Source: Balanoglossus misakiensis (Eukaryota > Animalia > Hemichordata). Taken from it: DNA of 64,000 bases. Both the position numbers and the translations under genes were made by a program. This document shows, piece after piece, positions 1 to 64,000 of the stretch. Location of the stretch: positions 2,164,999-2,228,998 of the forward strand of contig CM082596.2 of NCBI GenBank assembly GCA_040954595.2. Reading direction: 5' to 3'. Positions within the stretch are counted from its first letter, which is position 1; the number at the start of each line of letters is the position of its first letter. The notes under the pieces were generated by a model that was given only the letters and a program-made list of their open reading frames with translations, had not been told where the DNA came from and ran no database searches.

Positions 1-3000
1 TTTGAAAATTAAAAAAGTCGGGAAATTGTGATTTTTTGATGAAATTCATGGGCTATAACCCATGATTTTTGTGAAAAATGGCCAAATTTTGAAAATTAAA
101 AAAGTCGGAAAATTGTGATTTTTTTGATGAATTTCATGGGCTATAACCCATGATTTTTGTGGAAAAATGGCCAAATTTTGAAAATTAAAAAAAGTCGGAA
201 AATTGTGATTTTTTAATGATTTTCATGGGCTATAACCCATGATTTTTGTGAAAAATGGCCAAATTTTGAAAATTAAAAAAGTCGGAAAATTGTGATTTTT
301 TGATGATTTTCATGGGCTATAACCCATGATTTTTGTGAAAAATGGCCAAATTTTGAAAATTAAAAAAGTCGGAAAATTGTGATTTTTTGATGAAAATCAT
401 GGGCTATAACCCATGATTTTTGTGAAAAATGGCCAAATTTTGAAAATTAAAAAAGTCGGGAAATTGTGATTTTTTGATGAAAATCATGGGCTATAACCCA
501 TGATTTTTGTGAAAAATGGCCAAATTTTGAAAATTAAAAAAGTCGGGAAATTGTGATTTTTTGATGAAAATCATGGGCTATAACCCATGATTTTTGTGAA
601 AAATGGCCAAATTTTGAAAATTAAAAAAGTCGGGAAATTGTGATTTTTTGATGAAAATCATGGGCTATAACCCATGATTTTTGTGAAAAATGGCCAAATT
701 TTGAAAATTAAAAAAGTCGGGAAATTGTGATTTTTTGATGAAAATCATGGGCTATAACCCATGATTTTTGTGAAAAATGGCCAAATTTTGAAAATTAAAA
801 AAAGTCGGAAAATTGTGATTTTTTGATGAAAATCATGGGCTATAACCCATGATTTTTGTGAAAAATGGCCAAATTTTGAAAATTAAAAAAGTCGGGAAAA
901 TTGTGATTTTTTGATGAAAATCATGGGCTATAACCCATGATTTTTGTGAAAAATGGCCAAATTTTGAAAATTAAAAAAGTCGGAAAATTGTGATTTTTTG
1001 ATGAAAATCATGGGCTATAACCCATGATTTTTGTGAAAAATGGCCAAATTTTGAAAATTAAAAAAGTCGGGAAATTGTGATTTTTTGATGAAAATCATGG
1101 GCTATAACCCATGATTTTTGTGAAAAATGGCCAAATTTTGAAAATTAAAAAAGTCGGGAAATTGTGATTTTTTGATGAAAATCATGGGCTATAACCCATG
1201 ATTTTTGTGAAAAATGGCCAAATTTTGAAAATTAAAAAAGTCGGGAAATTGTGATTTTTTGATGAAAATCATGGGCTATAACCCATGATTTTTGTGAAAA
1301 ATGGCCAAATTTTGAAAATTAAAAAAGTCGGGAAATTGTGATTTTTTGATGAAAATCATGGGCTATAACCCATGATTTTTGTGAAAAATGGCCAAATTTT
1401 GAAAATTAAAAAAGTCGGGAAATTGTGATTTTTTGATGAAAATCATGGGCTATAACCCATGATTTTTGTGAAAAATGGCCAAATTTTGAAAATAAAAAAG
1501 TCGGGAAATTGTGATTTTTTGATGAAAATCATGGGCTATAACCCATGATTTTTGTGAAAAATGGCCAAATTTTGAAAATTAAAAAAGTCGGGAAATTGTG
1601 ATTTTTTGATGAAAATCATGGGCTATAACCCATGATTTTTGTGAAAAATGGCCAAATTTTGAAAATTAAAAAAGTCGGGAAATTGTGATTTTTTGATGAA
1701 AATCATGGGCTATAACCCATGATTTTTGTGAAAAATGGCCAAATTTTGAAAATTAAAAAAGTCGGGAAATTGTGATTTTTTGATGAAAATCATGGGCTAT
1801 AACCCATGATTTTTGTGAAAAATGGCCAAATTTTGAAAATTAAAAAAGTCGGAAAATTGTGATTTTTTGATGAAAATCATGGGCTATAACCCATGATTTT
1901 TGTGAAAAATGGCCAAATTTTGAAAATTAAAAAAGTCGGGAAATTGTGATTTTTTGATGATTTCATGGGCTATAACCCATGATTTTTGTGAAAAATGGCC
2001 AAATTTTGAAAATTAAAAAAGTCGGAAAATTGTGATTTTTTGATGAAAATCATGGGCTATAACCCATGATTTTTGTGAAAAATGGCCAAATTTTGAAAAT
2101 TAAAAAAGTCGGAAAATTGTGATTTTTTGATGAAAATCATGGGCTATAACCCATGATTTTTGTGAAAAATGGCCAAATTTTGAAAATTAAAAAAGTCGGA
2201 AAATTGTGATTTTTTGATGAAAATCATGGGCTATAACCCATGATTTTTGTGAAAAATGGCCAAATTTTGAAAATTAAAAAAAGTCGGAAAATTGTGATTT
2301 TTTGATGATTTTCATGGGCTATAACCCATGATTTTTGTGAAAAATGGCCAAATTTTGAAAATTAAAAAAGTCGGAAAATTGTGATTTTTTGATGATTTTC
2401 ATGGGCTATAACCCATGATTTTTGTGAAAAATGGCCAAATTTTGAAAATTAAAAAAGTCGGAAAATTGTGATTTTTTGATGAAAATCATGGGCTATAACC
2501 CATGATTTTTGTGAAAAATGGCCAAATTTTGAAAATTAAAAAGTCGGAAAATTGTGATTTTTTGATGAAAATCATGGGCTATAACCCATGATTTTTGTGA
2601 AAAATGGCCAAATTTTGAAAATTAAAAAAGTCGGAAAATTGTGATTTTTTGATGAAAATCATGGGCTATAACCCATGATTTTTGTGAAAAATGGCCAAAT
2701 TTTGAAAATTAAAAAAGTCGGAAAATTGTGATTTTTTGATGAAAATCATGGGCTATAACCCATGATTTTTGTGAAAAATGGCCAAATTTTGAAAATTAAA
2801 AAAGTCGGAAAATTGTGATTTTTTGATGAAAATCATGGGCTATAACCCATGATTTTGTGAAAAATGGCCAAATTTTGAAAATTAAAAAAGTCGGAAAATT
2901 GTGATTTTTTGATGAAAATCATGGGCTATAACCCATGATTTTTGTGAAAAATGGCCAAATTTTGAAAATTAAAAAAGTCGGAAAATTGTGATTTTTTGAT

Positions 3001-6000
3001 GAAAATCATGGGCTATAACCATGATTTTTGTGAAAAATGGCCAAATTTTGAAAATTAAAAAAGTCGGAAAATTGTGATTTTTTGATGATTTTCATGGGCT
3101 ATAACCCATGATTTTTGTGAAAAATGGCCAAATTTTGAAAATTAAAAAAGTCGGAAAATTGTGATTTTTTGATGAAAATCATGGGCTATAACCCATGATT
3201 TTTGTGAAAAATGGCCAAATTTTGAAAATTAAAAAAGTCGGAAAATTGTGATTTTTTGATGAAAATCATGGGCTATAACCCATGATTTTTGTGAAAAATG
3301 GCCAAATTTTGAAAATTAAAAAAGTCGGAAAATTGGTGATTTTTGATGATTTTCATGGGCTATAACCCATGATTTTTGTGAAAAATGGCCAAATTTTGAA
3401 AATTAAAAAAGTCGGGAAATTGTGATTTTTTGATGAAAATCATGGGCTAAACCCATGATTTTTGTGAAAAATGGCCAAATTTTGAAAATTAAAAAAGTCG
3501 GAAAATTGTGATTTTTTGATGATTTTCATGGGCTATAACCCATGATTTTTGTGAAAAATGGCCAAATTTTGAAAATTAAAAAAGTCGGAAAATTGTGATT
3601 TTTGATGATTTTCATGGCTATAACCCATGATTTTTGTGAAAAATGGCCAAATTTTGAAAATTAAAAAAGTCGGAAAATTGTGATTTTTTGATGAAAATCA
3701 TGGGCTATAACCCATGATTTTTGTGAAAAATGGCCAAATTTTGAAAATTAAAAAAGTCGGAAAATTGTGATTTTTTGATGATTTTCATGGGCTATAACCC
3801 ATGATTTTTGTGAAAAATGGCCAAATTTTGAAAATTAAAAAAGTCGGAAAATTGTGATTTTTTTGATGAAAATCATGGGCTATAACCCATGATTTTTGTG
3901 AAAAATGGCCAAATTTTGAAAATTAAAAAGTCGGAAAATTGTGATTTTTTGATGAAAATCATGGGCTATAACCCATGATTTTTGTGAAAAATGGCCAAAT
4001 TTTGAAAATTAAAAAAGTCGGAAAATTGTGATTTTTTTGATGAAAATCATGGGCTATAACCCATGATTTTTGTGAAAAATGGCCAAATTTTGAAAATTAA
4101 AAAAGTCGGAAAATTGTGATTTTTTGAAGATTTTCATGGGCTATAACCCATGATTTTTGTGAAAAATGGCCAAATTTTGAAAATTAAAAAAAGTCGGAAA
4201 ATTGTGATTTTTTGATGAAAATCATGGGCTATAACCCAAGATTTTTGTGAAAAATGGCCAAATTTTGAAAATTAAAAAAGTCGGAAAATTGTGATTTTTT
4301 GATGAAAATCATGGGCTATAACCCATGATTTTTGTGAAAAATGGCCAAATTTTGAAATTAAAAAAGTCGGAAAATTGTGATTTTTTGATGAAAATCATGG
4401 GCTATAACCCATGATTTTGTGAAAAATGGCCAAATTTTGAAAATTAAAAAAGTCGGAAAATTGTGATTTTTTGATGAAAATCATGGGCTATAACCCATGA
4501 TTTTTGTGAAAAATGGCCAAATTTTGAAAATTAAAAAAGTCGGAAAATTGTGATTTTTTGATGAAAATCATGGGCTATAACCCATGATTTTTGTGAAAAT
4601 GGCCAAATTTTGAAAATTAAAAAAGTCGGAAAATTGTGATTTTTTGATGAAAATCATGGGCTATAACCCATGATTTTTGTGAAAAATGGCCAAATTTTGA
4701 AAATTAAAAAAGTCGGAAAATTGTGATTTTTTGAAGATTTTCATGGGCTATAACCCATGATTTTTGTGAAAAATGGCCAAATTTTGAAAATTAAAAAAGT
4801 CGGAAAATTGTGATTTTTTGATGAAAATCATGGGCTATAACCCATGATTTTTGTGAAAAATGGCCAAATTTTGAAAATTAAAAAAGTCGGAAAATTGTGA
4901 TTTTTTGATGAAAATCATGGGCTATAACCCATGATTTTTGTGAAAAATGGCCAAATTTTGAAAATTAAAAAAGTCGGAAAATTGTGATTTTTTGATGAAA
5001 ATCATGGGCTATAACCCATGATTTTTGTGAAAAATGGCCAAATTTTGAAAATTAAAAAAGTCGGAAAATTGTGATTTTTTGATGAAAATCATGGGCTATA
5101 ACCCATGATTTTTGTGAAAAATGGCCAAATTTTGAAAATTAAAAAAGTCGGAAAATTGTGATTTTTTGATGAAAATCATGGGCTATAACCCATGATTTTT
5201 GTGAAAAATGGCCAAATTTTGAAAATTAAAAAAGTCGGAAAATTGTGATTTTTTGATGATTTTCATGGGCTATAACCCATGATTTTTGTGAAAAATGGCC
5301 AAATTTTGAAAATTAAAAAAGTCGGAAAATTGTGATTTTTTGATGAAATCATGGGCTATAACCCATGATTTTTGTGAAAAATGGCCAAATTTTGAAAATT
5401 AAAAAAGTCGGGAAATTGTGATTTTTTGATGAAAATCATGGGCTATAACCCATGATTTTTGTGAAAAATGGCCAAATTTTGAAAATTAAAAAAGTCGGGA
5501 AATTGTGATTTTTTGATGAAAATCATGGGCTATAACCCATGATTTTTGTGAAAAATGGCCAAATTTTGAAAATTAAAAAAGTCGGGAAATTGTGATTTTT
5601 TGATGAAAATCATGGGCTATAACCCATGATTTTTGTGAAAAATGGCCAAATTTTGAAAATTAAAAAAGTCGGAAAATTGTGATTTTTTGATGAAAATCAT
5701 GGGCTATAACCCATGATTTTTGTGAAAAATGGCCAAATTTTGAAAATTAAAAAAGTCGGAAAATTGTGATTTTTTGATGAAAATCATGGGCTATAACCCA
5801 TGATTTTTGTGAAAAATGGCCAAATTTTGAAAATTAAAAAAGTCGGAAAATTGTGATTTTTTGATGATTTTCATGGGCTATAACCCATGATTTTGTGAAA
5901 AATGGCCAAATTTTGAAAATTAAAAAAGTCGGAAAATTGTGATTTTTTGATGAAAATCATGGGCTATAACCCATGATTTTGTGAAAAATGGCCAAATTTT

Positions 6001-8700
6001 GAAAATTAAAAAAGTCGGAAAATTGTGATTTTTTGATGATTTTCATGGGCTATAACCCATGATTTTTGTGAAAAATGGCCAAATTTTGAAAATTAAAAAA
6101 GTCGGAAAATTGTGATTTTTTGATGAAAATCATGGGCTATAACCCATGATTTTTGTGAAAAATGGCCAAATTTTGAAAATTAAAAAAGTCGGAAAATTGT
6201 GATTTTTTGATGAAAATCATGGGCTATAACCCATGATTTTTGTGAAAAATGGCCAAATTTTGAAAATTAAAAAAGTCGGAAAATTGTGATTTTTTGATGA
6301 TTTTCATGGGCTATAACCCATGATTTTGTGAAAAATGGCCAAATTTTGAAAATTAAAAAAGTCGGAAAATTGTGATTTTTTGATGATTTTCATGGGCTAT
6401 AACCCATGATTTTTGTGAAAAATGGCCAAATTTTGAAAATTAAAAAAGTCGGAAAATTGTGATTTTTTGATGAAAATCATGGGCTATAACCCATGATTTT
6501 TGTGAAAAATGGCCAAATTTTGAAATTAAAAAAGTCGGAAAATTGTGATTTTTTGATGAAAATCATGGGCTATAACCCATGATTTTTGTGAAAAATGGCC
6601 AAATTTGAAAATTAAAAAAGTCGGAAAATTGTGATTTTTTGATGATTTTCATGGGCTATAACCCATGATTTTTGTGAAAAATGGCCAAATTTTGAAAATT
6701 AAAAAAGTCGGAAAATTGTGATTTTTTGATGAAAATCATGGGCTATAACCCATGATTTTTGTGAAAAATGGCCAAATTTTGAAAATTAAAAAGTCGGGAA
6801 ATTGTGATTTTTTGATGAAAATCATGGGCTATAACCCATGATTTTTGTGAAAAATGGCCAAATTTTGAAAATTAAAAAAGTCGGGAAATTGTGATTTTTT
6901 GATGAAAATCATGGGCTATAACCCATGATTTTTGTGAAAAAATGGCCAAATTTTGAAAATTAAAAAAGTCGGGAAATTGTGATTTTTTGATGAAAATCAT
7001 GGGCTATAACCCATGATTTTTGTGAAAAATGGCCAAATTTTGAAAATTAAAAAAGTCGGGAAATTGTGATTTTTTGATGAAAATCATGGGCTATAACCCA
7101 TGATTTTTGTGAAAAAATGGCCAAATTTTGAAAATTAAAAAAGTCGGGAAATTGTGATTTTTTGATGAAAATCATGGGCTATAACCCATGATTTTTGTGA
7201 AAAATGGCCAAATTTTGAAAATTAAAAAAGTCGGAAAATTGTGATTTTTTGATGAAAATCATGGGCTATAACCCATGATTTTTGTGAAAAATGGCCAAAT
7301 TTTGAAAATTAAAAAGTCGGAAAATTGTGATTTTTTGATGAAAATCATGGGCTATAACCCATGATTTTTGTGAAAAATGGCCAAATTTTGAAAATTAAAA
7401 AAGTCGGAAAATTGTGATTTTTTGATGAAAATCATGGGCTATAACCCATGATTTTTGTGAAAAATGGCCAAATTTTGAAAATTAAAAAAGTCGGAAATTG
7501 TGATTTTTTGATGAAAATCATGGGCTATAACCCATGATTTTTGTGAAAAATGGCCAAATTTTGAAAATTAAAAAAGTCGGAAAATTGTGATTTTTTGATG
7601 AAAATCATGGGCTATAACCCATGATTTTTGTGAAAAATGGCCAAATTTTGAAAATTAAAAAAGTCGGGAAATTGTGATTTTTTGATGAAAATCATGGGCT
7701 ATAACCCATGATTTTTGTGAAAAATGGCCAAATTTTGAAAATTAAAAAGTCGGAAAATTGTGATTTTTTGATGAAAATCATGGGCTATAACCCATGATTT
7801 TTGTGAAAAATGGCCAAATTTTGAAAATTAAAAAAGTCGGAAAATTGTGATTTTTTGATGAAAATCATGGGCTATAACCCATGATTTTTGTGATAAATGG
7901 CCAAATTTTGAAAATTAAAAAAGTCGGAAAATTGTGATTTTTTGATGAAAATCATGGGCTATAACCCATGATTTTTGTGAAAAATGGCCAAATTTTGAAA
8001 ATTAAAAAAGTCGGAAAATTGTGATTTTTTGATGAAAATCATGGGCTATAACCCATGATTTTTGTGAAAAATGGCCAAATTTTGAAAATTAAAAAAGTCG
8101 GAAAATTGTGATTTTTTGATGAAAATCATGGGCTATAACCCATGATTTTTGTGAAAAATGGCCAAATTTTGAAAATTAAAAAAGTCGGAAAATTGTGATT
8201 TTTTGATGATTTTCATGGGCTATAACCCATGATTTTTGTGAAAAATGGCCAAATTTTGAAAATTAAAAAAGTCGGAAAATTGTGATTTTTTGATGAAAAT
8301 CATGGGGCTATAACCCATGATTTTTGTGAAAAATGGCCAAATTTTTGAAAATTAAAAAAGTCGGAAAATTGTGATTTTTTGATGAAAATCATGGGCTATA
8401 ACCCATGATTTTTGTGAAAAATGGCCAAATTTTGAAAATTAAAAAAGTCGGAAAATTGTGATTTTTTGATGATTTTCATGGGCTATAACCCATGATTTTT
8501 GTGAAAAATGGCCAAATTTTGAAAATTAAAAAAGTCGGAAAATTGTGATTTTTTGATGAAAATCATGGGCTATAACCCATGATTTTTGTGAAAAATGGCC
8601 AAATTTTGAAAATTAAAAAAGTCGGAAAATTGTGATTTTTTGATGATTTTCATGGGCTATAACCCATGATTTTTGTGAAAAATGGCCCAAATTTTGAAAA
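1..8700. repeat. Homogeneous 87-bp AT-rich satellite array (~100 copies, runs off the left edge of the window)
   Basis: Consensus TTTGAAAATTAAAAAAGTCGGAAAATTGTGATTTTTTGATGAAAATCATGGGCTATAACCCATGATTTTTGTGAAAAATGGCCAAAT. AACCCATGAT recurs at 321, 408 and 495 (period 87). Main variants are GTCGGG/GTCGGA and GAAAATCATG/GATTTTCATG, plus 1-bp homopolymer indels. Confidence 0.98.
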
Positions 8701-9840
8701 TCCGCAAAGTCGAAAAATCCTCGATTTTTGACGATTTTCCTGAGCTATAACCCATGATTTTTATGAAAAAATCACCAAATTTCGAAAATCCGCAAAGTCG
8801 AAAAATCCTCGATTTTTGACGATTTTCCTGGGCTATAACCCATGATTTTTATGAAAAAATCACCAAATTTCGAAAATCCGCAAAGACGAAAAATCCTCGA
8901 TTTTTGACGATTTCCTGAGCTATAACCCATGATTTTTATGAAAAAATCACCAAATTTCGAAAATCCGCAAAGTCGAAAAATCCTCGATTTTTGACGATTT
9001 TCCTGAGCTATAACCCATGATTTTTATGAAAAAATCACCAAATTTCGAAAATCCGCAAAGTCGAAAAATCCTCGATTTTTGACGATTTTCCTGAGCTATA
9101 ACCCATGATTTTTATGAAAAAATCACCAAATTTCGAAAATCCGCAAAGTCGAAAAATCCTCGATTTTTGACGATTTTCCTGAGCTATAACCCATGATTTT
9201 TATGAAAAAATCACCAAATTTCGAAAATCCGCAAAGTCGAAAAATCCTCGATTTTTGACGATTTTCCTGAGCTATAACCCATGATTTTTATGAAAAAATC
9301 ACCAAATTTCGAAAATACGCAAAGTCGAAAAATCCTCGATTTTTGACGATTTTCCTGAGCTATAACCCATGATTTTTATGAAAAAATCACCAAATTTCGA
9401 AAATCCGCAAAGTCGAAAAATCCTCGATTTTTGACGATTTTCCTGAGCTATAACCCATGATTTTTATGAAAAAATCACCAAATTTCGAAAATCCGCAAAG
9501 TCGAAATATCCTCGATTTTTGACGATTTTCCTGAGCTATAACCCATGATTTTTTCAAAAAATCACCAAATTTCGAAAATCCGCAAAGTCGAAAAATCCTC
9601 GATTTTTGACGATTTTCCTGAGCTATAACCCATGATTTTTTCAAAAAATCACCAAATTTCGAAAATCCGCAAAGTCGAAAAATCCTCGATTTTTGACGAT
9701 TTTCCTGAGCTATAACCCATGATTTTTTTCAAAAAATGACCAAATTTCGAAAATCCGCAAAGTCGAAAAATCCTCGATTTTTGACGATTTTCCTGAGCTA
9801 TAACCCATGGTTTTTATGAAAAAATCACCAAATTTCGAAA
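8701..9840. repeat. Related 88-bp satellite subfamily (~13 copies)
   Basis: Unit GAGCTATAACCCATGATTTTTATGAAAAAATCACCAAATTTCGAAAATCCGCAAAGTCGAAAAATCCTCGATTTTTGACGATTTTCCT. GAGCTATAAC recurs at 9181 and 9269. It shares the GCTATAACCCATG core with the 87-bp unit and switches abruptly near 8700. Confidence 0.95.
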
Positions 9841-11630
9841 ATTCGCGAAGTCGAAAAATTGACATTTCTGGGTGATTTTCATGAGCTATAACCCATGGTT
9901 TTTATGAAAAAATCACCAAATTTTGAAAATACGCCAAGTCAAAAAATTGACATTTCTGGATGATTTTCATGAGCTATAACCCATGGTTTTTATGAAAAAA
10001 TGAAGAAACTTTGAAAATTCGCCAAAAGCACCGTCGAAATTTGACTCAAGGAGGTGCGTGCTATTTGTCATTTTTAGACAATTTTCATGAGCTGTAACCC
10101 ATGAAATATATCCCCAAAAATAAAATCACCAAAATCACTGCTAACTTGGAAATTGTACATACATGTATACATTTCACCCTATGTGAAAAGTGACAACAAA
10201 AAGATCAAAACTCAATTTGAAAGACAGTGGCAGGTTTTGAACCCCAGTCCTCCAATCATTAGTCCAAAACCTTACACACAGACCCAAGGTGACTGACGAA
10301 GGATATGACCCAAAAAGTATTATATGATGATCAAACTCGTGAAATTTAAAAAAAAATAAGTATGGCTCGGTCTCATTATAGTCAGTACTGTTAAAACTAA
10401 CGATAATGAGACCGAGCCTAATTTCGAGCCATAATTTCCACCGCATTTTTTTTAAATTGAAGAAATTTTGAAAAGTCGAAAAATCGTCGTTTTTTGAAGA
10501 TTTTCATGAGCTATAACCCATTATTTTTTTCAAAAAATGAAGCAATTTTGAAAATTCGTAAAGTCGAAAAATGGTCGTTTTTTGAAGATTTTCATGAGCC
10601 ATAACCCATGCTTTTTTTCAAAAAATGAAGCAATTTTGAAAATTCGCAAAGTCGAAAAACGGTCGTTTTTTGATGATTTTCATGAGCCATAACCCATGAT
10701 TTTTTTCAAAAAATGAAGAAATTTTGAAAATTCGCCAAAAGCACCGTCGAAATTTGACTCAAGGAGGTGCGTGCTATTTATCATTTTTAGACAATTTTCA
10801 GAGCTGTAACCCATGAAATATATCCCAAAAAATAAAATCACCAAAATCACTGCTAACTTGGAACTTGTACATACATGTATACATTTCACCCTATGTGAAA
10901 AGTGACAGCAAAAAGATCAAAACTCAATTAGAAAGACAGTGGCAGGTTTTGAACCCCAGTCCTCCAATCATTAGTCCAAAACCTTACCCACAGACCCAAG
11001 GTGACTGACGAAGGATATGACACAAAAAGTATTATATGATGATCAAACTTGTGAAATTTAAAAAAAAATAAGTATGGCTCGGTCTCATTATAGTCAGTAC
11101 TGTTAAAACTAACTATAATGAGATCGAGCCTAATTTCGAGCCATAATTTCCACCGCATTTTTTTTAAATTGAAGAAATTTTGAAAAGTCGAAAAATCGTC
11201 GTTTTTTGAAGATTTTCATGAGCTATAACCCATTATTTTTTTCAAAAAATGAAGCAATTTTGAAAATTCGTAAAGTCGAAAAATGGTCGTTTTTTGAAGA
11301 TTTTCATTGAGCTAAAACCCATGATTTTTTTCAAAAAATGAAATTTTGAAAATTCGCAAAGTCAAAAAATCGTCATTTTTGGATGATTTTCATGAGCTAT
11401 AACCCATGATTTTTTTTCAAAAAATGAAGAAATTTTGAAAAGTCGAAAAACTGCCATTTTTTGATGATTTTCATGAGCTATAACCCATGAAAATTTGAAA
11501 AAATGATGAAATTTGAACATTCCGCCAATAAGAAAAATGGTTAGTTTTTGATGATCTTCATGAGCTATAACCTATGCAAATTTGAAAATCATTAAAAACT
11601 CACAATTTTTCTATTTGGCGAAATTTGGAA
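9841..11630. repeat. Degenerate satellite monomers interleaved with a ~713-bp direct duplication containing a non-satellite insert
   Basis: CCGTCGAAATTTGACTCAAG occurs at 10031 and 10744. The non-satellite block at ~10140-10450 is repeated at ~10853-11160. Diverged CATGAGCTATAACCCATG monomers continue to ~11600. Confidence 0.9.
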
Positions 11631-12547
11631 ACTTTGTTATATATTAGCGAGTGCAGCACGAGCGGCCTTGCGTAGCGAGCACTTTAGATAGCGTGTGTAA
11701 GATAATGGGAAATAGAATGTATATCTCTATATACCTACGAGTTTGAAAAGTGCGTCCTGTATCTATGGGGGCATCCATTAATTTTGATCAATTCCTTAAA
11801 ACATAAAACCAGTGTAGTTATTCATCACAAATGCTACTCAGAAATGTACAGCGACCACAAGACCATCAAAGACGGTGGAAAATTAAGTTGGAATATAGCT
11901 GCACGCAGCAATAGCGGGCCCAAGCCAATGATGAATAAGATTTTTTAATACCAGATAATTGCATCAAACTCACAGGACGGTCCGTTATTGCGTTAAGAAT
12001 TCATGAAACAATACACTGTGGCGTAGAACTAGGCCAATTTTTAGTTTATTTCACTGTACTTCAGGCCTATATATTCCAATCTGATTAAAATCAGTTGCCA
12101 CGTCAATAATGTTACTTGAAAATTTTACTTTAATTTTACTTAAACTAAGAATACAGGAAGGTAGGAGTATTTAATCGATTAAAAAATACCAAAAGTAGCA
12201 GTTTTATTAACATCAGAAGCAATATCTGACGAGGAAGTTATATTTCACCGAGCGCATCCTCTTATCAGTTCTTATCAACAGGGCGTTCAGCGAGCACAGG
12301 AATGCATATGAACTCTGATACCAAAACCATACTTATACGCGTCGCACCCTTTTTACAATTTAGGGTGTTGGCGTACCGACCGATGACCAGCCCTGAGAGC
12401 AGTCACACTGTTGTCCAAGGATAGCCCTTTCAGACTTTGTTTAGGAGAACAATTTCTCTTTTAAGTTGCGTCTAATGTTTCGTGGATATTCTGCAAACTG
12501 TCGGTGACGTAGAAGCAGATTCGTGGTCGAGACAAGTTGACGAAAAG

Positions 12548-15500
12548 ATGGTGTACTCATTTCAAATATCACTGCAAATCATTACATCGATGGTGCTTGC
12601 TGTAACATTACCAGGTAGGTCACTGTGTTTGTCTGTCAAATATATACTGGCCATTCCGAACACATCAGGGTTTACAGTATTTGTTTTACCTAGCCTACTC
12701 TATAATATTTAACGGACTAGGTGTTAGAAGCACAAATTTTGTGGAAGCAAACAATATTTATCTGATTTTGTAATATGTAGCGGCCATTTTGTTTGTTCGC
12801 TTATCAAATGCATATAACATGTATGTAAAATACCCATGTCAGACATAAATTTCGATGTAAACACTAGGAATATAATATGAAAGTGCGGAATATTGTATAT
12901 CAAATTGCAGATGCAACTGAAATTATATTTCCGCAATGAAACTGACCAGTTCCTTAATAAGTTAATTTTTAAATTTGAAACTAACAGGAACATCTAGTCT
13001 TGAGAACATACATGTAAGAGCGCCTCGATTGCCACTCACTTCTGCACCTGGTGATTCGTCGTCAAAGGAATTGAGCACATACATAATGACAACGTTATCA
13101 CCCACGACAACAGTTCCCAGTATTGAAACTGCGGAAAGCACGGAAATTGAAAGAACACATTTAATCACAATGACATCCACTGACCAGAGCAGCACAGGGG
13201 CCACATCCCCGTCCACCCCGGATCTGACACCCAGCGATACCATGGCAACAGAAGACACAGTTATTTCTACCACTGAAAATCAGACAAAAACGACCACAGA
13301 ACCTTTTACAAAATACGAAGGCACAGCAGGTAAAGTAAAATAACAACCATCAGAACAATGCAAATGCATTTCGATGTCTTGTTGAATGTTGACGTGTGGC
13401 CATCCACACGAAAATTCAGTTGAAAACACACGTCAATTTCCCTATAATTGCAGCGGCCACAACCTCAACAACTATCGGAGCACCCGACACAAGTCACCCC
13501 TCGACGGTGGCCACGAATGGTACAACTGAAGTCGTGACGCCAAAGGAGTCTACCACAAGGGTAATGTCGACTCATGCACCAACGATGAAGGGAACCACCA
13601 CGCCATACCCTGTGTATGGAGAAATTCCCCCGGACGAGGAAGCCACATGTAAGTAGAAAATTAAAAATGTTACGATTTGCAAAAACCTCTGACCTGGATG
13701 CAGTGTAAAATAGTGGAAACCCTCTGTAAAATTGGAAAAACTTCGTCATGAACATGTAAAGTAGGTAAAACTGTTTAACAAGTGCTTGGAACATGTGTTG
13801 CCGAGGCTCAAAGGTAGCCTCCTACACTATACACTACATTACACTGATATACATTTTTGCAACAGTGTAATGTGGTCTGGCCGGGTAGTGTACAAGTAAT
13901 CTAACATATGAATACACAGGTACATACTAGAAGATTTTTTTATCACCATCGTCCAATGGATGACACCATTGGTCTTACATATCAATGATATTATCGATTA
14001 TGTAATTTTACAGTACATTGTAATGATTCTTCATTTCATTATTTGGGTCCTAGATTCATCACCTCCGGAGAGGGTCTACCTATATGACATGGGTGTAAAT
14101 GTTACCAATCCAGATGCTTATAGAGATCAGGACATTTTCATCAAAGAATTGGAGAAAATTGTGAGCAAAGGGGATTAACTTTTGATGTGTTGTACCTTTG
14201 GACCGTATTTCTATACTACCCAAAGCACGTGGAATCTTCCAGTAACTGGCTCCACTCAGCATGACATAAAGACAACATAATAATGAGTCTGGACTTATTT
14301 TAATCTCTGGAGTTTCCCTAGCAGGTTAATCGCGGCATAGTGATCGATAATCGCGATTGGCCAAACTTTGCTGTTAACATAATTAATTTCAGGTATATAA
14401 TCGAAGCATTCATTTCTAATTTCAGATCTGTACCGCTTACAGAGACGTTCACCCGGAGCATTACCTTGATTGCATTATCACAATTATGTAAGTTAAAATA
14501 GCCTGGACAAACTTTTGTGAATTTTTGTGTGGAATACCCACTGTCCTCGTTGAAGAAAATTAAAACATTGATAACATGTAAATGTGCTTGTAGAAGGACC
14601 CACACATACACTTCTTGATTTTTTGGTCAAATTGTGAACAGAAATGACGAGGGTGCCGGTGCCAAGGCCAAGGTCGCGACCGAGTCAGTTCCACGGGATG
14701 TTTGGGTAGAGTACAATGTGACATTTGACGCTCATGGGGTTGACGACAGTGCTGAAGATCTGTATAGCGCCACAGGCATAAGTGAGGAGGTTGCCAACGG
14801 AACCCTCTCTGACAACTTTACTGTCACACAAGAACCATGCGATGGGTCGAGTCTCTGTGACGGTAAGTCGCTGCATTTAAGCTGATGTCGGTTTGAAACC
14901 TACGCAATATTGATCGGCAGTATGGGATGCTAATTTTTCTCCACTCCCTTAGTTTGGATGGTGAAGCAAACTGGATTATAAACTGTGCAGTGGAGACATT
15001 CTTCCTCGAATTTCATTTTCAGCGCTTGATGTTGACTGGTGTGAATATGCCACTTGTAACGACACGAGTTGGGAGCTTCACGAAACTGAGGATTCGTGCA
15101 TGTGTGAATCCAAGTGTAAGCATCAGTACTGTGAGTCCGTACACGAGGATGCCTTGTGTGAACACACAGCGGAAGGCGAGTTGATATGCTGGTAAGTTCA
15201 AACCGGAAATGTGACGTTGTAAAACCTCTCTGTAACCTTTCTTCAATTGTTCAGTGTTTTGCTTGAATCGATAATGTGCACTGCAGCGCTGTTATTCCGT
15301 ACCAATACCTTTCAGGTGTCCGACGAGTTATGAATCGTATGATGTTGTGAGGTGCGAGTCGGTTATGCACAAGAGTATCTTCATTTTGGTGTTCGTCTTT
15401 GGTATAGTTGCCATCATCTTCATCGCCATGTTGATATGCCTTTGGTGTAGACAGAAGAGTTTGACAAAGCAGATGTCGACGGATAGAGCACTCGATCCAA

Positions 15501-16678
15501 GCGAGCGAGAGTAAGTAACGCCCTTTCGAGAAAGATTAGTTGTTCGATTGTTTCTGCTTTGATTGGTTCTTTAGTGGAGTTGGTTTCCGGTCCAACTCAG
15601 TCCCTACACTTGGCGAAACCTCGAGCTGCAACACGTACTGCAACTATATCTGACGGTTGGGGCTCAGTGAGTTACATGTACCACACACACTGACGCAGAG
15701 ACCACATCCTCGGGGTGCAGACATGAATAGACTCTCACGCATATATACATTTACACAATAACTAACCACTGTTTTTTATGGCAGTTTGCAGATGGACATG
15801 GAGTCGCTGGCCGACACCTGGATTAAGACAGTCAGGTCCAAGGACTTTGACGACATTTGGAATGAAGCATACGAGCAAGGATGGGACTCGACGGACTTCC
15901 GACCGCCTCCGTCGGAAAGCGACAGTTCTGGGACCCTGAAAGACAATGCTGATACCACAAAGTCCGAAAGGGGGGACAAAGGAGACGCCACTCAAAAGCA
16001 ATCTGAGGATGAAGATGACTGGACAGTTTTTCATCGGCCGCAAGACACGTCAGACCGAGGAAGCCAGGAAATTGGATTTGATGTTTATAGCAATGTCAAT
16101 GAGTACTCTGGTGTACCGGATATGGTAGAAGTAAGTCTTGGCTTAATTCCACATATATCGTGTACAATATTAAAACCACTATGCAAATTATACGCAGCCG
16201 GTGTGATATTGCAACACACGCGCAATCATCATCTTCATTGTCGTCGTGGTGATCAAAACTTACAATTGTATGTATTCACCTGTTACTATTTCAATTTACA
16301 ATGCACAAGCATAATTTTTCATGTATAATCTTTTTGTATTATTTAGTTGGAAAATAAGCGACCGACCAGCAGTCTGTATGAATCACTTCCCGGGGTAAGT
16401 GATTTTCAAAACTTACAGGACAGATTCAAAACTTAGTTTGACATTATTTAACATTGTTGGAATTCGTCAACTACGCCCTCAAGCTGTCCACCCAACCCCG
16501 GATTGTCTGGTTTTGCGCACACGTTAATCTGTTAATCTCAAGAGAGAGGGGGATTAACAAACTCAATTATCACTGTAAGAAAGTTTTGCAATATACGTTA
16601 CTTTCACAACAAGACAACTGATGAAATATTCACTCTGCCTTTCAGGATAATCCGCACGAAAACTATTTTCACCTGTAA
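12548..16678 (+). CDS. Transmembrane mucin paralog 1 (signal peptide, Thr/Ser-rich region, SEA-like, EGF-like, TM, cytoplasmic tail), ~594 aa, 11 coding exons
   Basis: Hand-spliced GT-AG exons: 12548-12614, 12988-13329, 13454-13648, 14054-14160, 14426-14487, 14642-14862, 15023-15191, 15316-15510, 15785-16130, 16347-16394, 16646-16678. The frame is open throughout. SEA-like VEYNVTFD, EGF CMCESKCKHQYC...LCEH...ICWCP...RCE, TM IFILVFVFGIVAIIFIAMLICLWC, C-terminus ENYFHL*. Confidence 0.85.
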
Positions 16679-18427
16679 GGCGGACACTGTGAAGTAGTCC
16701 AGGCAAGCGCGTTGGGCGTGACGTCATCAGAGATCTCACAAGTGGAACCGGGCAGTATCTGCGACAGAACTGTGTTTTGCAGACTGGAGTCTGTTTGCCA
16801 ATTCCCAAGTTCTGTCCCGCCACTACAAATACTTAGAGCAATCATCATTTTCTCCAATGTGGGATCACTTGCCTCAAGAAATTTCCGGATCAAAGTACCT
16901 TGTCATTATGGAGAAGTCCTGCTAGATACAAATAATGACTCCTGCGAATCATCCAACATATGATTGGAGAAAATCTCACGATACTTGGCCCACTCCTACC
17001 AAATCATGTCCCTGAAAATTGTCAAAGGAATTTTACCAGGTTGTGGGGACAAATACTTCATTTCAGTTTGAGCACCTACATTTGTAACAATATCTGCTTG
17101 GTGACTCTCGATCTATTTAGAACCACTGTGTGTACCACTGTTCTTGTTTTTCAGATTGTCTTTTAAATTGTCAACATGAATTCCACTGTCATAATAGAAA
17201 CTGGAAAATAAATGTAGATGTGGTTTGCCTTCTATTTGTTTTGTTTCTTTGTTTGTTTCTGCTCAGATGGCCCTCATCGTTGTCGAAGTCAAAGATAACA
17301 TTGTATCAATAAATGTTCGTTCTGGTGTTCATGACTTGGGTCAAGTGGTATGTCGGGTGATCTCACCACACCCGTGCTATTTTATCAGCTGTCATATGGT
17401 ACGAAGGAGACTCGAGTATTTTCATATCTAGAGTAGGTGAATCCCCTAAGGATGGACCATTTGGTTTCGGGGGGAGCTGGAAGAATTGGGTATGGCACCA
17501 AGGCTTTTAACAATCCCCCCCCCCAAAAAAAAAAATCCTCCAGCCCCCCAGAAATCACATGGTCCAAGCTGGACTTGACTCATATTTTTTGGTTTCGAAT
17601 CTCACAGTCATTACATTCATCTGTGACCCGCCATGTTGGTATCGACGTGCGGGTTGGCTTGGTTATGTGAATTTTTTGGTAGGGGTGTGACGGAAATGTA
17701 CACCATGAAATATTCAATTAAAAGCATATTTAATAATAGGTGGGTCAGTTCAATGACTACAGTGCACGAGCAATTGAACTGTGGAACTGCGAGATTTTTA
17801 GGTGTACCCCACCCATGCATGTGATTGCGAAAGTTCCGTCAAAACAAATTATTTACTATGGGAAGAAGACAATGCGGTCACTATGACAATGCTGTAGACG
17901 GCCTAGCTAGCAACCTGATGTTTTTTCAGAAATAATTTACAATAGCCTATCTCTGGTCGACCATTAAATTGCCTTGTCAACACCCCCTATGTAAACGTTG
18001 CGGTAGAAACGTGAAAATATGCGAAAAGGAACCCAAATCAACAAAACGACAAATACTAGTATAACAAACTACATGTATGATAACTCGCTCGAGCAAAAGT
18101 TCGTGTGGAACGTTTTAACAATTATCTCGGCGTCTTCACTCAAAGTTAGTGGCAACAAAGGTGATTATGACTTTTTTGATTTAGTGCTGCATTTTACCAA
18201 TAACCTTGTAGTTAAAGAACAATTCATCAACCAGCCGTGTCAGGTGACATTTTTCTGTTTGCACCATTTATCAGTTCAATACGGGTGGTGGCGAGTAACC
18301 GATGACTGGGAGTGGCCCGTAAAACTGCACGTATCGTCTTATTTCATTCACTGCGTAACAGGCAAATTTGGGATTGTCTTTTGGAGCGTTGTTCCTTCGC
18401 CTTGTTGGATAAATTCTCCCGTGCACC

Positions 18428-21400
18428 ATGGCAGAATCGCGCAAGGGGATCTTGGTCGTGCTTCTCATCTCGGTGGGGCTGGTGACAGGTAAATATCACA
18501 GTTTGTTGGCGGAATTTTCGTTTGATACCCGCAGGCAGCTAAAGAGAGTTGCTGTGTAGAAATATTTTTTTGAGGGGGTGACCAGCGTATTTCAAAGTGT
18601 TTCTTCAAGGGGTTTCTCTTTCGGTTGAAGACAGCTGGGGACAATCGAAGCGAAACTTGAAGATGACGAGGAGATGACTACGAATTCATAGCATTCACGA
18701 ACAGTATTTGATTTTGAGCATTGATATATAAATAAGAATTTCAATTCAACACAGTATAGAACAAAATATCCACCTTACACCCGCACCAAAGAAATTAGAT
18801 AAGTCTGAGAGTTCGCTATAAAATAGGACTTATATTCATGGGTGCAGAAGTTGGGCAAGAACATCTGGCATATGACATTCCTTTCTGCTGGTAGTATTCC
18901 AATTACTTCCCTCATTTTACAATACAACCGTTTTTTGAACATTTTGATAAAATTTTGCTACACAGACCTTTTGGCTGCTCTTTGTAAATTAACATAATTT
19001 CTGTATGTAGTCCTGAACTCAACAATGATAACTATTTCAAATATAATTACAGATACTATTTCTCAAAGCACAACCCAACACACAACTATGGTTGACACAA
19101 CTGGTCCAAATACACCAGGTACTTTGACAGTGCAAGAAACAACTTTTGGTACCACAGGAGCAGATACAACCACACAATCCGAAACAACTACAGATTTAAC
19201 TACAGTTGACACAACTGAAGGTACCACTGCAATTTTCATAGGAACAACGGGCGTTACAACTTCTGGTACCACAGATACCACTACACAATCCGAAACAACT
19301 ACAGATTTAACTACAGTTGACACAACTGAAGGTACCACTACAATTGTCACAGGAACAACGGGCGTCACAACTTCTGGTACCACAGATACCACGACACAAG
19401 ATTCGACGTCTGCAGATTTAACTACAGTTGACACAACTGAAGGTACCACTACAATTGTCATAGGAACAACGGGCGTTACCACTTCTGGTACCACAGATAC
19501 CACTACACAATCCGAAACAACTACAGATTTAACTACAGTTGGCACAACTGAAGATGCCACTACAATTGTCATAGGAACAACGGACGTCACAACTTCCGGT
19601 ACCACAGATACCACGACACAAGATTCGACGTCTGCAGATTTAACTACACTTGACACAACTGAAGGTACCACTACAATTGTCATAGGAACAACGGGCGTTA
19701 CCACTTCTGGTACCACAGATATCACTACACAATCCGAAACAACTACAGATTTAACTACAGTTGACACAACTGAAGGTGCCACTACAGTTGTCATAGGAAC
19801 AACGGACGTTACCACTTCTGGTACCACAGATACCACGACACAAGATTCGACGTCTGCAGATTTAACTACAGTTGACACAACTGAAGGTACCACTACAATT
19901 GTCATAGGAACAACGGACGTTACCACTTCTGGTACCACAGATACCACGACACAAGATTCGACGTCTGCAGATTTAACTACACTTGACACAACTGAAGGAA
20001 CCACTACAATTGTCACAGGAACAACGGACGTTACCACTTCTGGTACCACAGATACCACTACACAATCCGAAACAACTACAGATTTAACTACAGTTGACAC
20101 AACTGAAGGAACCACTACAATTGTCATAGGAACAACGGACGTTACAACTTCTGGTACCACAGATACCACTACACAATCCGAAACAAGTACAGATTTAACT
20201 ACAGTTGACACAACTGAAGGAACCACTACAATTGTCATAGGAACAACGGACGTTACAACTTCTGGTACCACAGATACCACTACACAATCCGAAACAACTA
20301 CAGATTTAACTACAGTTGACACAACTGAAGGTGCCACTACAGTTGTCATAGGAACAACGGACGTTACCACTTCTGGTACCACAGATACCACTACACAATC
20401 CGAAACAACTACAGATTTAACTACAGTTGACACAACTGAAGGTGCCACTACAGTTGTCATAGGAACAACGGACGTTACCACTTCTGGTACCACAGATACC
20501 ACTACACAATCCGAAACAACTACAGATTTAACTACAGTTGACACAACTGAAGGTACCACTACAATTGTCATAGGAACAACAGGCGTTACCACTTCTGGTA
20601 CCACAGATACCACTATACAATCCGAAACAACTACAGATTTAACTACAGTTGACACAACTGAAGGTGCCACTACAATTGTCATAGGAACAACGGACGTTAC
20701 CACTTCTGGTACCACAGATACCACTACACAATCCGAAACAACTACAGATTTAACTACAGTTGACACAACTGAAGGTACCACTACAATTGTCACAGGAACA
20801 ACGGACGTTACCACTTCTGGTACCACAGATACCACGACACAAGATTCGACGTCTGCAGATTTAACTACAGTTGACACAACTGAAGGTACCACTACAATTG
20901 TCACAGGAACAACGGACGTTACCCCTTCTGGTACCACAGATACCACGACACAAGATTCAACGTCTGCAGATTTAACTACAGTTGACACAACTGAAGGTAC
21001 CACTACAATTGTCACAGGAACAACGGACGTTACCACTTCTGGTACCACAGATATCACTACACAAGATTCGACGTCTGCAGATTTAACTACAGTTGACACA
21101 ACTGAAGGTACCACTACAATTGTCACAGGAACAACGGACGTTACCCCTTCTGGTACCACAGATACCACGACACAAGATTCGACGTCTGCAGATTTAACTA
21201 CAGTTGACACAACTGAAGGTACCACTACAATTGTCACAGGAACAACGGACGTTACCACTTCTGGTACCACAGATACCACGACACAAGATTCGACGTCTGC
21301 AGATTTAACTACAGTTGACACAACTGAAGGTACCACTACAATTGTCACAGGAACAACGGACGTTACCCCTTCTGGTACCACAGATACCACGACACAAGAT

Positions 21401-24400
21401 TCGACGTCTGCAGATTTAACTACAGTTGACACAACTGAAGGTACCACTACAATTGTCACAGGAACAACGGACGTTAGCACTTCTGGTACCACAGATACCA
21501 CGACACAAGATTCGACGTCTGCAGATTTAACTACAGTTGACACAACAGAAGGTACCACTACAATTGTCACAGGAACAACGGACGTTACCACTTCTGGTAC
21601 CACAGATACCACGACACAAGCTTCGACATCTGCAGATTTAACTTCAGCTGCCTTAACCGAAGTTACCGCTACACTTGTCACAACAACAGCAGAAGTAACC
21701 ACTATTGGCACAACAACAGTTGCAGCTGCCACTTCACAGGCTACGTTAGTGGGATCATCCCCTCCTGCAACGATTAGTGATGCAACTACTGTGCAAGCTG
21801 CAACCACAGCTGACGTAGGTACGACGATGACTCACACAGCTGCAACAGTGACAGAAGTATCTTCTTCTGGCACGACTCACGACGGCACCTCTAGCCATGC
21901 TACATCAACTGCTGGGACTGCTTCCACATCAACTTCAAGAGATATAACAAGTCAAATAACTACTATACCAGCTGCAACAACGTTGTCATTTGTATCGACA
22001 GTAAAAACAACTGCAGTTCTACCACCTGCAGCTACCACCAAATCTAACATTGTTGGACCACTTCCCGAAGAGGAAGAACCACTATGTAAGTATCTTGTGA
22101 CTTAAAAAACTAGTGTGTCTTGGATTTGTATACTACTCTTAAATTTAATCTTGGTTGATGTCTCAATAATTCATGACCTCATTTTATTAGATACAGAGGA
22201 ACCTGAAAAAACGTACTATTATGGCATGAAAGTTTCCACTTCTTTGAAAACTGAAGAGGAGTTTATGTCCGAGTTTGAAGCGACTGTAAGTATCGAGCCT
22301 TAGCTTCATTTTCTCGGTAACACCGTTGGGTGTGTACGGTATGTAATTTAGCATGGGTTAAAGTGCAGTTTGTTATTAGTTCTTCTGTAAGTAAATGAAG
22401 TATTGAAGCTTTAAATATTTTTTTTAATAGATATGCCCATTTTACGACATTGAGGAAGATGCCTTAAAAAACTGCACGGTCACTAACACAGATTGGTAAG
22501 CTTGACATTTTGTTTATCACTACCAACTATACCTGTCTTTTGTGTTTGAAGAGTATCTGGTAAAGATTTAGCCAATATCAAATTTGGTGGGAACTTTTTG
22601 ATTATGCCTGGGCATTATGTGGGTTTTCCAAGTTCCAACTGAAACAATTCCGATCTACATGAACCTCACATGCTACCCTTAAACACAGTCACGATTAATT
22701 TATTTGGGGAATTAGGCAAATTGCTTTCATCCATTGGTGACTGTTTGGTGTATTTTTCATCCTTTAGGGACGATACAGTCGTTAACAAGAAATCTCGGCG
22801 TGACGTCATCGTTGTACTGCTTAAAGAGGTTAACGTGGAATATAACGTAACGTATGACGGTACCAGCGAGACAGCGAAGTATGAGGCCGATGAACTCTAC
22901 GAGCAAACGGGAATAACGGAAGAGGTTGAGAACGGAACTCTCGGGGGAAACTTTACAGTGACCGAAGAGCCGTGTCAAGAGGGAAGTTCAGGCAACTGTG
23001 GAGGTACATAGTAGAGGTGTTTTCATTGTCGACAGAACGCAATGCTATTGTCAAAGACAAAAGTGGGCCATATTTAAAGTTGTCCTCGTTCCCGATACAA
23101 ATTATCATCTCTGAATTGTAACCAGCTGAAAGAAACTTATTGGCTTTTGCCGCATTTCATTCAAATTTCCAATTTGAAAATTTAGTCGTCGTTTTGGAGG
23201 TTAGTGTGCGTTCCTTCTGGGTTGGACTTATACGCTGCCCTACTATAGCTTTATTTCGTTATCATTATACAGCCGAGGACGTTGATTGGTGCGAAAACGC
23301 AATCTGCGATCCAACTATGGAACCGGTGGAGAAAGGGGAGAGTTGCGTATGCCAATCAGCATGTCTCGGGGATTACTGCAAAAACGACGCACTCTGCGAA
23401 CACAACGGGAACACTATAACGTGTTGGTAGGTCGAAAATTCCTTTTCTGGCGTTGAAACCTTCTGCTCGCGAACAATTTCATGAATTGTCGATGACCATA
23501 TTTTGCGCTAGAGCAGCAACTCCACGGAGTGTGTATCTTGTGCCCTAAATAATGTGTGCATGTGTGTGTATCATGGCTGACAATGATACTGCTACAAGTG
23601 ACATTCCCCCTTGATGCAAGAAATAAATGCCAAATACCTTGTATGGTTTACTTGCCATCTTCCCCACTCCAACAGGTAGGTGACGCTGCCTCTCCATAAC
23701 CATTCTCTTTCCAGGTGTCCAAACGACGCCGACAAAATATACATCGGTGATCAGTGTGAAACTGAAATCGCAAGGAGCATCATCATCCTGGTATTCAGCC
23801 TTTCGTTTGGTATCTTGATCATTGTCATCGTATTACTAGTTATCTGTTGTGCGAAACAGACACATGATAAGCGTCAAATGAAGAAATTGGACACAGAAAG
23901 TAACCATGACGACACAAAACAGTAAGTAAAGTCTCCGTCAGTTTGATGTTGCTTACTATCATTTAAAGTAACTTGTGAGGTTCACGACAAAACTTCGATT
24001 ACAGTCGTCACATGATTTGTTCTTTGTCGTTTAATTTCTACTTCAGCAAGAAAGTCAAGTCAACATCGGAAGTCTCATCTTCATATATAAATAATGCCTT
24101 TTACCGGGCCGACGATGAAACCACGCAGTCTGCCGTGGACACAGTGCATGACGACTTTTTCGCCAACACATGGATGGCCAACAAACGCCAATCAAGTGAT
24201 GACTGGGAGGAATTGTGGAACGCTACTGACAGCGACAATGACTGGAGGAAAGCTTTCCCCTTGACAGTTTCCAATCTGACAAATGCCAGTGGAGACGAAA
24301 CGACAACAGTAAGGAGTTCTAAACCCTTTAAGTTGTTTATGTTGCTCTGTTTATGTCTTTAGTTACCACAAACCAAATTATACATGCCACAAGAAGTTAT

Positions 24401-24929
24401 AGACACCAAACTTTGGATCCAATTTTTCTTTTTGAACACTATGCATGCATTACGAAAGAAATACGCTTTGCACCAACCAGTCTTGTTGTACTGACATAAG
24501 GTGAAAACCTGTGCACATGCATTCTTTTGCTGTATTTATTTAGTGAGACTCAACTCTTTTAAATTTGTCTGTTGCAGTTCAGAATACAACGACCGAACAT
24601 TAAGATCCAACACGACCAGCCGTCACCACTTTACAAGGTATGTGTACGCGCCAATTAACCTGCCTATCATCCCAGTATAAACCCTTTTTCCATTTTTGGC
24701 AGGGGGCCAAAATTGTCTGGCCCCCTGTTCCAATTCTACCGCTGGCTGCGCTATATGCTCACAAATAGTCAGAGTCCATGTGCATTGATAACTATATATG
24801 CTCTGATATAAATCTACGCTCAGTGATGTCTTATAAGTTATCCATTGTAATCATAGACACCGCCTTTCCAGGCAGAAACTAATGATTTCCATTCTCTTTC
24901 AGTATAACCTACAAGATCAGTACGTTTGA
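18428..24929 (+). CDS. Transmembrane mucin paralog 2 with 37/38-aa Thr-rich tandem repeats, SEA-like, EGF, TM; ~1413 aa, 10 coding exons
   Basis: Exons 18428-18488 (signal MAESRKGILVVLLISVGLVT), 19011(or 19053)-22085, 22191-22285, 22431-22495, 22768-23003, 23273-23426, 23715-23921, 24047-24308, 24578-24637, 24903-24929. EGF CLGDYCKNDALCEH...CWCP...YIGDQCE, TM IIILVFSLSFGILIIVIVLLVICC, tail ...FRIQRPNI...DQYV*. AATAAA at 25177. Confidence 0.88.
19175..21640 (+). repeat. Coding tandem repeat, 111/114-bp units (~22 copies) in mucin 2
   Basis: QSETTTDLTTVDTTEGTTTIVIGTTDVTTSGTTDTTT (37 aa) and QDSTSADL... (38 aa) units in ORF 19025..22105. Confidence 0.95.
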
Positions 24930-25810
24930 ACCCATGGTGGTCAGTGCTGCAACGCACATGCGCACGACAACTGACATGAGCTCACAGAATCACAATTGGC
25001 TGACGTCATGTTTATATATTTACTCTATCTACGTATTGTATCTACCGGTACATAGTTATATTAGATGTATTGTAGTTGGCAAGTGCTTGAGAGAATTTTG
25101 TTTCGGAATTTGTGTCAATGTGAACTAGTCAAATGACATTTTTTGTTTTAAACCAACGATTTTTTTATATTCTATGAATAAACCAATATAATATGAAACG
25201 TGCATTCTTTGCATGGCATACTGCAAATGCTAAGGCAGCGGATCAGTATGATGGGAGACCTCTCATCTTTTGTCACGAAAATATTCCCAGTAATTTTGCC
25301 AATAAAAGTACATCAGGTGCAGTGTTCTGTATCCCTCCCTCCCTTCCTCCCTCCCTCCCTATACTCTCTCGCTCTGATTCTCCCTTTCTGTCTGTCTGCC
25401 CCTCCCCCTATCTCTCCCCTCCTTAGCGCACACACACTAACACACACACGCATACACCTACAGTAATCAGGTGTAGAACCAGCGTAAATACACCACCAGC
25501 TTAGTTTTATTTGCAGAAAGTTAAACATTAATCGGACAGTGGCGTGAAATACACGTGTCGGGCTGATCATACACCCAGTGCAAATATCGAGCGATCACAG
25601 ATATCCTTATTACTGTACATTTGCCACTCAGTTCAGTTTACTTTGAAGGCGGGTAGCATTATATACGGTGACCTGATGACAGGGAGTGGCAGATAACTTG
25701 GTGGATAGCCATCCATACAGTGGCAACAAAAATTGGTAACTGGATATTAGAAGTACGCTGGATTTTTGAAGTACGCACTCCCCCAAAAGTATAGCCAGGC
25801 GTTTCTCACA

Positions 25811-28800
25811 ATGGGTTACGTTCAGCAGATTAGTACTCAGGTGTCGCTGTGCGCGGTGCTGTTGGTTACGCTGTCGTGTGCCGGTAAGTTTATGTATTTG
25901 CTGTTTGCCACTGTAGACATATTTTCAATTTTAGACAATTGCGACGAAGGTCAAGTGTTTGCTCTAAGCTAAGAGCAAAATCACGCATATGCTGGAGTTT
26001 CAAGCCAGGGCCTACTCCCAAGATACCCGCATAAAAGTTACAATCCTTACATATTTCTCAAACTATGGGAACTAGTTTTTTTTAATATTGACAAAAACTT
26101 AGGATATGCCAACACTATAAATCACGAGAATTTAATTAAATGACAAATGCAACAATTGTGTAGTTTTGTGTCCATTTCTGGCATTTTCTCCATTTCATTT
26201 TTTCGAGTTAAGCCACTTGTATATTTTACACAACAAAGCCACTTCTACTTCTGATTTTTTTGAAGCCACATCACCGACATCACTATCAACTGACCTGAAT
26301 ATGTCGACAGCAGACCACAACACATTATCACAAACGATAATATCAATGAGTACTGCTGAAGCAACAAGTGGTCAGCCAAGCATAACTGATACAACAAGTG
26401 GTCAGCCCAGCATAACTGATACAACAACTGGTCAGCCCAGCACTACTGAAGCAACAAGTGGTCAAGCCACAACTACTGAAGCAACAAGTGGTCAGCCCAG
26501 CATAACTGATACAACAACTGGTCAGCCCAGCACTACTGAAGCAACAAGTGGTCAAGCCACAACTACTGAAGCAACAAGTGGTCAGCCAAGCATAACTGAT
26601 ACAACAAGTGGTCAGCCCAGCATAACTGATACAACAACTGGTCAGTCCAGCACTACTGAAGCAACAAGTGGTCAAGCCACAACTGCTGAAGCAACAAGTG
26701 GTCAGCCAAGCATAACTGATACAACAATTGGTCAGCCCAGCACAACAGAAGCAACAACTGGTCAGCCAAGCATAACTGATACAACAATTGGTCAGCCCAG
26801 CACAACAGAAGCAACAACTGGTCAGCCCAGCACTACTGATACAACAATTGGTCAGCCCAGCACAACAGAAGCAACAAGTGGTCAGCCCAGCACTACTGAT
26901 ACAACAATTGGTCAGCCCAGCACAACAGAAGCAACAACTGGTCAGCCCAGCACAACAGAAGCAACAACTGGTCAGTCCAGCACTACTGAAGCAACAAGTG
27001 GTCAAGCCACAAATACTGAAGCAACAAGTGGTCAGCCCAGCATAACTGATACAACAAGTAGTCAGCCCAGCATAACTGATACAACAAGTGGTCAGCCAAG
27101 CATAACTGATACAACAAGTGGTCAGCCCAGCAGTACTGAAGCAACAAGTGGTCAGCCCAGCATAACTGATACAACAAGTAGTCAAGCCACAACTACTGAA
27201 GCAACAAGTGGTCAGCCCAGCATAACTGATACAACAAGTAGTCAGCCCAGCATAACTGATACAACAAGTGGTCAGCCAAGCATAACTGATACAACAAGTG
27301 GTCAGCCCAGCAGTACTGAAGCAACAAGTGGTCAGCCAAGCATAACTGATACAACAAGTGGTCAGCCCAGCAGTACTGAAGCAACAAGTGGTCAGCCAAG
27401 CATAACTGATACAACAAGTGGTCAAGCCACAACTACTGAAGCAACAAGTGGTCAGCCCAGCATAACTGATACAACAAGTAGTCAGCCCAGCATAACTGAT
27501 GCAACAAGTGGTCAAGCCACAACTACTGAAGCAACAAGTGGTCAGCCCAGCATAACTGATACAACAAGTAGTCAGCCCAGCATAACTGATGCAACAAGTG
27601 GTCAAGCCACAACTACTGAAGCAACAAGTGGTCAGCCCAGCATAACTGATGCAACAAGTGGTCAGCCCAGCATAACTGATACAACAAGTGGTCAAGCCAC
27701 AAATACTGAAGCAACAAGTGGTCAGCCCAGCATAACTGATACAACAAGTAGTCAGCCCAGCATAACTGATACAACAAGTGGTCAAGCCACAAATACTGAA
27801 GCAACAACTGGTCAGCCCAGCATAACTGATACAACAAGTGGTCAGCCCGGCATAACTGATACAACAACTGGTCAGCCAAGTACAACAGAAGCAGCAACTG
27901 GTCAGCCCAGCAGTACTGAAGCAACAAGTAGTCAACCCACAACTACCGATGTAGCAAGTGGTCAACCCACTACAATATATACAAGTGGTGTTGTGTCCAT
28001 CGACCCAACAACACATTCGGAAGCAATGACATCACAAGCCAGTACAACACCAACGCGAACAACTAAAGAAGCAACAACATTTGCAAATGTAATTGGTCCT
28101 ATTCCTGAGGATGAAGACCCATCGTGTAAGTTCTTTTGCTATTCGGTGATTCATTTAATGGCAAAATCTTTAAAAGTGCTGAATGCACTTGCATTATCAC
28201 CTGCTTCAAATCATTTGCAGAAGTTACACATTTAAACAATGTATGGTTATCGTGTAGCAGAACATGATTTAGATTAAGAATGGTTCCTGGCAGTCTATGT
28301 AAACAGTAATTTCTGTTAATTTAGATGACGACCCTCCTGAGAAAACGTACAAGTATGACATGGGAGTGACAACAGATCTGGGGACTGAGCAGGAATTTAT
28401 CGAAGATTTCAAAAAAACGGTGAGTGTGAAAAACTATGACTTTGTAAAAAATTATTTTTGGTTGTGCAAGTTACAGATAGGAAGACATTGTACATTTACC
28501 CACTGGATGCTTACCCATGCATAATGGGAAATGTCTTGGTGGCAACCTCCCGGGGGTAGCCGTCCTAGCACCCAACAACAACCACACAAGAGTAATTGTA
28601 TCGAAATTTGTTCCTATCATTAGATATGTCCAAAATATGACCTAGAAGAAGGTGCTATGATTGATTGTTTGGTGACCTCTACAGACTGGTGAGTAAAGAA
28701 ATTAAGGAGGGTCGAAGATGACTCATGGAAGTATATATTTTACGTATAAATTAGAGGAACTCATTTATCAGCACACTTAAGAATGACGTTCCTTCGTGCG

Positions 28801-31051
28801 TGTAGGTCTGAGCTAAAACAATTTATCGGTTAGAACTTAGATGGTGCACGTAGTTGTCATATGTTTGTCGGAGATCGATCATCGCTCGTTAATCTATAAC
28901 ACGTTGTAAGTTCATGTTGTCTTGCTTGTAATGCAGGGATGATCAGGCAGCAAAAAGCAGAACTCGACGCGACAATCTTCGTGCACTTGCTCGGGAAGTT
29001 ATCGCCCAGTATGACGTGATATATGATGCTGAGAGCGAAACTGCACAACTAGAGGCTGCGGAAGTCTACACCAATACGGGCATAAGCGAGGAGATTGAAA
29101 ACGGAACTCTTAGTGACAGCTTCGTTGTGGTTTCCGAGCCCTGCACTGACCAGTCGGAGACTTGCGAAGGTAAAAATTACTCATTATCTTCCAGATCACC
29201 TCTCGTTTTCTTCTTGAGATAGAATCCACCTCGAAAATCACGCATAAAGTCATCAGTTAAATCTTTTTGTTATTTCTCGGTAGCCGATCCAGTCGATTGG
29301 TGTGCGACCGCAGTGTGTGAGGATGATATGGAAAAAGTGGATACTGGCGAAAGCTGTGTGTGTCAATCAAAATGCAAACACGACTATTGTCAGAACGAAG
29401 GTGCATGCGAACACACGGATTCAGGAGTGACTTGCAGGTAAGTCACGTGTGGTTGCAAGTTCAATGCGTTTTATTGTTAAATCTGATATTTATTAATATT
29501 ATTAAACTTAGTAATATACATTGTTCATTCATAATTATTAATAATTTAACCCAAGGAAGTATTTTTTCTTTTTTTCCAGGTGTCTTGCCGATGACAATCG
29601 GATGTACGTAGGGGCCCAGTGTCAAACCTTGCTTTACAAGAACACAGTAATTCTGGTGATAAGTCTTTGTTTGGCCGCTGTTTTCATTCTAGTCTTGCTT
29701 TTATTTGTGCTGTTTGCCAAGAAAGGGAGAGATGCGTTCAAAACGCCCAAGCAGCGGAAAATGAGAGGGGAGATGAAAAGGTTGGTTGAAACAAACCTCA
29801 TACTCTTTCCAATATTTTTGTTTGTGTGCATATTAAATTAAGGTCTTTTCCACTGTGAAGTCGAATAAGAACAAAACATATTCCGTCTCGTTCGATTCAG
29901 ATATCCTCCAAGATCGCGATCTGAAACCAGTTTGTCGGCCTATATAAACGACTCATTCCAGTACCTCGAGAACGAAGTAGCCTCATCGACTTCGGACACA
30001 ACCAGTGAACATGACGCGAGGTCGATCGATGATGATGTCTGGGTGAGCAACGGCGGACCGTACGTCAAGGAGAAGTGGAACGACCCTTGGGAGGCTGCTT
30101 ACGAGGCCGCTTGGAGGTCAGGGTCATCCCGACCGCCACCGAAGAAGCCGACCAAGACGCGCGTGCAGAAGCCGAAAGATGCACACGGGGCGTCCAAGTA
30201 TAACAAGTCACGGAACGCTTCCAGGAAAAAGAAGGATCGTCAAGCGTCACAGAAAACCGAGCACAAGTCACAGAAATCGAAAATCGAAGACGATCGCCAC
30301 GACTGGAAGAAGTATTATCCATTTGGTACCACGGAGAGACGGAAATTACAATTCGCGTCTCAACTAGAGAGTGATGATTACATGGGTCACGACGGACCAA
30401 TATTTGTTGATGTAAGAATATTAACATTTCTATGAACTCTCGAGAATTATTCTTGCCCTGGTACAGTAATGCCGAATTTATTATGCCTCTGAGTGTCAGC
30501 TGATACTGTTTTGAATTTGATCCAATTATTCATATGCATAGCTTCGCTACATTCTCTAACTATTTTGATTTGGTCATGTGACTGTTTTTGTTCTGCCGTA
30601 TTGTTTAGGTTTTTGTTGTTTAGTTTTGAATCAGACATTTACCCTGGTTACTTAATTATTCAGCTCCAGAGAACGAGACCTGTGTCCAGTATGTATGGAA
30701 ACCCTACGCATTCGTCGCTTGATGACGTAAGTGTAATGACACTATTTACTGGACTTTGACAAACACAAACAAGGAGGCGTGCGTCATCCATGACGCGTTC
30801 ATTCAACCGCTATAAACATGAACGGAACTTTGCCATCTAGATAAATTTATCTTTAAAAACAACAATTATCATTCGGAAAAAGAAACAGATGTTATGTGTT
30901 TTGTTGATATTTCTCCAACAAAAAAACAGTTTCAAAACATCATATACAAAGCTATATATATATGTTTTCCATGTACAGATTACAATATATCTTGTCATTC
31001 TTATTTTGTTGTATTTCATTACAGATCAACATGCCAGAACACCACTTCTGA
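25811..31051 (+). CDS. Transmembrane mucin paralog 3 with 10-aa tandem repeats, SEA-like, EGF, TM; ~1100 aa, 10 coding exons
   Basis: Exons 25811-25883 (signal), ~26239-28125, 28325-28419, 28624-28688, 28937-29169, 29284-29437, 29580-29780, 29901-30411, 30664-30726, 31025-31051. Internal exon sizes (95, 65, 154 nt) equal those of paralog 2. TM VILVISLCLAAVFILVLLLFVLF. Ends INMPEHHF*. The exon-2 acceptor is uncertain. Confidence 0.85.
26350..27990 (+). repeat. Coding tandem repeat, 30-bp units (~54 copies) in mucin 3
   Basis: TTSGQPSITD / ATSGQATTTE / TTIGQPSTTE decapeptides. The 60-nt sequence lines align in register. Confidence 0.95.
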
Positions 31052-33112
31052 TTTGCATCGTATCCCTGCAGCCAAACGCCTATTCAGATATATATTAATT
31101 GGGACACTATAAATGGGCGTGGTCAACCGCAACCTGTTTATGGGCGAAGGCTAACGAAGTCGTTTGAAGTCCAGACTTTGCGTTTCCCGGATGTGTCAGC
31201 TGCAGCAACTTGTGACACGCGCTCTGCGATTCAGATAAAAGGAATATGATCTAATGATGGACAGCAGAAAAAAAATTTATGGATTGGTGTACAACCAAAC
31301 TTGTATTTGTATTTCATATTACGCCCTTCAACTTCAGACCTTGATTGCTGACCCTGTGTGACTACTTTTATTACTGTTATGTACATGTAACATTTTACGT
31401 GTATTTCGAGGCTGGCAGAAGGTAGAAGAAACAATGTGTATATGTACGGGCTAACATTTGTAGCGGGTCAAAATTCATTATTTTAAGACATTATTTTATG
31501 ACTATTAAATTTGTATTCAAGCTATATTTATTCATTTTTGATTAAAGATAAAAAAGAAGACAAAGGCACTGATGCTTGTTTTGTTGTTATTGTTGTTGTA
31601 GTACGGCATCATATTTTTCTGAGTCACGAACAGGTAGAGATATTCCGGGATAAGAGGATTGAGACACAGAAACCATGAAACCGCTATTGACCAGTCCACG
31701 CCCAGCTTTAGGGTGATAATATAGCCTTATTAAAAATGACTCTGTTGCTAATGCAGAGACAAACTGAATGTATGCGCGGAGACCATTGACCTTGCACTAC
31801 CATGATGCATCACTGTATAAAGGTGAAGATGGGTATTTTGGTAGTTTGCAGTACGCAACAATCAGGGTCACTCGGTGCTTACATTTTGACTATATTTGAT
31901 AGTAACATTGGAATTCTTGCGATGTGTGGATTACATGTGTATGTCCTTGTAAACGGAGAGGTTGAACTGTGACCTCACTCGAGCTGACGATTTATTTGCA
32001 GGCGACGAGTGACTTAACGTCCACAAGCTGGCTTACTGGAACGGTTTATGACTATATTAAGCAACAGATAAACCCTGGAGTGCATGGGCGAGGCAGTCCA
32101 GAGTCCACCACCACCGTTTGCATGTCAATGAGGGACCCAGAATATCGAACAAATATGTGTCATCCCTCAGTAGTTACGTCATCCACACGTTATCAGTGAT
32201 GCAATCACGTGGGGTTATCGGTTTTTATTCACGTTCGGAATTCCCTGCACCAATAATTGGCTTTATTTTCCTATCGACTGATCGTTCTGCTGACTCTATC
32301 CTGATGACAGTGTTTGCCTATTATTAGATGACAAATGCCTCTAGAATTAAGCTGATTCTCACGAATGACTACCTGTTGACGAATGATTACAGATCGCATA
32401 AATCAAGCTATTAGTTAAACATGTCATGCACAAAAACTCTCGGCAATAAACGCCACCACAGTTACCATATCTGTATTTCTTCACAGAAACAGGGACTCTG
32501 GGAACAAAACTTAAACATAAGCGTAGATTGAAAAGAAGTTATGAAAGATTTAGTGTCTGAATTAAAAGTGCACGGACATAATTATGAGTCAACGTATATC
32601 GCCATCCATGATCGTTTTGACGTGTAAACAGCGTCTTTCACCATTGAAAAGCTACTTGTTTGCACAAGATAAAGTCATACATTTGACCAAAGCACAGATA
32701 GGAAAGTTTCACACGAGATTGCAAGATTGGCATTTTCAAATTGTCTTCTTTTTAGGAAAACAACACCAAAAAGTAACAACACTTTTTTATGGACAATTTG
32801 GGTAGTATGCACCATACGAATGCCCTAGTCATTTTTGGTATTTCATATATTTTTGCTAATTATTTTAAATATTTTGCCTTTCCAACAATAGTTAATAATT
32901 ACCTAAGGTGTAACTATATCATCGTGACCTACACAACGCCCAGTTGAGCGAGCATATTAAAAGTTCTTCAGTCGAGATTGATATTCCTCGACACTGGTGA
33001 ATGATGTAACACGCACTGTGGCCAACTTTAGTCATCTTCGGCACCGTGTTATCATTTTCACTTGTAACGTTGCCCGATCTTCCACGACGGAGAGATTCCG
33101 TCAAACTTTCAT

Positions 33113-36100
33113 ATGATGGAGAGGTGTCTACTTATCGGCTTGTCCAGACGACCTCGCCGTTCGCGGGCGACGCAGCTGGCGGCGACAGCCACCGTGGTTG
33201 TTTGTATGGTTCTGGTAGCAGCTGTGTACTTGTCAGGTATGTTGAAGTTGAACAGTTATGATCATATGGGCGTACGCCCTCCAGTTTCATCCACCTGTCG
33301 GAGTTCTGCTTACCAGTTAGCACTGAAGCAGATTTTAATTCAAGCAATTTAAAGCGATCTTTCCGATCGATCGCCATTAACACGACGACCCGTGACAAAT
33401 ACTATATCCGCATATTTAGAAGAACAGACTGTCGATATGTGACCTTTAACCCCCTTCATGAAAACCTCAACTATCCACAACTGCTCGGACTCAACTAGTT
33501 TTATGCTGGTGCACTTTTAACTCCAATTAATAGATGTTCCGATCTAAACTAATTGTCCACACGCAATATTTTCCGTAGTTAAATTAGGCCTCACTTTAAA
33601 TAGCACTGCATGTTTCTAGATAACGGTTGGGTAACAGTTTAATGAACTCCCTCAGTTCTTGCTTATCAAAATTATGGAAATTCCGTAAAGTTAGAGTTTG
33701 TACTGATCAACTTCACGGCACACGGTAATTTATATCCCCAAAAGACTAGGTGTTGGAAGTTTGTTACTTATTCCTTATTCCTTATTCCTTATTCGAATGT
33801 GAAGTTTGTTACTTATTCCTTATTCCTTATTCCTTATTCCTGTCGAGAGGTGACCTTCCACCAGTCAGACCTTCAGCTGGCCTTGTCACGGCCGGTTTCT
33901 CACAGAAAACACTCCAGGATTTACCCTTGCTGCAAAGTGCATGTAAATTGTCAGAGATCGAATAAAGTAATATCAGGTAGGATTGGTATACCGCACTCGG
34001 TACAATATACGCGGTCGCACGGATACGTTAGATGGGGGCGAGGCATGTGTGAACATGAAGAACCACAGCGGACAGCAGGCTTTTGCCAGTATATATCCAC
34101 TGATTAATCTGTTGCATCATAGCGATCATGTTGAGTTAAAGGTACAGTGTGATGAATAATTCTTGACCCCGGCCACTCCCTCTAATAATTGCACCCATGC
34201 AGAGTTTTATTGCAAACGGTTGATAATAGCGCTTTTGTTGTTTACATCATCAGATGGTGACGATTCACATACCAACGTAGAAAGAATGCAGGGGGCCAAT
34301 GAAGACAACAGTGGATATCAGCAAACCGCTCTCAATCTCCAAGATACAGACAGTGACATCAATCTGTCAGTTATAATTCATGCTAGTAGCAACGACTCAA
34401 CGAACGAAACTACCACACAAAACAGCACGGATGCCCCAACCTCAACATATACCAGTACATTACTACCCACCACCTTACTCAACAGTACACCATCACCCAC
34501 TCCAACTGAAAACAACAGTACAGCACAGTCCACCACCCCACTTGACGATAACAGTACATCATCCATCACCACAACTGACCATACCACACAGGTCACTGTG
34601 TCTGAAAGCAGCACACAGGTCACAACACAGTTTGGAAATATTACAGAGATAACAACGACAACGGACAATACTACAGAGGTCAGCACCCCGGGGGACAACA
34701 GTACTGCACCCACAACCCCATCCGACGTTACTACCCAGGTCAATACTACTACTACGTCACCTGACACCAGCACACAGATCACAACACAATATGGATACAG
34801 TACAGAAGTTACCCCTATACTATTCGAGAACACTACAGAAATTACAACGCCATCGGACAACATTACAGAGGTCAGTACCCTAGGGGAAAACAGTACAGAG
34901 GTCACGACCCTGTCAGAACAGAGTACAGTTGTCACGAGCACAACTGGAAACGTTACAGAGGTCACGAGAGCGACTGAAAACGTTACAGAGGTCGCGAGTA
35001 CGACGACTGGAAACGTTACAAAGGTCACGAACCCACCTGACATTCAAACAACAGTGGTTACCACTCCACCTGACATCGTAACAACGACACTTGATGCTAG
35101 TACTGTCGTCAAGACAACACAGGTCGCAACAACGACAGATCCAGACATAATCGGAGAACTTCCTGATGATACTACACTTGTATTAGATGGTAAGCATCAT
35201 TGACACGATTGTGACTAGAGGTGCTTTTGTACCAATATATCGATTGATCATTGGCTACGTCACATGCGACTGCGGGCTAGAAAGTCAAAGTCGGCACTAA
35301 GTGTACAATGTAGGCCAACATCGTGGCAAACAATGCCTCGTTACTTTTTATAACATTTCCACATTATTTTTATATTAGCTGTTCTGGTTGGCAGGGCCTC
35401 AGTAATCAACAATGTCAACGTGTATATAGACAAAAAGAGTCGCGCATGTGCAGTTCAAACGACTCTCCCCTTTAACATTGTCTAATGCTTTGCTCTGTTT
35501 TCCAGAAATCGAGCAGGTCTACCAATTTGCCGTGACCGTGAATGAGCCGTACACCGAAGATCTCGGAGACACAGGCAGTGATGCATATCAAGAAGCCTCC
35601 GATGAATTTATACAAACGGTAAACACTATCCTTGAGAATTACTTTGACATATCATAGTAGCCTAGCTATTACATGTATCTGCAGAACTTCAGAAAACAGG
35701 CGTTTTATTCTTCGTGTCCTGGTGACACTAGAACTCGAACAGGTTTTCCGAGATGACATTTGTAAAAGGAGAAGCTACCAGGATTACTTGATTTGTTTTA
35801 AAATCATGACTGTTGATAGCCGAACTATTATTTACAGGTACGTGGTTTATCACTCGTGTCAATTTCAAAGGTGGTGTAGAAAAGCTTACATCGTTCTTTT
35901 ACGCATTCACAGATGACGCCATACTACAATGAAACCAGCGGTTTTAAGGAAATCCGTGATGTCATTTTCAGGTGAGTTGAATAACTCCCCACAGTGCTGA
36001 CTTTTAACAGATCAATCACAAGAATCGTCGTTAGTGTCTTTTCTAAGTTCGAGATTAATGTTTTGAACGAGGACCCTTCCTTGTTTTCTAGAGAGAACAA

Positions 36101-38391
36101 TGGGGGAAAGCCAAAATCGCGCAACAATAAACGGCAGCAGTTTCGGCCAATCGACCCATTTATCGTTTTGAAACAACACTCATGATGAGATCACCATTTG
36201 CGTTACAGTCCATCCACCCAAGAGACAGCCAAGAAAATTGTTATCTACGCGGACGGGAACCAGACAAATGTTGATTACGATGTTATTTATGACTACACGG
36301 CAATGGACAACAAAGAGCTCACCTGTGATGAACTTGGCAACAGCACCCTCGGAAGCATCGGCGATGACTCCTCAGTTACGTACAACGATGACTGCACAGG
36401 TACACACTAGTCCTGAACGTGACTCCTTTTTGGTCATCCTTTGGCAAATCCTCTTCTGTAATATCGGTACATCTTTCAGTGATAGTCTCGCTGAATGGCT
36501 CGTTTCCTGCAACAATATTAAAGGGTCATTAGCATTTTGGCCATAGGTATTTTTACTCTGGATATAAAGTACAATTTTCTGTTCTACTCCCCATAGTATA
36601 CTGGTATATACCCATTGCTCTTTCTGCTTGCCAACATATACTATGTATGATTGTTTAACTTTGTTTGTTTGTTTACCGAATACTTCTTTGCACACAGAAC
36701 CTGATTATGATGTGAAGGTGTGTGATTACGCTCTCTCGGAATGTGAGGCCGGGTACCATGAAGTTGAAATAAATTATGAGTGTGTCTGTCAATCAAACTG
36801 TAAAACAGACGATTTCTGTCAAAATGGCGGCAAATGCGAGCATGATGAGGCAGACAGTGTCAAATGTTGGTAAGAAGTTGTAGACTTTTGTGTTTCTGAG
36901 CATAATAAGCTGATTGATACTTCTCAAAAATCTAATTTGATCTATTTATTGGTTTTTTAATCATATGCTATTTAATTATTTCGAAACATCTCTTATCACA
37001 GGTGTGTGTCCGACACGAACTCCGTTTACGTTGGAGACAGATGCCAAAACAAAATCAGCAAGGTGATTCTGATTTTCGCCATCTCGCTTGGAGGAGGAGT
37101 GTTGATAATTATCATTGCAGTGCTTATAGTGTGTCTCGTCAAATCAAGGAGAAAGAAAGACAGCGAAAAGGAGGGAGTCGATTACACAAACAGGTACATG
37201 GCACTGGATTCATGAATTATTCAAATGGGGCCAATAATTAGAACCTTTGCTTTCCTACCAAGTAACAAAAACCAATTGAGTGGTTGAAGTACTCATACTT
37301 GACGTGGTAAATAATATACAGTAAAAGCATAATCCCTTGTTGTTACAAATACATTGGCTCACTGATGTCCTCAATTCACAATCTGAGAAAGATTAATCAA
37401 CATTTTTTTCACCTGAATGTCGTTGTTCTTATAGAGATACAACACCATATGGTGAGTACAGCCGTTCCTCCAATCTCCAATCCTATGACAACCTGGGCTA
37501 CAACCAGTCCCTCGATCACACCACCGAGTCCGGTAACCCAGACGACCCACTCGACAACTTCGCCATGGCAACGTTCAAGCGCCAGAACAGCGACAAGCCG
37601 GATGCTGCCGGGAGCACATCGACCTTCACAGGACAGAAGACCGAGCAGAAAGACCAGGCCAAAGAAGACGCTGCCGCCTACGTCTACCCACATCCATGGA
37701 CGTCACCGAACAACGCTCCACAAGAACCGGTGACGCAACCGAAGGATGTCAACAGGTGGTCGACGTATCCTGGAAACTCGGTTGGTGCAAACCGAGTGAG
37801 CTTCTCCGTGGACAAAGTTGACCCTTACAAAGAAGTAAGTAGTTAGTACTGACTACTATGTGTTGACAAAGAGGAAAATTATATATTTACATACTGTTTA
37901 TTCAGGGAACTGCAAAGCCAACGTAATATATACAAATTGTGATCCTTCCTATCTTTTCAGGTAAAGATAAGAAGAGCAAAGTTTGATCGAGATTCGCTTG
38001 CGAACAACGTTTGGGTAAGACTTTATTCATTTGTCTTAGCCAGCGGAGGTCAATCAATAGAGAACATAGTTTCATTTTTCCTATGATAATTTCAGTGAGT
38101 ATTACAAGAAGGAACATGCCAGACAACAGCTTTGAAATCTTTCCCCTGTAAAAGCACGAACAATTTAAACACCATTTATTTTTGCATAATTTGTCCCTGG
38201 TTGCGCAAATTTGCCTTAAACTATCGGTCCAGACAGGAGAATGCTCCAATGCAACCATTGCAACACAATCTCAGGCTGCTGAGAATTTTGGCTCATTATG
38301 AAAGCAACAGGAGAGACCACGAAAGGGTGGAACAATTGATGAAAGATCATGCTTGACTGTTTTGCAGGTGGATGAGGAAGAAGACATCTAA
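33113..38391 (+). CDS. Transmembrane mucin paralog 4 (SEA, EGF, TM), ~754 aa, 10 coding exons
   Basis: Exons 33113-33236, 34254-35189, 35506-35618, 35913-35971, 36209-36399, 36698-36869, 37002-37193, 37435-37834, 37961-38014, 38368-38391. Classical SEA start YTEDLGDTGSDAYQE...FIQTMTPYY, EGF CKTDDFCQNGGKCEH...CWC...YVGDRCQ, TM VILIFAISLGGGVLIIIIAVLIVCLV. Many N-x-T sequons in the Thr-rich exon. Confidence 0.85.
33757..33840. repeat. Short tandem duplication containing (TTATTCC)n in intron 1 of mucin 4
   Basis: GAAGTTTGTTACTTATTCCTTATTCCTTATTCCTTATTC is present twice. Confidence 0.8.
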
Positions 38392-39424
38392 AAGTTATAC
38401 GACAGGCGTCAAGGCAAAGTGGGATAAAGTCGTTTCACCGCATTGTGGTTGCAAATTCAAGCGCCAGACTTGGCTCATACCTTCTAACCGACTTTCAAGT
38501 TTTCTCTCAAGAGGCTTAAAGGAACTGCATCAGTATTAAATGAACGGACAACAGTTTATCCATAACATATCCTGTATTTCTGTCGAACTGGCGACGATGT
38601 TCCCGAATCATATTGCGGATTTGTTATTCAAAGATTACATGTAACTCGGACATGTACGGAACTGTGTTCAAAGGGCGTAATATGCGTGTTGTGCTACGGG
38701 TTTGTTCAAATGATCAAAATATTCTTTTAATCTTGACATAAGATTCAGGGATTTAGCGTAGAATTATAATAAACTATATTGTGAAAGAGGAAATGTGTCG
38801 ACAACCACATATGGTGAGGGCGCTTTTACAGACCACGCTCGGTTTAGTACACGCTGCATTACGATGAAATTTTGTGATTGAGTGGATCTCATAAGTTGAT
38901 TTGAATATTTGATGGCCCGGCACAGTTGACTTCCTCTGTGTGGAGGTCACATGATATAACAACATTTCTGCCCAACATTGCTGGAATAATTGGCTTCTGG
39001 AGAGGACCTCCGCTCATCAACATACTAATATGTGTCAGTAAAAGAGAACAGCATGATGTGATTTAAAGCTAATTACTGAATATTAGATTCAAAGCACCAT
39101 TTCTGCCATTTTAATGTATCTATCGTCTGTTGTACATTACTGTGAATACTCAATGACATGGAATTGTAGATTAAACCACAGGGCTATTATCATGTTTGTT
39201 TTGTGAAATTCGGGTTAATTAGAGAAATCACCGACTGTAATCGCAGTGAACCTTCAACCCCAAGTGTGTACACGGAGGGCGTTGGACGTTTGTATGGTAA
39301 CTTATTAACCGGACGACATAAGCATGCGATCATTATATGCACAGACCACAATCATCATGATCTAGCTCCCTATATATCCGCTCCTATCGCCTATTTTTCG
39401 CTTGAAAAGTTCCTTTTTTACAAG

Positions 39425-42400
39425 ATGAAGATTCGCAACATCGCTTTGTTGATAACCACGACAGTGGTGGCCGTGATGATAGGTGACGTCACTACTACAA
39501 CAACAGGTAAGTATGAAAGTATTAAGTGGACAACATTGCCTGTGCTATCTGTGCACCTCGACCGCCTTCAGGTCGACAGTAGCACTGTTGTCTTTAGGTT
39601 TGTTGACAATATGCACGCCCATATTCTGCTATATTTACTGAATCGTCCATCACACAGCGATTTGTGATACTCAATACCGTGCCGGGCCAGTATAGATTTT
39701 CCACTTTATCATTAAGACTTGAACTTTGGAATCTGTTTTGATGAAGAAAAACCTTCTATTTAAGCTCCATGGCATGCCAAACCGGCTTATGCTGAATTGT
39801 ACTTATCAAATTGCATAATATGACTATCTTAATGAAAATCAGAGATTATTTTTGGTAGACATGATATAAGTTAAATTGTTAAGGTCAGCATTGACTATGA
39901 GATCACACACATCGCATGCGCAGCAGACCCGGTTATACTGCAGTTGTCCTGAATATTTAATCAATGGTGGTACCTCTTATTCATTAACGATGTACGGTAT
40001 AGGTAGAAAACTGTCCAAGCGGAAGTCACGAATTGGGAACAACAACAAAAAACATCAAATAATTCGAATTGCACAACTTGGTAATTAATTTGCACTTACC
40101 GGAAAGTATGATGTCATAAAAAGCGAACTTCCTTTCCCCGCTTTTATTTCCCTGGTAATATATGGCGACGGCACCAAGTGGAAAACTCTTCTAAACGATT
40201 GTAGCTTGCACCAAATCAGCGATTTACATCAACGACATGGTGTCTGTTTGAGGGATCATTATGTAAAGGCATCGTGAGATGTCATGCAATACCTATCAGA
40301 TAGGGAAAAAATATAAAAAGGGATAAGCTTTTATCGGGTGTGATATGACAATAAAATTGGCCACAATATATTAGGGTACACGAGGCCATATATCTTTGAT
40401 TAGGCCTGGGTGGACTGATGAGTGTATTTCTTTGCGTGTCATAGCAATCTCCACAGAGGGATTGACAACATCAGTGATGACTACCTCGGAATCACCGACA
40501 ACAACCGAACCAACGACGACAACCGGACCACAGACAACAAGCGAACCACAGACAACAACTGAATCACAAGCGACAAGCGTATCACAAACGCCCAGCGGAC
40601 AACTAACCAGTGGGCCCCAGGAGACAACCGAACCACAGACGACTAATGGCGCGGGCGGAACAACCTCATCGCCAGGATCAGAAACTACCAATCCCACAAA
40701 TCCGATCACTGGGATAAATTCAAGTACCATAGAACAAACCACACCAGGGGATCAACAGTCAACCGATGCACCCGGCCCCGGAACGGCAGTGCCGTCAACG
40801 CCGGAAACCGTGACAAACAAAAGCGGGACTACATCGGATCCCACCACAACCATTTCGACAACTGCGAACCCTTCCGGAACAACCTTGCCAACCAGTGCCA
40901 CCGACCCACCCGGCAACTACCCCAAAGATACAGATATAACAGAAGAGATAGCAGGCATGTAACATGTATCTACTGACAGACAACAAATCTTGCGACAGAC
41001 AATACTTTGGCATCTTACAACCATTTCCCCAGTGTCATAATCTGTCACGTTGCTTTCTTTTATTCCATTCCGTAGGATATGACATCAGCTTTGGGTTCGA
41101 GATCCAAATTTTGAACTACACCTCTGGTAATATAACAGAATTTGAGAATGAATTCATAGACGAGGTAAGGGCACACAATGGAAGGATGTAGAACCTTAAA
41201 TTACACAATCTTGATCTTAATCGTGTCTTCCTCTACCCTGGCAGTGGAACACGACTTGGATCAATGAAACTATTGGTCAGGAAAAAAACACCGACAGTGT
41301 TTAATTTCAAGATTTTACACAACTTCCTTCACAGAAGAGTAGATCGAAATCACCATGTCATTTCTGTTTGCAAACACAGATGGGTGAATATTACGATACC
41401 GATGACCTTCCTGGATTCAAAGAACTCGTTATCATGGACATCAGGTAAACATTAAAACCACGCCTTTACATGAATTCTTGCAGTGATATTAAATGTGTTA
41501 GGAGAGTAAGGACATTGTAAGTGGATAACGCTTTTGGACTTTGTTATTGTCTTGAAGCTCTGGGTCAATTATTGTCAACTACTCTGTGGTGTACACCCAA
41601 GTTCTCCTGGAAGACGCGGCTTCTTCTGATGTTGATGCCGCATATGTAAACGAAAGAAGTTTGGAAGTATATTATGACACTGCAAATACAACATATAACT
41701 TAAACGAGACTTACACACAGTATGAAGGTACGTAGTTTCATCAGAGCACTAAAGTGATGCACAAACATGTACCTCATTACGCTATATCAACCATATACAG
41801 TAGTTTACACCACACTACACTACACTACTGTAACACTACACTACATTACATTACACATTCCTTGTGTTCTCCGCAACGAATAACTTTAACAAAGATGTTG
41901 CCAGATTTATGAAATTAATACAATAATTAGTTTTAATATTGCAAAATCTCCCAACGCGACAAATGCATACACAAGAAGCTTCATCGGACTATGGCCAATC
42001 GATTGTGTATTGCACATTCTGCTATAACACTGGTTCGTGTCAATGGAAAAGTTGATAACGATTCTCTTCTACGTGCTCACTCTAAAGATTTGCCTCATGG
42101 TGATCTGTGCGACGTTGAAGAATACTGCGATGCGAACTACAATTGCACAGTTACGGAAGACCCATCACTCAAAGTCTATTGCAAATCACAATCCCAGTGT
42201 CTGGAGGACTATTGCCAAAATGGCGGATACTGCGTCCACGAAGACGATGGCGGCGTGGCCTGTTGGTGAGCATGTGCAGACAGATTTTCAGGAGAGAGAT
42301 TTTAACCTGCGTTATTAAAAGCATACGGTAACCTGTGCCAATTTGGGACCCCAATTACCATGGATAGCGGAGAGATCTAGCTAATTAATTTCTCTCATCC

Positions 42401-43529
42401 ATCATCTGCCTGGTCTATCTCTGTCTCTATCTCTATCTCAGGTGTCCAAGTAACAACGACTACTGGTACAGCGGAGATGTGTGTCAGTACGCGGTTTATA
42501 AAATCTATCTCATAGCTGCTGTTTCTGGAGGCCTCCTACTCCTGCTGATCATATTCCTAGTGACACTTTGCTGTGTCGGTAAATGTTGTAAAAACAGCGC
42601 CAGGAAAGGGGTTCAGGAGAACGACGAAATGGGACGCAGCAATTTACACGGAGAGGAAAATGAACACTTCCACAGGTAAAGGTTCTCATTGGAATTATGA
42701 AATGAAACCAAGTCGTTCCGGAGGTTCAATAGAAAAGGCAAAATCTCATACTTTTTATCGTCCCCTCCTCCCTCCCCTAGATTTTTAGAAACTTTCCAAA
42801 TGCCAGACATGTACCAATCCAAGGGCGCCGATCCTGGAGAACTCGACTTGGAAGAGACAAAAATCATCACGGCGGAACCGGCGGCGGTGGCCGTCAGATC
42901 CGACAGCGGCTCTGAGATCCCCAACACCCAACACGTCAACCGCCTCTCCAGTATCAGTGGATCAGTCGTGTATGCCGACGCCACGAGCATCCCGCCTTAC
43001 CAGGCTTACAACAAACCAGCCACGACCAACATGACCACAACCGCCGCGGTCTCAAGCCCGGACGTACTGCCCGAAGATGAGGGGCATTACTCGACAAACA
43101 TCCCCCACAACCCCAGGGAACAGGTTGCATTGGCCTATGAAGCGAAAAACCTCTTCAACTTGAAGCGAATGAGTCGCGAGATAGAGGTCGGTGTAAAATG
43201 CTCCCGAACTGCAACTTTTGCATTTATTCATATTTTATGATTAATTTTCAAATCAAAATTTGCCCACGTAGGCCTTATATACGGTACACTGCTTAGGGCC
43301 AGTGTCTGTAACAGGAGTATTTTTGTATTGTGCATCTACTACATTTTCTTGTTCTCGGGGAATTTTCGTTCTGTAACAGCATTGTGATTTGAGTTAGGCT
43401 ACATTTATGAAAAACACTGGAGGATACTTTATATTTACAGATGATATACTTTGTATTCACTGTTCATATTATTGATTTTTACAGGACATGAACAGACACG
43501 CCGCCACCGCTGAGGCAAATATAACATCG
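39425..43529 (+). CDS. Transmembrane mucin paralog 5 (canonical SEA with GSIIV, EGF, TM); final exon unresolved (probably ~44030-44220)
   Basis: Exons 39425-39506, 40445-40954 (GC donor), 41076-41164, 41380-41444, 41558-41727, 42088-42265, 42442-42675, 42781-43186, 43485-43529. SEA ...LPGFKELVIMDISSGSIIVNYSVVY, EGF CLEDYCQNGGYCVH...CWCP...YWYSGDVCQ, TM IYLIAAVSGGLLLLLIIFLVTLCC. Confidence 0.8.
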
Positions 43530-46403
43530 GTAAGATATATGTCACTTCCTTTGTTCATATGTGCACATAGTTGATGGCGCGCGCACGCCCAAAACCACTC
43601 CAAAATTCACGCGTAAGATTAAGGCTTATCGTCTATTAAAGCACAGTCCCTGTGATAGATAAACCGTGGTCTATACTACGAAGTTACAATTACAACAATG
43701 ATTGTCGCGGGTAAAGAAGGTCGACTTGGTGTTCGCAGGGCTGTGAAACATCGGTAACCTGGCAGCGACGAAGCTGGGATGATGCATTCGCCGCTGTCAG
43801 TTTCGACGTTTGATAAGCGAGGAAAAACGCCTCGTATAAAAATGATGTAAGCCCTAAAACATTATTTCGACAACGCGTAAGGTAAACATGGTAAACCATG
43901 GGTAAACCTACCTGATATGATTCGAGCGTCGAGCTTCGGTGTCCTCACTTGACCTCACGTGTCCTCAGGGATGCGCGCGTATAGCCTACAGTGTACAAAT
44001 AAAAGCAAACAAATAGTATACGTTTTCAGGTGTGCAGATTTAAAATGTTAATTAGCTATTGAATTTTGAATAAACCATACTGTGGGTACGGTTAATTTCT
44101 GTTTAGTCAGTACTTACAGGTGTTTTTAACGCGATGCAGAGCTTACGCACTCTCCAGCAGACGACGACTGTCCTTCCCCGCACCAAGTGGTCCATTGCGC
44201 ATGCCCATGGTTTAGACAGGCGAAGCTGTTTTATACGTATTATATTATAATGATTTAAATAATGTTCATATATTCATGTATCTGTATATTACATAGACAC
44301 TACAAACAATACGCGACCTTTTTTTCATTGTAGGATAACAATAGAACTCAAGCCCCCAGCACTATGACAGTAAGAATTCTTTCTAGTTCTGTTGATTTAC
44401 AATAATACTGCGATTTGTCCATGTGCAATTCCTCAGTTGTGGAGGGACAGGTATACATTATAGAGGCATCATTTGCATTTTTACGTTACAATTACACGTC
44501 TTTGTAATTTGAGACATACTCACCTATGGTCAATTATGTTTAACAGTGCAGCATCTTAACTTTTCCAATATCCATGTACATTTTCTTTCCAGGATGCCAC
44601 GCCGAAATATGCTCCATATGGATATCCAACAAGCGGAATGGTAAGGCACTATCAGTCTGTCGTGCTGTGTCCTCTTGTCATAATGTCCTGTACCCCCCCC
44701 CCCCAATTCCCTGAGTGCATCCAAATTGAACTTCAACCATTTGAAGATTGAGAAACTTCCTCTTACATGCGTGAGTCGACAACCGCCTAATTATGCAGTT
44801 TAGTAAAATAACAATGATCCTCTCATAACTCATTATTTCATGCTTTTTTTTACAGATTCCTCAGGCGGACTATTTGTAGAAGAATTTCATCAATACAACA
44901 TGAAGGTTTTATCCAAATAAACGCCACGCAATTCATAAGCTGCAGGATTGAAGAGGTTTCCGTCCAAGTGTCATGTCTGAATAGTGTGTGTGGAAATTCC
45001 AGGTTCTGAGGAACCATGAGCTTATTTTTGTCAAAATGGAAGACAAACGTCATGAATGAACTCAAAGAAAATTGCTGCACTAAATAGAAGAGATTTTTGC
45101 CAATTTTCACTCTTAAACCAGTTATGTTACTTACTCTGACTTTCACTATCAGGAAAATCTCAAACGAACAAGATTTCGAAAATGTATCATCTGGACAATA
45201 TATCCATCACAATAATCTGAAGATTCCTGAAAACTAAAATGGAGGTCAATACGTAGCAATTTCATTCTTTCTCATTGAAATAGCATGGTATATTTTAAAT
45301 ATCAGAAGTGGGGTTTCCTGTAAAACAATATGCTCATTGAACCCCCAAATCTTTTTTGTTTGAAACTGGGGTAGTTTTAAGTAGCAGTAAAGGTTTACCT
45401 TTAAAGTTTTAATTTCTAGGCTTCGTTTTTTTAAACTTTCGTTCATATTTTCAATTTTGTTTTGCAACACCTGCGCATCTGATCTTGATTTGTGGAAAAA
45501 TATAAGTCTGCAATCCTACCAAATCTACAAATGGGTTTTGCTACATAAATTACATAATAAATAAATTACATATCCTGTTTGAATAATCTAGGGCCCTAAA
45601 TCACATCATGCATGATGGATCCTGAATCTTCACTATAACACCACTGATACCATAAGCACTGCCTTGTTCTCTGCTTAACAAATTACTCCACACAAAACAT
45701 AAGGTTGTCAACTGGTTTATTCAAACTTTTGAGAATGAAGGACTGACACAAAATATACAGATACACCTCTGAGTTGACCTTGAACATGAAAGAATGTGAC
45801 ACATCATAGAAATAATTATATGCAAATTTGATCGAGACTGGACAAAGACAGTTGTCAGTTGCTGGCAAAAATTCTGCAGTTTTGAATTTTAATCGATATA
45901 AAGCTTACACTTACAAAAAAAGCAAGGCCACTAATGACTATTTATTGACAAAGCACAATAAACTGTTTGGCTAGGCCCCAGCACGATGGGCATTGCACAA
46001 GGCAGGTATGGGAAAATGTACTTCAAAATATAAAGACTCAATATTGCATTACCACACAATCACTGCAGTATCCCCAGGACAAACAGTTTTTGAGAAACTG
46101 CATTTTGATACAAAAAAGCAAACCACAAAATGTTCATGTTAGTACATTTTGAAGAGGTGGCCACTACCACAGGTTTGATTGAGGTAGCGGGAAAAGCTTA
46201 AGTAAGCGCAACTGATGAACTGTTTTTAAACTACCGCTCAAAAATTTGTTCCTTTTTTTCAACCTCTGCAAGTTTGTGAAAAATACAGGCAAAAAAGATT
46301 AGAAAAGCAGTCTGAGAAAAAAAAAAGTTAAGTTTTTAAACCAATTCTGTTTTTGATTGGAGTCTCACATTAACCTCTATCCTTGACAGGGGGTCTAGGC
46401 ATC

Positions 46404-49400
46404 TTATGTGATTGGGCAGACACCATTCTTGGCAGCCTCGTGTCCGGATTCAACCAGGTGTTCTATGAAGACGTCGTTGAGGGCGATAGATGTTTCCATA
46501 ACATCCTCGTACTTGGGAAGTTCACAAGTTCCACTCTCCAGCATCTGTTTTACCTGGAAGAATATTTTCATAATGCTTTAAATTTTTGGCTTGGAAGAAA
46601 ACTTTAAAAGGGAGGGGGGAGAGAGAGAGGTGTCAGGGTGCAAGAGAAGTCAGAGTGAAAAGAGTAAAACAAGGCAAAAGAATTCCACAAAATATCCGTG
46701 ATTACCAGTGCTCGTACGTGATTTCATGACCTCTCACAATTAATTCTCTCGCACTGACGGTCAAAATAAACAGAGTTGACAAATCTATTACTAGTATTTT
46801 CTATGGTAAAGTGGGACCTCTAAAGAGGGAACAGAGGGTGAAAGGTTTACGGGGAAAAAACAATCACAAGGGTAATGTAATAAAGTAGAATAACACTCCA
46901 CTTACCATGAGATGAGTAAATCTGCTGACCATAAGCGATGGCAGCTCCTTTCTCTCCCATTCCCAGTTGTTTTCCGCAAAACTTCCAAACAAAGTTCCCT
47001 TTGATGGCAAAACAAATCAAGAGAGACTAAACATGAGTGTTGTGTTTTCATTTTTATTTCTCATTGTTTGATCTTCAGGTTTCTGGGTCTGACATTAGAT
47101 AACCCCCCCCCCCCCCCACCAACAGCTGATGTCCGTTGACCATGCACATGCATGTCTGATTTTCATTGCCAATGTCAAGTATGAAGAGGATTGGAATTTG
47201 TGCACTCCAATTCATCCTGGACGAAATATATGTGAACTCTATGAAAATGTCAAATTAACAGAATCCTACAGAACTCAATAGCACATTTTTTCGTGAGAGT
47301 AAACTTTTAATAAAACTCACATTTTGTTCATTCCAGAACACGTCAGCATTGGGGCTTTTGATCCGCAATATTCTTCCCTCTGCCATGGGTCCTGGTAGGC
47401 ATACAATAGAAACATCAGCTGTTCCCTTCTCTGTTTTAATCTGTCCCTTCAAAGTACCAAAAATCTCAACAAAATCCTATTAAAGAGAGAAAGAATTACA
47501 GCTGTTAAAGTTAGAAGAGATTATCTTGAGAAATGCGTTGAACCTTTGCTCTTTGGTCAGAAATTAGTCAAAATACACAACACGTATATCTTTGGAATTG
47601 CCAATGGGGAAAACTTTTATGGGGACAGTGGTGGCATGTGCGAAAAGAGGCATCATGAAGTTACTTCTTACCTGTCTCTTGGAGGCTTCATAACCAGGGT
47701 TGAATGTGCTGCCATTGAACTCGATTGCCTTGTTGTCATTCAGCCATTTGGCCAGAACTATCATGTGGAGTCCGTTACAACACAGGCCCCAGCCCTGGCC
47801 ATGGATATGAAAATTCACAGGACCCTGGGAATAGGCGAGTAGCAGAACATTTAATGTACAAGTCCATCTTGTATGGTTACAACTTGTCATGATGTGAACA
47901 AGATGAAAATGGAACTCCAGAGAAAGGATGAATGTAATAAACCAGATTTTATTCCATGGATTTTGTTACCTGTATTTTTTCCTTCAAATATTTCCCAAGA
48001 GGAAATGCAGCATATTGGCTGTTGACATAAGCGTTCACGCCAGACTTTTTCAACAGAGCAAGGACTGCCCGGTGATCCTCAGCTGTTTGGAACAGCACCT
48101 GGAAAATATGGCATAGAGAACATTTACATTTTAAACTGTGTACATTGTAAAGGACAGGTAGCATGAAGATGAGGTGGAGGGTGAGATCCAATATGTCTGT
48201 CTGTCTCATGTATGTACAGCTGTATGTATGTATGTATGTATGTATGTATGTATGTATGTATGTATGTATGTATGTATGTATGTATGTATGTATGTATGTA
48301 TGTATGTATGTATGTATGTATGTATGTATCTATGTATCTATGTATGTATCTATGTATCTATGTATCTATGTATCTATGTACATGTATGTGTACACGTATC
48401 GCAAACTTACCTTCTCCAGAATCATATGAGACACCTTACACTGATCAAGCACGTTGGTGACAACTTTACGTCTGACTGTGGATGTGGTGGCAATGATCAC
48501 CACATCAAACTTTCTCCCTGTGGTCACTTCATCCAGAGACTGCACGTAGACAACTTTGGTGCGAGGATTGGCTTTCGCTTCGTTGTCAAAAATCGACTTG
48601 GCACGGGTTCGGCATGCTCTGAAAAAGAGATGCAGAATATACACATGTATGTAGAGGATGTATTTTCTGTCAATAAATTATTTGCAGTAGACAATGTATT
48701 AGAAACTGAAAGTATATCCATGTTTTTTTGTATTGGGAAATGCACTTGTAGCAAAACATTTGTTAACGTTTTTACACAGATATGTGCAGGTGCAAATTGT
48801 TGGTCGATACATTATTGCAATCTTTATTACTATTGCTTGTGATGACAAAGAATTAAAAAACAGTTGGAAGTTTCCTTTTATCATGCTTTTCATGCATATT
48901 TTACTTCATTTGCATATCCTGTGAAAAATACCAGACTGGTTTAATTTTACTGGCAACAACAGTGTAACAGGTGGTGCCATATGTTATCGTGCAAATCAGC
49001 TGAACAAATATTTAAGGTCTATTCTGGTCATTTTAGTGAGGCTATTTTTATCCATAAAGAGTGTTTGAATTCTAGCACAAACACAGCGTCGAAAATGAAA
49101 CGAAGCATTAAATTTCAAAAAGCATTTCACATATCAAAAAGCATGCAATGTTAGACTTTCTCATGTTACTTACTCGACAGGTTCCACTACCACTACATCA
49201 ACAGCGATGTCTAAGCACGCCAGAGATTGCAGGTGTCGAGAACCAATGTTACCCGCGCCTGAGAAAATTAATTAAAATTAAAGATGCAGGCAGCGTAAGC
49301 AGGGCCCAAGTTATTGTGCAAAGATAAAACACTGCAGGGTAACCATATGGGTGACCTTATTTTCTGACATACACCCCCCCCCCCCACCTGGTATGTATTC

Positions 49401-52400
49401 CCACTGTAAGCTTCTTTGTGAGGTGGGTCCAGTCGGCTGGACAAAAATAAAGAAATCCACAAAAATGAGGTAATAAAACACAGTCGTAAAATTTGGAGTC
49501 CTTTGGAGTTTGGGTGTGTAATAGGAATGTAGTGAACCAAACAGTTACAAAAGGATGTTGAATTTATTACATCAGGGTGGGGAACACAGAGTTCAAAAGG
49601 TTGAGAATAGTACTTGTGAGAGGGGTTATACTTGTATGCCAGACTATGACAGAATATACTTTTCATGGCAGTAGGGGAAAGTATTGTTACCAATATTCAA
49701 ATCCAAATCAAGATCGACTTATAAACATACCCCCAGGAACATCTAAAAAGAGACCTTCTATAGATCAGCAGGTTAAAAAGTAAGAATGTACCCAAATTGC
49801 CCAAACACCTTAACAAAGAAAGTCCCCATTGCTTAAATTATGAGTGAGTGAGTGAGTGGGCCAATGGAGAAGGAAACGTTGCACACAATACTGTCTATAC
49901 CTTCCCAGTTTGCAAGCTCCTTTTTCTGCACACATCTCCAGAAAAGGCCATGCAGCCTGGACGGTGCCTACTGTTTCCTGTGTCAAGCCCAATTTGACTT
50001 GTGTTCCTGTTCACATTGACTTTGTTCCATGTATGTGACACTTACCAACGATCAAGACAGCAGGCAATTTGGACATATCAGTGCCACGCATCGGCTCATA
50101 ATACTTCTGCACGTGTTCTAGTTGATGACTCAGTGGCAACAGGTCTTCATCATCAGGGTTATCCAAGAAAGTCTTTTAAAGGAATTACAGTCAAATCTGT
50201 TAAACCAGACACCAAAGGAACTGAAGAAATTGTTCGGTGTTACAGAAGTGTCCAATTAACAGAGGTTGAGTGATTCTTTGTGAAAGGGACGGCAAATGTG
50301 TTTGGTATATGGGTTGCCAGATTAGACAGGGTTTACTGAACACTATATGATGAGACCGACACATTCATAGTATGAACAGAATCTTTTGACACAGAAAACT
50401 GCATTATAAGTCAGGCAAACATTCACATACAGCACACTGTCAAAAATTCCAAGTTAAATACCAGGGCATACGTGGCATTGCAACATATCATGTCAGCTTA
50501 CTGAATATGACGTGTTCACTTTTGAGTATTCGAGTGCAACAGGATATGGATATATTTAAACAAGCTCTTTCATACAAAGCAAAGGAGGTTAAATATGCTC
50601 AAGGACACTGCATATCTGTGGTGGAAATCTCAAGTGTGGTGTCACATACATGTACAGCCATTTAATTAACATGATGGGCTACATGTTGTTTGTCCCGTGT
50701 GACATGAAAATGTCCTCCCATATAAACTGCCCCGCCATGCGAGATCTAGCTTGCAGGGTCTATTACCTCCTGCTGTCAAAATGAAGTAAAAATGAAACTA
50801 CAAAGTGCTCACCTTGGTCTGCAGCCACAAGCCCGGCTTGAATTTCTTGTCTAGGCTGTCATCTATTTCAATTTCTTCCACTTTTACAGAACCAAGCCTA
50901 GTGACATGCAACTTCTCAAGTGGTCTGAAGATGTAGCGGTTCTTGCGAGTCAGAACCTAGCAATCGACAGAACGGGAGATGGTCAAAATGAAAGTATGGA
51001 AAACATGGAAAGAAATCTCAAAAAGTTGCAACTGAGATACAGTGGTTGAATACCAGATCTGAACTTGGAATTCCAGATGGATTGCATTGACTACTGTTTG
51101 AACAAAGATCACACACATTTTCACCTTGCAAACTAAACTGGGAAGCAATTGCACAATGAGGTATATCAAAGTTTTGTGTAAAAGTGCTTAGTTCTTATCA
51201 TTTTTCAGCTGATCTGCACATTTTGATGGAAATCATATTTAAAATCAGCGTGCATGCATACAGACAGAAAGACAGACAGAAATAGATACCATACATAATG
51301 ATTATCAACATATGTCAAATAATCCTGTAAGCTCCTTTAGGATAATAGGAGCTTAAAATGAACATGTGTATTGTAGTGCAAGACTCAGTTTTCCATGCAG
51401 TGGCATGTCCCTTCCCGATTTTACCTATGCTCCTTAATTACCAGTATGGGGGTAAGACAGACAATACTGTATCAAAAAACACTTGGGGAGAGCAGGACAC
51501 TGGTAATACTCACCTCAAGCCACCATCTTCCTGGTGCTGCCCAGTTAGCATGGTAAGAGAAGAGGGCATTCTTTTCAGTGATGCCAGATCCTACCCAGAT
51601 GGAGGCCTGTGGATGCCAGAACACTTCACCTTGTCCAGCATGGTGACACTGCAGATCTTTCGGTTGTCCTCCCAGGAAAAATGCCAAATCTAGGACGTGA
51701 CTGTTTCCAAGGAACCAGCTTTGTTTTACTGTTACCGGTATATTGGGAAAAAGACAAGATATGTATTGACAGGTACATTACACAGGAAGTGATTAAGATG
51801 ACTTGGTAAGCATCCTGTTGCTATGGTAATTAACCAAGTCTCGCCACATCTCACTATGAGCAGAAAATCATTTACTAAGCCTATGGGCCACGTAGACTCT
51901 TGTACATTTAGCTTCACTCACAGTCACAGTGAATAACCTGATCTGCTATTTAGCTACAGATAAATGACACGATGTAACCCCAAATGAATAGCCCTAGGCT
52001 TTGAGCACAGACAGGTTAGCTCATGAATACTCTGGTTACTAGTACCAACAAGCACGCATTGTGTGTCTACAATATAACTCATTCAGAAAAACAGGAGATC
52101 CAGTCTGTACATGTAGCATAGCTTGAGGACCATAACCACCAAAAGCATGACGTCAATAAATTACCTATCCCAACCTAGCAAATAAATCTTCAATGACATG
52201 CACGTAGTGAACAGGTGTCCAGTCTAATATTAACCATACGTGAATGCAATTTCGATTACACAATTATTTCTATACTTTTTGGGTATCATGGAAATGTTGC
52301 ATGTTTCAACAAAACTCACCTGACTCAGGATGAGGGAGACCACCAATGATATGAGACCATTCCGTAAATTCAAACACAAATGATGTTATGCCACCGTCTG

Positions 52401-52848
52401 CCTCTGCCAATTCACGCGCCTTCCTAACCGATGAATAGAATCGCCGGTTGTAGGCCATTCGTATCTTGATATCTCGGCCATCAGCTTTAGCACTCTCAGC
52501 AACTTTCAGCACTTCAGCGATTTCTTCGCTATTTCTCCCACCAGGTTTCTCGAAAAGGATTCGGTTTACTCCGTGTTGAATGAGCTTGATGGTGCAGCTA
52601 GCAAGACTCGGGATACTTACAGTCACTATAGCATTGACCGAGGTGTTGTTAGGAGAGATCGGATTGGCCGCTAGAAAAGGCTCAACTCCACCCAGGTGCA
52701 CGGAGTGGCCAGTCTTCTCTTCAAACTTGGCAGCACTTTCAGCTCCGCGACCAATCACCTCGTACTTGACGCCAAGATCCGTCAAGACTTTGGCATACTC
52801 GGCAGCATGGACCCCAGCACCAACCAGCCATACAACAGCGTCAGACAT
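46404..52848 (-). CDS. Tandem fusion of two bacterial-type Gfo/Idh/MocA-family NAD(P)-dependent oxidoreductases, ~662 aa, 11 coding exons
   Basis: Minus-strand exons 52848-52320, 51728-51514, 50956-50813, 50172-50046, 49258-49174, 48618-48411, 48098-47970, 47824-47672, 47476-47321, 46998-46906, 46553-46404. All introns are GT-AG with compatible phases, total 1989 nt, no internal stop. Unit 1: VWLVGAGVHA, FEKPGG, AYNRRF, FEFTEWSH, WFLGNSHVLDLAF, ANWAAPGRW, FRPLEKL, FKPGL. Unit 2: VLIVGAGNIGSRHLQSL, IIATTS, ILEKVLFQ, WGLCCNGLH, SKR, C-terminal CPIT*. Minus-strand AATAAA at 45946-45941. Confidence 0.9.
48222..48390. repeat. (TATG)n / (TATC)n microsatellite in an oxidoreductase intron
   Basis: Pure TATG run followed by TATGTATC units. 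It produces spurious MYVC ORFs. Confidence 0.95.
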
Positions 52849-55183
52849 TGTTACCAGTCACACTGAAAATTACAGATATGAATAAATGCAATCGTGTCGG
52901 CCAGGCAGGCAACAGATGCCAAAAAAATGACATGATTAGATTTTCACTTCATTGATTAGAAGCCACTTTGGCCCAGCCATTCAAAGACTTGGCATTACTA
53001 TCTCAGTATGCAGTCTGTCTGGGTCTAGATTTGTTGCGGGGTCAACGTCCGTAGCCCTACCCCATTCCAAACATACAGTCAGGGGAGTGGTAGGGCTACG
53101 GATCCGCAGAAAGGCCCAGCCTTACGAGTTACGTGTACACCGGGTGTCCGGCTTTGGCTACTCCCGGTACAGAGGGGCACAGCCTGCAGCCTAGCTAGCC
53201 GGACACTCTCGTACAACTAACAAGTAGAGCTCCCGGCGCGCCCACACCGTCGTCAAGGCAGTGTGTGAAATGTACATGACTCCAAAGCGAAATTGACAAT
53301 TTTAGTTCACACACTTTTTGAGCAACCGTGGCCGTTGTTCACAACACACGTTGATACACGCAACTATATTACGTAATTTGTACACGCAGACAGTCTTCAC
53401 ACAATCATGAATACCGTTATATGCATATCGCATGTATCACTTTCGATGGCACCGGCGCGGCTGGCCCGGCCCTAGCTACACGCCGAAATAATGAATTTCA
53501 TTTCATTCGCCTCACCTTTGCTTGGACCGTATGGAACACAGTGTAACTGTAAGAACAACCCAGCAGGTGATGAACAGCAAACACAATCAGTAGTATGGTC
53601 AGTTTTAAACAACCACACAGTCACTACCTTCGACCAGAGCATATGCACACAGTTTTATACACCCCACCCGACAGGAACTTGGACTGTTCCATTTTACACA
53701 CGTAATATATACAGTTACAGCAGCCCCATCGCGAAGCGATCGTATCTCGTGCCTTTGGTCTCTCACACACATCCTGCTGCAGTGTTGTCTAATTGATATC
53801 GACATCAAACGCCTATCTTATTACTAGTACAAACCTGTCAGACTGTAAATGCATTGCAACCCGATATTATCAAAGGAATGCATGGGTTTCGAAATATATG
53901 ACTAGTACTAGCGCGCCTCACCTTTACTTCGACCGTATTATGAATGTAAGAATCCACCGACTGAAATTGAAGGGATGGACTGCAAATCTAATCAGGTAAA
54001 TGGCCAGAACCACGCTACACTATCCCAGCCAGAACCTCGCAAACACAGTCAACAAAGAATGCAAAATCAGACCACGCCAAGATATGAGACGCGCCCCCGG
54101 ACAAACCGGTAATATGGACTGCGCCCTCAAACGTGTGATGTCATCACCATCCCCTATTACCCTAGAGGACTACCACCAAATATATAATACAATGTAATAC
54201 ATTTTCTGTGCTTGGGACAGTCTGTTACGATTGTTTATATAAATATATTTTTAAATGATATTATTTGTCAATGCTGTTTCCTGTATTCATTTGCGTATAG
54301 TATGGTGCTCCCATGTTCATGTTTGTCTTCCTTGATGAGGGGTAACCATGGATACACAGGTTTGACGTGGCAGTTTATTGCACTGTGGCCTGTGCAACTA
54401 GGTCATTCAAACGCCAACAACTTCATATGCAAAAAAAGACCATTTGTGCGATATTACTTCCTCAAAGCTAATTTTATTTACAAACACTGTTCAATCTAAA
54501 CACAACAAGTTATCGGATCTGGTCATAAAGCATTCGCTTATTGCTCTTCTGCAAACAAGATCACTACATCAACTTCATCAAGCCAGCAAATTAAAATAAC
54601 TTGAATCAAGCAAATTCAAACAGACCGTGTCTTTTTTTGAAAACCATGGTACACATCCATAAAACACTTCTCCCCCAGACTGGTGAAAAATAAGCCCTAT
54701 AGTGACATTCTAAGTGACAAGCTATTCTTCGCATTTCCCTGTGAATTGGTCCAGTAGCATCTTTCTTTCACCCCTATTTCCCAGTAATCTGGTCCAACTT
54801 CATCACAGAAAACAATGGACTTGGACCAAACCATGGTGGCGAAAGGGTTAAACAGGACTGAAAAAAAAGATTGGTACATTCTGCAGAACATGTCTTGAGT
54901 CTTTGCTGGTATTCGGAAGTTCAGGGGTGTTGTTCCAAGTTGCAAAGTTTGGATAAGCATCTCTTGAGGAAACATACAGCAAGTACTGTTGTCAGGTACA
55001 GCAACATGCTATGATCAACAATTTGTATCTTCTCGAGACATCTACTTTGAAATTCGTTGATGCACACTACAGCGCTGCACTGTAAAGTTCCCCATCAGAA
55101 TGATGTCTGCATTTACGTTCTTGAAATTTTGAAATCAATGCAATATTTCAGTCCAAGATGGGTTAATGGGGATAAAACTCCTA

Positions 55184-55773
55184 TTAGTGGTGATCATTCT
55201 TCTTATCCTTTTCTAGGTATTTTTCCACGCCAACAGCCGCTATAAAAAGGATAGCACCCCACTGGAAACCACGGAATATCATTCTTGGCAAGCTGACACC
55301 ACGAATCAGTGGTTGGTACCGCCACACCTCATTCCTGCCAAAAAAAGAAGAAACAGCAAGTCACAATTGTTACCTGACACTTCTGAATAGTGATGTGCTG
55401 ATGTAAACATTCATAAGTTTAGCCTAGTTGGCAACAGAGATCATGTATGATGTCCAATTTCAAAGAAGTGAATCATTCTTTTTCAATCACGTCGTATGAT
55501 TCCTTTATATTGGGGCATTTCATGTTTTAAAATTTAAATGCCAGATTCAGCTTTAATAATGGAATTATTGGTAAACAGTTTATAAAATAGATGATTTGGT
55601 AGCTTGCAGTCTAGTGTCAATGTGACCTGTGCAGCTGTCTGGAATTTCACTAACCTCAACCAGGGGTCTTTTAATCCTTTCCTAGCGAGTAATTCTTCTA
55701 CTTCTTTCAATTCTGGTACATCTTTGACCTGCCACTTTCTCCAATCCGGTATTTCATACGGCAATTTCCCCAT
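55184..55773 (-). CDS. NDUFB3: NADH:ubiquinone oxidoreductase subunit B3 (complex I B12), 89 aa, 2 coding exons
   Basis: Exons 55773-55655 and 55334-55184 give MGKLPYEIPDWRKWQVKDVPELKEVEELLARKGLKDPWLRNEVWRYQPLIRGVSLPRMIFRGFQWGAILFIAAVGVEKYLEKDKKNDHH. This contains the NDUFB3 signature LxxxGLxDPWxRNExWRY and a single TM segment. Confidence 0.95.
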
Positions 55774-55832
55774 TTTTTGCAGTACGTGCGTGCCAATTTC
55801 AGCAGAGTTGAGCACAGGGGTAGTGACCTCGA

Positions 55833-55920
55833 CCAATCAAAATGGCGCCTCCCCTAGTGCCAGAGGGCGCTGACGCCGATGACTAAAGTTAGCTTTAGAT
55901 TCAACGTCGGTTTCGGTTTC
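55833..55920. promoter_or_regulatory. Probable bidirectional promoter between NDUFB3 and the caspase gene (CCAAT, YY1-like, ISRE-like motifs)
   Basis: CCAAT at 55833, CAAAATGGCG (YY1 consensus) at 55838-55847, GCCAGAGGGCGC at ~55859-55870, GGTTTCGGTTTC (IRF/ISRE consensus) at 55909-55920. The caspase ATG exon starts at a splice acceptor (56896), so an upstream non-coding exon must exist. These are motif matches only. Confidence 0.5.
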
Positions 55921-56343
55921 TGTGTTGGGTACTAGTAGTTTCGAGGGGTAGTTGGCACAATTGCTTTTGTACACTTATTATGATAAGCAATTAATAGAAA
56001 CGTTTAAAAGTATCTTTGCCAACAGGCTTTGTTCAAAGTTACTAGTGTATCACCTTAGATTGTTATGACACTGATACTCAATTCCCAGGTGATGGTGTTG
56101 TTCATTTGCCACAACACCATAGAATGCCATAGAATGTGGTTCACAGTACAAAGTGTAATATACAGCTCAGTTTTTTTCACATAATCTTAGAATGACATAT
56201 GCATTTGGACAATAAACAAAACAGACTTGACGACTGATCTTCGCCACCGCATATACTATATGCGTCTCACTGTACAAAATGGCTAACTCCCATCGTAGAG
56301 GGCGATATGTCGAACCATAATATGACATTACGTACTTATTCAG

Positions 56344-56354
56344 GGGGAATTCCC
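56344..56354. promoter_or_regulatory. Consensus NF-kB site upstream of the first coding exon of the caspase gene
   Basis: GGGGAATTCCC matches the kB consensus GGGRNWYYCC. Motif match only. Confidence 0.4.
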
Positions 56355-56659
56355 GTAAAATTGTCGTAAGATGGTGGCAGAAATTCCATGAAAAACTACC
56401 CACTGATCAACTCCAAACTGTGGAACTAAAAGACTGTGGCGTACGGAACAAATGTGTAACATGCGCTGGGTGTAACATCAATAGTAACCTGTTATCGTTT
56501 ACTTTACTGTGAGGTACGTATACGGTATAGAGGTCATGTATGATTTCGTGTATTTAAAATGGAAACGTAACCTTATCTCTAGACAACAATGTTATACGCT
56601 AATACAGGGCAAAATAAGGTCAAGAAAATGTTTGGTACATGGAACATGCACATCAAATA

Positions 56660-56812
56660 TGTCTGTCTGTCTGTCTGTCTGTCTGTGTGTATGTATGTAT
56701 GTATGTACATGTATGTATGTATGTATGTATGTATGTATGAATGTATGTATGTATGTATGTATGTATGTATGAATGTATGTATGTGTGTGTGTCAGTGTGA
56801 ATGTGTATGTAT
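56660..56812. repeat. (TCTG)n/(TATG)n/(TG)n compound microsatellite
   Basis: Directly visible simple repeats upstream of the caspase ATG exon. Confidence 0.9.
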
Positions 56813-56912
56813 ATAGGTAATAATTGGCTTTAATATGATTTGTATATTCATATAGGTTATAATCTTAATAACTGTTCCCATTTCTTTCTATTACAGAAAA
56901 TCTAAGTCCATC

Positions 56913-59900
56913 ATGTATTGCACAGACGCACAGATGGATTTGAACTACCGTAAGATTCTCAAAAGCGTAGATGAGAACATGATGGCTAGAGATTTCAACT
57001 CACTTAAGTTTCTATGCCAGGACTACATCCCTGCCGGAAAACTCGAAAATGCCAGGAAACCCAGGGATATTTTCCAGGAGCTTGAATACAAGGGATACCT
57101 AGGACCTGGGGAGAAACTTTACTTTCTGGCAGACCTCTTGCAAAAGATTCACAGAGTGGATCTGATTAAAAAGTTGGGATTAGGAAAACCCAGGGATGTG
57201 CATCTGAAGATTGAAAGAGATGGACGGCCAGGCCCTCAGTTTACTCCCTTTAGGTAAAGTGACATTTGATGAATTTGTGTTATTTTAAATGAGAGTGAAT
57301 CTCATACAGACTTAGGGCATGTGGTCTGTTGGTAAGATTACCAGAGATGTAAATAATGAGTAATTTTAATTGCATTCATTTCATTTTGCAGGTTGCTGTT
57401 ACTCTCAGTGTGCGACAATTTGACAAACGATGATTTGGAGACACTTAAATTCTACTGTCATCCGTTTATCAGCAAGGGTACAATGGATGAGATGAAAGAT
57501 GCGCCCTCAATGTTGTCATTCCTGGAACAGTCTGCCCGTATCGGAGAAGATGATGTGGATTTCTTGGCTGATATGATTGACTCGCTGGAAAATGAACAGT
57601 TGCTTGGGAAAGTGAATGCTTATAAAGGTAGACTAATTGCCTTACCCTTTCTTGTAGTTTTGTGTTCAAACAGCAAAAAAACACTAATGAAATTTGTTGT
57701 CCAACTGTCATCTGTTGTTTATTTTTTATAGCAAATATAGGTTCATCATCATCATCAGACCACGAGGAGACAAAATTGTACCAGCCAATACAGCCGCAGC
57801 ACAGAATGGTACCGAGTGGAAGAGGTTTCAACGACATCCCACGATACGCAGCAATTCCTCAAGCAGAGATACCACTGATGCCACCATCATATTTTATGAG
57901 TGGCAACTACCGAATGCCGAAGACCCCGTACAACCGCCAAATGTGCCAACAGCCAGTTAGTTATCCACCAGTTGAACAAAGTGGGCGCTATATTGGAGTC
58001 GTGCCAGCTGAACCTGATGCAAGAGTTGCTACTCCCCATCCACAGACACCAGTGCCAGGTATGTGGGAACAATTTCATCTGCAGATCCTTAACAACACCC
58101 TGCTCAACACATCATAGTCATGTGAGAAGCATCATCTTAAAACCATAAACCTTTTTCTGGAAACTGCTTCAAATTGTGTTACAGAGAGACATCTTAAAAC
58201 TGCTGTCAGAATTCCACTAGTGAGAATTTATGTCAAAACATTCACACGGCGATATGTTTGTAGAATTTGCGTTGGAAATTTCTTGAAGATGAGACATTTC
58301 TAGACGTTATCACCTTTTGTGTTTGCAGCTCAAGCAGGCGTTGTAGAAGGAGAAGCACCCAGTCAAACACCAACGTGTGTAAGTAGCCACCAACAGCCAG
58401 AAGAAAACATGGCCGCACCCGCAAACCAAGAGGAGAACGAGGTGGCAGTCACAGAGAGGCAGAGTCAACAGCCGCAAGAAAACGTGACAGTGTCTCAACC
58501 CGGTAGCCTGGTTGAGGAAAGTGAACGTGTTCCAAGTCAGCCGCAAGAGTTTGCAGAGAATTCCGTAGTGGTGGCAAACAGAATTCCAGGTATTTCAGTG
58601 TTTTGTGTGAAGTCACACACCTTAGATAAATAAGGTGTCGCATGATAGAGAAAATGTGTCTCTCTGTTGGGTGTTGTCTCAATAATCTCTGCAAACTGAA
58701 TACCTCTAAAGACCGAACAGCAACTTGGTGATATGTTTGTGTGAACAAGACATCTGTATGTTTACATTTCCAGGAGAGCTGAATATCGTGCGAGGTCATC
58801 CACAAAGTGCACGTCCAGTGGAAAATGTCCAGGTGACGGAGTCATCCCAAGAAAATCAGGAATTGTCGACGCGGTTGCAGAGATTAAATTTTGAACAGGA
58901 AAAAATTGAGATGCCATCGTATAACATGAAGACAAGTCCACTCGGTTTGTGTATTATAATCAGCAATGAGCATTTCCATGTCGACAGGCGTTATGAGTCA
59001 AGTCGTCCATTAGAAGACAGAAAAGGAACAAAGGTTGATAGAGGTAAAAATGACATTGCATGTGGATGTGTGTGTGTATCCATCTACCTACATGTATCCA
59101 TATCTATCTTTGTTCTTTCTAGGTAGAGTTGACTTTCTGATTGGCTAACTAGCTGGCTACATGTATATGTATTTATCGCATCTACCTGAGCAACCTCCCG
59201 TAATTCTTCTATACCTACCTACCTTTACAGTGAACTTGCCCACCCACCAACCTTACTACAAATAAAATGCATTTTCTCTCTTTATGATTTGTTTTCAGAT
59301 AACTTGTTTTACCTTTTCCGGGGGCTGGATTTTGTATTAGATGTAAGAAATGATCTCACAGCGAAACAAATGCGTGATTGGCTGGATGCCATTGGGAGAC
59401 AGGATCACTCTGGATTCAGCTGTTTTGTCTGCTGTATTCTTAGTCATGGCTCGGCTGGCACTGTGTATGGTGCTGATGGGGTCCCTGTTGATGTGGGTGA
59501 CCTGACCCGCAGTGTCAAAGGGTCTCGCTGCCCTACTCTGGTTGGAAAGCCTAAACTCTATTTCATGCAGGCCTGTCAAGGTCGCCGTCAACAAACTGGA
59601 GTGCAGTTGGAGATCGACAGCATTGATGATCAACCGGCAGACAGCATCCCGAATGAAGCAGACTTCCTTTTCGGTTATGCTACTGTTCCGGGGTTTGTCT
59701 CCTACCGCAGTAAGACACAGGGATCCTGGTACATCACGAAACTAGTGGAATGCATTGATAAGTATCATGAGCAGTACGACCTCTTGAGTATCATGGTCAA
59801 GGTCAATGAAGAGGTTGCCAAGGCGATTGCAAAAACACAACAAGGTGAAAGGAAGCAAGTTCCCGCGCCATTAGTTACCTTGCGCAGGAAAGTTTTCCTC

Positions 59901-59927
59901 CAGCCAATTCAAAAACCAGTTGTCTAG
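56913..59927 (+). CDS. CASP8: Caspase-8/10-like initiator caspase (two death effector domains, long Pro/Gln/Glu linker, catalytic domain), ~684 aa, 6 coding exons
   Basis: Exons 56913-57253, 57392-57627, 57741(or 57732)-58058, 58329-58589, 58774-59043, 59299-59927. DED1 LKFLCQDYIP...LLQKIHRVDLI, DED2 LKFYC..., GLCIIISNEHF, RKGTKVD, CCILSHG (catalytic His), KPKLYFMQACQG (catalytic Cys), LEID cleavage site, GSWYI. The symbol is family-level because CASP8 versus CASP10 is a vertebrate split. Confidence 0.92.
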
Positions 59928-61324
59928 TACATCTGTTTTGAAGTTTGTACTTTCAGCCACCTCTTAAAGCAAATCCTTGCCTTTTGTTTTTCGGTGATGC
60001 AAGTTTGTCTGTAATTAGAAACATGAACACAGCATTATAACACATGTTTGTGATCGGAATTCAGATATGTTCAGTGTTTGTCAGTTGAGCACTGGAAGGA
60101 AGTCTAATACATTTATTTCAACACTATTCAAGAATCCACATTTCCTTGGAGAGTTGGGACATTAACAGATAGTGTGGATACATAAACATGCTGATAATAT
60201 ATTCACATTGTTATATACCAGTACTTCTCAATTCGTATCAGTATATGTAGCTTTATTAAAGGATTTTAAATTCCATGGTTTTGGAAAGACTGTCCTTTAT
60301 TATCAGCTCTGTCTACTCCAGAGAGAAATTATGATTTGTACTTTTCAATATCAACCATTTTTTCTCATTGCTTAAATGTATATTGCATATAATGTCTGCA
60401 AGTCATTTTGAATTTATTTCCTTCAAGTCATCAGATCTTGAGCCCAAGCGCTGTTGTAACGTGGTGCTTTTATAGCCACACTATATGTATGTGTGTAGTC
60501 ATATTCTGTATGGACAGGAAATGATTATGAGCATTAAATCCAACCTAGCATGGGAATACTCTACATGTCTGACTTCTGTGTCTTTTTTAGATTACATTGT
60601 GTCAAAACTCTGGAGTAAAGTCGGGAGAATTCAGGGCGATTTTCTTGTCCAAGTTATCCATTCTTTTATATGGTGAAGTTGGACCTCTATACAGAGAAAT
60701 GGGGGGGGGGGGGGGGTGTGTGTGTGTGTGTGTGAAAGGGCTGAAAGACTTGGAAAGAATCAACATATTATCTTTGTTTATACGTGGGATCTTCAAATCG
60801 TCTAGAGTACGTGGAGCAGGCCCAGGTGGTATGTGACTTATCTGGTTGATACAGACTTCGGTCAATGAAATAATGAAGTACTTGTTGATTACCATCGAGA
60901 TATTACTGAGAACTATACCATGTGTAGCATTGGTGCTACTTGATAAAATATATAATGTGTGATATTACAGAACTGCAAAAATATTTTTAATGAAAACTTT
61001 TCGGAATTTCTTTTAAATTTGCAATCATTCCATTTAATTCAAATAAATAAAACAGTATGATAAAAATTATATTGACAAAGATCCAACAGAAATGAGAAAA
61101 AATAAAAATGCAACATTGACTATAAATTTCACTGTACACAAATGTATACAACAACCATCGATAAAAGTTTTTATCATGTATCAAATAAGTAATGTAATGT
61201 TTGAACAAAAAAGTAACGTGAGAATTGAAACAGCCAGTTTGTACATATTACTTGGAGAACGGCATTCAGTTACATTCACTCTAGCTGCGTTTTGAGGATT
61301 GGAAGTTGGAAACTTTTGTCAAAA

Positions 61325-63060
61325 ATGAGGACATGCATATTTCTGGCCCTGGTAGGAGTTGCCTTAGGTAAGAAAACTTGTGAAATGGCAAGAAACATAA
61401 AAAACAATAACTTTTTCTGATGTATTTATGGAGCTCTTTACGAAAGTGTCTTTTGCATCATTTCATAAACTTTGCACTTGCGACCATAAGTTTAATTTTG
61501 TTTTTAATAACTCTGTCGATGTTATGATTGAAAGGTATGAAAGAACCCTATCAGGAAGAGCCATGTCTTAGCAATGGTGGAACCTGTGTCGAGACTGCAT
61601 GCTGTCCCAGTAATAACTACGTCAGCGGACAATGTCCAACACAGTCAGACGGAATCAAATGTTGTTACAGCACACCGACGTGTCGTAAGTTTCATTAAAA
61701 CGAAAAACTAATAATTTCAAACACTTCATTGTTTTTTAGTTCTTTTTTAAAATTGTCTTTTTTATTATTCGTGAAATAAACTTAGATCTGAAACATTAGA
61801 AGACTTGGAAATACTTCTCAATATTTTGTAAGGCTTCGACTATTTGATCCCATCTCCACTGCAGCCACCAATATACTCTCTGTCTCTAACTCCCCCTCTA
61901 GCTTACAACGAATCACCATGTCAGGATAATGGTGGCGTCTGTGAATATGACTATTGCTGTGATAACTACCAGTCTGGAGAATGTCCATCGCAAGCTGGCA
62001 ACATCAAGTGCTGCTACAGCACTCGTAGGTGTTACATGTGCCAATTTTTAATATTTATTCATATTTCCATATTCATATTTTAGTTTTAGTACACAATATG
62101 CTCTATCAGAGAGTGTCATAAGGTATAGTAAATTCCTTTGAAAACTTGCAACATTCAGAAAGTAACTTCAATTCAGCTACATAGTGAACTTTTCTCTCTC
62201 TCTCTCAGCTACTTGTAGTGGCAGTGGCTATGTACCAGAGGCCTGTTTAGAATGCATTTGTTTTGTTGAAAGCAACTGTTGCATGTTAAGTGGAGGACCT
62301 ACTGGCCTTGAGCACTGCGTATATGATGTCACCAGTTACTCATGCGGACCTTATCAAATCAAAGAAGACTATTGGATAGATGCCCAGATGTACGGTGGTA
62401 GCTTGATGGGAGGTAAGGTCATAGTTTGTCAGTTTTAACATTACATGGTGATGGGATATACTCTCACACTGTATTACTAGAAAATATTGACAAACACGTT
62501 TTTCAATGGACTGGTAGATGCATTGTGAATGCATGGTTGTAGCCTGACACACCATCCTACTCTATACTGCCACCTATAATTTACATATATACCTATATAT
62601 GGACAAAGGGAAGTGGTGTGTCTAAATGTTTGAACGATCTGCTAAATTTGAAATTTCCATGGTGACAGTGGTTATTATTGCAAACACATATGTACCTTTA
62701 GTATTACCACTGAAAGGATTGTTCAAATAACGCATATTACTGAGATGTACCCAAAAGAATTTGTCTAATTTCCATGTTACAATATACTGTACAGAAAAAC
62801 ATATTCTTCCTTGCTTGACAGATTGGGGAACATGCACAGCCGATTGGGGATGCTCAGAAGACTGTGTGAATGGATACATGCAACGATACGCAACTGAGGC
62901 CAGACTCGGCACCACACCGACCTGCGAGCATTTCTCTCGTATCCACAACGGCGGACCCAATGGCCACGAAAATCCAAACACCGTCGCTTACTGGGAAAAG
63001 GTTTTGGATTGCCTCAACCAGGGAAGTTGCTGTGAACCGTATCCACCAACTTGGTGTTAA
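61325..63060 (+). CDS. Invertebrate-type (i-type/destabilase) lysozyme with two N-terminal Cys-rich defensin-like modules, ~252 aa, 5 exons
   Basis: Exons 61325-61367 (signal MRTCIFLALVGVALG), 61535-61684, 61902-62024, 62209-62412, 62822-63060. Signature motifs CLECICFVES, YDVTSYSCGPYQIKEDYWID, CSEDCVNGYMQRY, CEHFSRIHNGGPNG. AATAAA at 63238. Confidence 0.92.
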
Positions 63061-63869
63061 GAGAATGATCTGTTTCATAAATTTCAAATGTGAGAAAAAA
63101 ATGACAATTCTGGGATTACCCGTATAGATTTTTTTCTTCTCAAATACCAGTGTATACAATTGAATATAGCATATATTGATTAATTGTTGGTGTTCTTTAA
63201 TTTGTCAATGATTATATTCTCTTTGAACTTTGAATGTAATAAAGATAGCAGAATGTACTAACACATTTTTATGGTTCTGGCCAATAATTGTATGTGTAGT
63301 CATCAGGCTGACATATTTTAGAGGATGCAGCAATGCAACCACTGGCTGCAAATTGCCCCCAAAGTAAAAGTCTCCATAAGATAAGAAACCTAACCATAGT
63401 TAATGTACACCACACATACCACACCACACAAGGTACAGTACACCAATATCTCTCTAAATAGGTCGCTTCTCAGTTTAAAAATATATGCTGGTATCAGCAA
63501 CTGACCCACTTAAAATGCTATTGTTCACTTTGATACACCATTAAATTATATGGGATTTTATTGTTAAGTTCTCACACTATGGATTGGCTGAAGTGATAGA
63601 CAAATTGACCAACCAGCGTAAGGAACATTCTATTTTCCACTTTGAAGGGGAACAGCTAGCTTCATGAAGCACAAGATTCCTTGAACTTGAAAGTTTTGGA
63701 GAAAAGACAGAAAGGGTCACAAGGTGTAAGCGGTCAGTGATGTCAGTGGGTTGAACACTTAACTGCACAAAGTATTTGCATTGTGCGACAAAAAGAAGAT
63801 GAATTTTTATGTCACTATTTAACATTTTGCAGTCTTACCTGTAAATTATGATTGGGCTCTAGAGATAAT

Positions 63870-63960
63870 TTTGTCATAAAATACATATCACAGTTTTCTG
63901 GTCTACTCCTTATTTTGTCATAAAATACATATCACAGTTTTCAGGTCTACTCCTTATTGT
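63870..63960. repeat. ~45-bp direct tandem duplication
   Basis: TTTGTCATAAAATACATATCACAGTTTTC(T/A)GGTCTACTCCTTATT is present twice. Confidence 0.8.
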
Positions 63961-64000
63961 ATCCTGAGAGATCATACAAAACAGTGTGATGTCACGTCTT

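What the first reader, a model, noticed from the sequence alone, without database searches (positions are those of the whole stretch)
46404..52848. Intron-bearing animal gene that appears to be two bacterial sugar-pathway oxidoreductases fused into one protein
Seen in sequence: 11 exons splice into one ~662-aa frame with two complete Rossmann-fold Gfo/Idh/MocA units (unit 1 GAGxxA...EKPGG...YNRRF...FTEWSH; unit 2 GAGxIGSRHLQ...LEKVLFQ...WGLxCNxxH...CPIT*). The two units are too different to be an internal duplication. From recall, not a search: these motif sets match two distinct bacterial oxidoreductases that often lie side by side in O-antigen, capsule or flagellin-glycan clusters with nonulosonic-acid (legionaminic-acid-type) genes. 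They do not resemble the usual animal members GFOD1/2, DHDH or BLVRA. Inference: a horizontally transferred operon fragment that fused, gained 10 spliceosomal introns, and may act as a coupled oxidase/reductase (epimerase-like) on a nucleotide sugar. Microbial-origin sialic-acid-related genes have been reported in deuterostomes, but I know of no description of this fusion.
Basis: partly seen in the sequence, partly recalled or inferred. Interest (0 to 1): 0.9.

Follow-up and report, generated by a model that had tools for sequence, protein, structure and literature searches.

The report
Acorn worm's fused microbial sugar epimerase
An acorn worm carries an 11-exon gene that joins two bacterial-type sugar oxidoreductases into one protein, a fusion also present in some single-celled eukaryotes, and it likely flips one hydroxyl group on a sialic-acid-type sugar, which would give these worms a surface sugar not described in animals.

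Summary
Eleven minus-strand exons with ten GT-AG introns give one 662-aa frame with two divergent Gfo/Idh/MocA units (U1, U2). Full-length orthologues exist in the acorn worms Ptychodera and Glandiceps, a partial one in Saccoglossus; no other named animal was found. But 68 of those lie in the opposite order (U2 then U1), and the same U1-U2 fusion occurs in Chromera velia, the euglenid Lentomonas and five unnamed metagenome clusters. Nine fused proteins separate from 39 unfused pairs with 100/99 support. So the fusion likely predates the animal gene; it is not an operon piece that fused in the worm. Transfer from a microbial eukaryote and ancient inheritance with many losses both remain open. 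Cofactor motifs suggest U2 oxidises with NAD+ and U1 reduces with NADPH: a one-chain redox epimerase. C4 of a nonulosonic acid is the likeliest site, because some clusters hold an ElaA-type C8 cassette as well. Substrate, expression and activity are untested.

The parts
52320..52848 (-). Coding exon 1 (aa 1-176): U1 Rossmann fold, GxGxxA and Gly-Arg cofactor motifs, EKP, YNRRF, FTEW
51514..51728 (-). Coding exon 2 (aa 177-248): U1 Asn185, His187, Asp190
50813..50956 (-). Coding exon 3 (aa 249-296), U1
50046..50172 (-). Coding exon 4 (aa 297-338): end of U1, short linker (about 50067-50085) and first strand of U2 in one exon
49174..49258 (-). Coding exon 5 (aa 339-366): U2 GxGxxG and acidic Glu364
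48411..48618 (-). Coding exon 6 (aa 367-436): U2 up to Glu435-Lys436
47970..48098 (-). Coding exon 7 (aa 437-479): U2; Arg466 of prokaryotes replaced
47672..47824 (-). Coding exon 8 (aa 480-530): U2 Asn496, His499; Asp502 of prokaryotes replaced
47321..47476 (-). Coding exon 9 (aa 531-582), U2
46906..46998 (-). Coding exon 10 (aa 583-613), U2
46404..46553 (-). Coding exon 11 (aa 614-662 and stop), U2 C-terminus
52849..52864 (-). Inferred splice acceptor (AG at 52864-52863) and 14 nt of 5' UTR before the ATG
   Evidence: sequence; Glandiceps has two isoforms that differ only at the N-terminus
53514..53922 (-). Two similar candidate donors of non-coding first exons (exon ends about 53516 and 53922); inferred, untested
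   Evidence: sequence
45721..45946 (-). Candidate polyadenylation hexamers downstream of the stop (45946, 45893, 45721)
   Evidence: consensus matches only

Best explanation
This is an intact acorn-worm gene that encodes two fused Gfo/Idh/MocA oxidoreductases, and it likely works as a one-chain redox epimerase on a sialic-acid-type (nonulosonic) sugar and was likely already fused in microbial eukaryotes before the worm lineage had it. Shown: the gene model, its conservation in three enteropneust genera, the two folds, the adjacency of the prokaryotic homologues in nonulosonic-acid clusters in reverse order, and the same fusion in two named protists and five unnamed clusters. Inferred: U2 (GxGxxG, acidic residue after strand 2) oxidises a hydroxyl with NAD+; U1 (GxGxxA, Gly-Arg after strand 2) reduces the keto intermediate from the other face with NADPH; the two cofactor pools make the inversion one-way and the fusion keeps the keto sugar local. 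The carbon is most likely C4: legionaminic acid has free hydroxyls only at C4 and C8, and some clusters carry an ElaA-type C8 cassette besides the pair. In the worm the substrate would be Neu5Ac, Neu5Gc or Kdn, free or CMP-linked, in the cytosol. Origin: acquisition from a microbial eukaryote before the enteropneust families split is favoured over inheritance with many losses, about 60:30.
For: Gene model and orthologues; identity to Ptychodera 87.8% (U1) and 74.3% (U2), to Glandiceps 82.6% and 61.1%. Animal neighbours: caspase with two DED domains, destabilase lysozyme. Folds: model of the Ptychodera orthologue, pLDDT 88.9; residues 5-328 and 333-664 each match separate bacterial single-unit clusters at TM 0.97 by the row; best solved matches are sugar dehydrogenases GnnA, glucuronide-3-dehydrogenase, NanOx, YjhC at 12-16% identity. 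Adjacency: U2 then U1 adjacent in 68 of 80 genome and 51 of 80 metagenome loci (the best 80 of 545 and of 467 matches). Context in 56 genome loci of 15 kb or more: U2 in 56, neuB 46, neuC 45, CBS-nucleotidyltransferase 43, neuA 41. Cofactor and catalytic residues over 123 prokaryotic pairs: U1 Gly33 121, Arg34 118, Lys101 123, His187 123; U2 acidic 364 in 120, Lys436 123, His499 123, all kept in the window protein; the NAD/NADP reading of these motifs is recalled knowledge. GFO-neuA-SDR in that order beside the pair in 15 of 127 loci; 5 of those 15 GFO proteins show ElaA's Lys/Trp-Arg/His spacing (L154: 91, 155, 181, the numbers given for ElaA in PMC13656337), against 0 of 134 U1 and 0 of 153 U2. 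Fused relatives. Trees: 9 fused against 39 unfused, 100/99; each half alone groups worm and most other fused rows (U1 10 of 11 rows, SH-aLRT 89; U2 11 of 13 rows, 95). Shared derived residues: U1 His14 in 8 of 9 fused rows against Met in 117 of 123; U2 Val606 in 7 of 9 against Gln in 112 of 123. Chromera has a GT29 sialyltransferase (PMC5811610); hemichordates have expanded sialic-acid enzyme families (PMC4729200).
Against: No enzyme of either subfamily has a measured activity that I could find; the sugar and the carbon rest on gene context. 10 of 56 long loci lack neuB within the fetched flanks, e.g. Sporocytophaga. PMC5595891 states that legionaminic-acid genes were not found in genomes of isolates with the 4-epimer, which argues against C4, since the pair mostly sits in such clusters. 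All 6 acorn-worm U2 sequences have lost Arg466 and Asp502, invariant in 123 of 123 prokaryotic U2, and U2 evolves faster than U1, so the worm enzyme may have shifted. Unfused prokaryotic proteins are closer by raw identity (55.2%, 37.7%) than the protist fusions (42-49%, 31-36%), so long-branch attraction may help the fused grouping; P0248 fell outside it in the U1 tree. The worm clade is sister to all other fused rows, not nested in them (99/89), so no donor is identified. Only 2 of 7 non-animal fused clusters are named eukaryotes, and the Lentomonas entry is a transcript assembly that could come from prey. The model's pTM is 0.55, so the arrangement of the two units is not resolved.
Confidence: 0.5

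Rival explanations
1. One reading: a two-gene prokaryotic operon piece was transferred straight into the acorn-worm ancestor, fused there and gained introns; the protist fusions arose independently.
For: Best raw identities are to unfused prokaryotic proteins. No other named animal among the listed hits. Adjacent U1-then-U2 order exists in 2 of 160 loci (L057, L130). Coding exon 1 is long (529 nt).
Against: Prokaryotic order is nearly always the reverse; the same order and short linker recur in other fused proteins; trees and shared derived residues join the fused proteins.
Confidence: 0.08
2. Vertical origin: the fusion is an old eukaryotic gene of an ancestral sialylation toolkit, kept in acorn worms and a few protists and lost in nearly all other lineages.
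For: Worm clade branches outside the other fused rows; holders span distant eukaryote groups; PMC5811610 argues that the sialic-acid pathway goes back to the first eukaryotes with many losses.
Against: No echinoderm, chordate, protostome, cnidarian, sponge or fungal name among the listed hits; U1 is still 55% identical to prokaryotic proteins; many independent losses are needed.
Confidence: 0.3
3. Function differs: the pair inverts or modifies another position (C8, or C7 through an 8-keto intermediate), acts on a hexose precursor, or in the worm serves breakdown of dietary bacterial nonulosonic acids, in the manner of NanOx/YjhC.
For: 21 of 46 neuB loci have neither GFO nor SDR, so the pair could stand in for them; some loci lack neu genes; fold matches include NanOx, YjhC and hexose 3-dehydrogenases; the worm U2 has lost two invariant residues; U2-only paralogues exist in Saccoglossus and Glandiceps, one with an N-terminal hydrophobic segment.
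Against: Co-occurrence with an ElaA-type C8 cassette makes a second C8 epimerase redundant in those loci; the clusters are biosynthetic, with flippases and sialyltransferase-like genes; fold matches are all 12-16% identity and unspecific.
Confidence: 0.35
4. Artefact: contamination, or two separate genes joined by the gene model.
For: No RNA evidence could be laid on the locus.
Against: Ten GT-AG introns, animal neighbours, GC3 0.49 like the caspase exon's 0.49, junction inside an exon, the same single protein annotated in two other species.
Confidence: 0.02

Closest known systems
ElaA/ElaC C8-epimerisation cassette of Acinetobacter baumannii KL49 (PMC13656337, passages seen)
   Same: Gfo/Idh/MocA enzyme proposed to oxidise a hydroxyl of a CMP-nonulosonate, a second enzyme re-reduces it; found in legionaminic-acid clusters.
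   Different: ElaA's partner is an SDR, here both partners are Gfo/Idh/MocA; neither U1 nor U2 has ElaA's motif spacing; the two cassettes co-occur; here the pair is fused and in eukaryotes.
Unnamed prokaryotic U2-U1 gene pair ('predicted dehydrogenase', 'Gfo/Idh/MocA family oxidoreductase')
   Same: Direct homologues of both halves (55% and 38% best identity), same catalytic and cofactor residues.
   Different: Separate genes, reverse order, no introns; U2 keeps Arg466 and Asp502.
Fused proteins of Chromera velia (Cvel_3343) and Lentomonas sp. LEN2
   Same: Same U1-U2 order, short linker, shared derived residues, same side of the tree.
   Different: 31-49% identity; both entries incomplete; they keep the U2 Asp; uncharacterised.
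Deuterostome genes with microbial relatives, e.g. CMAH (PMC4729200, passages seen)
   Same: Animal gene with introns among animal genes, relatives in marine microbes and microbial eukaryotes, tied to sialic-acid chemistry by context.
   Different: Found only in enteropneusts here, not across deuterostomes; the two readable supplement tables hold no Gfo/MocA/PF01408 entry; Supplementary Note 10 could not be read.
NanOx/YjhC and GnnA
   Same: Gfo/Idh/MocA fold, sugar oxidoreductases; NanOx/YjhC act on sialic acid (recalled).
   Different: 14-16% identity, fold-level only; single units.

Membership tests
Gfo/Idh/MocA oxidoreductases | N-terminal Rossmann domain (PF01408) | tested here: met
   Ptychodera orthologue 40.3 bits against cut-off 24; window exon 1 alone 20.6 bits, below cut-off; prokaryotic U1 and U2 30.7 and 40.2 bits.
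Gfo/Idh/MocA oxidoreductases | Rossmann plus C-terminal alpha/beta domain, whole fold | tested here: met
   Model of the orthologue; all listed Foldseek matches are of this family or fold, TM by target 0.57-0.77.
Gfo/Idh/MocA oxidoreductases | Catalytic Lys (EK) and His (recalled consensus) | tested here: met
   U1 Lys101, His187; U2 Lys436, His499; each 123 of 123 in prokaryotic pairs. U2 lacks the Asp three residues after the His.
Gfo/Idh/MocA oxidoreductases | NAD(P)-dependent activity | not testable with these tools
   Needs an assay.
ElaA (C8 oxidase of 8-epilegionaminic acid) | Lys91, Trp155-Arg156, His181 spacing; place between lgaF and the CMP-synthetase | tested here: not met
   0 of 134 U1 and 0 of 153 U2; another GFO gene of the same clusters has it.
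AciC/AciD (acinetaminic acid module) | Sequence identity with AciC and AciD | tested here: inconclusive
   Gene order aciA-aciB-aciC-aciD resembles neuA-SDR-U2-U1, but the sequences were not obtainable; a Kaptive identity of 99.543% fits 218 of 219 residues, too short for either unit, while 85.948% in another row fits 263 of 306 (my arithmetic).
4-epilegionaminic acid C4 epimerase (pathway not elucidated, PMC5595891) | Present in strains with the 4-epimer, absent in those without | tested here: inconclusive
   L. pneumophila Sg6 and Sg12 have two adjacent dehydrogenases (Lp6_781, Lp6_782) without close Sg1 counterparts (PMC3694923) and non-1 serogroups carry the D-glycero-D-talo polymer (title in its reference list); their sequences were not compared. 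Legionellaceae loci that I read have a different gene order.
Animal GFOD1/DHDH/BLVRA | Sequence similarity to these proteins | tested here: not met
   None among the 5 PDB sequences matched at E up to 1; GFOD1 appears only as a fold match at 12% identity. That DHDH and BLVRA have solved structures is recalled.
Horizontally acquired gene (criteria in PMC4729200 methods) | Far better match to microbes than to other animals | tested here: met
   No non-hemichordate animal name among the 120 listed hits of each; most hits are unnamed.
Horizontally acquired gene (criteria in PMC4729200 methods) | Locus among animal genes, with introns | tested here: met
Horizontally acquired gene (criteria in PMC4729200 methods) | Nesting inside a donor clade | tested here: not met
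   Worm clade is sister to all other fused rows; transfer and differential loss are not separated.

The most novel reading that the evidence does not exclude
The U2-U1 pair is the missing C4 epimerase of nonulosonic acids, and acorn worms use a fused copy taken from microbial eukaryotes to make 4-epi-sialic acid for their mucins: an animal sialic-acid stereoisomer not described so far, shielding mucus from microbial sialidases.
Probability: 0.2. Interest if true: 0.88.

Novelty: new variant of a known kind. Interest (0 to 1): 0.64.

Why it matters
It ties an uncharacterised, widespread prokaryotic gene pair to a single eukaryotic protein, which makes two open questions testable with one purified enzyme: how 4-epi-nonulosonic acids are made (stated as not elucidated in PMC5595891, 2017), and whether an animal makes epimers of sialic acid. 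It also adds a hemichordate-restricted gene to the debate on microbial-type sialic-acid genes in deuterostomes, and shows that a best-BLAST-hit reading would name the wrong source. If the substrate is something else, it remains an undescribed fused double oxidoreductase conserved across acorn worms.

Tried and rejected
No whole genome is held for the window, so paralogues and pathway genes of this species were not surveyed. No RNA holder was listed. Complex prediction of U1 with U2 was not available, so contact between the units is open; the wide structural search was busy and not run. Internal duplication: rejected. ElaA identity: rejected. AciC/AciD identity: not settled; the primary paper and a review are not held, other papers and supplements gave no family or length; a search for a genome of that genus among 401 gammaproteobacterial genomes found none. 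E. coli link to a known O-antigen: no blastn match. Legionella link: U2 in 3 of 24 genomes of one genus, U1-level matches in 6 of 203 scored genomes of the family; three genomes could not be scored; the loci read do not show the Sg6 gene order, and two have U2 without U1. Viral source: 1 contig, with an unfused U2-U1 pair in a glycan cluster. Plasmids: 3 records; the one annotated is an unfused U2-then-U1 pair in a legB-legC-neuC-neuB cluster. U2 is rare: 2 of 400 gammaproteobacterial genomes, one being the centre. Earlier findings of this scan: none. No paper names the gene: 0 papers for six identifiers; 0 for acorn worm + sialic acid + mucus; 0 for 4-epilegionaminic acid + biosynthesis + oxidoreductase; listings show no title on it. 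No AU test was run.
Full report
1. Observation. The region 46404-52848 holds an 11-exon gene on the minus strand. Joining the exons by coordinates gives 1989 nt, 662 aa and a stop, with ten GT-AG introns of 145-787 nt. The protein aligns end to end with uncharacterised RefSeq proteins of the acorn worms Ptychodera flava (664 aa) and Glandiceps talaboti (660 and 668 aa). Saccoglossus kowalevskii has a partial fused model, LOC100367900. The window is therefore from an enteropneust, nearest to Ptychodera (81% over 638 columns). Neighbours are animal genes: two DED domains with a caspase domain and a destabilase lysozyme, several mucin-like genes. GC3 is 0.49, as in the caspase exon. Contamination is excluded. 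No RNA run was listed, so splicing rests on orthologues.

2. Anatomy. U1 is aa 1-328, U2 aa 332-662. The halves do not match each other by BLASTP (E 0.47); the profiles of their prokaryotic homologues match weakly (21% identity). A model of the Ptychodera orthologue (not of the window protein) has pLDDT 88.9 and pTM 0.55: two well-formed units, relative position unresolved. Each unit matches a separate bacterial single-unit cluster. Solved matches are Gfo/Idh/MocA sugar dehydrogenases at 12-16% identity; no solved sequence matches at E below 0.05 and no NCBIfam family reaches its cut-off. The junction lies inside exon 4, so the fusion did not arise by splicing two neighbouring genes together at an intron. 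No membrane segment stands out at the N-terminus, which suggests a cytosolic enzyme.

3. Prokaryotic context. I fetched the best 80 of 545 genome loci for U1 and the best 80 of 467 metagenome loci for U2. In genomes: U2 then U1 adjacent 68, apart 2; U1 then U2 adjacent 1, apart 2; only one unit 7. In metagenomes: 51, 2, 1, 0 and 26 (many single cases are short contigs). Among the 56 genome loci of 15 kb or more, all hold U2; neuB is in 46, neuC 45, the CBS-nucleotidyltransferase 43, neuA 41, a LegB-like cluster 43 and a LegC-like cluster 39 (labels from one representative per cluster; the last two clusters also hold other dehydratases and aminotransferases, so they are upper bounds). Ten of 56 lack neuB in the flanks. 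The pair occurs in many bacterial phyla and in archaea but is rare.

4. The fusion is not private to worms. An exhaustive search of 50%-identity representatives (best 150 listed) gave seven non-animal clusters with both units in the order U1-U2: Lentomonas sp. LEN2 (EukProt), Chromera velia Cvel_3343, and five unnamed metagenome clusters. That Lentomonas is a euglenid and Chromera an alveolate is recalled; the unnamed ones cannot be placed. Most have the same short linker. Trees: all 11 fused rows against 78 unfused pairs (78 kept of 123 after removing close ones), SH-aLRT 94; U1 alone 10 of 11 fused rows together at 89, P0248 elsewhere; U2 alone 6 worm and 5 other rows at 95, the long branches P0248 and P0298 outside; mixture model with bootstrap, leaving out those two rows and every second pair, 9 fused against 39 unfused at 100/99. 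Derived residues are shared. Against this, raw identity is higher to unfused prokaryotic proteins. Within the fused group the worms branch first (99/89), so no donor is shown. No other named animal is among the listed hits; a close echinoderm or chordate orthologue would have ranked at the top, but unannotated genomes were not searched. One fusion older than the worm gene is the best reading; transfer from a microbial eukaryote (about 0.6) and inheritance with losses (about 0.3) stay open.

5. Mechanism. Over 123 prokaryotic pairs and the fused proteins, U2 has GxGxxG and an acidic residue after strand 2; U1 has GxGxxA and Gly-Arg there. By the recalled rule for Rossmann folds these are NAD- and NADP-type sites. 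Catalytic Lys and His are kept in both. The inference is oxidation by U2 with NAD+ and reduction by U1 with NADPH, the logic proposed for ElaA/ElaC (PMC13656337). Legionaminic acid and neuraminic acid share the D-glycero-D-galacto configuration (PMC5811610); the former has free hydroxyls at C4 and C8 only (from its structure). In 15 of 127 loci with both units a GFO-neuA-SDR cassette in the ela order is also present, and 5 of these GFO proteins show ElaA's residue spacing, which no U1 or U2 shows. A second C8 epimerase would be redundant there, leaving C4. A lead that I could not close: non-Sg1 L. pneumophila has two adjacent dehydrogenases without close Sg1 counterparts and the D-glycero-D-talo polymer (title only). 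A result against: PMC5595891 says legionaminic-acid genes were not found in genomes of 4-epimer isolates. All 6 worm U2 sequences have lost Arg466 and Asp502, invariant in prokaryotes; P0248 has lost both as well, which suggests a structural pair. Worm U2-only paralogues exist, one with an N-terminal hydrophobic segment. Activity, substrate and contact between the units are untested.

6. What is known. Papers seen: PMC4729200 passages and a term search of two supplement tables, its Supplementary Information PDF and third table unreadable, so a listing there is possible; PMC13656337, PMC5595891, PMC4487303, PMC7371886, PMC5811610, PMC3694923, PMC6006793, PMC12654856 passages; PMC12053666 passages and supplement search; PMC9676051 passages and supplement rows; Knirel 2001 title only; Kenyon 2015 and the McDonald and Boyd review not held (67, 44). 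Searches for the gene identifiers and related terms found no description (listings 12, 31, 37, 72, 92, 93, 120); subscription papers are not covered. The protein is a member of the Gfo/Idh/MocA family twice over, is not ElaA, is not shown to be AciC/AciD, and is not a GFOD1-type animal member.

7. Verdict. A real, conserved, apparently undescribed acorn-worm gene. New variant of a known kind; interest 0.64; best explanation 0.5; the 4-epi-sialic-acid reading 0.2, worth 0.88 if true.

Noticed in passing
window 13000-43300: A run of about five mucin-like genes on the + strand (long Thr/Ser-rich tandem-repeat exons at 19161-21680 and 26356-27969, followed by small Cys-rich and membrane-like exons) lies just downstream of the gene; Pfam gave only weak EGF and membrane-segment hits. 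Could be the carriers of the sugar or chance neighbours.
   Followed up: partly
window 1-11576: 87-bp satellite array, about 115 copies at 97% match, with decayed copies to 11576.
   Followed up: no
window 55185-55773, minus strand: Two-exon small gene that looks like complex I subunit NDUFB3 (name recalled; Pfam gave no hit on the first exon's frame).
   Followed up: partly
window 56856-59927 and 62166-63060: Caspase-8-like gene (two DED, caspase domain) and an invertebrate-type lysozyme (destabilase).
   Followed up: partly
proteins P0122 (Glandiceps LOC144445258) and P0121 (Saccoglossus LOC102805586): U2-only acorn-worm paralogues; P0122 has an N-terminal hydrophobic segment like a type II membrane anchor, which would place a lone dehydrogenase in the secretory pathway. 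P0121 may be an incomplete model.
   Followed up: partly
L114 5322-8996 and L120 5247-8990: Prokaryotic U2 fused behind a GDSL-esterase domain in 1224- and 1247-aa proteins; P0265 is U1 with a GDSL-like C-terminal part. The GDSL gene is a frequent neighbour (17 of 56 loci).
   Followed up: partly
L161 (IMG/VR contig, 54960 bp): A contig filed as viral carries a dense glycan cluster with neuB, SDR and the unfused U2-U1 pair; virus or misfiled host DNA not determined.
   Followed up: partly
L169 15392-16360 and L170 15636-16604: Two Legionellaceae genomes have U2 without an adjacent U1, directly before a sialyltransferase-like gene.
   Followed up: no
L067 3859-8872: In Chryseomicrobium the pair follows only neuB-neuC-neuA, near flagellin genes, which hints that it may also act on Neu5Ac; the contig holds broken genes upstream, so this is weak.
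   Followed up: partly

What the first reader, a model, noticed from the sequence alone, without database searches (positions are those of the whole stretch)
50046..50172. Fusion scar: the join lies inside one exon and retains the second gene's apparent start Met
Exon 4 reads TFLDNPDDEDLLPLSHQLEHVQKYYEPMRG-TD-MSKLPAVLIVG(AGNIG). The first part resembles the C-terminal helix of unit 1. After a linker of about 2 residues, a Met (ATG at 50076-50074) sits just before the first Rossmann strand of unit 2, where a stand-alone gene would start. No intron falls at the join. This fits loss of a stop codon between tightly packed operon genes before intron gain, rather than exon shuffling.
Basis: partly seen in the sequence, partly recalled or inferred. 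Interest (0 to 1): 0.7.

Follow-up and report, generated by a model that had tools for sequence, protein, structure and literature searches.

The report
Reversed-order bacterial enzyme fusion, acorn worms
An acorn-worm gene joins two bacterial-type enzyme genes in the reverse of their usual bacterial order, and the same join occurs in single-celled eukaryotes, so it likely formed before reaching animals and the 'leftover start codon' is likely not an ancient scar; the enzyme is predicted to modify sialic-acid-like sugars.

Summary
Exon 4 (50172-50046, minus strand) of an 11-exon, 662-aa gene carries the join between two distant Gfo/Idh/MocA units; ATG 50076-50074 is Met329; the linker is 0-3 residues. 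Ptychodera, Glandiceps and Saccoglossus have the same fused protein.

The interpretation mostly fails. In prokaryotes the pair sits in nonulosonic-acid clusters, in the opposite order (unit 2 then unit 1) in 147 of 149 linked loci. The same fusion occurs in a euglenid, in Chromera and in five unnamed environmental proteins. Most group with the acorn worms in trees and share derived characters, so the join likely predates its arrival in hemichordates. The Met is in only 2 of 11 fused proteins, both closest kin, and no intron at the join is expected by chance (p about 0.87).

Best reading: one old fusion after a rearrangement. The order was likely forced because unit 2's invariant C-terminal motif (mostly CPIT-stop) must stay free; no fusion in operon order was found. 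Function, inferred from gene neighbours only: NAD(P)-dependent oxidation or epimerisation of the side chain of a CMP-nonulosonic acid, as aciC/aciD do. Not found in print in nine searches.

The parts
46404..52848 (-). 11-exon gene, 662 aa, fusion of two Gfo/Idh/MocA-type oxidoreductase units (unit 1 then unit 2); introns 145-787 nt
   Evidence: orthologues P0003 (P. flava), P0004 (G. talaboti), P0257 (S. kowalevskii)
52320..52848 (-). Exon 1: start codon, Rossmann domain of unit 1 (GxGxHA, EKP, YNRRF)
   Evidence: (PF01408 E 7.6e-4, under the cut-off)
51514..51728 (-). Exon 2: unit 1, catalytic His motif NSHVLD
50813..50956 (-). Exon 3: unit 1, KPG motif; 47/48 identical to P. flava
50173..50196 (-). 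3' end of intron 3 with the AAG acceptor; the next AG upstream is 24 nt away and would give an immediate stop
50046..50172 (-). Exon 4 (residues 297-338): last helix of unit 1, junction, first strand of unit 2
50077..50088 (-). Residues 325-328, where stand-alone unit-1 proteins end; the junction loop has low confidence in the orthologue's model (residues 328-331, pLDDT under 50)
50074..50076 (-). ATG, Met329; shared only with P. flava among 11 fused proteins
46404..49258 (-). Exons 5-11 (49258-49174, 48618-48411, 48098-47970, 47824-47672, 47476-47321, 46998-46906, 46553-46404): rest of unit 2, ending in the conserved CPIT-stop

Best explanation
Exon 4 holds the join of a two-enzyme fusion that is shared by acorn worms, a euglenid and Chromera in the reverse of the usual prokaryotic gene order, so it likely arose once, after a rearrangement and before reaching hemichordates, and Met329 is likely a later substitution rather than a kept start codon. 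SHOWN: gene model, conservation in three other acorn worms, prokaryotic order and spacing, presence in protists, shared derived characters. INFERRED: (1) duplication or shuffling of the unit2-unit1 cassette put unit 1 directly before unit 2, as seen today in locus L136; (2) the two were then joined end to end; (3) only this order was viable because unit 2's invariant C-terminal motif must end the chain, whereas unit 1's ragged end tolerates additions; (4) hemichordates got the ready-made fusion from a microbial eukaryote, or kept an old eukaryotic gene lost elsewhere; (5) both units are active NAD(P)-dependent enzymes that work in sequence on the C7/C8 side chain of a CMP-nonulosonic (sialic-type) acid, as the A. 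baumannii aciC/aciD pair is thought to.
For: Order: 77 of 77 linked GTDB loci and 54 of 54 linked metagenome loci are unit2->unit1; 2 of 2 plasmid loci; 14 of 15 same-strand pairs in even samples of five phyla. No fusion in operon order among the best 150 hits of an exhaustive search of 1.84 billion cluster representatives; all 20 two-unit proteins held are unit1-unit2. Yet 100 of 108 measured gaps are 100 bp or less, and 17 of them are a multiple of three. Unit 2 ends in [IFV][TS]-stop in 155 of 156 loci, and its tail is modelled at pLDDT 96. Unit 1's tail varies (37-47 residues after KPG), and P0281 fuses unit 1 to a GDSL domain, the family of its commonest downstream neighbour. One origin: His after the first GxG in 8 of 9 fused proteins with that end against 0 of 242 stand-alone; a 2-4 residue insertion in 11 of 11 against 35 of 253. 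Concatenated trees group 10 of 11 (SH-aLRT 96) and 9 of 10 (99); AU test for all 11 gives p 0.56 with the constrained tree 2.4 lnL better. Single-unit trees join hemichordates with Lentomonas (95; 85). Met in 2 of 11. L136 has unit1-unit2 adjacent at 71 bp inside a duplicated cassette. Function: 71 of 84 long-flank loci hold a CMP-synthetase or NeuB, and an SDR or CMP-synthetase lies directly upstream in 38. L162 reads legB-legC-neuC-neuB-...-cytidylyltransferase-oxidoreductase-unit2-unit1, parallel to lgaA-F-aciA-aciB-aciC-aciD (PMC5595891). Catalytic Lys and His motifs are kept in both units.
Against: Three prokaryotic or phage loci do have unit 1 before unit 2, one with overlapping stop and start (G1239), so direct stop loss from such a locus is possible. 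The loci were the best 80 of 468 and the best 80 of 421 or more, are partly redundant and lean to two subfamilies. With FastTree on all 264 unit-1 rows the fused halves fall in five or more places. envC, envE and, in single-unit trees, Chromera are long branches that sit apart. All IQ-TREE trees are quick searches without bootstrap. The five environmental fusions are unnamed, and envC or envE could be prokaryotic or viral. The His, insertion and tail characters were picked after seeing the alignment. The 164 of 164 protein count for the unit-2 tail comes mostly from a search limited to 364 aa, so it is biased. The Chromera model and the Glandiceps paralogue P0128 lack the CPIT end. No other nonulosonic-acid pathway gene lies in the window. 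The two-unit model leaves the units' relative position open (pTM 0.54).
Confidence: 0.68

Rival explanations
1. One reading: a tightly packed prokaryotic pair in unit1->unit2 order lost its stop codon on or after transfer to the animal line, and Met329 is the kept start codon of unit 2.
For: Linker of 0-3 residues. Met lies within the range of stand-alone starts (8 of 118 at this offset) and is shared with P. flava. Unit1->unit2 pairs exist: G1239 with an 11-nt stop/start overlap, phage contig L161, and L136.
Against: 147 of 149 loci have the opposite order. The three exceptions are not sister to the fused clade. Met is absent from 9 of 11 fusions, including both hemichordate outgroups. Protists share the fusion and its derived characters.
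Confidence: 0.08
2. Several independent fusions: hemichordates and each protist group took the bacterial pair separately and fused it in the same order, because only that order is viable.
For: FastTree scatters the unit-1 halves. envC, envE and Chromera are unstable. A constraint on the unit-2 C-terminus would itself force the same order each time. Linker lengths differ in envA and envB.
Against: His character 8 of 9 against 0 of 242, and insertion 11 of 11 against 35 of 253; concatenated clade at 96 and 99; one clade not rejected. It may still hold for envC and envE.
Confidence: 0.14
3. The fusion formed in an unsampled prokaryote or virus and spread already fused into several eukaryote lines.
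For: The source of the five environmental fusions is unknown. envC is compositionally odd and sometimes falls outside the clade. A tailed-phage contig carries the pair in unit1->unit2 order.
Against: No fused gene in 160 prokaryotic loci, in samples of about 1,900 genomes, in the plasmid and phage collections or in IMG/VR scans. Every named fusion is eukaryotic.
Confidence: 0.08
4. Annotation artefact: two adjacent genes or isoforms, with unit 2 started from Met329.
For: AAG is a weak acceptor, and stronger-looking AGs upstream would stop unit 1. A Saccoglossus model and a Glandiceps paralogue hold unit 2 only.
Against: Three other hemichordate proteins and a transcriptome-derived Lentomonas protein run through the join. 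The alternative acceptors would cut off unit 1's conserved last helix. The Saccoglossus unit-2 model starts after its GxGxxG motif and so looks partial.
Confidence: 0.02

Closest known systems
Gfo/Idh/MocA oxidoreductase family (PF01408)
   Same: Both units have the Rossmann GxGxxG strand, the EK motif and a catalytic-type His. The fusion passes Pfam's cut-off (40.3 bits against 24), and the fold matches family structures.
   Different: Two distant paralogues (14% identity, HH probability 97.6) in one chain; no close solved structure (best E 5e-8 and 6e-6); no NCBIfam family at 1e-10.
A. baumannii aciC/aciD of the (8-epi)acinetaminic acid module lgaABCDEF-aciA-aciB/E-aciC-aciD (PMC5595891, passages; PMC9676051, passages and supplement rows)
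   Same: A pair of genes after the legionaminic acid genes, a CMP-synthetase and an SDR; the same layout as loci L162, L011 and L150.
   Different: Sequence identity to AciC/AciD untested. Many prokaryotic loci lack the SDR (present in 25 of 84). The animal gene is fused, reversed, intron-split and has no pathway neighbours in the window.
ElaA, the Gfo/Idh/MocA enzyme proposed to oxidise C8 of CMP-legionaminic acid (PMC13656337, passages)
   Same: Same family and same kind of gene cluster; gives the chemical precedent for side-chain oxidation followed by SDR reduction.
   Different: Single-gene homodimer in the order elaA-elaB-elaC. It was not among the PDB sequence hits and was not compared directly.
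Microbe-like deuterostome novelty genes, including sialic-acid enzymes such as CMAH (PMC4729200, passages)
   Same: An intron-containing acorn-worm gene whose nearest relatives are in microbes and microbial eukaryotes.
   Different: Found here only in hemichordates among animals. No hit for Gfo, MocA, oxidoreductase, legionaminic, fusion or the Saccoglossus locus id in the 2 supplement files held; the paper lists 4, so the unseen files may bear on this.

Membership tests
Gfo/Idh/MocA family | N-terminal NAD(P)-binding Rossmann domain (PF01408) | tested here: met
   P0003 scores 40.3 bits against cut-off 24; single window exons score under the cut-off
Gfo/Idh/MocA family | Two-domain fold with C-terminal alpha/beta sheet domain | tested here: met
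   AlphaFold model pLDDT 87; Foldseek top hits are family members, E about 1e-14, TM by target about 0.7
Gfo/Idh/MocA family | EKP-type Lys and catalytic His (motif roles recalled; ElaA K91/H181 in PMC13656337) | tested here: met
   EKP and NS(S)HxxD in unit 1, EK[VP] and CNxxH in unit 2, kept in all fused proteins that cover them
Gfo/Idh/MocA family | NAD(P)-dependent redox activity | not testable with these tools
   needs an enzyme assay
AciC/AciD-type nonulosonic acid epimerisation pair | Prokaryotic homologues sit after legionaminic acid genes, CMP-synthetase and SDR | tested here: met
   71 of 84 long-flank loci hold a CMP-synthetase or NeuB; L162 has the full layout
AciC/AciD-type nonulosonic acid epimerisation pair | Sequence orthology to AciC and AciD | not testable with these tools
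   The KL12/KL73 sequences were not reached; the defining paper is not held
AciC/AciD-type nonulosonic acid epimerisation pair | Host genome supplies the substrate pathway (Leg genes, partner SDR) | tested here: inconclusive
   None in the 64-kb window; no whole genome held
Operon-order read-through fusion (stop-loss scar) | Domain order equals ancestral operon order | tested here: not met
   147 of 149 loci have the opposite order
Operon-order read-through fusion (stop-loss scar) | Very short linker between complete genes | tested here: met
   0-3 residues; KPG-to-GxG distance 48-55 in 9 of 11 fusions
Operon-order read-through fusion (stop-loss scar) | Start Met of the second gene kept across orthologues | tested here: not met
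   2 of 11 fused proteins, sister taxa only
Horizontally acquired animal gene | Intron-containing gene among animal genes, not contamination | tested here: met
   10 introns; neighbours encode DED, caspase and destabilase domains; present in three other hemichordate annotations
Horizontally acquired animal gene | Nested within a donor clade and absent from other animals | tested here: inconclusive
   No other animal among the listed hits. Sister to protist fusions but not nested and the tree is unrooted, so inheritance with many losses is not excluded

The most novel reading that the evidence does not exclude
Acorn worms took from a microbial eukaryote a ready-fused, order-reversed AciD-AciC-like enzyme and use it to oxidise or epimerise the side chain of CMP-sialic acid. 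They, and scattered protists, would then display a nonulosonic acid stereoisomer of a kind so far described only in bacteria. The membrane-anchored unit-2 paralogue in Glandiceps would extend this chemistry to the secretory pathway.
Probability: 0.2. Interest if true: 0.8.

Novelty: new variant of a known kind. Interest (0 to 1): 0.5.

Why it matters
It corrects a tempting story: a Met at a fusion join looked like a fossil start codon, but outgroups show it is recent, and the parent operon runs the other way. It gives a clean, testable case of domain order being set by a protein constraint (a free C-terminus) rather than by gene order. It adds a hemichordate-restricted gene shared with protists to the open question of where deuterostome sialic-acid chemistry came from. 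It also offers a single-chain version of an uncharacterised bacterial enzyme pair that can be assayed directly.

Tried and rejected
RNA evidence: no RNA holder was listed for 46300-53000; that is no evidence either way, and read laying was not used. No whole genome is held, so neither the rest of the pathway nor orthologue intron positions could be checked. Complex prediction for unit 1 with unit 2 was not available; there is no verdict on binding. The careful unit-1 tree and the unit-2 AU test did not finish. Viral scans with P0264, A2 and A3 found no relative, and the L161 query found only itself. No match in the phage collection or, by blastn, in E. coli genomes. The Atlas gave only stand-alone bacterial clusters for P0003; the query with P0258 did not complete. 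The junction-region search with P0258 found no further fusions and missed even P0003, so it is insensitive. Earlier findings of this scan: nothing. Two papers were not held. Rejected: contamination (introns, animal neighbours, orthologues); internal tandem duplication in the animal (units 14% identical, each closest to its own prokaryotic family); exon shuffling (the join is mid-exon and is shared with protists); Met324 as a start scar (it aligns within unit 1's last helix). I first took all pairs for one order and the -16 gaps for artefacts; both were corrected. Rows left out of trees: envE2 as a near copy; 52 of 264 and 52 of 175 rows used for the single-unit IQ-TREE runs; 32 of 121 complete pairs; envE, L103 and L109 dropped. 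Nine paper searches showed no description of this gene or fusion; most subscription journals are not in that library.

Full report
1. The observation. The window is animal DNA: neighbours encode DED, caspase and destabilase domains. On the minus strand 52848-46404 an 11-exon model with GT-AG introns gives an open 662-aa frame. The acceptor is AAG. The two AGs upstream and intron read-through all stop at once, while the AAG join aligns gap-free to RefSeq proteins of Ptychodera flava (664 aa) and Glandiceps talaboti (660 aa). Saccoglossus kowalevskii also has a model that spans the join. The species is an acorn worm closest to P. flava (82% over 638 columns). Splicing in this species is inferred from conservation.

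2. What is joined. Both halves are Gfo/Idh/MocA-type units, only 14% identical to each other, each closest to its own family of stand-alone prokaryotic proteins of about 310-330 aa. Stand-alone unit 1 ends 38-41 residues after KPG in 81 of 118, which is residue 325-328 here. Stand-alone unit 2 starts 7 residues before GxGxxG in 74 of 118 and 10 before it in 8. So two complete genes are joined with 0-3 spare residues. The P. flava model has pLDDT 87, with a low-confidence loop at 328-331 and pTM 0.54; the fold matches family structures.

3. Gene order in prokaryotes. Of the best 80 of 468 GTDB loci, 77 hold both genes, all unit2->unit1; of the best 80 of at least 421 metagenome loci, 54 hold both, likewise; 29 hold one, 15 of them with short flanks. 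Two plasmid loci agree. Even samples of five phyla (1,905 genome slots) gave 19 new genomes: 14 unit2->unit1, 1 unit1->unit2, 1 on opposite strands and 3 weak hits to other family members. In all, 147 of 149 same-strand loci have the reverse of the fusion order. The fusion order occurs three times: a tailed-phage contig (L161, with a 37-codon ORF between), genome G1239 (divergent unit 1, overlapping stop and start) and L136, where a duplicated cassette reads unit2 ... unit1-unit2-unit1 with a 71-bp gap. The loci are partly redundant, so the counts are not independent events.

4. The fusion is not only in animals. An exhaustive search of 1.84 billion cluster representatives (3,933 hits, best 150 listed) returned the same unit1-unit2 fusion from the euglenid Lentomonas (transcriptome), from Chromera velia and from five unnamed environmental clusters. 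No other animal appeared among the listed hits. All 20 two-unit proteins held have this order. They share a His after the first GxG (8 of 9 against 0 of 242 stand-alone) and a 2-4 residue insertion (11 of 11 against 35 of 253); both characters were chosen after seeing the alignment. Concatenated quick IQ-TREE trees group 10 of 11 (SH-aLRT 96) and 9 of 10 (99). Holding all 11 together is not rejected (p-AU 0.56; the constrained tree is 2.4 lnL better). Single-unit trees join hemichordates with Lentomonas and envA/B (95; 85). Against this, FastTree scatters the unit-1 halves, and envC, envE and Chromera are long, unstable branches. The three unfused loci in fusion order are not sister to the clade.

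5. The Met and the intron. A Met 7-12 residues before unit 2's GxGxxG is found in 2 of 11 fusions, this one and P. flava. They are sisters in all trees, and Glandiceps and Saccoglossus branch outside, so one late gain is simpler than many losses. Chance alone gives about 0.10 for such a Met and 0.86-0.89 for no intron at the join. Neither detail carries weight.

6. Why the order is reversed (inference). The operon order offers many chances for read-through: 100 of 108 measured gaps are 100 bp or less, median 10, 21 overlap and 17 are a multiple of three. Yet no unit2-unit1 fusion was found. Unit 2 ends in [IFV][TS]-stop, mostly CPIT, in 155 of 156 loci, and this tail is modelled with high confidence (pLDDT 96). 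Unit 1's tail is ragged, and one protein fuses it to a GDSL domain, the family most often found directly downstream (12 of 84 loci). The simplest reading is that unit 2 needs a free C-terminus, so a fusion could only survive once duplication or shuffling had put unit 1 first, as in L136. The final joining may have been a stop loss or a small deletion; the sequence no longer tells which.

7. Likely function (inference from neighbours). Of 84 loci with 5 kb upstream, 71 hold a CMP-synthetase or NeuB; LegB, LegC, NeuC, NeuD, a nucleotidyltransferase, a PtmA-like SDR and WbuX/HisH/HisF are also common. Plasmid locus L162 runs legB-legC-neuC-neuB-acetyltransferase-nucleotidyltransferase-hypothetical-cytidylyltransferase-oxidoreductase-unit2-unit1. 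This parallels lgaABCDEF-aciA-aciB-aciC-aciD of A. baumannii (PMC9676051, supplement rows and passages). There, swapping only the SDR changes acinetaminic acid to its 8-epimer, and both differ from legionaminic acid at C7 (PMC5595891, passages). ElaA, a Gfo/Idh/MocA enzyme, is proposed to oxidise C8 (PMC13656337, passages). I infer that the pair does C8 oxidation and C7 inversion on a CMP-nonulosonate, and that the fusion acts on a sialic-type sugar nucleotide. Identity with AciC/AciD was not tested by sequence, and the window holds no other pathway gene. I put about 0.5 on a nonulosonate substrate in the animal.

8. Against what is known. Simakov et al. describe microbe-like genes, including sialic-acid enzymes, in acorn worms (PMC4729200, passages); the 2 supplement files held do not name this gene, and the other listed files were not seen. 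Petit et al. argue that the sialic-acid pathway goes back to early eukaryotes, with bacterial replacements in some lines (PMC5811610, passages; author name recalled), so inheritance with loss stays open. PMC12053666, PMC4487303 and PMC7371886 were read as passages and gave no description of AciC/AciD. Nine searches showed no report of this fusion.

9. Verdict. Observation confirmed; interpretation partly supported. The join is a real, old fusion, but not a stop-loss scar of the standard operon, and the Met is probably recent. The more interesting facts are the reversed order, the sharing with protists and the link to bacterial nonulosonic-acid chemistry. New variant of a known kind; interest 0.5.

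Noticed in passing
P0128 (Glandiceps talaboti LOC144445258): A unit-2-only paralogue with an N-terminal hydrophobic segment like a type II membrane anchor; it groups inside the hemichordate clade, so it likely split off from the fusion.
   Followed up: partly
P0127 and P0257 (Saccoglossus kowalevskii): Two separate loci; one model spans the join and the other covers unit 2 from just after its GxGxxG motif. Both look partial.
   Followed up: partly
L161:392-10532 (IMG/VR contig): A tailed-phage contig (Mu-type portal next door) carries a whole nonulosonic-acid cluster: LegC-like, NeuB, NeuC, NeuD, nucleotidyltransferase, unit 1, unit 2, CMP-synthetase.
   Followed up: partly
L046, L049, L057, L065 and others: In 16 of 108 pairs unit 1 starts 16 nt inside the end of unit 2, so its first residues are encoded on the CPIT codons. 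MSD and MSN are the commonest and third commonest unit-1 starts, and the window protein also starts MSD; this may be chance.
   Followed up: partly
L136:637-7958: Duplicated unit2/unit1 cassette next to an oppositely oriented NeuB-SDR-CMP-synthetase-Gfo block.
   Followed up: partly
L206-L209 (G1320, G306, G213, G1477): A divergent sister pair (unit 2 ending FPWA, YKWA or LPVT) keeps the unit2->unit1 order in nonulosonic-acid clusters.
   Followed up: partly
window 1-11576: 87-bp tandem satellite, 115 copies at 97% match, with degenerate copies beyond.
   Followed up: no
window 12966-43240: Several Thr/Ser-rich mucin-like genes with tandem repeats (111 bp x 23; 60/90 bp) followed by Cys-rich and hydrophobic exons, apparently a tandem family of membrane mucins.
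   Followed up: no
window 56856-59927 (+): Caspase-8-like gene: DED (E 6e-21) and caspase domain (E 4e-47).
   Followed up: no
window 62166-63060 (+): Destabilase / i-type lysozyme domain (E 7e-14).
   Followed up: no
window 55534-55836 (-): Short exon that by recall resembles the complex I subunit NDUFB3, just upstream of the fusion gene on the same strand; no Pfam hit.
   Followed up: no
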